Source of the DNA: Eledone cirrhosa
Lineage: Eukaryota
Assembly (NCBI GenBank): GCA_964016885.1
Contig: OZ024740.1
Location: 152,768,001-152,832,000, forward strand
Reading direction: 5' to 3'
Length of the DNA: 64,000 nt
Part shown: positions 1 to 64,000 of the stretch, piece by piece
How positions within the stretch are numbered: the stretch's first letter is position 1
Layout of the letters: each line of letters begins with the position of its first letter
Notes under the pieces: model-generated
Database searches by the model: none
Seen by the model: only the letters and a program-made list of their open reading frames with translations
What the model was told of the DNA's origin: nothing
Made by a program: the position numbers and the translations under genes

Positions 1-233
1 TGTGATCATTTATATTATCTAATTGCTTTGAAAGCCAAAAGATATTTCAAACCGCAAATTCAGAAATTTCTAGTTATACAATGACCATTCTAAATCCGAA
101 CTTAGGATACTGAGTCACATCATGAGATTAATTTACTATATAAAAACGAAATTAATTTACTATATAAAAAAAAAGGTCTTAATTTTAAAAGAATTGAGAA
201 AAAAATTACAGAAAAGCCCTGAGTGAAGATCTA

Positions 234-1206
234 TTGGATATCAATAAATTTGAAATTATCACCAATCTCGGAATAGAACGGAAGACCGAACCTTTCATAC
301 CAAGGCAACCACGGATAAATTTTAAAGACCATAAAAGAAATTTCGAAGAGGACTTACCTGTTAGACTTATTGCACCTTCGAAGTCAGAGCTTGGAATAAT
401 TAGTAAAAACATAATAGATAGGATTTTGCGAACGTTAAAATTGAGGTCAAGGCTTAACTTATGGAAGGACACTAGTGAAGTCATAGATTGGTTCAATAAT
501 ATCGAAAATAAGACAAATCATGAATTCATTCAAATGGACATAGCGAGTTATTACTCCTCAATAACTCCTAACCTTTTTAATAAGGCGCTTTCATATCTAG
601 TGACGAGATTAATATTATTTTAACGGCAAGGCAACCTTGATTGACTTTAATAATGATTTTTGGACTCGTTCGGATAGGCAGAAAAATTTCGACATTACTA
701 TGGGCTCGTCCGGTTCGGCGCAAGTTACCGATCTTGTGGGAATTTTCATCCCTAATATGATAAATAGAAAACTGCCGGAGATTACCGGTGGTTTATATGG
801 AGATGACATATTATTTACTGTAGTTAAACATAATAATAGCGAATTAAATAGAGTAAAGAAAGTAATTATAGAATTCTTTAAAAATTACGACCTGAAATTA
901 GAAGTAGAAAATAACAATAAAATAGTTAACTTTTTAGACGTAACCCTTAATTTAAACTCAGGCCTTTATTACCCTTTCCATAAACTCAATGAAAACCTAA
1001 ATTATGTTAGCTCTTACTCTAATCATCCTAAAAGTGCTTAAAATGCAATAGTCAATAGCGTCCAACAACGAATATCCAGATTATCTGCTAACAGATCCAT
1101 TTTTAATAGTAAAGCTGGATATTATAATGAAGCGTTACATAAAGCAGGATGCAAAAATAATATTGAATATGTAGAAAAAATAATATTAATTATAAACACA
1201 ATATTC

Positions 1207-1242
<36 letters not shown>

Positions 1243-1590
1243 CTGACTGTAAAAATAACAACTTGAGGAATAAATCGGGGAAAAAAATTAGGACTAGATC
1301 TATAATTTGGTATGCCCCACCAGCATCTTTAGCTATTAAAACACCTTTAGCACATTTATTTTTAAAAGCCTTGGATAAATGTTTCCCTAGATCACATAAG
1401 TATTATTCTATCTTCAATAGACACACAGTTAAACTCTCTTATTCAACAACTATGAATATTGCTCAAAATATTGCAAAAATTAATAGCAAAATTCTTAATT
1501 CGAACCAGCATATAAGTAGCGATAATAACAATAATAATAATAATAATACATTAGTTAATGTGACTAACAATAACAATAGTTTAAATACGA
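234..1590 (+). pseudogene. PLE reverse transcriptase/thumb region, frameshifted with stops
   Basis: ORFs 234-623, 637-1041 and the start of 1263-1799 carry the PLE RT motifs in order. Confidence 0.85.
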
Positions 1591-1829
1591 TTGGCCACAA
1601 GAGCCGACATATAGGGGACAATACAAAAGACTGGGACAGTGGGGTTTTACAGAAAAATCGAGTAAACAATATGAATAACAATAACAAAGTAACAATAAAA
1701 ATACAAGAAAATTCCCCAATAGGGGGGATGACGACCCAGGGTTTGCTCAGGTACCCCACCAATCCTGAACGACTCGACGCTTCGAGAGCACCCTGGTAGG
1801 GTACCCCTCTCCTCCTCAAATTTACCCAC

Positions 1830-4800
1830 CTACGGGCGCATGACCAGAGTAGACCCTCTCACACGGGCCATTCGCGCCACATTCACCCACCTTTCAGAAA
1901 ATGTACTGGGGGGCAGCACTTCTCTCTCCACCCTCACCTTCCTTTCCAAGTGAAACTTGAAAAAGTTGATGAGGGATTGGCCGAAGAGAAAAGTGTCTGT
2001 CTTCAGTCCTTTCAACCTCGTCCACCATACAACCTCTTCCGCTACTGCTACTAGACAGAGGAAAATTGCCTGCCCTTCCTGGCCAAAGGAAAGCGGCGGG
2101 TCGATCTTCACTATGGACTCGGCCGATAGCCGGATCCGTTCTACACGCGACAACAGCTGTTCGACATAACTCCATAAGTCAGTAATGCACGGACACTGGA
2201 CGAGTGTGTGCAGAACGGTTTCGTCGCTCTGCGCGCATTTTGGGCAGATCCGTCTGACAGCACTTCCGTGCCTGTAGAGTTTATCTCGAACCGGCAGTGC
2301 CCCCCGGTAGCACTGCCAAGCGAGGGATTTTTGGAAATTATCCATCGTCCCCGGCTCGAAAGTCCTCCGGAACAGACTGGTTAGTTCGACTTCGTCGACT
2401 CCCAGAACCTCTCCGAGTGCGTCGTTGCACTTGCCCACCACTAATCCTCTATAGAACTCGAGAGTGGAAGTTCCACTGACCGCATTGCCCGCTTGGTAGA
2501 GGGCAGTGAGTGCCTGGCAACATTCCAGATGCCAGTCACCCAGCGTCGGTCTCTTCTTGACCCAGGACTGCAGCTCAGTCAAAGAGACGAGCTGCGGAAA
2601 GGCCTGTCTGACAAACGGCGACCACACTTGTTGACCGTTTAGGTAGAATATCTGGAGATGCCGCAGCCTCAGCGCGTGTCTGCGCATCATTATCTACGCT
2701 ATGCCCAGCTCTCCACGAAGAGGGTGCTGGCAGCAGAATTTGAAGAGGAGCCGCTCCAAGATGGTGAGGCGCGAACGGGGGCAAGTAACGACAGTCAGAC
2801 GGTAGTATATGACGGACGCGATGTACGCGTTCGCCACCTCCGCTCGACCTTTCAGTGATAGCTTCCTCCCAGTCCATTTCTGGGTGAGACTGGCTACCCT
2901 GCCCGTCACCTCGTCCCAATTTTTATCCACCTGGAGGTCTGGCCCGAACCAAACCCCGAGCAACTTTACCGGTCCGTCCGTCCAGCGCCTAACGACGTTG
3001 TTGGACGACATGGACTTGCCTCTCCAGGTGCCGAGTTGCAAGCCCACCGACTTTTCCGGGTTAAGTTTTGCTCCCACCAACCTTTCATATTCCTCCAATA
3101 AGTTGCCGACCACCTCGATTTCTGAGGTGTCCGACACCATCACGGTGATGTCGTCCGCATAAGCCGACACAGCCTTTCCACGTCCCGGTTCGAGCAGGAT
3201 GCCCTGCAACAGCTCCAGCTTCCGCAGTAAAGGCTCGAGAGTCAACACGTACAGAAGGGAGGAGAGAGGGCACCCTTGACGGACCGATCGGGAGACCTGA
3301 AACGGTTCCGAGAGGTAGCCATTAATTTTGACCACCGAGCAGGTGCCCTGTGCATTGCAGCGATCCAGCTTCTGAAGACGAGGCCGAAGCCAGTCACCTT
3401 GAGAACAGCTTCCAGGTACCGATGGTCGACCCTATCGAATGCATTCGATTGATCTAAATTGATCAGAGCCCCACCGAAGCTAGGTTTACACCCTACCCTC
3501 TCTATGATGTATCGCATGAGGTGGAGATTGTCGTGTATGGACCTGATTGGGATTGCGCAAGTTTGCGCCTCCCCAACCAAATCCCCGACGACAAGCGCCA
3601 ACCTTTCGCTAACACACTGGCCAAAATCTTAAACTCTGTGTTGAGCAGAGTTATGGGCCTGAAATTGTCTAATGTGTCCCTCTTGTTCTCATCTTTCCTT
3701 ATCAGCGTCACTACGCCTCGGCTCACAGAACTGGGAATACTCCCGTTCTGCTGCCAGTTGCAGTAGAGCGCTTCGGTGAGATTGGAGAACAAGTCTGGCA
3801 TATTTACGTAAAGCTCGTAGGGCAGATCTTCCAAACCGGGTGATTTGCGCCTCATGCAGCCGACAAGGGCATCCTAAATCTCGGCTGAAGTAATCGGCCT
3901 TTCGCAGCGCCCAGCGTCGGCCGTCGAGAGTTGCGGCAAGCCATCGAGGTAGAGACTGAAGTCCGCCACCGTCTCTGACCCGCCACTTCCCCCGAACAAC
4001 CGAGCAAAATGTTGGCGAAAGGCCTCACACATCCGCTTGGAATCGCTCAGCTCGTGTCCGTCTCGGTCCGTCAAAGACCGAATCGTGGTTTTATTACCAC
4101 GCTGCGCCTCTGCCACGCGGGCCCATCGAACAGCTTTGGTTCCCTCGTTTCTCAGAGCACGCGCCTTAGCGCTGACAATGCAACCTTCGTGTTTCGCATT
4201 GAAGAAATGGTCTAATGCCATTCTCGCCGCTAGCACGTTATTTGCAATGCCACTACCAATAGCCTCGTCTAACCTATCTACCAACTTGCTAAACTATCGA
4301 CATTACTCTAATCTCTCTGAATAGGCGACCGTTTTAAAACGTGGACAGCTTACACTATTTCTGTCTATTTTCCTAATGAATATCCCGTCTATATACGATC
4401 TAGATGACCCTATGCGGTTAGTCCAGGTCCACACTGGCGCATTAGGGAAATCTAGTCGGTACCTGTCAGACAGTTGGAACTGGCTGATCAGGTTCTTGAG
4501 GCTTTTGCACCCCCCGCTCCTATCGGATACTCCCACACAGTCCCAGCGTGCGTCTAAGATGCTGTTCCAGTCCCCCGCTAACAGTAAAGGGCGAGACGTA
4601 CCCAGAAAGGCTTCCAGGCGTCTAAAGAAGTCCGGCCGTCCTGCCCCAGTAGGGGCGTAGACGGCCGCCAGTCTAAAGGCATGACCTTCGTTATTGTTCA
4701 CGTCCAGGACCACCAACTTCCCGTCCGGGTCCCGGAAGATCGACCTTGCCTCGAGATCCAGGCCTTTCCTAAACTGCACTGCCACCCCGCCTCCCATTCC

Positions 4801-4981
4801 CGGCCGAATAACAGATGCAAAGATCTGATAGTCGTTGAAAATGGCGCGTATCGGAAATCCTGGTCTCGCTGACTGCAATTACATCCATTTCTAGAGAGCT
4901 GAGGTCGTTGAGCAGGTGACCCTGCTTCCAGGACGATCCCAGGCCTCGAACATTTAAACTTCCTACTCTTAATACGGCCAT
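1830..4981 (-). pseudogene. Tx1-like ORF2 (APE endonuclease + RT), multiple frameshifts, stops and an internal deletion
   Basis: ORFs 4769-4981, 4303-4878, 3874-4284, 3502-3855, 3242-3601, 2694-3335 and 1830-2690 are colinear. Confidence 0.9.
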
Positions 4982-5016
4982 GTTGGCAGGTTAAAAGAGA
5001 GAGAGGAAAGGTTTAC

Positions 5017-6549
5017 TTACCTTCCGGGCTCTTGTGAAAGTCGGGTGGTTCGACCTCCATAGTTGGTGGGGTTTCTTTTGGGAACCCCTTTAAAAGTCTT
5101 GAAGTGGGTTTTACGTTCGGGGTTCCCACGTCCCGAGGAAAGCTGTCTCGTATAAATCGAGCGACATTCGCACCAGAAATAAATCTTCCGGGACGCGAAA
5201 TGTGCTCGATTTAAAAATGTTCCCCTCTTTTTGTATATTTTCACTTCGTGCTACGAGGGCCATCAGTTCCTTGTTGGCCCTCCTGACAAGCACGAAGTTC
5301 TGTATGTTTTGTTGGTGTGATTTTATTTGTTTGTGGCGGTGATGGTATAGGTAGTGTTGTTTCGGTTGTGTCTGTGTTTGTTGTGAGTGCGGTGTCAGTG
5401 GTTTCAGATGTTTGTGTGTATATTTGTTCTTGCGTCTGTTTAGGTTGTTTGCGTTTGGGGAATTCTGGTGATGGTGGTGTTGATGTTGGTGTTATTGGAG
5501 AGATGTTTGTGTGGGTGGTGTCTGCGTTTTTTATTGTGGGTGATTTTGTGCTTTGTTGAGTTTTTTTTCTTTTTGTTTCCTTTTTTGTATTTTGGGGGAT
5601 TTGGGTTTTCCTTCATCTTCACTACTGGTAGATGAGGGGTATGTGTCTGTAGGTGTGTCTGTGTGTGTGTGTGCTTATGTTTTTATTGATGTGTGTATTT
5701 GGGGGGGGGAGGGGGAATTGGACAACTTTCCTGGTTTCCCCCTTGGGTGGTCAATGTTGGTGGTGGTTTTTCTATTGGTGTTGTTGTTGGTGGTTTTGCC
5801 GGTGCTGGTGTTGGTTGTGGTCCTCGCCCCGGTGTCGGCAGCAGTGGAGTCCTTCGACCCTTTGCCTCTTTCAGCAGTTGAAGGCAGAAGGCTCGCAAAT
5901 GGGTATTTTCCCCACAAACAAAACAATGCGGCATTCTACCCTCGGTCATAATATGAATGACCGTCCCATTCTGAAGGCGGATGTGGTCCGGGATTGTCTT
6001 CACATTCTCGGGCCTGATCTTGTCCCTGGCCTGATCTGGCCGTTCTTGTCACTTCTATCGGGACGGTATCCGTCCCCTTCACATCACATATCCCAGAAGC
6101 CACCACATGTCAAGTCCTGGTGGGATTCTGGGAATGCGGAGACCGGCCGTTCTTTTTCCCATGTAGGAGGGGTACATTATGACCTTTCTGGTTTTTCAAG
6201 GAGTCATAGCGTGTTTCATAGCGAGGGCTTCTGACTTGAACAGCACCGAAATGGTGTCGTACTGTCTGCCCCTTGCTATGTATTCGGTGTCTTCTCTGAT
6301 GCACCTCAAAACGACTTCGACATCTGCTTGTGGAATTAAAGCTGCCCTTTTGGTTTGTGCTGAGATGCATCTATAATGCACCGTTCTGTGCTCCACTGCC
6401 TCAATAGCTTCTACCGGGACAGTTAAGTTGGCCCAGGTTTGCTCTTGCTTGATGAGCTTCCAGGCCTGGGCCAACTTTTCATCTTTGTTTGAGAGGTCCA
6501 TGTTGTAGGATGGCCTCTTTTTTGCTGCTGCCGCAGCGAAAGGCAACAC
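5017..6549 (-). pseudogene. Tx1-like ORF1 (gag-like, CCHC knuckle), frameshifted
   Basis: ORFs 6196-6549, 5683-6003 and 5017-5244; Cx2Cx4Hx4C motif. Confidence 0.75.
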
Positions 6550-6550
6550 C

Positions 6551-7057
6551 TAGAAATAATAACAATGATAATACGAATAGTTTAGATTATAGAAATAACA
6601 TGGAATTGAACTGTAACTGTAGAAGGAAATCAGAATGCCCTTTACAAAATAATTGCCTTGATAAGAATTTAGTATATAAATGTACCATTAAGACAAATAA
6701 TAATAATACTTATAACTACATAGGTGCCACTTCATCGAACTTTAAGTTTCGCTTTTCCAATCATAAACATTCTTTCTCAAATCCAGATAAAAAAATTCTA
6801 CTTCATTATCACAATTAATATGGTCTTTAAAAGAGAAAAATATGAAATACTCAATTTCTTGGAATAAACGTAAGAATTCTGATTCCTATCGGAACGCTTC
6901 CCTTTCACCAAACTGCAATCTTTGCAATTTAGAAACTCTATTAATAATTACCAATGATGGTAATTTAATTAATAAAAAGAACGAATTATTTGGAACTTGT
7001 CTACATAAATCTGGAAAGACATTTCAAGCATTATACAAATTTAGAAAAAAATACTGA
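6551..7057 (+). pseudogene. PLE Cys-rich linker and GIY-YIG endonuclease, frameshifted
   Basis: ORFs 6489-6818 and 6842-7057: CNCR..CPL..C, LVYK, YIGAT, CNLC. Confidence 0.85.
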
Positions 7058-8245
7058 CTAAGAAGAAAAAAATATTGACTATTATTAATAATTCTTGAAA
7101 TATTATTATTATTACTATATATATAATGTTTTACTTTACCTTAAAAATTGTATATCGTTTTTATATAATAAATTAATCTCATGATGTGACTCAGTATCCT
7201 AAGTTCGAATTTAGAATGGTCATTGTATAACTAGACATTTCTGAATTTGCAGTTTGAAATATCTTTTGGCTTTCAAAGAAAGCACTTAGATAATATAAAT
7301 GATCACATAAGTTGTACGGATTATCTTCCTTTGTTTACATTCTTCGTAATTAATTTTCGTTCTATCCAAATGGATTAATAATGTATATTTAACATGATTT
7401 ATACAGTTTAATAATATACGAAAAATCCTTAAAGGGAAACTACATATATTAAGATGTAATTATAGAAGTAAAATCGAAATAATAATACTTTTAAGAGTAA
7501 ATATAACTACTTATTAATCCTGTAAGTAAATGACAACTAATGAATTGAACTGTTTTTATAATGAAAAAAGAATAATTCAGATAATAATTCTAAACATTAT
7601 ATAAAATGCATATACTGATGGTGATATGCGCATAAGTTGTGATAAATATCCTTATACATATTTAATAGGTATGTAAACTTGCTTTATAGATAAAAATGTT
7701 TTTTTAATTTTGTAACAAAATATTTAATATATATATTAATTAAACTATGCTTTTGATTATTATAGAAAATATTTTATATTGTTAAATTTTGATATAATAT
7801 ATTAGTATAATTAGCTTAAACAAAACCAAATACAAAAGATATTAAAAAATTTCATGGTATTTAATTGGTCGCTTCTATTTAACTTAATATTTGAAAACAA
7901 CGCATCATGTCTCTTTCTTCTTTCTTACTTTCTTTCTTTATTTCTTTCTTTCCTTTTTGCAGTTACGTCTTTCCTCTTCTCTCATCTATCTCTCTCTCTC
8001 TCCTTCTTATCTCTTCTCTTCTTTCCTCTCTCTTCTTCTTTCTTCTCTTCTATCTATCTCTCTTTCTTTTTCTTCCCTAACACGGATATTTACGCATTTA
8101 AATATTTATGTATGTATGTGTTTATTTATTTCTTCTTACATTTTCTCATACTCACCCCCTCCTTATACTTATATCTCGCTCCACAGCCTCTTCTTCATCA
8201 TATTTAAGTTTATCATGTTATTATTTGTAGTATATAAATATTGAG

Positions 8246-8276
8246 ATACTGGAATTGAACCATCAAGACAGTTGAG
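8246..8276 (+). CDS. Candidate upstream micro-exon of the neuropeptide precursor ((x)TGIEPSRQLR)
   Basis: Good donor AG|gtatgt in phase 2, which would complete R-PKR or R-SKR with the next exons. The acceptor (ttgag|) is poor and an in-frame TGA lies just upstream. Confidence 0.25.
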
Positions 8277-8427
8277 GTATGTCATACATCAATTCATGTA
8301 TTTTATCTGACGAGGACGTACTGAAAAAACAGCATAGTATCTCCGAAATATATATAATAAAACATATATTTTGATTATGTAAACGTCTTCATTTATTAAT
8401 ATTTTGAATAATATATATATATATATA

Positions 8428-8694
8428 ATTGGCACTCTGTCGGTTACGACGATGCGCCTTTCAGTTGATATCAAAGGAACAGCCTGCTCATGAAATTAAC
8501 TGAGCATTCTCACAGACACTCGTACCCTTAGCGTAGTTCTCAGAGAGATTCAGCGTGACACAGAATGTGACAAGGCTGGTCCTTCGAATTACAGATACAA
8601 CTCATTCTTACCAGCTGAGTGGACTGGAGCAACCTAAAATAAAGTTTCTTGCTCAAAGACACTACTCGCTGCCGGAAATCGAACTCACGACCTT

Positions 8695-8696
<2 letters not shown>
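8428..8696 (-). mobile_element. tRNA-derived SINE, family B
   Basis: Reverse complement of the 29003-29285 copy (gagttcga box-B-like motif, ttgagcaag..actttattt). Confidence 0.75.
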
Positions 8697-8743
<47 letters not shown>

Positions 8744-8746
<3 letters not shown>

Positions 8747-9282
8747 TTAAATAAAAAGTCAAATGATTAAAATTTAGCTTCGTTTATTACTGCTATATAT
8801 ATTTCAGTGACAGCCATCTTTGGCTGTGACCTCTTCAGGCAGTTTGAATTAGTATGGTATAGACAAGTACATATGTTGTTGAGGTATATAATATTGTCAA
8901 TACTCTGATATGCCCAGTTCCTGGTTGGGTTGTTATTTCACTGAGGAACTGGATACAACTCATATGATTCCAGTTCCTCAGTGAAATAACAACCCAACCA
9001 GGAACTGGGCATATCAGAGTATTGACAATGTTATACACCTCAACAACATATGTACTTGTCTATACCACACTAATTCAAACTGCTTGAAGAGGTCACAGCC
9101 AAAGATGGCTGTCACTGAAATATATATAGCAGTAATAAACGAAGCTAAATTTTAATCATTTCACTTTTTATTTAACTTTATTTTACACTACTCCGGAGTA
9201 ACCAAACCAACCTGCGCACTTCGTCGAGTGCTCCAGCCTGCATACTGAGGTGTTGGTATACAACCAACATAAACTCAAAATC
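8744..9282 (+). mobile_element. Fold-back PLE pLTR remnant: arms 8744-8953 and 8969-9178 plus ~100 nt tail, in (TA)n
   Basis: 210-bp near-perfect inverted arms containing a hammerhead motif; (TA)n on both sides. Confidence 0.85.
8790..8842 (-). ncRNA. Type I hammerhead ribozyme motif
   Basis: CTGC-CTGAAGA-[GGTCACAGCCA AAGA TGGCTGTCACT]-GAAA-TATATA-TA-GCAG; stem I CTGC/GCAG. The mirror copy at ~9080-9132 reads TTGAAGA. Confidence 0.8.
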
Positions 9283-9844
9283 TATATATATATATATATA
9301 TATATACATATACTTATATGCATTACGTGTTATAAAAAAACGTATTTTCAAAATTATGAATGGAATATATAGATATATAGCGTTGTGATCTATCATCTTA
9401 GATGGACGGCATGCCCTGTCTCTTTTATGAGTTATTGGCAATATTTTACTATTTAATACGAAATGCGAAGTCCTTAAGTGAGAGAATTATTAAGTAGTTT
9501 CATTTATCGTTCTGGTCGGATGCACTAATATCATTTTAATATATAAAATTAAACATAGGAATGCATGTGTGTTCCATGCGGTAGGGGGGAGCTTTGCACC
9601 TAGGTAGCTGGAGTTTTGTAAAGGGACATATCTTTTAAAAGGTATGTGATTATTTCTGGTATAAGCCCAAGGTAGGCCAGGTACACCAGCTAATAATATA
9701 TATTTATTATTATATTCTTTTAAATGTTTTCATTTTATGTATGAGAAAATACTTTCTGTAAATATATATATATCAAAAGTTATTTGTCTCTAATATATAA
9801 AGACATCTCAACGAAAAGATAAAATATCAACTTAGAGAGATAAT

Positions 9845-10015
9845 TAAACATATTAAACTTAAGCCAAATTCTCGACTGGGGGATATAAGTTAGACAAACT
9901 AAAATAAATCAATTTTACTCATATACTATCATATATAGTTGCGGATAGTATATGAGTATAACTGACTTATTTAACTTATATCCTCCCAATCGATAATTAG
10001 GCTTAAGTTTAATAT

Positions 10016-10021
<6 letters not shown>
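9845..10021. repeat. Diverged fold-back element beside (TA)n; related single arm at ~32470-32550
   Basis: taaacatattaaacttaagcc / ggcttaagtttaatatgttta and tactcatatactatc / gatagtatatgagta. Confidence 0.7.
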
Positions 10022-10068
<47 letters not shown>

Positions 10069-10074
<6 letters not shown>

Positions 10075-10393
10075 GACAGGAGGGAAGAAAAAATGGCTTC
10101 ACTTGTGCTTTCAACAAATTTATTTTCTTCACAAAATCCCAAAATTATTTTTTTCCGGATTAGAAAAAATATTTTTCTTAAAAAAAATTATTTTATAAAT
10201 TAATTTATAAAATTTTACAACTTAATTTATAAAATAATTTTTTTTAAGAAAAAAATTTTTTCTAATCCGGAAAAAAATTCTTTTGGGATTTTGTGAAGAA
10301 AATAAATTTGTTGAAAGCACAAGTGAAGCCATTTTTTCTTCCCCCCTGTCTTAATATACCTAACTGTACCAAGGATTACACACATTTTTCCAA
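10069..10393 (+). repeat. Fold-back element (arms ~10069-10203 and 10223-10356) plus ~37 nt tail, in (TA)n
   Basis: ttaagacaggagggaagaaaaaatggcttc... is mirrored by ...gaagccattttttcttcccccctgtcttaa; no ribozyme core seen. Confidence 0.8.
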
Positions 10394-10412
10394 TATATAT
10401 ATATATATATAT

Positions 10413-12847
10413 ATAAATTAATAAAATAATGAATAAACAAAGAAACAGTTCCTTATATTAAAAAATTCATCATTTTACGATCGTTTCTAGGATATATATG
10501 TTAGTGTTGGTATGCATATCCTATAGATCTATGTAAAATTTTTATAAACTATCAGAGGGAATATACATACCTACACATATATATGCTGTCTTCAGAAATA
10601 ATGATATTTGTTTATTGAAAAAAACCAACAATAGGTCTGTTTGGGAACAGGTTTTGAATTGACCAATAGAAAGATAGGGAATATACATACCTACACATAT
10701 ATATGCTGTCTTCAGAAATAATGATATTTGTTTATTGAAAAAAACCAACAATAGGTCTGTTTGGGAACAGGTTTTGAATTGACCAATAGAAAGATAGTGA
10801 AGGTCAAGATGGTAAAATAGTAGTAAAAGAACCTCAATTTATGGGTAGAGGAAGGTAGATTTCAGTTTTGGATGGAAAGAATATTATGAATGAAAGATTA
10901 TTTTAGGGATGAAAATAGGTCATATGCTGACCTCAGAAATAATTATATTTGTTCATTGAATAAAACCAACAAAGATTTAATATAGTAGGTCTGTTTGGAA
11001 ACAGGTTTTGAATTGACCAATAGAAAGGTAATAATTGGCCAAATGGTAAAATAGTAGTAATGGAAGTTTATTTTAGGGGTAGAAGAAGGCAGATTTCAGT
11101 TTTGAATGGAAGGAGTATGAACAATGAAAAGGTTATTTTAGGGGTGAAAATAGGTCAGGTCAGTAAAAGGTACACGAAAAGTTGCTGTTATAAAAGAATA
11201 ATGCCAATGTAAATATCTAAGGAGACTAAAATGTTACGATAAAAGTGTTAGTGAAAAAAATATATATGGAATTTACATCTATGAAAAGAATATAAATTAA
11301 TTTAATTGATGGGTATATTTATATTGATAAAATTATATTAATGCATATAGATATGATAAATAAGAGTTAGATGTAATTGAAGAGTGCTGTTAAAGACGAG
11401 GGGAAATTAAAAAAATATAAAAAGAATATATATATATATATATATAATAATTGGGGGGGGGGTTAAATTTATTAGTGAGAAATAATAAATATATAGAGAT
11501 TTCAAGGAATATAGAATCATAACCTGAAATTAAAACATTATATATGTTTACTTAATGGTATCAATTTTAGGAAAAGATAGTTGTAAGAAGGAAATTAAAA
11601 TTATGTAGTTCATCAGTAGTAGAATATTAATTATAGGTTAACTAAATTGAAAAAAGTTTTTATATTAATTTCTAAAATGTATATTAATTAGGTTTATAAT
11701 ATTTAAAGGTTTTTCTCGGTTTATGATTACACGATATTATTAATTCCTGTCACTTATTTAATAGGATATCCTAAATTTAACTCCCCCCCCCCCCAATAAT
11801 TATATATATATATATATATATATATTCTTTTATATTTTTTTAATTTCCCCTCGTCTTTAACAGCACTCTTCAATTACATCTAACTCTTATGTATCATATC
11901 TATATGCATTAATATAATTTTATCAATATAAATATACCCATCAATTAAATTAATTTATATTCTTTTCATAGATGTAAATTCCATATATATTTTTTTCACT
12001 AACACTTTTATCGTAAAATTTTAGTCTCCTTAGATATTTACATTGGCATTATTCTTTTATAACAGCAACTTTTCGTGTACCTTTTACTGACCTGACCTAT
12101 TTTCACCCCTAAAATAACCTTTTCATTGTTCATACTCCTTCCATTCAAAACTGAAATCTGCCTTCTTCTACCCCTAAAATAAACTTCCATTACTACTATT
12201 TTACCATTTGGCCAATTATTACCTTTCTATTGGTCAATTCAAAACCTGTTTCCAAACAGACCTACTATATTAAATCTTTGTTGGTTTTATTCAATGAACA
12301 AATATAATTATTTCTGAGGTCAGCATATGACCTATTTTCATCCCTAAAATAATCTTTCATTCATAATATTCTTTCCATCCAAAACTGAAATCTACCTTCC
12401 TCTACCCATAAATTGAGGTTCTTTTACTACTATTTTACCATCTTGACCTTCACTATCTTTCTATTGGTCAATTCAAAACCTGTTCCCAAATAGACCTATT
12501 GTATTAAATCTTTGTTGGTTTTTTTTCAATAAACAAATATCATTATTTCTGAAGACAGCATATATATGTGTAGGTATGTATATTCCCTCTGATAGTTTGT
12601 AAACATTTTACATAGATCTATAGGATAGGCATACCAACACTAACATATATATCCTAGAAACGATCGTAAAATGAAGAATTTTTTAATATAAGGAACTGTT
12701 TCTTTGTTTATTCATTATTTTATTAATTTATCTTGACTCTGTTTTCTGAAAAATATTTTTGAATACATCTTCTCTTTTCATGATATTCGGATTACATTGA
12801 GTTCTTCATACGGATTGGACACTACCGTACATTTTGGTAGATTTATC

Positions 12848-12851
<4 letters not shown>
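10413..12851 (+). mobile_element. Large fold-back PLE 3' remnant: ~1 kb arms (10413-11471 and 11772-12731) plus 120 nt tail
   Basis: Arms are near-identical reverse complements; the left arm has a ~120 bp tandem duplication (10557-10796); arm end and tail are shared with 20392-21095. Confidence 0.85.
12545..12672 (+). ncRNA. Hammerhead-like motif with ~100 nt stem II
   Basis: ATTT-CTGAAGA-[..ATATATATGT..GGTATG....CATACC..ACATATATAT..]-GAAA-CGATCG-TA-AAAT. Confidence 0.55.
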
Positions 12852-12910
<59 letters not shown>

Positions 12911-12912
<2 letters not shown>

Positions 12913-13023
12913 ATTATTATAAATGTAAGCTATCAGGCTAAATAATTTCTTTAATTTCTTTAGTCAAAATACGGCGATAGCTTACATTTATAATAATTTC
13001 AAACTCGCTCGCTGATTCGAAAA
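12911..13023 (+). repeat. Mini fold-back (22 bp arms) plus 26 nt tail, in (TA)n
   Basis: attattataaatgtaagctatc / gatagcttacatttataataat. Confidence 0.7.
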
Positions 13024-13051
13024 TATATATATATATATATATATTATATAA

Positions 13052-13151
<100 letters not shown>

Positions 13152-13152
13152 T

Positions 13153-13847
<695 letters not shown>

Positions 13848-13901
13848 ATCTCTGTGTGTGTATCACTACAAAGAAAACGCGGTGATATCTCCTTCCTACA
13901 G

Positions 13902-14015
13902 ACCAAAACGACAGTTAGCTGATATGCGAGCGGCTGAATATCGGGCACTGATAGGGTTAACCAGAAAAGTGACATGTGTTGAAGTAGCATGTGGGTTAGT
14001 TGATATTGAAAAGAG
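13902..14015 (+). CDS. Neuropeptide precursor exon A (PXXXamide/PTH-like): (R)PKR-QLADMRAAEYRALIGLTRKVTCVEVACGLVDIEK(S)
   Basis: Acceptor ctccttcctacag|, donor AG|gtatag, 114 nt, phase 2/2; KR followed by Gln; two Cys; clear paralogue of exon B. Confidence 0.88.
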
Positions 14016-14551
14016 GTATAGTAAACTTTTTTTCAGCCTGCCCGCCCGAAAAAAACACCTTCCATTACTTAGTCAAAACTGAAACTTAACCCCTTTTATG
14101 ACCTTCCTGACTCAAACCCTGAACCAATTGGTCAAATGCATCACTATTGGATAAATGCATTATTATTCTCTTTTTTTATTATTCTGCAATTTATCAATGA
14201 CACATTCTCTCATTTTACACGACACCATACTTTCTGTACTTAACGAATTGGCAGAGTGGTAAGAGTGACGGATTAAATGAATCTGTATTTGTCCCGGCTC
14301 GCTGTGCTCTGAGGTGAAATCGGCCGAAGCTAATTTTGCCTTTTATCCTTCGTGGATGACAGGTCGTTGGATTAGCGAAATTGCTGAAAGAAACCGGAAG
14401 TGGGTGTTTTGCGGTAGCTCATCCAGTTCTGTGAATTCTTAGTCCAAATATCACCTTCTGCCCGAAGTTACGACCGGCAAATAATATCAACAATGGAAAT
14501 ACCAATGCCAACATAGTTTACTTCGTTCTTTCCTTTTTCTTTGTATTTGTC

Positions 14552-14661
<110 letters not shown>

Positions 14662-14802
14662 ATGTGTAATGGTTAGTAACATATAGTTACTGTTGGTTAA
14701 GCAGTTTGAGCACACAATGCAAAATATTTGGATTCGGCTACCGATGTCGGATTCTACGTTTGGTATTTCGCCATAGACGGTATCCTTAAGAAGCAACGTG
14801 AT

Positions 14803-14910
14803 AATAATAATTACTTCAACATTTGGTATACGGCCAGCAATTTAAAGTGGAAAGTCGATTAAATCGACCCCAGTGCATTACTGGTGCTTTATTTTATCGA
14901 CCCTGAAATG
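14803..14910 (-). mobile_element. SINE family A, 3' part
   Basis: gtcgattaaatcgaccccagtgcattactggtgctttattttatcgaccc. Confidence 0.75.
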
Positions 14911-14943
<33 letters not shown>

Positions 14944-15150
14944 CGTGCATACCTATATATATGAACAGTATGTCAGCTGGCCATTGGAGGAGCAACATCA
15001 AAACATACCGAGACATACCACACGTTGAACAAAAGATTACACTGTCTTATTTGGTCGTATCTATTACATAACAGATACCCCTGAAATACATATAACATTT
15101 AATCAATAAAATGATGTAAGATTCAAGCACACAAACTTCTTCATTATCGG

Positions 15151-15550
15151 TGGATTGGCAGTATCGGTAGAGGGTCGGACGCCATGCTTTGCAGCATAGA
15201 GTTACGTCCCTTTACGATCTGAGTTCAAATCCCGCCGAGGTTGACTTTGCCTTTCATCCTTACGGGGTCGATAAAATAAAGCACCAGTAATGCACTGGGG
15301 TCGATTTAATCGACTTTTCCCTCCCCTCAAATTGTTAAAGAAAATTATGTTATGCTATAATATTTTTAAGTGAATATGTTTGCAACAGCTTTGGTTTTGA
15401 AAGAGTTAAAATAGTATATAAATGTTGTTAACATTTAACTACTAACAGTAAGATCTTTTTTTCTCTCTTAACTGTTACTTTTCATCAACTATTGTTTCGG
15501 ATGTTTTAGTGGTAAAAAAAAACGTGTGCCCAAAGTAGAAACAATTATTA
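15151..15550 (+). mobile_element. tRNA-derived SINE family A (Deu/Nin-like central domain) containing a ~190 bp captured host intron/exon piece
   Basis: tggcagtatcggta (box-A-like), gagttcaaatcc (box B), gcctttcatccttacggggtcgataaaataaagcaccag; the SINE tail resumes at 15526. Confidence 0.85.
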
Positions 15551-15555
15551 TATAA
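15510..15555 (+). CDS. Possible alternative terminal exon C': (S)GKKKRVPKVETIII*
   Basis: Duplicate of the exon C acceptor (cggatgttttag|) and first 16 nt, in frame, finished by SINE tail sequence ending in TAA. Confidence 0.45.
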
Positions 15556-16054
15556 ACATATTTAAATGTGAGTGTCCATAAATGTATGCCTCTTTCTTCC
15601 TCATCTCATAATAAATGCATATTTCAGTTTGCTTTGACCATTTGTTATCTTACCTACCACTGTTCAGCTTCATTGAAAGAAAATCCCACACCCTACAACG
15701 CAACGTACCTATCATAGTTACCATTACCCATGTTTATTTTATATATATGGTCTGTTGTGGTCCACCTGGTTCCTTACCACACTTGCTTCGTTATATATAT
15801 ATATATATTATATATATATAGTAGTGTCCTACATTTTACCCTGTTGTTCATATAATCTAATCATATTTGTTATATATTTAATGAAGAGATAAATGTTATG
15901 TTTACTTGTGTGGTTTCATTATTATGTTGTTGTTTTCATACATATTGTTACTTTCACTTTCAATTTACTATATTGTTTTGTTTCTCAATGTGTCGAATTG
16001 TTCTGTTACTTAAACGTTGATGTCCCACTTGTGTGTTGTTTTACCTGTTTACAG

Positions 16055-16174
16055 ATCAAAGCGCCAGACAGGCGACATAAAAACAGCCGAATACCAAGCC
16101 TGGTTGGCACTTGGTGGCATTGTACCACCGGGTTGTGTCGAGGTTGCCTGTGGGGTAGTCGATGTACACGCCAG
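16055..16174 (+). CDS. Neuropeptide precursor exon B (PXXXamide/PTH-like): (R)SKR-QTGDIKTAEYQAWLALGGIVPPGCVEVACGVVDVHA(S)
   Basis: Acceptor ttttacctgtttacag|, donor AG|gtacag, 120 nt, phase 2/2; shares KRQxxDxxxAEYxA and CVEVACGxVD with exon A. Confidence 0.88.
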
Positions 16175-16286
16175 GTACAGTAAAATAAAAGCATAAAGCA
16201 AAATTCTTGATGACTTAGATATGAAAATTTCCATTGTTTGGAAAATAAATCAAACATTGCTCTCTCTATCTCTTCTCTCTTTGCTG

Positions 16287-16318
<32 letters not shown>

Positions 16319-16321
<3 letters not shown>

Positions 16322-16692
16322 TAATAAAAGGAATTCCAACTTTGTCTGATTTACTCGTTTTATTTACAATCCTTTAAAATTATAATGATATAATGAAATA
16401 GTATGGTAGAATATTAAATGTTAAGTGTTAATTGGACAAGTACTTTCATGCTTTCGCAATCTTCAGGTTCATATTCTGTGGTGATAGTCAAGTTTGCAAT
16501 TTTCAACTGAGTTGAAAATTGCGAAAACATGAAAGTACTTGTTCAATTAACACTTAACATTTAATATTCTACCATACTATTTCATTATATCATTATAATT
16601 TTAAAGGATTGTAAATAAAACGAGTAAATCAGTCAAAGTTGTAATTCCTTTTATTAATATAATCTTCTATACACAATCATACACACCCGTGT
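16319..16692 (+). mobile_element. Fold-back PLE pLTR remnant (arms ~16319-16460 and 16517-16659) plus tail
   Basis: Inverted arms; on - strand 16434-16470 reads GAAC-CTGAAGA-TTGC GAAA GCAT-GAAA-GTAC-TT-GTCC (GTTC in the other arm). Confidence 0.8.
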
Positions 16693-16715
16693 ATATTTAT
16701 CTATCTATCTATCTA

Positions 16716-16761
<46 letters not shown>

Positions 16762-16855
16762 TGTGTGCATGCGTGCGTACATGTGTGTGAATATCTCTTT
16801 ATATATATATATAGGTGTGTGTATATATATATGTTCATAAATATCTACATGTATG

Positions 16856-16959
<104 letters not shown>

Positions 16960-17924
16960 CATGTATGCATGTATGTTTGCGTGTGTATTAGTATTTAGTA
17001 GGAAACAGCTTTTCTTTCAAACATATATTGAAAACACGACTGTTTTATTATATGTTTAAAGATTTTTTTCATATTTCTTTCCTAATTCTTTAAGCTTAGC
17101 TTAGAACAATGGTCTTCCTAAATCCATGTATGTATTAACATTACAAAGTCTTTACAGCTCCAGCTTCAGAATTATACTGGCCATGCTAGTAGTGTATTCA
17201 CGCGCTTAACATCATCATCGGTCACACAATTAACCATGCACTTACCACATGGAAACATCACAACACATATCCAGGGCCTATGAGTGTAGGGTCCAGCAGG
17301 TACTTTGTTCGGGAGCCCAAGAGCTGAGAAGGCCCTACAACAACTATGCAACATCTAATTTGAGAAACATCTTTACCTGCTTCGATCCTCAAAGGGGTCT
17401 TGTACCGCCTTGCAAAATTTCTCTTGGATGCTCTGCACATATCCATCAGTACTCGCAAAAGAAAACTATACAAGATTAGATAAACCAATAACTCTATAAT
17501 TCTATATAGAATCCAACAAGACAAATATCAGAAAATAAACCAAAATTTAGCACAAAGATACAACATATGTGAGAAGCAATAATTATAATAACATTGCTTC
17601 AACCTTTGAGAAATATCTTATCAAACGTCCGTGATTTCCTACCCCTTCCATAATACTTTACAACCACTGCTAAGAACGTGATCAGTTCATCACTAGTATA
17701 AACATTTTGATGGAGCTGTGAAGGGTTTCAAACGTCAATACACATACACGGATTCAGTAACACTACTGTTCCAAACGAAGCATCGAGAACTAAATAGGAA
17801 ATATGAAAAATCCTTAATGCAAATTATCAAAGGGGAGCATAGCCGTGTTCTAAATATAACACACGCACGCATGCACACACGTGCTCATATACACACTCGC
17901 ATACAAACACGCATTCACACACCG

Positions 17925-17977
<53 letters not shown>

Positions 17978-17981
17978 CATA

Positions 17982-18015
<34 letters not shown>

Positions 18016-18019
<4 letters not shown>

Positions 18020-18632
18020 TAAATATCTTTAAGTCGTTTGGAAGCCTCGACAATGCAAATGGGTAAATCTCCGGGTAACAAGATCCGGTGGTGGAGAGAG
18101 AGATGTAAGTGGGTGTACGTTGAGATGCGTGGCGTGTATAAGACGTGTAGAGGAATGAAGGAAAGAGTATAAAGGATAAAATTAAAATAACAACACGAGA
18201 GTTACCTTGGGAGGGATTTAATTGTCCCTATATATTTCGGATTCACATCCATCAACTGGGTTTCTGATATTCAAAACAACAAACAGCGGAGGACGCGTTT
18301 CGCACCTTTCCGACAGACAACCTTTCCCCCACCCCGGAAAAAAACCCCAGTTGATGGATGTGAATCCGAAATATATAGGGACAATTAAATCTCTCCCAAG
18401 GTAACTCTCGTGTTGTTATTTTAATTTTATCCTTTATACTCTTTCCTTCATTCCTCTACACATCTAATACACGCCACGCATCTCAACGTACACCCACTTA
18501 CATCTCTCTCTCCACCACCGGATCCTGTTACCCGGAGATTTACCCATTTGCATTGTCGAGGCTTCCAAACGACTTAAAGATATTTACCTATTATTCCACA
18601 ATGCTTCAGGCAAACTTCAATACTCTCTTATG
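18016..18632 (+). mobile_element. Fold-back element (arms 18016-18263 and 18342-18590) plus 42 nt tail, in (TA)n
   Basis: ~248 bp near-perfect inverted arms; hammerhead-like motif with a variant core at 18345-18380. Confidence 0.85.
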
Positions 18633-18688
18633 TATATATATATATATATATATACACATATATAGATATTTGTGTGTGTGTGTGTGTG

Positions 18689-18744
<56 letters not shown>

Positions 18745-19263
18745 CATATACACACACAAATACATGCATACATATATACATACATACATATATATATTCA
18801 TACATACATACATATATGATGACAGTAACTCGATTTAGAGTAATGCTATCGCTTGATACTTAAGCATAAGCATCACCAACGTGGCTTTTTAGTCTTGCTA
18901 GGGACTTGCCTGTGGCCAGCAATACCATGCATCGCAAAAGATGTCATATCAAGCGATACTTATGCTTGAAGCTTTTCCAAGTGAGGAAAGGCTTTGCATG
19001 GGTCCAGTCCCACTCTGAACGTCGAATACATTTGGCCAAAAAGAAGAACTGGTCTACATACATGCATACATACAAGTATATATATAACATATATATTATG
19101 TGTGTGTGTGGGGGGGGATTCAGCGTGTGGCTGTAGCTATCTCTTCTTGTGCTTACACTGGTATATGAACAAAACCGGCGTGGTTCCTTATGCTGTGCCC
19201 TTTACTTCCCCCAAGAGCTTTACGACAACTAGATATCCATAGAATAAGTACCAAACTTCAATA

Positions 19264-19346
<83 letters not shown>

Positions 19347-19988
19347 TAGATACTATTGTTGAGTTTCTCCTCCAGTTATTATTATCAAATTATTATTATA
19401 ATTATTGTTGATGTTGTTACTGTTGTTAATGTTGTTAACTATTGTATTAATGTGTATCGTTCTCGATCAGTCACATTCTTCAATTTCTTTTTCTATTACA
19501 TATATATGCCATTTTTTTTCATCTTACATTTTTGTACATGTCGCTGTTGTTGGTGTTGCTGTTATTGTTGTTGCTGTTTCTGTTGCTGTTGAAGTCTTTT
19601 GATATTTTTTTTTTTTTTAGCTTTTATTCGTTGTCGGAATTGTTTTGTTTCTTATTGCCTCAGTGAATCTCTATGTAATTGTATTGTGTTTACCAAGTCA
19701 CGTTTCTTCATATGACAAATAATATGAATGTCAGCTAGTATGTGTGTACATATATCTTGTCGAAGTTGTGCTCTGTATAAGGAAGTGTACAGAAAATGCT
19801 GTTAACGAACTTTTCAACTGAAAATATATGATTTTGTTAATAAATCAATTTAATGTACGTGTTTCAAATGAACAATAGATAGTTATAGAGTTGCAAAGGA
19901 AATAGATAGTCACACTAATATAGACTTACACACTCCAACATACACACCAACACACGTGCACGCACGCACGCACATACACACACGCGCG

Positions 19989-20062
<74 letters not shown>

Positions 20063-20063
20063 T

Positions 20064-20127
<64 letters not shown>

Positions 20128-20130
<3 letters not shown>

Positions 20131-20328
20131 GGTGTGGAATGCTTAAAGCGTCCGTAAGCTTACAGAGCAGAGTATGATATCACATAAGAAACGGAGAATC
20201 AGTGGTGCGACGAATAAAATGTATTAGACATATTACAATCATTTCTCTGTCGACCAGCTCGAGGCACGATCGATGTAATGAGTGAAGGCCGCGGGTGTAA
20301 CTGGACATTTGGAATCGAGACGTATCTG

Positions 20329-20330
<2 letters not shown>
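20128..20330 (-). mobile_element. Single-arm copy of the family at 22576-22835, in (TA)n
   Basis: attggtgtg..gcttaaa.cgtccgtaagc...cacataagaa.cggagaatcagtggtgcgacgaataaaat is shared. Confidence 0.75.
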
Positions 20331-20391
<61 letters not shown>

Positions 20392-20401
<10 letters not shown>

Positions 20402-21093
20402 TAAAAAAATAATGAATAAAACAATGAAACAGTTCCTTATATTAAACAAAAAAAGTTCATTATTTAACGATCGTTTCTGGGATATATATGTGTTAGAATT
20501 GGCATGTATATTTAACAGATCTATGTACAAAATTATACAAAATTATACAAACTATCAAAATTAAATATACATACCAACTCATATATATGCCCTCTTCAGA
20601 AATAATTTCTGAAGACGGCATATATATGAGTTGGTATGTATATTTAATTTTGATAGTTTATATAATTTTGTATAATTTTGTATAATTTTGTATAATTTTG
20701 TATAAATTAAATATACATACCAACTCATATATATGCCGTCTTCAGAAATAATTTCTGAAGACGGCATATATATGAGTTGGTATGTATATTTAATTTTGAT
20801 AGTTTGTATAATTTTGTATAATTTTGTACATAGATCTGTTAAATATACATGCCAATTCTAACACATATATATCCCAGAAACGATCGTTAAATAATGAACT
20901 TTTTTTGTTTAATATAAGGAACTGTTTCATTGTTTTATTCATTATTTTTTTAATATTTTATCTTGACTCTGTATTCCGTTTATCGTTCACCGAAAGTGAT
21001 TTTTCATTGCATCTCTTCTTTCCATGATATCCGGATTACATTGAGTTCTTCATACGGATTGGACACTACCGTAAACTCTTGGTAGATTTATCT

Positions 21094-21095
<2 letters not shown>
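20392..21095 (+). mobile_element. Multiply folded-back PLE remnant, same family as 10413-12851
   Basis: Outer arms 20392-20603 and 20750-20961; inner inversions centred on tcttcagaaataatttctgaaga; tail 20962-21095; hammerhead-like motif 20751-20892. Confidence 0.85.
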
Positions 21096-21144
<49 letters not shown>

Positions 21145-21753
21145 GAGATGATGAGGAATTTTTCACTCTATGTTGGTAAATTCGTATTTGTGTGGAATGA
21201 ATATGTAAATAATAGTGAAAGAACAACGTAAATAGTTAATGGAGTTATGTAATAAAGTTTTCCAATTGTCAAACCTTTAGGAATGGTTCCAAGTTCCAAT
21301 AATTCACGTCAAATTTAGTATAAATTATTGTATTGGGGGATGGGGGTGACAGGCAAGAAGTGTGGAGAAATTTGAAAAGAGATTTATTTGATTAAATAAT
21401 CAAACACGTGTTTCATTACCCATTTCATAATCATCTACGAGATGAATACTTGAAGCCCATTGGTTACTATCCCCTTCATTTTCTCCTCTTTCTCTTTCTA
21501 CACAAATATGCCTAAAAAATATTTTTTAAATATATATTGTTTTCTATCATATGTTGTTATATATGTTACTATTGGAATTTGCCTTAAATTATATTTTGTA
21601 CTGATTTCTTTCTTGTTTTTATTGCCCATATCATGTCTGTTTATCTCTAATATTTAATTCCTTGTAATGCAGCGAAATTGTAATTTTTACATCAATACAG
21701 GATTTTCAAGTTGCACTTTGACAAATGAATATAAGCAGCTCAATGTTGCAATA

Positions 21754-21795
<42 letters not shown>

Positions 21796-21843
21796 TATCA
21801 AAATGAAGCAACGGAGTCAGAGGCTGTCTCTCGTGTGTTTTCT

Positions 21844-21912
<69 letters not shown>

Positions 21913-21915
<3 letters not shown>

Positions 21916-22088
21916 TGAAATTCTGTTATAACGAAATAAACGGGGTACAAAAAGAAATTCGTTGTAACGAAACATTCTTTATAACGAAATCGACGTAACA
22001 CATGGAGCTTGTGGCCGGGGATTAAAAAACATTTCGTTATACTGAAAAATTCGTTATAATGGTATTCGTTATAACGGAATTTTACCTG
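21913..22088. mobile_element. Tigger/pogo-type MITE
   Basis: TIRs CAGTGAAATTCTGTTATAACGAA / TTCGTTATAACGGAATTTTACCTG; internal ttataacgaa repeats; TA on the left flank. Confidence 0.75.
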
Positions 22089-22390
22089 TGTGTATATATA
22101 TATATATTTACGAATATTAGCTGTTATATTGACTCATCTTCGTGTATTTTCTTACCTTTAGGTGAATGGGATGAGGAATTACAAAGCAAATTAAACAAAA
22201 TATTGTGGTAAAAAGATGAAGACAATTGTTATTAAATCTATGTTATTCTTTATATGGATTGATTTTATTGATGACTATTGCTTTATCATTGTTAATATCA
22301 CATTTCTCATTCATGCTACTTTCTGATATGTGTGTGTGTGTGTGTGTTTATGTGTGTGCGTGCGTGTGCGTATCTGTGTGTGTGTCTGTG

Positions 22391-22478
<88 letters not shown>

Positions 22479-22575
22479 CAATATCGGAGAAAGCTTTTTA
22501 GCGATACTCCGGCCAATACTCTGTATGACTCCGGTCATACTCTGTATGACTATATATATATATATATATATATAA

Positions 22576-22975
<400 letters not shown>

Positions 22976-24730
22976 ATACAGATCTTTCATCCATCCATTC
23001 TTAAATTAAATTTCCCATTCTACTTCAGCGTTAAACGGACATCCTCCGACCAGAGGATAGCCGAATTAAAAGCCCTTCTTGCCATGAGCAGAGTGGTTGG
23101 TCATGGTCAGATAGACGTAGATGCAATGTAGGTATTCGAACTTTTCTGTGTCTTCAGCGCTCCACATGTAGTAGTCTTCCTGTTCGTCACGAAGCCGTAC
23201 AGTGTCCGTCCGTTGTCACACTGCGTCGTCATCACACAATGTATTTTATTGCGTCACGGTACAATTTGTTGAATACGTCAGGATGTCTTGTTTTCTATTC
23301 TACGTCAAACTTTGTAGTTGATGATCTTCACGTCACGCCAAGACTGTTTCTGTACGTCATGTTCAAACCGTTTCTTCTACATACGTTACAACATAGTGTT
23401 GCACATTCTGTATCAGGTTATGTCATTTATTATTTTACTGTTCTGTTCTGTTTTCACTATGTTTATTCCTCCTCAAACACCGCAGTTACGTCTCGTTCAG
23501 TCGTTCTTTCTACGTCAAACTGTGCCGTTTAATTTTATTCCATCGCAGATCAAATCGTTTTTTTTTCTTTTGTTATTTTTTATGTCATGCCGTTCATTAT
23601 GTTTCTTCAACAATACCTAATGGAGCGATCCTTCGTAAGTGGTAGACGAAATGTAAGCAAACGTATCGATATATTCCGTTGTTCTCTACTCCTTCATCGA
23701 AAAGTATCTATCAATAATTTCCTGTCATATTTTCTTTAATCATAATTTTAGTTTTAAACATTTTCTTTTACTAATAAATAAAATCCCTGCAGATACTTGA
23801 AAACTAATTTTTTTCATGTCCACGCATGTTGTATTTCCGTTTCTTTAAGCATGTGAGATTTCCTTTCCTTTTACTAATAAAGAACTCAGAAAATTATTGT
23901 ATCAGATGCTTCTTGACTGCACTACGAATAATGACGGTATGTATCGATTCCTTTAACATTTCGTCTACTGTTTACAAAGACTCTACCATAAACTGTGGCA
24001 CAGTCTACTTCACTCTATAATGACCAGTTATTGTTTTTAACGCAACGATATCGGGTCCTTTATTCTATGTCACGTCAGATCATTCCTTCCATGTTCAATT
24101 GTTCATGTTCAATTATTCATTGACTCTACGTTGCCTTATATTGTTGGTATTTTATGTTGTTCGGTTGCACAATTTGACATATATTAATATTACTATGTTA
24201 TATAGTCATTTTTATCTCATGTCACATCAATTTCTTTCTTTCTTCACCACTAAATACTAATCCCTACTTCGCGTCCTGAAAAAAAAACAAAAAACAAAGG
24301 TTACAGCTCACACCTACTGATGCTAGGTGACCCTCCGAGGTTTCATCTCATAAGAGGTTTCCCAGGTGTTTTAATGATAAGAAACATAATCATATCAAAA
24401 ACACAACACAATGGGGTTAGAGAATGATATTATGATTGTGAGTCCAACACTCTAACCACGAGGCCACGAGCCTTCATGCTTCTATATTTGCAGTTTTATG
24501 GAACGGCCAGCACGTGGAAGTCCATTTGCCCACAATACAGAGAGGTGGGGAAGGCGAGAGAGATGGAGGCGATGACAATGGGAGTTCAGCTCTTCCGTGT
24601 TCGAACACATTGCACCTGTCATGTGGATCATTTAATTACTTAATAGTTCGTGTCGACTCTTACTGTATTAGGGGGAGTTCTACAACATTAAGCCAATATG
24701 TCTATTCTAAAATGTCATCCAGCTATAGTG

Positions 24731-24820
<90 letters not shown>

Positions 24821-25129
24821 ACTCACATCCATATACATGTTACTACGTCACGCGCATGTCTATTCATTGCGTCACGTCTCAGTAAACTTACTACATGTCG
24901 AACGTATTCGTGCTTACATCATAACTATTCACTATGCAGCATTCTATGACGTCAACTGTTTTCTTATATCATCAGACTTGCGAAATAGTCACATTTTTCT
25001 TTCGTTTTTTTTCTTTTTATCTCCCACGGATATTTTATTTTTTCTTTTGTGTTCATCTTGTCACGTCTGACTATATCTTCAATATTCCATGTTATGTTGT
25101 TTTACCTTTGATATTACATCACTTAGGCG

Positions 25130-25290
25130 GCGAACTGGCAGAGTCGTTAAGACGTCGGATAGAACCCTTTACGGTATTCGTCCCACCTCATTGCGTGCTC
25201 TGAGTTCAAATCCCGTCGGGGTCAACTTTGCCTTTCATACTTTCGAGGTCGATAAAAAAAGTACTAGTTTGGTGCTGGAGTCGATTCTTC
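25130..25290 (+). mobile_element. SINE family A
   Basis: tggcagagtcgtta..gagttcaaatccc..gcctttcatactttcgaggtcgataaa. Confidence 0.75.
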
Positions 25291-26099
25291 CTCTATAGTA
25301 AAAACCGGCAGTGTTCAGACCTGGAGAGTGTTGGGCTCCGCCAGGTTTAAAAGTGTCCTAGACACACCGTTTGACGGTGCCTCTACGACTCCACAAGGAG
25401 TTATGGTATCTTTATCCTTTTATCCTATTGTATCACTTCACAATTAGTTTTATTTGTTCTACACTGTATAACACTGTTTCTTCACATGTCAAGTCACTAT
25501 TTTTACTACGTCACACGTCCAACTGTTCCTTTTATGTCTAATCTAATTATTTACGTTTCACATTTTTGAAATTGATATTTTATTACAAAATCTCATTAAT
25601 TCTACGTTATGTAATGCTGTTTCTTGACACACCGTGCTTAGTTGTATTTTTCTATTTTTTTACTGCGTCACGACGATATTACGTCACGTTTTTCTGTTTA
25701 AAAAACGTCACATCTTAGCCTGTTCACTGCGTCAATGCACGATTATTCATTCGATCACGTGATTTTGTTCTTTGTTTGACTGCTTTCTTGTAGATCACTT
25801 AGTCATTTTTCACTGCGTCACAACTTTATTACGCAGGTTGCACTGTTCATTTAATGTCATATCTTAGCTGATCACTACGTCACGGCCCAATTCTTCACTC
25901 TATTACGTGCATCTGTTGTTTTTATTTTTATTCTTGTTTTTTGCATCATCTTTTATCTGTTCACGTCATCTTGACATGGTCGGTCATATATTATATATCA
26001 CACCATGATGCAGTCTATGTAAAGTCATATGTTTATTTCTCTCTAAGAACTGTCGATCATACCATCATCCTGTTCCGTTATGTTCCACTCTGGTATTAA

Positions 26100-26185
<86 letters not shown>

Positions 26186-26216
26186 TCAATTGCATGAACT
26201 CATAATCCTTTATTTA

Positions 26217-26264
26217 CTGCTATAGATATTTCGATGATAGCCATTGAATGGCCTCATCAGGCAG
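26217..26264 (-). ncRNA. Type I hammerhead motif in a short (TA)n-flanked insertion (26183-26330), related to the 8790 family
   Basis: CTGC-CTGATGA-G GCCATTCAATGGC TATCATC-GAAA-TATCTA-TA-GCAG. Confidence 0.7.
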
Positions 26265-26333
26265 TTAGTCAGTTCTTAGATATGCCAGCTCTGTGTTTAT
26301 GGTGTTGATGGTATCAGAGCCTTTGGACATATA

Positions 26334-26977
<644 letters not shown>

Positions 26978-27417
26978 TTAAGACGACTTCAGAGGTCTCC
27001 TACGTATTGAAGTTCTAAAGACCGCTTCCTCAGGCAAGATGTCCATGCCCATCTCTCGAATTGACGGGAAAAACGACAGTGCAGGTACCGAGTAAGCAGG
27101 AGGTCGTGATGGCAAACTTCAGATTATGACCAAGTCAGAAAAATATATCTGTTATAACGTAAAATACCATGAGATGAATAAATCCTCGATATGTTTCAAA
27201 TTATTATGGGGAAATATTTAATTTCAATTATGCTTTTAGTACCATTGTGAAATATATACAAGTAACTTCTCTTTCTGGCTCCTCTATATACAGAGGCCTC
27301 AGTTCATCACGAAAGAGAACAACTGATCTTACCAAACATGATATTGTATTTATAATATTCTGTATGTTTGAATGCAAGTATTTCTATATGTTTATATTCA
27401 TGTGTTAGCAATTTATA

Positions 27418-27460
<43 letters not shown>

Positions 27461-27513
27461 TTGGAGGCGGTAAAAACCAATTAGACCATTACTCACCAGA
27501 GTACTCGATACTT

Positions 27514-27554
<41 letters not shown>

Positions 27555-27697
27555 AGTAAAATGACAGGTGGCCGGACTGGTGAAATTCCTTCAAAGATTT
27601 ATTTCACCGATCATTAGGCATATTTAATTTTGTATATCCTTATAGCCTCTTGGATTGTGTTTACCATTATTCCTTTATTATATAACTATTATGCAAT

Positions 27698-27759
27698 AAA
27701 CACCTGATGATGTCACCAGGATCTTACGGAGCTTGGCCACTGAAATGTACATAGTGTTT
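27698..27759 (+). ncRNA. Type I hammerhead ribozyme motif within a short-armed fold-back (27551-27784)
   Basis: AAACAC-CTGATGA-[stem II]-GAAA-TGTACA-TA-GTGTTT; 6-bp perfect stem I and palindromic stem III. Confidence 0.8.
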
Positions 27760-27781
27760 GCTGAAATAAATCTTTGAAGGA

Positions 27782-27925
<144 letters not shown>

Positions 27926-28802
27926 CGTGTGTGCGTGTATAGACACACACACACACACACACACAACTTCTCACTTAAATGTATATATTTCTATGTTTAA
28001 ATGTATCGCAATTATTAAATATATATGTTTGCATATGTTTGAATAGAGTTCTCGTGTTTATATGTATATATATATATATATTTATGTTTAAATGTATTTC
28101 TCGTTTTTATAATGTATGTATTGCTATATGTTTATGTACATTTTCATATTATAATGTCGATAATTTCCATGTCTAAATACATTTCTCTGTTAAAAATATA
28201 TATACTTTTTCTATGTACTTATATGTATTTCTCAATATTTGAATGTATATATTGTTATTATATTCAATGTCTATATTTCCTATGTTTAACACATGTTTAT
28301 ATCGTATTGCTTCCTGACATACCGCTGAAATATTTTCGTCCTCAGTTATCTATCATCGTTATGATCCTCATTATCCTCGATATTAGCAATTCTTAGTTCG
28401 TGTTTTATTCTTTATTTGTACATGATTTCAGCATTTAAGTTCTAATGTTATAAAAACGTATTATTTATTTGCCAGTTATATACAAAAATATCAATTATCT
28501 CTTGACGTTTCAAATAAATCTCAAATTGTCCATTGTTGAATGGCATATTTACAAAATACGTTTGAGCACGAAGTCAAAAATACTTAGACAGAATGAAACA
28601 AACAAACGTATACAAAGACAAACGCAAAAGTAAAAGAGCATATGTATAATTAAACACACATAAAGCACACACATACATATATTCATGCATAAATACACAA
28701 ATGTATGTGTACATATGTAGGTTTCTATCACTCTCTCTTCTTCTTCTCCCGGGAGAGAACAGGACTACTCCTGGAAAAGCAATTAATCTAGTCAATTATG
28801 TG

Positions 28803-28887
<85 letters not shown>

Positions 28888-29002
28888 ATGTATGTGTGTA
28901 TGTGCATGTATGTATGTATTATGTATAAACATATATGTGTGTATATATATATATATATGTGTGTGTGAGTGTGTGTGTGTGTGTATGTGTGTGTGTGTGT
29001 GA

Positions 29003-29285
29003 AGGTGTGGGGATTTGTGGTTATGGCATTCAGCTCAAGATCGTAAGACTGTGAGTTCGATACCCTTGAGCAAGACACTTTATTTCACGTTGCCCTAGTC
29101 TATTCAGCTGGCAAAAATGAGTTGTACTTGTAATTCGAAAGGCCAGCCTTGTCACATTTTGTGTTACGCTGAATCTCCCTGAGAACTACGTTAATTGTAC
29201 GCGTGTCTGTGGAATGCTCAGCCACCTGCACATTAATTTCACGATCAGGCTGTTCTGTTGATCATATCAAATGGAACATTCGTCG
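29003..29285 (+). mobile_element. tRNA-derived SINE family B
   Basis: gtggtta..gagttcgat..cccttgagcaagacactttatttcacgttgc; other copies at 8428, 31277, 41420, ~42120 and ~63140. Confidence 0.8.
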
Positions 29286-29835
29286 GGGTCCTAACTCTTT
29301 TCCTATTACCCACTCTACTATCCTAAGTATTGAGTACTCTGGTGCGTTATGGTCCACCTGGTATCTTACCACACCCTCTTTGTTTATTTATATATATATA
29401 AAGAGGAGAGAGAAGAAAAGTTGTATACAGTATACTAAATGCCGATAGTCGAAGCAGGGTGTGCTCTCCTCCATTTATTCTGCTTATATATATGTATATA
29501 GGTGTGTGTGTGTGTGTGCGTGTGTGTATGTGTGTGTGTGCGTGTGTGTGCGCGTTTTGCTAGATTCTTGATATGAAATCATGTGTTGAAAGCGATATTG
29601 TTATATTGGGGGATGGTCATGTTGCCAATATTACCAATGAAAAAAAGACATGATGGAGAAAGAGAAAGACGAGAAAGACGAGGAGGCACAAGAGAGAAAA
29701 AATAGTCATTGGGGAGATGACACAATGTACGACGAAAGAACTTTGATGAACTGAATAAATAACTAATAATAAAGATAAAGTATGGTGCATTTTTCTTTTC
29801 TATTGGCAATACTGGTAACATGACCATCTCCGAAT

Positions 29836-29930
29836 ATAATAATTGTTTCTACTTTAGGCACAAGGCCAGCAATTATCCAGTACATTACTGGTACTTTATT
29901 TTATCGACCCCGTAAGGATGAAAGGCAAAT
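29836..29930 (-). mobile_element. SINE family A, 3' part
   Basis: aataattgtttctactttaggcacaaggccagcaatt...gtaaggatgaaaggcaaa. Confidence 0.8.
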
Positions 29931-30810
29931 GTGCGTGTGCGTGTATGTTTAAATATATGTATAGAGTTAGATAGGTAGATGCATTTGCTTTGATTGTAAA
30001 AGAAACTATGCATCATAAAGGAGCTCGCGGTATCTCTCAACAAGAAAGTCGACATGAATTCCTGCTATCACCTTAGAGAAACTTATATGCTAGGTAAATA
30101 CAAGCCAACCGATGTTGAAAATATCACCATGGAAAGGGATGCCACAGGAAACATCAGGGATAATCAGTGAGTTACCTCCCTTACTATGAAAATTAACTTC
30201 AGTGGATTTGCCTCCCTTGCATTCAACACTGACGTGCTGTGACTAGCAGCAGGTTTAACCGTATTCTATCATGTTACCTGGTATACCCACATTTCAAATC
30301 AAATGTGTTCCAAACCTCACTACGATACGTATTGTGTGGTCCTTCCTTTGTTTGTACAGCTGTATGTGGCGGGGAGGGGGGTACATATATTCATAGTAAT
30401 GTTGAGTTGTAGATTTATAGTAACAAAAAAAACATTTACACATAGGACAACTGCATATACATGTCGCTTGATTTACTAGTAACTAGTAACAATGGATAAT
30501 TCATTCACTCACATGTGTATATATATCCCCACACGCCTATACACACGCTATATATGTATATATGCTCTCTTTTGATCAAAGTTTACATGCATATGTAACA
30601 CACACAGATACACACACATGTACACACACGGACTCACAGAGATACAGAGGCACAGACACACACGCAGTATATTACACCTGCTCACACGTAATTATCTTTA
30701 AACTCGTAAAATCATATTTAATTACTCCATATATGTTTAAATTGTTTATTGTAACAGTTTTTAACTCTTTCCACGCCAATAGCTAGTGACAGCATTGAAA
30801 TAACTACCAC

Positions 30811-30876
<66 letters not shown>
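30811..30876. repeat. (TAG)n microsatellite
   Basis: Directly visible; (TA)n, (CA)n and (GA)n tracts are too numerous to list. Confidence 0.95.
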
Positions 30877-31125
30877 ATCATTTCACATCGGTCCATTGAT
30901 TAGTTGGGTGACTTCGTTAAGATTTCCATCCTCATAAATGGGAAATTAATTTTGGTGTATATATATATATATTAAAATAACAGATTAAAGTTTAAGCAAA
31001 GAATCGCTGCTTTCACCCTTAACGGGATCTTCTGAAACTTCAATGCTCTACGGTTCTTATATACCTGATATATATTTATCCTTATCGAGCCCTCTTTGGA
31101 TTTTAGTCTTCAAATTTATTATTAT

Positions 31126-31182
<57 letters not shown>

Positions 31183-31276
31183 TTCGATCGACTTTCGTCA
31201 AATCAGACCGAGGAAACAATGTTTCCAGTGGGCTTTCCAAATGCTAATACTTTCTATCGGTCGCAACTCCAGGTAG

Positions 31277-31390
31277 AAGGAGCAACGTGAAATAAAGTGT
31301 CTTGCCCAAGGACATAACGCACAGCCCGGTCCAGGAATCGAACTCACAGCCTCAGGATTGCGAATCCAATTATCTAACCACTCAGACACG
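31277..31390 (-). mobile_element. SINE family B, 5' tRNA-like head
   Basis: ggagcaacgtgaaataaagtgtcttgcccaagg..ggaatcgaactc..ctaaccact. Confidence 0.75.
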
Positions 31391-31809
31391 CTGATTTCAG
31401 CTCAATATTGTAAGTTGTCTTTCCCTATTATATTTGCCAGCATTTCAGTTGGTTAGGAATTTCAATAGCAAGCGAAATGAAGGAAAAAATATTGTTTCAT
31501 AAATGTAATATTACTTTTCCTACACATCTGGCACATAACGAGTTATATAAAACATATATGTGAGAGGAAGAAAATATTATACACGACATATCCTCGATAA
31601 TAGCTGTTCAACGTGTTCTCAAACACCTTATTAATACGTTTACCTAATTAATGGGCATGTCAGAAATAGCAGTAAAAACAATCATCAAATTCAGCCTTCC
31701 TTACCTAAGCGAAATATACGTTCAAACATATTTTAGACACACCGTATCCGGAAAATTTGACCTTATATTTATGAGGTCAGGTAAAACATTTTAAATATAG
31801 ACTAACATT

Positions 31810-31968
31810 GTCGGACATGCTTCATGGCACAGAGTTAAGATCCTTTACGTTCTGAGTTCAAATCCCGGCGAGGTTAGCTTTGCCTTTCATCCTTACGGGG
31901 TCGATAAAATAAAGCACCAGTAATGCACTGGGGTCGATTTAATCGACTTTTCCCTCCCCTCAAATTGT
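31810..31968 (+). mobile_element. SINE family A immediately upstream of exon C
   Basis: Near identical to 15208-15335. Confidence 0.85.
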
Positions 31969-32157
31969 TAAAGAAAATTATGTTATGCTATAATATTTTT
32001 AAGTGAATATTCTTTTTAAAAAAATGTTTGCAACAGCTTTGGTTTTGAAAGAGTTAAAATAGTATATAAATGTTGTTAACATTTAACTACTAACAGTAAG
32101 ATCTTTTTTTCTCTCTTAACTGTTACTTTTCATCAACTATTGTTTCGGATGTTTTAG

Positions 32158-32263
32158 TGGTAAGAAAAAACGTAATGACATATCAAGTGATGATATCAGA
32201 CGTTCAATTCTGGCCCAAAGACTGATACAATTTGCAGCAGAGAGACTTGCAAAGACGGAGTAA
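32158..32263 (+). CDS. Neuropeptide precursor last coding exon C: (S)GKKKRNDISSDDIRRSILAQRLIQFAAERLAKTE*
   Basis: Acceptor gatgttttag|; the first T completes AG-T (Ser), followed by an amidation Gly and KKKR; stop ends at 32263; strong donor G|gtaaga at 32275/32276. Confidence 0.88.
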
Positions 32264-32308
32264 TCTATAGAAATGGTAAGATATTTTTACCTCTCTCCAC
32301 TTGACTTC

Positions 32309-32366
<58 letters not shown>

Positions 32367-32423
32367 ATATATATATATATGAAATTATATATATATATAT
32401 ATATATATATTTATAATAAATAA

Positions 32424-32464
<41 letters not shown>

Positions 32465-32592
32465 TGATATATTAAACGTAAGTTAAAATCTCATTTGGGG
32501 GGATACAAGCTAAAACGGCTAAAATAAATCGGTTTTACTTATATAATACCTCGACCATGGTTTCTGGAACTCAGGAAACATCGGCAATTACT

Positions 32593-32682
<90 letters not shown>

Positions 32683-32745
32683 TGTAATAGAAAAAATCAG
32701 AGAAGTTTCGTTTACATATTAAAAAAATATCTATTGTGTATCAAA

Positions 32746-32833
32746 CTGTTACGCGCGTTTCGCAGAGGATTGGCTCAAGGTAACCCATAGAAGTGATGGA
32801 CCCGAATCCAGCATTGATCTGCTCGTCAGACTG
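32746..32833 (-). ncRNA. Type I hammerhead ribozyme motif (single-arm copy of the 13208 family)
   Basis: GT-CTGACGA-GCAGA....TCTGC-GAAA-CGCGCG-TA-AC. Confidence 0.8.
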
Positions 32834-32944
32834 CTGGTGTGACAAAAATATTTATGTATGCGTATTTGCTGTCGAAACGGCAAGAGCTCAACTATCGGGC
32901 CCCGAGTCCCTAATATATTTACACATACCATTATCTTGCAACCA

Positions 32945-34085
32945 CCATAGTCAATAACACCAAAATACAGTTAAGCGTCATAAGCTACATAAGTTGAACA
33001 TAGCCTGGGCCAATACTGCCCGAAACCTATCAAAGTGATCAAAGTTACAGAAAATAATACATTCACCATTAAAAATACTACATTAAAAATACTACCTCTA
33101 TATAGATTAAATGATATGATAATGAAAATATTGTGTACAGTGCTCAGGTGCACTACAACTCATCAAAAGTGTATGTATAGTACTTAGCGTAATGTACAAA
33201 CGTCAGGAAAAGGAACAGTGCATGAGTCATGATATACACGTGTGCATGTGTATGGAAGGGGTACATCAGGTGTAGTTTTGGCGAATTTCGGGAAGCATGA
33301 GGGTTTTAAAGGATGCAGTGTCTCGGCAGCTAACAACTGACGCAGGCAGTTTGTTCCATGCTTCAGCAACTCTAAGCATGAAAAAATGTTTCCGAAAGTC
33401 ATGGGAGCTGTGCTGTTTTCTGACTTTGTAGGCATGTGCACGTGTGTTAGACACATGGAGATCAAAAAGGTGCTCAGGGTTGATGTTGGCGAGATGGTTA
33501 ATAACTTTGTGGGTGTTTACCAAGTCCATTGCCAGACGTCGGAGCTTCAATGAATCCATGCCCAGGGAAGCAAGGCGTTCAGAGTATGGTAGGTGTCTGA
33601 TGGAGGGTATGCGCTTGGCTGCACGTCTCTGAACAGTTTCCAGGAGGTCAATGTTCTGAGTAAGATAGGGGTTCCAGACTGATGATGCGAATTCCAAGTG
33701 TGGTCGTACCATAGCTGTATACAGCTTTAAATAGATGGCTGGAGAGCGGCTAACAAAGGTCTTGCTGAGTGATGCCAAGACACCCTCGGCCTTCTTGACA
33801 ATTTTAGAGATGTGCTTTGTCCAACGCAAATCGTTGCTGACAGTAATGCCCAGGTCACGTTTACAAGAGAACTTCTTGATATCAGTGTTGTGGAGGGAGT
33901 ATGTGGACGCTGGATTTTTCCTCCCAAAAAGCATGGTGGTACACTTGTCCACAGCCAGCTTCAGTTGCCAGTCTGATCCATTGCTGCATTGTGTCCAGGT
34001 CTGATTGTAGGAAAGAGTTATAGATTTCAGGATCTGTCCTTTTGATGTCAAGGTACAGCTTGATATCATCTGCATATTTCAGTAT
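32945..34085 (-). mobile_element. CR1-group LINE, 5'-truncated (RT C-terminal part plus 3' UTR)
   Basis: KYADDIKL, RDLGI, LYTAMVRPHLEFASSVWNP, LETVQRRA, FFMLRVAEAWNKLP. Confidence 0.9.
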
Positions 34086-34177
34086 ATATATAAACAGCAA
34101 ATATATAAACACGAATATATACACATATAGACAATAGTGACTCATTAACAATTACAATTATAATTACAAAATATACG

Positions 34178-34209
<32 letters not shown>

Positions 34210-34292
34210 TTGGGGGGGTGAGAGAGAGAGAGGGGGAGTGGTGTGTGTGTGAGTGAGTGCGCACGTGTGTGTGGATGTATGTACGCATACGC

Positions 34293-34341
<49 letters not shown>

Positions 34342-34344
34342 ACT

Positions 34345-34800
34345 TGCAAACACGAGTTGCTTCCCCTTCTACCTTCTATCTATTTCTTCGCCTACTTATT
34401 CTTAAGGAAGGTCCTGGAGACAGAGTCTTCAAACACTCTTTCCAGTGTGATCTATAAGAAGCAACCCTCTCCAGTTGATCCGGCTGGATCCCCAAGCGAA
34501 ACCAGCCGGGTTCATAGATGCTATCCAACCATTTTGCTCAGGATCTACCCCTGGGTCTCCTGAAGGTGGTTTTTCCCAATAAATGTGTCCAACGGTTCTT
34601 TCCTGAGTCATTCTAACCACATGCCCGTAATATCGGAGCTGTGATCTCCCAATTCAGAGAAGTAGTGACTATACCTGGAGCGACTCCCTGATCTCCGAGC
34701 TAAACACTCTATCGAGTAACGTTACCACAACGTCCTTTCGGAGGAAGCCCATTTCTGCCGCTTGTATTCGCGATCGTAATGTTTCGATCATTACCATTTA
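34345..34800 (-). mobile_element. RTE-clade LINE 3' fragment
   Basis: Minus-strand pieces RSRIQAAEMGFLR and SQLRYYGHVVRMTQER; similar to 38460-38880. Confidence 0.75.
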
Positions 34801-34875
34801 TTCTAACACAAAGTTGCTTCCCCTATATAATGAAAATACCGAAAGTAATATCACATTATTACCCGAGGGTCGGTG

Positions 34876-35273
34876 GATTGGCAGTATCAGTAGAGGGTCG
34901 GACGCCATGCTTTGACACATAGAGTTACGGCCCTTGCCATTCTGAGTTCAAATCCCGCCGAGGTTAACTTTACCTTTCATCCTTACGGGGTCGATAAAAT
35001 AAAGTACCAGTAATGTACTGGGTAATTGCTGGCCTTGTGCCAAAAGTAGAAACAATTATTACCTTATTTATCTGATGAGATCTATATATCAAATAATTGC
35101 TTCTACTTTTGGCACAAGACTAGCAATTACCCAGTGCATTACTGGTACTTTATTTTATCGACCCCGTAAGGATGAAAGGCAAAATTAGCCTCAGCAGGAT
35201 TTGAACTCAGAACGTAAAGGGCCATAGCTCTATTCTGCAAAGCATGGTGTCTGAAGCTCTACTGATACTGCCA
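34876..35273. mobile_element. Tail-to-tail inverted pair of SINE family A (34876-35060 +, 35093-35273 -)
   Basis: Two full copies in opposite orientation, ~30 bp apart. Confidence 0.85.
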
Positions 35274-35415
35274 AACTAAACTAGCAGATATAGAATGTCT
35301 TTGTCCTATGCTGGTTGGAGTTTGAAACCTTATGCAACATACAATTGTGTTGAGAACTTTCGCTCTGTATTTTTCATAGAGCGCTTTTTTCTTTTGGTCT
35401 ATTCTTCTGAAACTC

Positions 35416-35452
<37 letters not shown>

Positions 35453-35699
35453 CTCGCTAACACTAGGGTCGGCCGTATGTGTAAATAAGGTCCGATAAAC
35501 ACTACCAGGTAAGATACTAACTGCATCTGTTGGAGTAGAAAATCAAATTGTAACATATTTTATAATATTGTGTGTGTGACACACAAACACACACAAGCAC
35601 ACACAAGCACACACACACATACGCATACACACAAACACATACACAAATATGCACACACACACATACATGTGTGTGTATGTGTGTGTGTGTGAGTCCCGG

Positions 35700-35888
35700 G
35701 CTCAATTGGGGTAACCACAGTAAGTAAGGTACTCAATACATTAGTAGAATGTCAACACCAAGTTTAATATAGAAATGGCTTCTACAGGACTAGAACTGTT
35801 TCATTCGAAAGGATTCATCTTTCCTGATGATTTCTTTCGAATGAAACAGTTCTAGTCATGTAGAAGCCATTTCTAAATCAAACTTGAT
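35700..35888 (-). mobile_element. Small fold-back (arms ~35758-35819 and 35826-35886), left tail, hammerhead-like remnant
   Basis: tagaaatggcttctaca.gactagaactgtttcattcgaaag is mirrored; CTGATGA-TTTCTTTCGAAT-GAAA. Confidence 0.7.
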
Positions 35889-35940
35889 ATATATGTATAT
35901 ATATATATGTGTGTGTGTGTGTGTATGTATGTGTGTGTGT

Positions 35941-35981
<41 letters not shown>

Positions 35982-36061
35982 GTAAACAGAAATAACAACA
36001 CAATCGGTACAGTATATGGAAGGAATATATTGGGTTAACGCTTGAAATAGCAAAAAGAGGG

Positions 36062-36097
36062 TCTTAACGTTTCGGACGCTAGTCCTTCATCAGAAGA
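36062..36097 (-). ncRNA. Minimal type I hammerhead ribozyme motif, canonical PLE type
   Basis: TCTT-CTGATGA-AGGAC TAGC GTCC-GAAA-CG-TT-AAGA. Confidence 0.8.
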
Positions 36098-36161
36098 AAG
36101 AATGAGAAATAAAATAGATTGAAGGGACGGGCAGGTTGGAATTGGAAAAAATGTCTTTAGT

Positions 36162-36199
<38 letters not shown>

Positions 36200-36457
36200 T
36201 ATCCCTCTCACACATACACCTTTTGTGAATACTCTGAAACTTCTCTTTATTTTATGGTTGAATTGAAAGAACGAATCATTAGGCTGTCAAGGAAAAAATG
36301 AAATGTGTAATCGCTTCAACAGAGCCCTCTACTTAACTGGTAATTATTTCATCGACACCATGTAGTTAAAGACAAAGTCGACCTCGGCAATGCTTGAGTT
36401 CTGTTTATTATTACGTCATCTGTTATTAAATATAAATCGTTCATGCCATAGCCGCAT

Positions 36458-36648
36458 AGATTGGCAGTATCGGTAGAGGGTCGGGCGACATGCTTTGCAG
36501 AATAGAGTTTGTGATCCTTTACGTTCTGTGTTAAAATCCCGCTGAGGTTAGCTTTGCCTTTCATCCCTACGGGTTCGATAAAATAAAACAGCAGTAATCT
36601 CCTTTCCTCAAAATTGCTGACCTTGTGTCTAAATCAGAAACGATTATT
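36458..36648 (+). mobile_element. SINE family A
   Basis: gattggcagtatcggtagagggtcgg..gcctttcatcc. Confidence 0.8.
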
Positions 36649-36878
36649 TATAAAGGTGACTAGGTTGAAGACTAATGTCACCGCAGGTACTAAGAGATCA
36701 CCAACTTAAATTTTGTTTTGTTTTGTTTTATCTATTTATTTATTCATTTGCTGTCGTGAGTTAAAGTTTGAAGTTGTAGTTGTGGGGAAGGTTGAAATAA
36801 CTGAAAGCCAATGGGCCCGGCCATGGGTTAATATCAATTCTTCCAGAGCATTACCCTATATTTATGTTGCTTCGCCGT

Positions 36879-37215
36879 ACTGCCGAGCTCCTCCGCAAGA
36901 TCGTCGGCAGCCCGTCTAAGAAGGAGCCCCACGAGGTGGGGTGGCTGCTGAAGTGGGTGTCGCTAGCCATTGTCCGCAGAAATGCTTTTGCGGTCTTGTC
37001 CGCGGGGCGTAGCCCCAATAACGCCACGTCCTAGGCCCAGAGCCCATCACCATTCCTTACCTATGTCTTCTGTGACACTAGAGCCCTTGCTTTCCCTTCC
37101 TTTTCTGTTGTCATAACCACAAAAGACACTTGAATATTTAATATAACTACTTTGTGTAGTGAGTACTGTTTTTATTTACTTATATTGATGAATAAAACAA
37201 GATGTGTTTAAAAAA
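36879..37215 (+). mobile_element. 3' end of a CRE-clade (RLE) non-LTR retrotransposon
   Basis: 36879-37034 translates TAELLRKIVGSPSKKEPHEVGWLLKWVSLAIVRRNAFAVL..*, resembling the CRE C-terminal QRLSxAxxRGNA motif; AATAAA at 37191 and an A-run follow. Confidence 0.6.
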
Positions 37216-38459
37216 ATATTCTAAAAGTATTTTCCTCCTTATACTTCAGATTCAGCAAGTTCCTTCAATGAGAGTAAATACCCTTAAACCAGTCCCCATC
37301 TGATTGATTGCCGGCCAGAACTTCTTTCCTATTTTGACAAACAAACAATTGATAAATATACATAAAATGATTAAATAAAATGAAATTAAAATTAAAACAA
37401 TACTAAACCGAACTGAAATATATAAATATATATATAAATGATCTTTAAACATTACCAGGGCAACTGTTCAATGAACCAAATGGGAAAACCGATGAACTGG
37501 TCACTGCCACAATGCATCGCTGACCTTTAACGCAGTTTTATGGCGTAGTCAGTTTTTTTTTCTTTAAAAATCTTTTGATTGTTTCTCATTTTCTTCCACT
37601 TTTCTCTTCTTTCTTATTCTGTTCCTTTTTTTTATTTGATATTACGGCGTGAAACGTAGTGCTGCGGAAACTGACGTCTGTGTATCTAAAATTGCAACTT
37701 AGTCGTAATTCCTAACCCCAACCGTTTCATCAGAAATTTCCTTTTCCTTCTTATTAACATTTTATATTTTTTTATTTTTTGTTATATTTTATTTTCAGTT
37801 CGTAACGAAAAATTTTCAGTTTCGAATTTTTTTGTTTTTTTTTTTGGTGATTTAAGTAATGTAATTTTTTTTAAATAGAAATAAAAGATGCAACAACTAA
37901 ATAACTAATTACACGTTTGTTTTTTTTTTGTTTTGTTTTTTTATCAATTTTGTTCTTTTATTTCATTTCTATATATCGGTAATTAAAGTATGATGATGGT
38001 GGAAATGTTAGAATGTCGGAGATATTCCACGATAACTGTTCAGGCTTTTGAGTTTTGAAATCTCGCAACCTGTTGTAAACGTAGAAGGTCATCTACCACG
38101 CTTACTCTATCGCCTAATTAGCTAAACAACAGGACAAAGATAGCATAGAGCTGTTGTGAGAGAAGCTACGATCTGCAGTGTGATACCCTGGGCAAGAAGA
38201 TTAACCCTACATCTCATTAGCTATTCTAGGTAAAGAAGCAACAATGGCAGAGCTTTTGAAATAAATGTTCAGAAAAGAAAACTACAAAATTAAGCACATG
38301 GTAAGTATCACGTATTGATGTGAAATAGTCAGTCACTGCAGGGATCTTCACATAACAATAGAAATAAATATTTTTTTCAAACTACATGAACATTACTAAA
38401 TTAATTTAGACTTGGGATTAATGTAGTTTGTTGAATTATTGCAATCGAAGAGCTACGTC

Positions 38460-39910
38460 ATAACCTTCTTTCCGCACTTGTTCCTGGGATGGTCGAGTGG
38501 GTAGAGTCCTCAAGCACGCCTTCCAGCGGGTTCTAAGAGACAGTCTCCAATTGATCCGATTAGATCCCCAATGGACACCAGCGGAGCACATGGATGTTAT
38601 CCAACCATTTTGCACAGGTCTACCTCTGTCGGTTAGTTTTGCCTGTAAAATATATCCAGTGATTCTTTCCTGTGGCATACTAACGACATGTCTGTAATAT
38701 CGAAGCTGTGATCTCTCAATTCGGAGGATTTGTGGCTTTACCTGGAGCGACTCTGATTTACGAGCCACGAACTCCATCGAGTAACGTTGCTCCAAAAACG
38801 TTTCGGAAGAACCGCATTTCGGCCGCTTGTATTCGCAATCTTATTCTTTCGGTCATAATCCACAATTTATGACCATAGTTTAAGAGTTGGCACGAATACC
38901 GTATTAAAGGTAGCGAATTTGGCTTTTACACCTACCTCCCTCTGTTTGATTCCCGAATACTGACGCTAGCGTATTGCTGCACCACCTCCTGCAATTATTA
39001 CACCTAATTCAGTTTCATGCCTTGCATCACTCGTGATACTTGATCTTTTCCACTGGCTTCGGTTGAACTCCACTTAAATGTAGAGTGCACTGCACTGGTT
39101 TCCTTCGCAGCACTGATTTTCATTCCAGCCGTGTAGCACTCGGCAGCAAACCTATCAAGTTCATGCCGGAGTTTACCTTCTGACGGGTTAAATAAAGTTT
39201 TGTGGGCTCTCTTGGCTTTAGGTAGTCTCAGGTTTACAGATAACTACATGGTGATCAGTTGGCAGATCAGCCCCTCTCTTAACACGAACAGCCAGCACAC
39301 AATCGAAGAGATCAGACACAATAAAAAAACAATTACTGACCTCTGTCCTGATTCCTCTTATACGATGTATATTTATGGATGTCTTTGTGCTGGAAGATGT
39401 TCATAATAGATTCCATATTACTAGAACAGAAGTCTAATAAAGCCTCTCCATTCGGAATCGCCGTTCCTTCCAATCACACCTTTCCATGTCAGTTAGTGCC
39501 GACATGTACATTGAAGTATCCCAGTAGGATATATGACTCAGTCTTAACTACTTCTAACGTTGCAGTAACCTCATCAAAGAATGTTCTGTATTCGGTCTCT
39601 CTGTTCGGCGCATAAACTTGCAGCCCCCAAAGCGACCTTTCTTTCAGCATAAGCTTCAAAGGGCAAATCCTTACTTTTAATGGGATCCAGTCCATCATTC
39701 TGACAGCCGGGGGGTTGTGAATATCCCCACTCCAACCAGTGCAGTTTTTTTTATGGCACCACACTCTGAATATTGGAGTTTCCATCCGCAATCCAAATCT
39801 ACAGTACCAGAAACCCCAACTATATCTAACCGGTAGCATCTGGCCTCCTCCATTAGTTCCTGCTCCTTGCCTGTAATGGCTGTAACGTTTCAGTTATCAA
39901 TTGTCAAGGT
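38460..39910 (-). mobile_element. RTE-clade LINE, internally deleted and degenerate
   Basis: APE piece LQVYAPN..ILLGYFNVHVG and RT C-terminal piece IERSQLRYYRHVVSMPQERI. Confidence 0.8.
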
Positions 39911-40395
39911 TTGCTCCCTTCTGGACCCACTGTGGGATTCCGGGATACGTAATCTTTATTAACTTAACGATTTATTAAATTTGAAGGAATAACCTTTTAA
40001 AAATATGTTCGCCAATATACGACAGATGCGTAGTTCGATTTTTTCCGACGGTACTGTCCATTTTTTTCCGTCCCCTGACGACTTCAATTATTAGTGGGAC
40101 AGTTTTAAAAAAAGCAAAAATATTTACAAATTTGTTCTCAATGCTTTGTAAAACGAAACATTGTTATTATTCTTAAATTTATGTTGTTTACTGCATATGT
40201 ATGCATGGTCCCGTATCTTCGGGGGGGGGGGGGGGAGGTGTAGGGGCGCCGTATTAACATATGGTATTCAAATGGTATTTTTAAATCTGGCGGAGCCCAT
40301 CTCCTCTCCAGGCCTGAATACAGCAGATTTCTTTCAGAGAAAGATAGAAAAAGTGAAAGAATGGAAGTCAGAAAGAGATTTAGAGGGAAAATAGA

Positions 40396-40840
40396 CCCCA
40401 GCACTTGACTAATACATTTTTATCGACTTCAAATGGATGAAAGTAAAGTTGACCTCGGTGGGATTTGAACTCAAAGAGCAGAGATCCAAAATGAATACCG
40501 CAAAGTTTTCTATCCGACGTTCTGACGACTCACCAATTCGCCGCCGCTTACTGCATATATAATCCCCTAAATCTAGATCTAGATCAATTTTAACGAGCTA
40601 AGTTTTAAAAAACAATGTTTTACCCGCTGAAAGCATCAAGCTTCTGAAAGTGCTGCATTTGGATTGACAGTATCGGTAGAGAGTCGGACGCCATGCTTTC
40701 CAGCATAGTTACGTCCCTTTACGATCTGAGTTCAAATCCCGCCGAGGTTGACTTTGCCTTTCATCCTTACGGGGTCGATAAAATAAAGTACCAGTAATGC
40801 ACTGGGTTATTGCTGGCCTTGTGCCTAAAGTAGAAGCAAA
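40396..40840. mobile_element. Head-to-head SINE family A pair (40396-40546 -, 40661-40840 +)
   Basis: Same diagnostic core in opposite orientations. Confidence 0.75.
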
Positions 40841-41419
40841 TATATCATGTTCTATAGCTGAGAATATTTAGCAAAAAGATCTTTATTACACCAAAGTCAT
40901 CTTTACTTGTTTCTGTCGATTGATCGATGTGCCTTTAACTCCACGTGGAGTCGTAGTTGCACAGTTGTGAAGTGTGGTGTGTCTTTGGCATTTAAATCCG
41001 GCAGAGATCATTCATTTTCACGTCTGAACACAGCAAATTTCTTCAAGAGAATGAGCGAGAGGAAGCGTGTGGGTGAGCGTAAGGGAAGAGAATGGCATAT
41101 AGAGAAAGAATCGATCCGAGTTCTGGACTGGTACTTTATTTATCGGTCTTGAACTGCACAGAGAATCGGAACAAATTCCACAAAGCATTCTATCCGACGT
41201 CCAAACAACTCAGCCAATTTGTCGTCTTTTACATGTTTACTGTAATATTAATGTAATATTTACTGTAATATTAATGCATTCTATATAGTAACTGAAATAA
41301 TTCTCTAGACATAAAAGAACTTATTCTTATCTTAACAACGTTGGGGTAAATCGTTGACCATTAACAAACAATATAACTGGGGTATAGAAGAAATTCTCCA
41401 AGAAATATGTACCTCCGTT

Positions 41420-41750
41420 GGTTCCGATGATGTTTGTTCTCGTTTGATCAAAGGAATAGCCTGCTAATGAAATTAAGGTGAAAGTGCCCGAACATTCCAC
41501 ATGCGTGTGTGCCCTTAGCGTAGTCCTCAAAGGAATACAGCATGACACAGAAACATAGCCGGGCCTTTGAAATACAGGTACAATTCATTTGTTTTTTTTT
41601 GGGGGGGGGGGGGGGGGGGGGGCAAATGAGTGAACTTACCAACATGCAAAAAAGAGTTTTGCTCAAGCATACAATGTGCCACAGTGAATCAAACACACGA
41701 CCTTGTGATCGTGAGTTGAACACCCTAACAACTAAGCCATGCACCTTCAT
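41420..41750 (-). mobile_element. SINE family B
   Basis: Colinear with 8428-8696. Confidence 0.7.
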
Positions 41751-42652
41751 TAAATATTAGCATTCACGAACATAATGATACGCTCAGATCTAATCCAGAT
41801 ATATTTGGACCACAATAACAATTGACAGTGCTGCACCATAAACACACCTATATATTAAATAATAAATATTTATACTAGAACACAGCGTATATTACAAGGT
41901 TAAGGTAACTGTAATGTAGAGATTACTACAGTTTTTTATTCTATTTATTCTGGAAGCCTCATTGTAGAAAGTGCTTACATTTCATGTGTAAATAGTGTTA
42001 AGTGTTTAAATTTCAGTCTTTTCACATCGAGATTTCTAATAAAATAACTGTACTTATTAAATTTACCTTAAATACCTATACGTATTTGTGTTAGACATCC
42101 GTCGTTTCCGACAATGTGCTCTTGCGAACTTAACAAGCAAGTGGCTAAGCATTCCACAGATACGTACATCCTAAGTAGCTAAGTGGATTGGAGCAACGTA
42201 AAATAAACTGTTTTGATCAAGTACACAAGTACACGCTCCATCTCATGACCATGAGATTTATGAACATTGGTGTTCAGAAATCTCATGCCAAAAATAGCAT
42301 TAATCAGCCAGAAATCTTATATCAAAAATAATACTAATACACACAGAGTTCACTTAACTCTTGACAGGCTTCATTGACCCGCAGCTTATCTCATCTCTAA
42401 AGCAATATACACAGAACATTGCAGAACAGAAAACTGATTGATAAAACTACAATTCTAAGTCAGGATACAGGAAATCTTTGATAAGTAGCATGATTGACTT
42501 CACAAAAATCTCTTGTCAGAAATAACAATGGAAGTAATAACCTCAAATTTTTGGTCGAAGCACATCATTGATATACTTCAATTTCAAAATAAAAGGCAAC
42601 AGTCAGATTAAAATATATTATTCTAAATCAAGAGTAAATTTCATACTTAATA

Positions 42653-42784
<132 letters not shown>

Positions 42785-42811
42785 CTATTTATAAAACTGT
42801 TATATATTGTA

Positions 42812-42872
42812 TTTTGTCTGATGAAGGCATACCATAATGTAACTTGGTATCCTTGAAATATATATAATGAAA
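42812..42872 (+). ncRNA. Hammerhead motif, single-arm copy (42781-42915) of the 26425 family
   Basis: TTTTGT-CTGATGA-AGG..CCT-T-GAAA-TATATA-TA-ATGAAA. Confidence 0.75.
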
Positions 42873-42913
42873 TAAATATGGTTTTATAAATATAGTTTCC
42901 ATTTATTAATATC

Positions 42914-42949
<36 letters not shown>

Positions 42950-42985
42950 TAGACAATTATTAAAGTTGTGTTCAAATCATTTAAT

Positions 42986-43030
42986 AGCTGACAATCGTTT
43001 CTTCCAAACTCTCATTTGGGGTCATCGGAG
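42986..43030 (-). ncRNA. Hammerhead motif in the 3' pLTR (second copy at 46935-46980)
   Basis: CT-CCGATGA-[CCCCAAAT GAGA GTTTGGAA]-GAAA-CGATTG-TC-AG; U4C core in both copies. Confidence 0.65.
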
Positions 43031-44315
43031 AATTATCAATGTTTGTACATGTAATTAACCTCCTATTCAACTGAACAATAATATAGATACATATATATTG
43101 ATGTTGTGGGCAACAGTTTCGTATTTACAGGGTGGAATGGATGTGACATATATTTTACGAGAATTGTACAAAAATTCAAATTCAAATTCAAATTAAAAGC
43201 ACAGAGTGGAATACATGCAACAGATAATACAAGAGGATAGTCTAATAATTAAAGAGGCATTGAGAAAGGCGCTTTGAGAAAGAAAGAGTACATTAGCAAT
43301 ACATATGCAGTCGTGTAGAAAGTGCACATGCGTTAGTCATATATATGAGAAGGAAATAAGCAAAGTTATTATGCATATAAAGATAAATAAATACTGTATT
43401 TTAAGCAAATATGTAATGTATTAAAATCTATGGTGGACGTAGTGTGTTGATAGTGTTTGAATTTGTGTGTGTTGAGAAGAACAAAGTTATTGCAGTCTCT
43501 TCCATTACATATGTTGAATTATATTTTAGTTAATGTTTGCACTGAATGTTTTAGGTTAGTTAAAGCAATGGATTGTAAATTAGTCATATTGTATTCTTAT
43601 TCATGGATTATAGTTGTTCAACAGGTAGGTTTTCCAACGGTTAATTTCCGGAAGTGAGTAAGGGGAGCTAATGCGTAAGGGGAGGTAACTAGTTAATTAA
43701 ATTCAGTTATTCAAAATCTTTGCTCTAATACACATTATAATGTGATACAATTGAATCTCTATTACATAATGCTATATATTTATACTTGATTTAAATACAG
43801 TGTATTTTATTATAATACATTAAAGGTCCCTTTAGATTGTTATCAATTCATTACTGGACATGATATATGTTATGGAAAATTGTATAGCTGTTTATATGTC
43901 CAAATAGAGATATCATTTATGTAATAATATACATTATTGTTTAAAAATTAATCCCTTATATACAATGCTATTACATTATATATTTAATTATAAATGTATA
44001 TATACTTTATTATTATTATATTGTGTTATTAATTTAAGTATTTAATTATATAAATGTATATATAGTTTATTATTACATATTACATTAAATGTCTCTACAT
44101 ATTAAATATCCATTACTGTATATAATATAATTAAGCTATAGTAGTTATACCAAAAGGTGGTAACTTTATGTTTAATTCTAACAGTTATTGCAGAGTATAA
44201 TGTTAGAGATACATAGGAGTTGTGTAGAGGAAAGAGCTGATCAAAGAGTCTGTAGCTGTGGGGGCTGATGTGAAGTGTTAATGGTGGTGGGGAATTCTAA
44301 TCTGACATTGTTATA

Positions 44316-46735
44316 CTAACAGCTAGGTTTAAAGTTATGGAACGAGTGACGGTAGCGGTGTTGGCACGAGGAAAATGTCTCTGACTTTCTATTAAGGAAG
44401 TCTAGTTTCGAAAAGATTATAGTATGGGTCTCTAGAAGACAGAGATTACACAATTTATTTGGTGGTTTATACGATGAGGCCCTACCTACTACTTCCCATT
44501 GCAGTGTAAATGGTCTATTCCTAGTTTTCAGAGAGTGTACGTAGCTAGATAAAGAAGTGGAGTTGGCTAGATTGTGTTTTTTGAAAGAGTGGAGGTGCGA
44601 GTTGTATCTCGTCTTGAAGCTGTTCGAAGTAGAGCCGATATATGTTTTAGAAGAGTTGTTTGCGTTGATGATGTCTTTGGTTAAGCAATTATTACCTAAG
44701 GGGCAAGTTCTATTAGTTCTACAGTTACATTTATTCTGGATGTTAGCTTGCCGGTTACTATGTTGTAAAGAATTCTGTTTGCTAGGGATAGCACTAGGGT
44801 AATGATGTCTGTCATTCGTATTGTTATTGATTTCATTAGTGTTATTATCATTATTACTATTATTACTACTATTGTTTACAGGTACTAAGTTTACCTCCTG
44901 TTGTGTTTTAATTAGTTGGAAATAATTATTAATCTTCCTTTTATTACTACTAGCTATATGGTATGCTATGTTAGGTGTGGTGGAGTACGACATTTTAATG
45001 GTATTTTTATTGATAAGATTATGGTACTTGTGGCCGGACGGGAACTTTTTTCCAAGATTGAGAAGAAAGCCTTAGGCAAGTTGGTAGAGATGTTTAGATT
45101 GAAAGGGGGATTGAAGAATGTATTAGTTCTTCTATTTTTGTTTTTAGTACTGTTTTTTTAGGTATTTGTATCCCTATTTATATTATTATCGTGGTGTTTA
45201 CTTTGGTGCGAGTTAAGTTTGGTATTACCCTTCGTCTTAGAGTTATAGTGGCTAGTGCTTTTATTATTTTTCCTCATGGCCATATTATGAGAAATAATGT
45301 TGTAACTATGTGATTTTATAGGTAGGAATTCAATCCCATTCTTATGTGCTGATTTAGCTAAGGCCTCATTATAGTATTGTGAATTATTGTTAAATATGGT
45401 TTCATTATATGATAGATTAGACATTCTATTAGTAATAGAGGTTAATATGGATTTAGGGTGGTTAGAGTTGGTATACGCAGAAATTAGTTTTTCGTTAGGT
45501 TTATGAAAGAGTGTGTATATTTTAGAGTCTAGGCAAAGGGTAGCATCAAGGAAGTTAACGTTTTTAGTGTTTTTATCTAAGGTGATATTTAAGTTGAAAT
45601 CTTTGAAAATTTTGTGTAATTATTTCCTAGTTTTTTCTATATTAAATTTTGTATAGTCTATAAGGAGTAGTGCATCATCGCGGTATAAACCACCGTTGAG
45701 GTAGGGTAGGTTCTTATGAATTTCATTAAGTAGATATAGGCCCACCAAATCAGTAATCTTCACCGAGTCACTAGATCCCATAGTTATGTCAAAGTTGTTA
45801 TGCATATCCTTGCGGGTCCATAATTGGTCTTCAAATGTAATTATGGTTTTTCGGGCCGCAAGTATGACATTAATTTGGGATCTAGTCAGGTCACTATTGT
45901 TCATGGCCATAATTAAAGCCTTATTTAATAGGATAGGGGAAATAGAGGTGTAGTATGAATTGATATCAAATTGTATAAATGTTTTATTTTTACTCTCTTT
46001 AATACCCTTGAACCATTCAATAACTTCACCTGTATTTCCCCATTCGTTAAGATATATTTTGTGCTTAAATTGTGGGATGATTCTATCTAATATTTTCTTG
46101 CTGATAATACCAATGTCAGATTTGGAAGGGCAAATTAGTCTTATTGAAGGGTTACAAATAAAGTCTTCTTTATGGTCCTTCGGAGAGAATCTTGGGGGAT
46201 TAGGGGTGTATGGCTGTGTATGTCTCTGAAGTCCTAATTTACATACGGCCTTCTATATTTATATCTTCGAGGTTTTTATTAGTTGTTTTCTTGTAGCTCC
46301 TATGCAGTTCCTTATATATAAATTTTCTATAATTATCGTAATCTAAGCTATATATATTATTAGTTTTATCTGCATGTACTATGATTTTTTTTTCTTTTAT
46401 TAAATCCTTTAATAGTGGAGTTAAGGTTGTTTAAGGTGTTATTTCTATTACGATGTTTTTTTGTATCTTATGTTCTTAACTAGTTTAATTAGATCATTTT
46501 CAAAAGAGTTTAATAAGGTGTTGTGAGGAGGGCTTTTAAATGTTTTAAAGCCGTAAGTGTCGAAGTTATTAGTATCTCTGTTTTTGTCTGAACGGTTTCT
46601 ATCGTAATGGAATGTCCTCCATCTCACTCTATTGATAAAAGAATTGACACTATTAATCAATAATTTGTCATATGTATCTTTAGGTGGTATTGGTATGTTC
46701 TTAATAGACATAGGAAGGTAATCTTTGATAAACAT
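44316..46735 (-). pseudogene. PLE RT + GIY-YIG polyprotein, disrupted
   Basis: ORFs 46448-46735, 45620-45910, 45158-45424 and 44316-44993. Confidence 0.88.
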
Positions 46736-47094
46736 ACTGGTAATTTAATATATGTTAGCTCAACCGTGTGGAGCAGTAAATAATATAAACAACTATAAAC
46801 AGGAAAGGTCAGTAATTTCCTACTACCTTATTACCAGTAAGAGAAATAGCTTAATGTAAGAACATCAGTTGTTTTACAGAGCAGGAAAATAAATAATTTA
46901 GACAATTATCATAGATGTGTTCAAATCATTTAATAGTTGACAATCGTTTCTTCCAAACTCTCATTTGAAGTCATCGGAGCATTATCAATGTTTGTACATG
47001 TAATTAACTTCCTATTCAACTGAACAATAATATAGATACATATATATTGATGTTGTGAGCAACAGTTTCGTATTTACATTATTATTATTATTAT

Positions 47095-47160
<66 letters not shown>

Positions 47161-47163
<3 letters not shown>

Positions 47164-47262
47164 GGGGTGTCTCCGCAAAACGTATACACACTTTGATTAC
47201 CTGTACAGGCAATATTTATTAGGATGTTGTTGAAGTGTGTATACACCTTTTGGGACACCATG
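47161..47262. mobile_element. ~100 bp Tc1/mariner-type MITE (second copy at 55853-55952)
   Basis: Imperfect TIRs ca.gg.gtgtc.c..aaaa.gtatacac / gtgtatacac.ttttgggacaccatg; TA flanks; shared core ctttgattacctgtacaggcaatatttatta. Confidence 0.75.
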
Positions 47263-47318
47263 TATATATATATTTATGTATATAATATACAGGGTCTCTC
47301 TCACTCTCTCTCTCTCTC

Positions 47319-47401
<83 letters not shown>

Positions 47402-47403
<2 letters not shown>

Positions 47404-47535
47404 CGAAGGAAGTGTGGTAAGGAACCAGGTGGACCGTAACGCACCAGAGTACTCAATACTTAGGATAGTAGAGTGGGTAATAGGAAAAGACCCCGACGGC
47501 AGAACTGAAGCCGTTTCGACGGCTATTTCTGGACT

Positions 47536-47540
<5 letters not shown>
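47402..47540 (-). mobile_element. (TA)n-inserted short repeat; family members at 57867-58060, 29281-29390 and 15746-15792
   Basis: acgaaggaagtgtggtaaggaaccaggtggacc.taacgcaccagagtactcaatact is shared. Confidence 0.8.
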
Positions 47541-47599
<59 letters not shown>

Positions 47600-47600
<1 letters not shown>

Positions 47601-48247
47601 TAATGTACCGTCCGGCCGGCGCCCGGCTAGGTATACCTGCCTCCACCACTCCACTGAAAAGATACCACACACCCTCCCATGTCACATTGTCCTTCCGACG
47701 TCGTTGCAAAGGGGGAGCTACCGTATAAATCGGCCAACTGTTCCCATCACGTGTGCTTGGAGCATGCCTGTGCGTGTATACGCAGCGTGTGTATGTACTG
47801 CCCAGTGGGTGTACGTGCGCAGAGGCACAGACAACCCGTCAATTCGGTCTCACAACTGTGTACTGGCTGTAACATTGGTTAAAAATTTCAAGTCTGCAGA
47901 AAGCCGTTAAAGAACAGATTTCGGTAACAACTGCAAGAAGGTGGCCCTAAAAAGGGCCGTTGTTCGTTCACTGTTGAATTTATCCGGACACATCATGATA
48001 TCCGATACCTATCCAGGTATTACGAATGACTTCTGGTGGGATTTTGGCCCATGCAATGGCGACCCATAGGGTTAATAAAATGGGGAATCCGTTGCAAGGT
48101 CTGTCAATCCATGTACAGCCGTAATGAAAATTCCACATTACAAAAATACAAAACATACATACGACGCTCCGGAAAGTAAAAGAGTGTTGTCATATAGAGA
48201 GTAAAGAGAGGCAGAGAGTAAAGCAGTTAAATTATAGAGAGGGTGAA

Positions 48248-48327
<80 letters not shown>

Positions 48328-48459
48328 CGCTCAGCTTTATAATATTTGAGAGTGAAGAGCGACAGAAAGAGTAAAGCAGTTAAATTATGGAGAGGGGGAA
48401 TGATCTATTATAGAGAGAGGGAAGAACGACGGAGAGAGTAAAAGAGGGAGAGAGTAAAA

Positions 48460-48514
<55 letters not shown>

Positions 48515-48831
48515 GACGCTCAGCTTTATAATATTTGAGAGTGAAGAGCGACAGAAAGAGTAAAGCAGTTAAATTATGGAGAGGGGGAATGATCTATTAT
48601 AGAGAGAGGGAAGAACGACGGAGAGAGTAAAAGAGGGAGAGAGAGAGACGACGCTCAGTTTTATAATATTTTAGAGGGAAGAGCGACAGAGAGAGTAAAG
48701 CAGTTAAATTATAGAGAGGGGGAATGATCTATTATAGAGAGAGGGAAGAGCGACGGAGAGAGTAAAGCTAAGAAACTATAGGGCGGTGTGTAGGATACAT
48801 ACATACATAATACACACGACACTCAGCTTTA

Positions 48832-48840
<9 letters not shown>
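47600..48840 (-). mobile_element. Non-autonomous Helitron-like element with internal tandem repeats
   Basis: Minus-strand 3' end is a GC hairpin ccgggcgccggccgg, ~10 nt, then TTAG|T; the other end is acactcagctttataatattata; internal ~130-190 bp GA-rich repeats at 48200-48770. Confidence 0.55.
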
Positions 48841-48917
<77 letters not shown>

Positions 48918-48918
<1 letters not shown>

Positions 48919-50298
48919 TAGCAGTGTATCCCGGCATTGCATGGGTAAGAACATTGGTAATAGCACCTCCAGTGAGAAACGTTTATTTGTGAGTGCCTGT
49001 TAAAAACTCACGAAAATATACCGACAGGAAACTTGTTTTATTTGGAGAAAATTAAGAAGTTGAAAGTACAGTTTAGCTGTCTACGTGCAGTGTTCATAGA
49101 AATATTGTTGAGCCCCTTCTTTTTGGAGTAAATGTGAAAGAGTCACAGGTTAAGTTGGGAGAAGGTTCCAGTGCCATAGCAGTAAGGTGTAGGCTACTTA
49201 CCTCAAAAGTTCATTCACACTCTTTCCACTAAGTTACTCTTTCTCTCTATCCCTCTCGGTGCAGTCACTTGCGAATTTCTCGCGTAGGCCTGGTGTAGAT
49301 TTGCACCCGATCCATCTACCGGATGCACATCTCCGCTTTGTACGGCTTTTGGAGGAAGGGGTGACCAGCAGTACGTTGTTCGGTATTATTATGAAAAGGT
49401 ATAGCAGAGAATCCCGCGTGAACTAACAGCTCGGGAGGAAACTGCTTACTTCGAAGATTCATTCGTCATCGTTCTTGTCAACGCTCCGTTTAGTTGGTAT
49501 TTGTTGGTCTACAGTTAGATGAATGGCGCACAAAGGGTTAATGTTTATTGGCAAGAAGTTTTTTGATTAATAGAAGACGGGTTAAAGCGACCTACAATGT
49601 ATCATTCTGCGTTGATGTTAGCGGTTTTCGTTATTGTCAATGGGTTTTTGGGACAGCAAATTCGAGACCCTTCTGTTTCTCCCTCCATAAACTGACTACT
49701 ATGAAGACCATTCTATGTTGGACTACGGATGGAAATGCAGAACGCAAAGGTGAAAGTTCAGTGGTAATGAGAGTCCTATGTAGCAGCAGTAACATTGACA
49801 TTGCTTACAACGTGTGCTTTCACCCTTAACGGCATCTTCTGAAACTAAAAAAATCAATCTGTGAACGCAGAAGTAAATATCTCGAAAAACGTTGCAACCG
49901 AAGGAAAACAGGAAGACGATACTTTGGTTCGTGACAATGAACGGAAAATAGCGAAGAAAATACGTCATCAATGAGAACAATGTTTGTCATAATGTCGTAA
50001 TGCATTCAGACAGACATACAGACAGATATTATAAGGGCGCGACGTTATAGCTATGTATCTATCTAAAAAGACAGACTAAGAAAGAGAGAGAGATCGATAA
50101 CCAGCGCCTAACACCCCTTTAACAACAGAAAATTGAAAAATAAAAGCTGCAGTTAATATCTTTAGACCGCAAGGAATATATAAATGCAAGTTTGAAGTCA
50201 ATCGGAGTAGAAATGTGGATTTGTATAGACTTTGCAAAAATTAGGGGACACACACACACACACACACACACACAATTTCAGTTTTAATTATATGTATA
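48918..50298 (-). mobile_element. Non-autonomous Helitron-like element
   Basis: Minus-strand 3' end cccatgcaatgccggg-atacactg-CTAG|T; near the other end aagtttgaagtcaatcgg..(CA)n-aatttcagttttaattata, an arrangement typical of Lep1-like Helitrons. Confidence 0.65.
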
Positions 50299-50392
50299 TA
50301 ATGTAGGAGGTGAGTTTTATTGTAATACAATAAAGCAATGCAGATATCGGATAAGTAGCACTCTACAGTTTGTAGGACTGGAGTATAAATAA

Positions 50393-50450
50393 TTGTGAAT
50401 AGTGCAGTTTTAAATCAACATATGTTGATTTAAAACTGCACTATTCACAA
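50393..50450. repeat. Perfect 58-bp palindrome
   Basis: ttgtgaatagtgcagttttaaatcaacat|atgttgatttaaaactgcactattcacaa. Confidence 0.95.
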
Positions 50451-50484
50451 GTGTTTTTTAACCTTCATATCATGTCTCCCTATT

Positions 50485-50547
50485 TTATCTGACGAAAACG
50501 CAAATGTCATCGCATGATGATATTTGTTTTTGAAATGCGCATAATTA
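50485..50547 (+). ncRNA. Type I hammerhead motif
   Basis: AT-CTGACGA-AAACG CAAATGTCATC GCAT GATGATATTTG TTTTT-GAAA-TGCGCA-TA-AT; stem I is weak. Confidence 0.65.
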
Positions 50548-50669
50548 AATACATGGAACTCTTTTAACCATCTTTTGTATATATATATATATATATATAT
50601 TGAGAGAGTGAGAGAGAGAGAGGGGGGAGAGAGAGAGAGGGGGGAGAGAGAGAGAGTCTGCAGTGCTGA

Positions 50670-51270
50670 GACCGGGTCTGACAATCAATCTGGCCAAGAC
50701 AGTTACAATGCACCAACTTGCTCCGAGCAAAGATTTCACTGAGCCTACCATTTATGTGTATGACAAAACATTGAAAGTTGTGAACAAATTGATGTATTTA
50801 TGCAGCACAGTTAGCATGTTTAGTCTTCATTGTTGTATGCATGAAAAACTTGGATCACATACCACCGAAATATAAAATGCTTGAATGCTTGAACATTTTC
50901 ATCAGCAGTGTCTTCGTTGAGTACTCGGTATATATTGGCAATCACATATTAGTGATGTTGAAGTGCTGGAACCAAGTCATTTTGAAAATATTGAAGCTCT
51001 CACAATTCAATGTAGATTGCACTGGAGCGGCCATATTGTAAGAATGCCAGATCATCGTATTCCTAAGCAGTTTATGTATGGGGAGTTAGTCAAAGGCAAA
51101 TGACCAAGGCCTAAACCAAAACTTATAAAGGCTGCTTTGATAAAGTTTAAAATATCAGAGAAGATAACTGGAACGACATTGGAGGAAAACAGTGTTTAAT
51201 GAAAAACAGGAATTTGAAAAATCTCGTGTGGAGCATGAAAAATTAAAGGCGTCTGCGTAAGATTCTGCAT
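50670..51270 (+). mobile_element. RTE (BovB-like) LINE fragment
   Basis: GLTINLAKT..MHQ, LKVVNKLMYLCST, LHWSGHIVRMPDHRIPKQFMYGEL. Confidence 0.75.
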
Positions 51271-51399
51271 GATATTACGTTACCTAGATTTTCAGATGCT
51301 CAAGGTTTTCTCTCCAACATAGCTGTATACATATAAGTATGTATAAAGCAGGCTGGTAGGTAGGTAGATAGGTAGATAGGTAGGTAGGTAGAAAGATAA

Positions 51400-51692
51400 G
51401 TTTCTTTTATTTGCCACTAGGGCATCAAAAGTGGGACAAGTACAAAGGGGGGAGTTTACACAAAAAGGCGTCCTCAATAAGGAGGAGGCAATAACAAAAT
51501 ATAAAAATAAAATAAGATATAACAAAAAATAAAATTTTTAACAAAATCCTCAATAGAGAGGAGGCGCCTTGGGGGGTCGCACACACCCCCGAAAAAAGTG
51601 TGCAACCCTTTTCCTCAGGAGCACAGAGAGGGGGTGCTCCCTCGTTCCTTCCTCTTTTCCACCTACAGGCTTATGTAAAGAGAAGGCCCATA
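51400..51692 (-). mobile_element. Tx1-like LINE 3' end fragment within (TAGG)n
   Basis: Minus strand: GPSLYISL* then 3' UTR ending gtggcaaataaaagaaa, like copies 2 and 3. Confidence 0.75.
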
Positions 51693-51978
51693 GGCAGGTA
51701 GGTAGGTAGGTAAAAAGATAGGTAGGTAGGTAGGTAGGTAGGTAGGTAGGTAGGTAGGTAGGTAGGTAGGTAGGTAGATGGGTAGGTAGGTACGTAGGTA
51801 AAAAGATAGGTAGGTCGGTAGGTAGGTAGGTAGGTAGGTAGGTAGGTAGATAGGTAGGTAGGTAGATAGGTAGGTAGGTAGGTAGAAAGATGGGTAGGTA
51901 GGTGGGTATGTTAGTTGGTAGAAAGATAGGTAGGTGGGTATGTAGGTATGTAGGTGGGTAGCTATGTAGCTAGGTAGT
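51693..51978. repeat. (TAGG)n imperfect microsatellite
   Basis: Directly visible. Confidence 0.95.
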
Positions 51979-52054
51979 TAAACAGCTTTGGAACATCTAC
52001 CCTTTTGTAGTAGTCACAAGAAGCCAACAAATGTGATTATTATTATTAAATCTA

Positions 52055-55000
52055 CCTACATACCCCTCCCACACGCCCCTGATGACGATTCACCAGACGA
52101 AGCTACTTCTCCATCCCCAAGTGAAGATGAAGGGGAGCCTTGGAAATCAAAAAAACAAAAAAGAGACACCGCAAATCCACAAAAACAACAATCACCAACA
52201 CGAACACACAACACAAACACCACCACAATCACCTAAATGGAGATTGAACAACCCGATCTCCAGGAAACGAAAAGGTAAGTGCATCTTTTCGTCCTTTTTG
52301 CCAACTCTTCTCCAACAACATGGCTGACTTACGAGTTGAAAGCCTCAAAAATCTAATCGGCCAATTCCAACTGGCCGATAGGTATCGACTAGATTTCCCG
52401 ACTGCACCACAGTGGACGTGGGCAAACCGCAGCGGGACATCTAGATCGTATTTAGATAGGTTTTTCATTAGAGAGAAGGACAAGAAGATGTTAAGCTGTC
52501 CACAAATGCACATGGTTGCCTATTCAGATCACAAACTAGTCGTCTGCATAGTCAACCGTGATAGAATACATAGACAAGGACCCGGATGCTGGAAGCTGAA
52601 CGTGTCGTTGCCGGCACGTAAAGCCTACAGTGAACGGATAAGTAGATTAGTTAAGCAAGAGTTGACGGGAGCCATCGTCAACAATAGATGGTGGTACTCT
52701 CTCAAGAGAGCAATTAGAGTAGAATCGATAGGGCTTAGAAGAGAATTAGCTTTAGAGAAAAAAAAATCAGAAACAGAACTAGTAGCCAAGGTAGAAGAGG
52801 CGCTTAGGAGTGGCAACGCAGCTAGAGTGCTAGGATCGAGAACGGCACTGGACCAGTTCTTCGACGCGAAACACGAAGGCTGCGTAGTCAGAAGTAAATC
52901 ACGTGCTCTAGGAAACGAGGGAGCAAAAGCTGTTAGCTGGGCCCGAGTGGCGGAGCGAAAATGTGCAACAAGTCCACGATTCGGTCTTTGAAAGACCAAA
53001 ACGGACGCGTGCTACTTGACCCCAGAGAGATGTGCGCGGCCTTTCAGCGGCACTTTGCGCGACTGTTTGAGCAGAACGACGGTGCACCGAACGGGGCAAT
53101 GGATTTTGGTTCATACCTCGACGGCCTGTCGCATCTCTCGAGCATGGACGCCGCGTTCTGCGAAAGAACGATCACAGCCACTGAGATACGGGACGCTCTG
53201 GGCCGCTGCGGGAAACGCAAATCCCCCGGTCTAGATGGTCTATCCTATGAGTTTTACATAGGCATGCCGGACTTGTTCTCTGGCGTCCCCGAAGCCGTCT
53301 ACTGCAATTGGCAGCAGAACGGGAGAATTCCCAGTTCTGCAGGCAAGGGCGTAGTAACGCTGATCAGGCAAGACGAGAACAAGGAGGACGAAATTAACAA
53401 CTTTAGGCCCATAACTCTGCTCAACACAGTTAAAGATTTTGGCCAAGGTGCTAGCAACGAGGCTGGTGCTTGTCGTCGAAAACCTGGTAGGGGAAGCGCA
53501 AACGTGTGCAATCCCGACCAGGTCCATACACAACAACCTCCACCTCATGCGATACATCATAGAGAGAGTGGGGTGTAAACGCGGCTTCAGTGGGGCTCTG
53601 ATCAATTTAGATCAGTCTAAGGCATTCGATAGGCATCGATACTTGGAAGCGGTTCTCAAGACGGCCGGTTTCGGTCCCGTTTTCAGGGGCTGGATCAAGG
53701 CGATGTACACCAGCATCTGCTCAAGGGTCAAGGTGAACGGCTACCTATCGGAGCCGTTTTCAATCACGCGTTTCATTCGATAGGGATGCCCTCTCTCCTC
53801 CATGCTGTACGTAATGACTCTAGAGCCACTACTGCGGAAGTTGGAGTTTTTGCAGGGCATCCCTTCTATCTGGGACTGCGAAAATCCGCGTCGGCATATG
53901 ACGACGACGTGACGGTAGTGGTGTCGAAAACCTCGGAAAGCGAGGTAATCGGCAACCTACTACAGGAATATTAAAGGTTCACAGGAGCAAAACTGAACCC
54001 GGGCAAGTCTGTCGGTTTGCAACTCGGAACGTGGAGAGGCAAACCGATGCCGTCCGACAGCATCGTCGGACGCTGGACGGAAGGACCAGTGAAATTGCTT
54101 GGGGTCTGGTTCGGTCCAGACCTCCAGGTGGAGAAAAACTGGAATGAGGTCATGGCCAAGGTATTTGCGCTCACCCAGAAGTGGACAGAGTGCAAACTAT
54201 CTTTAAAAGGTCGAGCGGAGGGGGCGAACACTTTCATAGCGCCCGTCATCTACTGCCGCTTGACTGTCGTGCCTTGTCCCCGTGAATACCTCACCAAGAT
54301 GGAACGCATGCTCTTCCAGTTCCTGTGGAAGAAGCAGGCTGGTGAGGAGATCGGTCTGCTATCACTCCAACGGAGGGCTGGGCATGCCGTGGCTAATGAT
54401 GCGCAAACATGCGCTGAGGCTACGGCATCTCCAGGTATTCCTCACCGACCAAACGGTGTGGGCACCGTTTGTGAGATAGGCCTTCCCACAACTTGTCTCA
54501 CTGACGGAGCTGCAGTCCTGGGTCAAGCGGAAACCGAAGAAAATGGGCGCCTGGCACATTGAATGCGCTCAGGCACTCACAGTCCTCTGTCAAGCGGGCA
54601 CAGCAATCAGTGAAGACTCCACTTCGACATTCTATAGAGGGTTAGTACTTTACAAGTGCGACGACGTGCTCGTGGAGACTCTAGGCGTCGAAGACGATGA
54701 GCTCACCAGTCTGTTTGGTAGGACTTTCCGCCCGGGACCTATGGAGAACTTCCAGAGGTCCCTGGCCTGGCAGTGCTACCGAGGAGTTCTACCCGTTCGA
54801 GATAAGATCTACAGGCACGGACGCCTCGGCAGGGATCCTTCCAAGAGGGCGTGTCCAAGATGCGAGCAGGCCATTGAAACCGTCTTGCAGCACGCAATTG
54901 TACACTGCCCGGGCGTAACTGACCTGTGGAACTATGCAGAACAACTGCTGTCGCGTATGGGACAAATCCAGTTGACTGCCGAGTCCATAGTAAGGATCAA

Positions 55001-55503
55001 ACTGCTAGCCTCTTTCAAAAGCGAAAGAGAGGTGGTTTTCCTCTATACAGTGGCTATGGTGAAAGAGGTTATGTGGTGGACGAGATTGAGAGGACTGAGG
55101 ACAGATGCCTTTCTCTCCGGTCAACAATTGATTCCCTTCTTTAAGTATCACTTTAGAAGGAAAATCAGAGTGGAGAGAGAGGCACTGCACCCCAGTAAAT
55201 TTACTGAAAAGTGGGTGACTGTGGCAAAAATAGCCCGAGTGATTGGACCTTCTCTGTGTATAAACCTTTAGGTTGAAGAAGAGAGCAAAAGGAAGAAAGG
55301 ATCACTTGCACAACACGCTCCTGAAGTTGAGGGTTGTTCTATCGACGGGGTATTAAATAACACATTTGTGGCGCCTCCCCCTATTGGGGATTTCGATTGT
55401 TATAATTGTTTGTTTCATATTTGTACACGATTGTATGTAAAATCCCTGGCATGTGTCTTTGTTTTGTCTCCTTTTCTTGTGTGCCCTGTGGAAAATAAAG
55501 AAA
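52055..55503 (+). mobile_element. Tx1-like LINE copy 2, 5'-truncated, deleted in ORF1 and the APE domain
   Basis: ORFs 52320-52991, 52961-53578, 53439-53783, 54017-54562 and 54543-55271 are homologous to copy 1; ends aataaagaaa. Confidence 0.92.
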
Positions 55504-55963
55504 TATATCTATCTACCGATCTATCTGTTTGTCTATCTGACTGTCTGTCTTTCTACTTTAGAAAGTGTATATGGATGAATCAACCAATAAAAAGCCAACA
55601 CCTTAAATGAATTATTTTTGAAATCAGTAATGTGTTCCAATGTCCAACATCTAATATCCAAAGTCCATTGTAATGTGTGGAGTATACGATATTCTTAATT
55701 TATCTATCAGGAGCTAAAGAAAAAGAAAATCCAAAATGACCCATATTCTCAGTAGAGCTCCTAACTAAATTTAAGTGTTAAGAAAGCCACAATACTCTTT
55801 TTAGTTCACTGTTCCTGTTCCAGTGTCGAGGTGTGTGTGTGTGTGTGTGTGTGTAGGATGTCCCCTAAAAATGTACACACTTTGATTACCTGTACAGGCA
55901 ATATTTATTAGAATGGTGATGAAGTATGTATACATTTTTGAGAGACACCCTGTATATATATAT

Positions 55964-56015
<52 letters not shown>

Positions 56016-56131
56016 CGAGAGAGAGAGAGAGAGATAGAGAGGGAGAGGGGGTGAGAGAGAGAAATATATATATATATATAATATATGATTAGTACCTGCT
56101 ATATGACAGCTACAACTTCGATTCATACCTA

Positions 56132-56190
<59 letters not shown>

Positions 56191-56333
56191 TGTTATTGGA
56201 TGAGGTTTCAGCTTTCATTGATATTTTCCCTGAGGTTATTTGTATTTATGGCCAAGACATTAAATTCTGATTTCCCTAGGATGTATTCATTTGAATCGTT
56301 TGGACAAATGATTGCATTGCTTTCCAACTTTGA

Positions 56334-56403
56334 TTAGAAATTCTTGATCTCAACCTTCACACCATAGCTGTTTGTTCTCGACCTTCTATGATAGCCATGA
56401 CAC
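56334..56403 (-). CDS. Candidate terminal coding exon of an unidentified minus-strand gene: (x)CHGYHRRSRTNSYGVKVEIKNF*
   Basis: Acceptor aatttag| and an open, protein-like frame in non-repetitive sequence; no homologue recognised. Confidence 0.25.
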
Positions 56404-56461
56404 CTAAATTACTGACAAGTCACATGCAATACATATATTTCTTTTATTTAATCTGATTGTA

Positions 56462-57158
56462 ATAATTGTTTCTACTTTTGGCACAAGGCCAGCAATTATC
56501 TCAGTGCATTACTGGTACTTTATTTTATCGACCCCGTAAGGATGAAAGGCAAAGTTAACTTCGGCGGGATTTGAACTCAGAACGTAAAAAAACATAACTC
56601 TATGCTGCAAAGCATGGCGTCTGGCGCTGATGCTGATGTTGATGGTGACGGTGGTGGTGATGGTAATGGTGATGGTGATGGTGGTGTAATAATAATGATG
56701 GTGATGACAATGGTGATGATGACAATAATGATGACAATAGTGATGGTGATAATGATGATGATGACAAACATGATGGTGATAATGGTGATAATGATGGTGA
56801 TGGTGACAATAATAATGGTGATGATGGTGATAATGATGATGGTGGTGATGGTTATCATAATGACAATAATGAGAATTATGGTGGTGATAATGATGGCGAT
56901 GTTGATGGTGATGATGATGATGACAATTATGATGGTGATGGTGATGGTGATGGTGATCATGACAGTGATGATAATAATTGTTTCTACTTTTGGCACAAGG
57001 CCAGCAATCACCCAGTACATTACTGGTACTTTATTTTATCGACCCCGTAAGGATGAAAGGCAAAGTGAACCTCGGCGGGATTTGAACTCAGACCGTAAAG
57101 GGACGTAACTATGTTGGAAAGCATGACGTCCAACTCTCCACCGATACTGCCAATCCAC
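56462..57158 (-). mobile_element. Two SINE family A copies (56462-56626, 56973-57158) separated by a (GAT/GGT/AAT)n tract
   Basis: Diagnostic SINE core present twice; trinucleotide low-complexity sequence at 56627-56975. Confidence 0.85.
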
Positions 57159-57809
57159 CGTGATGATAATAATGGGGACGATGACAATAATTATGTTGAT
57201 GGTGATGATGATGTTACTGCTAAAGATCATGACAATAGTTATAGCGATGATGATAACGGTGATAACCCTTAGTGTATACAAAAACCTTATGTTAAATATA
57301 TTACAAAATTCTGGTTTCAATTCTTCACCGTACTCATTATAGCTTGACTTCCTTCAAAGAAACAATCTTGATGATTCCATAATAAAAAATCTTTAAAACA
57401 TTTTAAGATTAGTGAAGCATTAAAAAATGTTCACCTGACGCCGTCTATGGCGGCATTTTTCTGTTTTAACAGCTTTCTTGCGTTGAATTCTCATTGTTCT
57501 ATGAATTCTAATACACTCGAAACAAGAAAATAGTGTTTATATGTTTTATCACAGCTATATTAGCTTTCTGTTTTAGATGAATACCACGGCCTGAGGTTCG
57601 TTGGCCTATTCTGTCTCACTTCCTTTTTTCTCTTCTTTTGTTCTTCCTCTCTCTACCCTATTCTTCTCTTCTTCTTTCGTTCTTTCTCTCTCTCTCCCCC
57701 CCACTCTTCCCCTTTCTCCTTCCCACCGTTCTTGCTTGTCATCTCCGCAGCGCCAGGGTTTTTGTTGTCCTTTCTAGCGGGGACATGGTGCCTAGAGGAC
57801 GCCTTTTAC

Positions 57810-58167
<358 letters not shown>

Positions 58168-58574
58168 CTCTCTCGCTCTCTCTCTCTGGTATGTCTGTCT
58201 GTCTGTGGAAGGAGAGTTGCTGTTCTGTTTCGAAAAACCACAAACGATTCACTTGGACCCGGAGGGCAGCTTGGTGGTCCTGAACGTGAATGGTAGTGAA
58301 GGTGGGGCTTTCACACTGGTGGCCGTATATGCCTCGACTGGGACATCGCGACCAGAGTTCTTCAAGCGTCTGGAGCCATTCCTGGGAACGTCTCGCTCCT
58401 TAGTGTTAGTGGGGACTATGTAGGAGCTTGTGATAATAGAGGGGGGTGTAATAGCCTAAAAAATCGCATCAGCCAATTCCAACTGACTGATAGATATCGA
58501 CTAGACTTCCCAAGTGTACCACTGTGGACATGGAGCAACCGCACTGGGTCCTCTAGATCGTATTTAGATAGATT

Positions 58575-60765
58575 TGTAGCACGTGCCCTGGTATCAGGGT
58601 GGATTACCCGCTTTGGAGTACCAACTACAGTCACCACAGACCGTGGTAGACAATTCGAGTCCCATCTCTTCTCTGACCTCACAAAGATAATTGGAGCTCA
58701 ACGGATTCGGACCACAGCCTATCATCCTGCTTCAAATGGAATGGTGGAACGATTCCACCGCCAATTAAAGGCCGCTCTTCGCGCCTATCCAGACTCTCAA
58801 CATTGGAGCGAGTACCTTCCTATTGTGTTGTTAGGAATTCGGTCATCAATAAAGGAGGACCTGGAGTTCTCCCCGGCCGAATTACTTTACGGTGTTCCTC
58901 TAGCGTTGCCTGGGCAAATGCTTGCCCCTGTTGATCTTGCTTTCCAAGATCCGCTTTCCTACGTATCCCGTCTGCGTTCTTATTTTCAGGACTTGCCGCC
59001 GATGGATACGAGGAAACAAACTGTAAAACCTGCGGTCCCGAGGGATATTGCCTCGTGGACCCATGTGTTCGTAAGGAACGATGCTGTGAGACCACCCCTC
59101 CCACAACCATACTCTGGACCCTACCGTGTGTGCACATACTGACAAACATTTCACTGTAGACGTTAAGGGGTCCAGAGAGACAATTTCGGTGGATAGACTA
59201 AAAAGGGCACACAATGACGCTCATACACCCGAGCCACAAATACCCCAATCTTTCTCTCTTGTGCATACATCTGCTCCTTCTTCCCCACCTTCACCTACAT
59301 ACAAGACCACGACCCGTTCCGGTCGGAGAGTCCACTGGCCCAAAAAGTTCTGCCAAACTGTTTTCATGTGAACTGGCCACTGGAACCTTATTATTTTTTG
59401 TTGTTGTTCTTTTTATTTTTTTATTTATTGTATTACTATGTACCTCTCATTACCATTTCACTGGATGTATATATATGTTTTTCGTTTCTTCTTACAACGA
59501 ACATTTAAGAAGAAAAAAAAAGAAAAAAAATTGATATTTTTTTTTTTTTTACACATTTATACATGAACATTTACTTTCGCTGAATCTCAACTATTGCTTA
59601 TTCTTTCCGCCAAGCTTTTTTCATCGTTCACAAAAAAAGTTGAACTCGCCATATTTGTTATACCAAGTGAAGCCTTTCTTTCTGTTTCATCATATTATCA
59701 CGTTCACACACGAGTTTTTCAAAATGGCTGCCAACAACCTTGTTTCGGCACGTGTGGGCAGCACACATCTCGACTCACTGAGATACCACACGCATTAGAA
59801 ATATTTTTTTTCCAACTTGACTTTAACCTTGTTTCGGCACGTGTGGGCAGCACACATCTCGACTCACTGAGATACCACACGCCATAGATATGGTTTTTTG
59901 CCAAGGATTCTCCAGCCTTAAGCTATATTCTCCTATTTGCCGGTTTAAAAATTTACCACGTAAATTTGCCATTGAAAACTGCGCATTTATTCAGAATGCT
60001 TATTTCTTTGGTCGCTGGCCTCTTGACCCCTCAAGGTCAACGCATTCTCAACATCGACCATCAACTTTGGCTGTTATTTCTAGTACTTTGCGCAACTCAT
60101 TTTTTTTCTGGGAAAATTTTTACTGTGAATTTAAACAGCATCGAATACGCTCACTCCGCGAGACAACAACATCAACAACAACAACACAGCTTCATCAACA
60201 ACCAAAACCAGCAGAACAAGCCAGAGAATTTATTTTTGCAGCACTCTTCCTGTGAGAAAATCCCACCGAATTTCACATTGTACCACAGTCTAGAGACCAC
60301 CTGCATACATTCTCTGGAGGACACACTTTCTTTCTTACTGTCATGTGATTGCACACCTGTGAACTGTATTTGGAACATTTGAACTTTAACCTCTTCTTTT
60401 ACTTTGATTACATTGTATCTTTGAGTGATGGATGGATAGTTCTCTGGCCAAGAGCGGTTGGCTACCTTGATATCTATCATTGATTTTTGCATGCATATAT
60501 TTTGCTGTTTTCCTTTTATTGCAAACACTATTTTTTTCGTAATCTTCATGCCTGTAACATGCTCGCCATCTTACTCCATACATGGTTCATTCGATTTTTA
60601 TATTTTAAAAATCTGGCGGGGGATAATGTAGCAAGAGTTGTCTCCCTTGTTATGACAATCACATCACCGCTCTCTAGACAGGAAGTAGCTGGAGTTACTT
60701 CCCGTTGGGGTGGCAGAACCCTTTTTGTCACTTCCGTCCGGAGACCCTATAAAAGGGACAGGTCA
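58575..60765 (+). mobile_element. Gypsy LTR retrotransposon fragment: integrase, 3' UTR, PPT and start of the 3' LTR
   Basis: [67 protein letters not shown]; PPT ctggcggggg at 60613-60622, LTR start TGTAGCA at 60627, TATAAAA at 60748. Confidence 0.88.
59736..59882 (+). repeat. 58-bp perfect direct repeat (59736-59793 and 59825-59882) in the Gypsy 3' UTR
   Basis: aaccttgtttcggcacgtgtgggcagcacacatctcgactcactgagataccacacgc, twice. Confidence 0.9.
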
Positions 60766-63516
60766 GGGCCATAACTCTGCTCAACACAGAGTTAAAGATT
60801 TGGGCCAAGGTGTTAGCAGCGAGGCTGGTGCTTGTTTCGAGAACCTGATAGGGGAAGCGCAAACGTGTGCAATCCCGACCAGGTCCATACACGACAACCT
60901 CCACCTCATGCGATACATGATAGAGAGGGTAGGGTGTAAACCTGGCTTCGGTGGGGTTCTGGTCAATTTAGATCAGTCTAAGGCATTTGATAGGGTCGAC
61001 CATCAATACTTGGAAGCGTTCTCAAGGCGGCCGGCTTCGGTCCCGTCTTCAGAGGCTGGATCGCTGCCATGCACACCAGCATATGCTCGGCAGTCAAGGT
61101 GAATGGCTACCTATCGGAGCCATTCCAAATCATGCGTCAGGGGTGCCCTCTCTCCTCCATTCTGTATGTACTGACTCTCGAGTCATTACTACGGAAGTTG
61201 GAGCTGTTGCAGGACATCCCGATCGAACCAGGACTGCGGAAAGCAGCGTCGGTCTATGCCGACGACATAACCGTAATGGTCTCGAAAACCTCGGACATCG
61301 GGGTAATCGGCAACCTATTACAGGAGTACGAAACGTTGACAAATGGAAGACTAAACCCAAACAAGTCTGTCGGTTTGCAGCTCGGTACATGAAGGGGCAA
61401 ACTCATGCCTACCGACAGTGTCGTTGGACGCTGGACGGAAGGACCGGTGAAATTGCTCGGGGTCTGGTTTGGTCCAGACCTCCAGGTGGACAAGAACTGG
61501 AACGAGGTCATGGCGAAGGTGTTTGCACTCACCCAGAAGTGAGCTGAGTGCAAACTCTCCTTGAAAGGTCGAGCGGAGGTGGCGAACACTTACATAGCGT
61601 CCGTCATCTACTACCGCTTGACAGTTGGGCCTTGTCTCCGCGAATACCTCACCAAAATGGAACGCCTACTCTTCAAGTTCCTCTGGAAGAAACAGGCTCC
61701 ATTGGTGAGGAGATCCATTCTACTGTCAACACCGTTCTAATGGAGGGCTGGGCATGCCGTGGCTGATGATGCGCAAACACGCGCTGAGGCTACGCCATCT
61801 CCAGGTGTTCCTGACCGGCGAACCCGTGTGGCTGTCGCTTGTGAGACGAGCTCTTCCACAACTCATCTCGCTAACAGTGCTGCAGTCCTGGGTCAAGCGA
61901 AGACCGAAAATGGGCGCCTGGCACCTCGAGTGCCTTCAGGCGCTCACAGCCCTCTACCAAGCGGAAACGGCAATCAGCGGAGACTCCACTTTGATATTCT
62001 ATAGGGGATTAGTGGAGGATAAGTGCGACGACGTTCTCGGGGAAACTCTAGGCATCGAGGAAGACGAACTGACCAGTCTGTTAGGGAGGACTTTCCGTCC
62101 AGGGCCTATGGATAACTTCCAGAGGTGTCTGATCTGGCAGTGCTACCGAGGAGCTCTACCAGTTCGAGACAAGATCTCCAGGCACGGACACCCTGGCAGA
62201 GATCCTGCCAAAGGACCTGTCCAAGATGCGAGCAGGACATCGAAACTGTTCTTCAAGCAATTGTTCAGTGCCCAGGGGTGACAGATCTGTAGAATTATGT
62301 CGAACAGCTACTGTCACGTTAGGACGCATCCAGTTGGCAGCCGAGTTCATCGTGAGGATCACCCCGCCGCCTTCATTTAAGAACGAAGGAGAGGAGGTTT
62401 TCCTCTGTCTGGTGGCTATGGCGAAAGTGGTAATATGGTGGACGAGGTTAAAAGGACTGAGGGCAAACATCTTTCTCTCAGGACAACAACTTATCCCCTT
62501 CTTTAATTACCACTGCAGAAGGAAGGTGAGAGTGGAGAGACAGGTGCTACACCCCAGTAAATTCGCTGAAAGGTGGGTGAATGTGGTGAAAATGGACCGG
62601 GTGAATGGGCCTTCGCTGTATATAAACCTGTAGGTTGATGAAGATAAACAGAGGGAAGACGGGAACACCTACAAAACGTGTTCCTGGTGTTGAAGGTTGT
62701 TCTATCCACGGGTGTAAAACAACCCCGCAGTAGCGTACCCCCCCCCCCCCCAATGGGGATTTCAATTGTTCTATTTTTATATAGTTTATTGTTATTTATC
62801 ATTGTTAAAGATTTTATGTAAAACCCCCGCCGTCATGTCTTGTAATGTCCCATTTTTGTACGCCCCTGTGGCAGATAAAGAAAGATATCTAATTTGTTCG
62901 TTTTATCACGCAAACATCATGCCAACAGAAATACTTATTTTTCTGTTGCACGAGCTGATAATTTTATGTGGTACTCTTAAGTTAAATCGCGAGTTGGAAT
63001 GGCTGTTCCAGGGCAATGTCTTCTCCATCCTGCTGGTCGGGGTCATGATGTGGACTGGCCCTTGAACAGTGATTGGTAAATACAGACCACATACTCACAC
63101 ATAAGAGAACAATATAACCGGTTTTATATGAATAAAGTTAATAAATTTCACTCACAAGGCATTGGTCAACATTAGGTTGTAGTAGAAGACACTTGCTCAA
63201 AGTGCCACACTTTTAGAATGAACACACAACCACATAGTAGTGGAGCAAATTCCTTAACCACAGCCATGATGGTGCCTATATAAGCTGACTTATTCAACAA
63301 GAAAGCTGAACGATTAACAATCCAAAAAGCGATAAGAGGAACACTTGATTCAAATGTGAAATGTTCACGTACATGCTATTTTCTACTTCATAAAGGTTTT
63401 AGTTTTATCAGAGAATATATGTATTTTTAATGTCAGAGTTAAATTCATTGTGTTAAACATGTGTATACTTACGGAGTAAATTAGATATTATATTAAAAGG
63501 TCGGATTCAAATTGTT

Positions 63517-63760
63517 CATCATCATCATCATCATGGTCATCATCATTATCAATTTACGTCCACCTTCCACGTTAGCATGGGTTGGACAGGTTGACACAGT
63601 CCGTGACTAGAAAGGTTGGCGTGACCTATCGTGCTCATACGTTCCATTTTTGTCATGGTTTCTATGGCTGGATGCCGTTCCTAAAACCAACTACGTTACA
63701 AGCTGTACAGGGTGCGTTTTTTTTTTGGGGGGGGGGGGGGGGATGTTCCATGGCACCGAC
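63517..63760 (-). mobile_element. RTE-tail-related SINE/LINE 3' end
   Basis: (CAT)n tail followed by tttacgtccaccttcca..ggctggatgccgttcctaa. Confidence 0.5.
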
Positions 63761-64000
63761 ACTAACACTTTATAGTATGTACTGGGTACATTTTATCGCT
63801 ACACCAGTACTAAAGAGGTTGTTACAGCCTCATCCATATTGAAGAGCCCGTCTGTGTTCGATCGCCAACACTGTAGCTTCTGGTCATTTAATGTTTGTGT
63901 CGCAATGCTTATTGTTGTATATTTGTGTCGTTGTGCTCGTGGCACCAGATAATTCACACTTTGAAACTTTTGCGTTGCAGGATGTTTTTGCTTGTCTTTA

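Follow-up and report, generated by a model that had tools for sequence, protein, structure and literature searches.

A recent copy of a splice acceptor and amidation signal within a SINE of the predicted QSamide/PXXXamide gene of Eledone cirrhosa

Introduction

Several described systems come close to the locus considered here, both in the plan of the gene and in the way in which part of it has been copied. In the oyster, the QSamide3 and PYKIamide precursors have a GRRKR end in common, as reported in the accessible part of the source (PMC8398477). The octopod gene analysed here would follow the same plan, with alternative QSamide and PXXXamide sequences and a single end made of a glycine and basic residues. 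In contrast to the oyster, for which that text describes two more, separate QSamide genes, it contains two QSamide exons and one PXXXamide exon (PMC8398477). For the oyster gene, the same part of the paper mentions no copy of the last exon inside the gene, and a literature search found no publication on the present locus, at which an octopod QSamide/PXXXamide gene can now be mapped, its three alternative peptides being arranged as in the oyster.

As to the copying itself, hybrid repair in human cells, in which end joining completes synthesis-dependent strand annealing (SDSA), gives a class of products (Fig. 2E in the accessible text of PMC5386867) that shares four features with this locus: one end is homology-primed, a non-homologous flank is copied, the other end shows low homology and the donor is unchanged. 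Unlike those products, the present copy would be a natural germ-line event between two dispersed SINEs of one gene, in whose copied flank lie a splice acceptor and the signal for amidation. Alu-Alu gene conversion, in the part of PMC8230782 drawn on here, is likewise a process by which a SINE acquires the sequence of another subfamily (here, a short form acquiring a long-form 3' part); it is scored there as a change of element type, whereas 191 unique flank bases are included at this locus. Finally, the class 2 templated sequence insertions, as presented in the accessible part of PMC5110952, are also patches of a few hundred bases copied with a micro-deletion at a junction, in contrast to which the template is here local (16.6 kb away) and one end is homology-directed. 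The kind of event is known, and this is a neat instance of it, showing clearly, in nature, how a SINE-rich genome copies splice sites and short coding signals within a gene.

The window, i.e., the whole stretch of 64,000 nucleotides that was analysed (contig OZ024740.1, positions 152,768,001 to 152,832,000), contains all peptide exons of this gene. The reading that we favour, with moderate confidence, is that recent double-strand-break repair made a one-way copy of the start of the last exon into a SINE, that the copied acceptor is predicted to be usable, that it is likely unselected and little used, and that the peptides are likely still amidated via the original last exon.

Gene structure and the shared last exon

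By its similarity to Octopus proteins, the predicted gene is the octopod QSamide/PXXXamide (iPTH-type) precursor gene. When the O. sinensis model P0001 was searched against the 3.0-Gb genome, five matches were obtained among nine candidates, all at one locus, which correspond to a signal-peptide exon and to exons A, B, D, and C. The signal-peptide exon lies 3.5 kb before the window (contig coordinates 152764411-152764499) and ends in phase 2; it shares 84% identity with the O. sinensis N-terminal sequence and is the sole match genome-wide in this search. The peptide exons, all on the forward strand, match proteins of Octopus sinensis, O. bimaculoides, and O. vulgaris. Exon A (13902-14015, 114 nt, phase 2 at both ends), which ends with DIEK followed by AG, is 79-81% identical to O. 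sinensis models; exon B (16055-16174, 120 nt) encodes a peptide that is identical in the Octopus models P0003 and P0004. Both are of the QSamide type: compared by eye with the QSamide alignment in the accessible part of PMC8398477, they have the KR-Q start, two cysteines with CG, and a serine before the glycine. Exon D (23029-23127, 99 nt) is of the PXXXamide/iPTH type, its SDQRIAEL corresponding to the SD..R.AEL motif when aligned by eye with the PXXXamide sequences of the same source (PMC8398477). Like the insect iPTH/PXXXamide peptides described in the available text of PMC7224569, exon D carries the SD motif and stops ahead of the glycine and basic residues; unlike them, it has no proline at position -4, ending in V-D-A-I, as is also true of the O. 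sinensis and O. bimaculoides models. Since this proline is called only mildly conserved in that text, exon D is taken as a divergent PXXXamide member (PMC7224569). No Pfam match above the cut-off was obtained for any of the six proteins searched, and Rfam returned a weak microsatellite match only.

Exon C (32158-32275, forward strand) supplies to the joined peptide exon the last base of the peptide, the glycine and K-K-K-R (GKKKR), followed by a C-terminal peptide and a TAA at 32261-32263. A glycine followed by basic residues is an amidation signal. Exons A, B, and D have lengths that are multiples of three and all end in phase 2, so each is able to join exon C. Public Octopus models indeed include signal+A+C, signal+A+D+C, signal+B+C, signal+B+D+C, and signal+C, the latter being O. 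bimaculoides model P0006, where the signal exon is joined directly to C. That the last exon is shared is an old feature, as the oyster precursors also have one common end in the accessible text of PMC8398477, and as C follows A, B, or D in Octopus models. Two further observations can be added. A donor-like GTAAGA is found at position 32276, 12 nt past the stop of exon C, making an intron in the 3' UTR possible, the alternative being an end near the AATAAA at 32415. For O. vulgaris there is a second model, P0005, whose A-, B-, and D-like peptides differ in sequence and which lacks a signal exon; the exon cluster may have been duplicated in that species, as compared to the single cluster of the E. 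cirrhosa genome.

A copy of the start of exon C inside a SINE

A second version of the beginning of exon C is present between exons A and B. Positions 15245-15525 are the same as 31878-32173, the intact source found by sequence comparison, except for one substitution and one 15-nt deletion, and going by this comparison chance cannot yield a 281-base match with a single substitution. The copied tract, which is on the forward strand as is its source, is composed of 90 bases of the source SINE (15245-15334, from the 3' part of its long form, with a left switch point that is likely within 15245-15282), 175 bases of intron (15335-15509, with a polypyrimidine tract and AG, the last 134 nt being those of the source), and the first 16 bases of exon C (15510-15525), hereafter C'. 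Its non-SINE part has exactly two matches, out of two candidates, in the 3.0-Gb genome. The deletion of 15 nt follows position 15375, the non-SINE intron part measuring 175 nt in the copy versus 190 nt in the source, while the substitution, G>A at 15516, changes AAG to AAA in C' and just extends an A run. An earlier note on this DNA had proposed that 15208-15525 is a copy of 31841-32173 with about 180 nt of intron and AAG>AAA as the single change in the cassette. The duplication is real and the substitution is confirmed, but 15208-15244 only show SINE-to-SINE likeness (4 differences in 37 bases) and the 15-nt deletion and the 175-nt intron length have to be added. Similarly, its placement of the copy between exons A and B is right but left out exon D, the third peptide exon.

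The source SINE (31810-31967, forward strand, left end approximate) is a long-form element that is 3'-truncated and has no tail. The SINE that received the tract is of a different make. Its head, outside the copied tract (15149-15244, forward strand, defined by comparison with other SINE copies), is only 81% identical to the source SINE, and its tail (15526-15552, forward strand) is found 672 times exactly in the genome with the usual upstream hexamer, in full agreement with the proposal that the SINE tail resumes at 15526. Twelve of these 672 same-tail copies were retrieved and compared: all are of the short form, lacking the stretch behind CACTGGG that came in with the tract, and seven of them are 88-93% identical to the recipient head, the remaining five being lower or unmatched. 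At the right end of the tract, 14 nt are lost relative to short-form SINEs and one base is shared at the join. Taken together, a short-form SINE would have kept its head and tail, its middle being replaced by pieces of the source SINE, intron, and exon C. No target-site duplication of at least 7 bases flanks it, the longest words common to the two flanks being 5-6 nt.

As regards the SINE family in general, a short-form subfamily lacking about 30 internal bases dominates (e.g., 34870-35062, 40660-40843, and 56973-57160, in addition to the 12 fetched copies), and many of its members break just ahead of the tail. The recipient SINE adjoins the end of an older dispersed repeat (14968-15147; of its 176 candidates 40 were scored, giving 41 matches at 74-79% identity).

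Reality and age of the copy

The copy is real and young. It diverges from its source by 0.36% (upper 95% bound, 2.0%), and the source intron differs between E. cirrhosa and organism B (run X4) at 15 of 191 letters (7.9%, within a between-species range of 4-8%); the copy therefore dates from long after that split, and it may be an allele that is private or polymorphic. In the source intron of organism B, the indel segment has a 12-letter version, so that the longer state of the source is also present there, from which it follows that the 15-nt deletion arose in the copy.

Four of the 23 sequencing runs listed were compared over 14950-16250. In organism B, contig 23 (depth 13.3) covers 15599-15748 and 15845-16250, and another stretch, likewise at depth 13.3, lies at about 14953-15081. 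If both are parts of one contig, as inferred from their depth and from a length (840) that allows it, about 41 letters of organism B stand against 517 in the window, and organism B appears to be without the recipient SINE as well as without the copy. In run X1, which may come from the assembled animal itself, a contig covering 15307-15552 spans the right junction and extends 27 letters past it, below the 31-letter bar; it has the source form of the 15-nt indel, as expected of merged near-identical paths. The corresponding contig of run X2 follows the source locus. In both X1 and X2, a rise in depth at 15375 was considered as a sign of the deletion allele and rejected, as this rise ends before 15378, and comparisons of joints and loose read ends were swamped by SINE matches at this locus.

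These data also bear on the possibility that the copy is an assembly artefact, i.e., a chimera of two SINE loci. The window is rich in long palindromes and microsatellites, which would favour such an error. However, the tract is flanked, in register and with 14 nt missing, by a head and a tail that belong to a single subfamily, two changes are peculiar to the copy, and the short-read contig of X1 crosses the right junction, all of which make an artefact exceedingly improbable.

Origin of the copy

The copy likely originated by SINE-primed templated repair. Its left junction lies within SINE homology (15245-15282), 191 non-homologous unique bases were copied past the SINE, the right junction has one shared base, and the donor is unchanged. 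One end that lies in homology, unique flanking sequence that was copied, a second end that is close to blunt, and a source that was left intact together make up the structure of an SDSA-then-end-joining product, as defined in the accessible text of PMC5386867. The earlier proposal of ectopic conversion or template switching between SINE copies is borne out to the extent that the short-form head, and the tail that follows the 14-nt loss, support a one-way, SINE-primed copy; the tract nevertheless runs 191 bases beyond the element, and is not SINE-SINE gene conversion in the narrow sense.

The sequence of events could have been as follows. A double-strand break would have occurred in the recipient SINE, at a site perhaps made fragile by an inverted SINE located 240 bases upstream (long inverted repeats induce breaks in yeast, according to the accessible part of PMC3681665). 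The broken end would then have invaded the similar SINE 16.6 kb downstream via about 55-130 bases of SINE homology, and DNA synthesis would have continued for 206 bases past the end of homology, into the intron and exon C, before the new strand was released and end-joined to the SINE tail at one shared base, with 14 bases lost. This two-step order, with the SINE first and then the insert, is inferred; no allele with a plain recipient SINE was seen among the runs compared.

Retrotransposition offers other routes. A 3' transduction was ruled out because the captured DNA stands before the tail, the head is not that of the source, and the source has no tail, and an independent insertion of a solo tail at 15526 was ruled out because it needs a coincidence with the end of the tract. 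A third possibility is a double template jump at SINE insertion, with reverse transcription going from the tail to unspliced RNA of the gene at position +16 of exon C, back through the intron and source SINE, and then to the head of a short-form SINE RNA. The common orientation of all parts, with the SINE tail at the 3' end, is compatible with this, double jumps have been reported for a fungal LINE (in the accessible text of PMC2104539), and tails broken at the same point do exist: 177 exact cases with an altered upstream sequence were found, and of 30 examined (with a search pattern that selects for this break point), 21 have a SINE body within 54 bases and 9 have none within 1.5 kb. Conversely, two jumps and the presence of unspliced neuropeptide RNA in the germ line would be required, there is no clear target-site duplication (nothing over 6 bases), and none of the 30 altered tails shows the combination of head, foreign DNA, and tail seen at the recipient. 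A double template jump is rather unlikely. The same count of 0 out of 30 indicates that an event of this type is uncommon in that sample, yet of a known kind.

The inverted SINE itself (14803-14911, reverse strand, left end approximate) is of the long form and 5'-truncated. It contains 53 nt that form an exact complement to the tract as well as to the source SINE, its pairing partners being 15257-15317 in the copy and 31890-31950 in the source. Its shared 44-mer has 342 occurrences in the genome, and a one-letter variant has 303; by a naive estimate, two independent copies of the 44-mer would fall within 17 kb of each other with a probability of 0.004, which becomes about 0.02 when the spacing of the 97 other matches listed is used. 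The identity between the inverted SINE and the source SINE may be due to local conversion or to chance.

Splicing competence and use of the copy

By its sequence, C' could be competent for splicing. Its acceptor and the 134 bases before it are identical to those of exon C, and its frame reads GKKKRVPKVETIII, the recipient SINE tail contributing VPKVETIII before a TAA at 15553-15555 (forward strand), just as the earlier note had stated for the closure of the frame by SINE sequence. AATAAA is a poly(A) signal and GTGAGT a donor-like site, and both are found on the forward strand behind C': a GTGAGT at 15568-15573 would make C' a 58-nt internal exon with its stop 12 nt before the end, and an AATAAA at 15610-15615, with T-rich sequence behind, is a possible poly(A) signal for C'. 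Per 150 nt of this window, the chance of a GTGAGT is 0.06 and that of an AATAAA about 0.18, so that either could be fortuitous. Given the full-strength acceptor, located 1.5 kb from exon A (as compared to 18 kb for C), and the donor-like site and AATAAA close by, real use of C' is quite possible. Use is nonetheless likely to be low, since nothing selects for it and the mature peptide is unchanged: mature peptide A is identical whether it is completed by exon C or by C', with only the C-terminal tail and the 3' UTR being different.

Substitution counts give no sign of selection on the cassette in C'. Ten of the 48 possible substitutions are synonymous, so chance is enough to account for a synonymous G>A, and 28 of the 48 keep the glycine and two basic residues. 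The earlier note had seen meaning in the exact retention of the cassette, which carries no weight here as exon C starts with it and any tract reaching at least 10 bases into the exon brings it along. Nor do the data favour its suggestion of an early step in splitting one gene into two peptide units. There are three peptide exons and mature peptide A does not change, and splitting is unsupported because exons B and D would need a second promoter and signal exon, where the genome search shows a single signal exon.

Expression was approached through run X5, which has the same organism label but is of unrecorded type (88 million letters), and derives from a different sample, possibly one without the copy. 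This run behaves like RNA, the bin depths fitting one contig on 16053-16174 with empty flanking intron bins. Since the two letters that this contig has beyond exon B would place an AG-ending exon (signal or A) before B, and not the donor of C', C' is bypassed when exon B is used, at least for the X5 sample, which may lack the copy. Two other features of X5 were discarded. The gap at 15434-15521, which includes the start of C', is a contig hole and proves nothing. The depth over 15566-15653 (3.75 and 5.6, with one genome match) was considered as a 3' UTR and rejected, as read placement accepts matches as short as about 18 letters and a chance match of 20 letters gives the same figures. Protein searches, which returned models of O. 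sinensis, O. bimaculoides, and O. vulgaris only, gave none with a C'-like end; none of these models is from E. cirrhosa, and they are uninformative on the use of C'.

A function for C' as private last exon is possible from the sequence. According to this alternative, the junction 14015>15510 would provide peptide A with its own last exon, cleaved after the AATAAA at 15610, exons B and D would keep C, and the inverted SINE could bring the donor nearer. Besides the acceptor and its 134 upstream bases, identical to those of exon C, the in-frame GKKKR and stop, and the AATAAA with T-rich sequence behind, the predicted stem between the inverted SINE and the tract (about 59 pairs, z -8.7; duplex energy of -109 kcal/mol, as with the source SINE) is in line with this. 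However, any inverted SINE pair forms such a stem, the AATAAA has the above-mentioned chance frequency, selection left no sign, and the mature peptide is the same. The last-exon reading is unlikely. Pairing of the inverted SINE with the source SINE would loop out exons B and D, the copy now being the nearer partner; that the stem has a role in routing exon A is speculation. Quite unlikely is a scenario in which a working last exon for A was born in a single SINE-primed step, with A routed to the copy via the RNA stem, ending at the AATAAA at 15610, escaping competition from B and D, and gaining a new 3' UTR.

The opposite outcome is that C' acts as a trap, either as a 58-nt poison exon (15510-15567) or as a premature end after the signal exon or exon A, lowering B and D, and would be a rare allele that is mildly harmful or neutral. 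Nonsense-mediated decay follows a 50-nt rule, and the GTGAGT donor of the putative poison exon is 12 nt past the stop. A further argument for a trap is that the acceptor of C can take the signal exon, as in P0006 of O. bimaculoides. Splicing of exon B to an AG-ending exon in X5 argues against it, and a trap is very doubtful.

We thus retain the reading of a copy whose acceptor is predicted to work but which is likely spliced in at a low level. Should RNA reveal real use, the locus would offer an uncommon, dated instance of a neuropeptide processing exon that originated in a single step, and would allow the choice between a near and a far identical acceptor amid alternative exons to be studied in nature; if the single-step scenario for a working last exon were true, an exon of a peptide gene would have been born and used within one species.

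Other repeats of the window

Long near-perfect inverted repeats are found at 10413-12731, 8744-9178, 10067-10358, 16317-16661, 18015-18591, 20393-20961, and 26508-26858. Their arms are 146-675 nt long and 96-100% complementary, and several are related to each other; they are either foldback-like elements or assembly palindromes. Finally, a diverged long repeat is present in several copies (73-80% identity) in 1845-4732 and 52339-62891, and is likely of LINE type as judged by its GC content and length.
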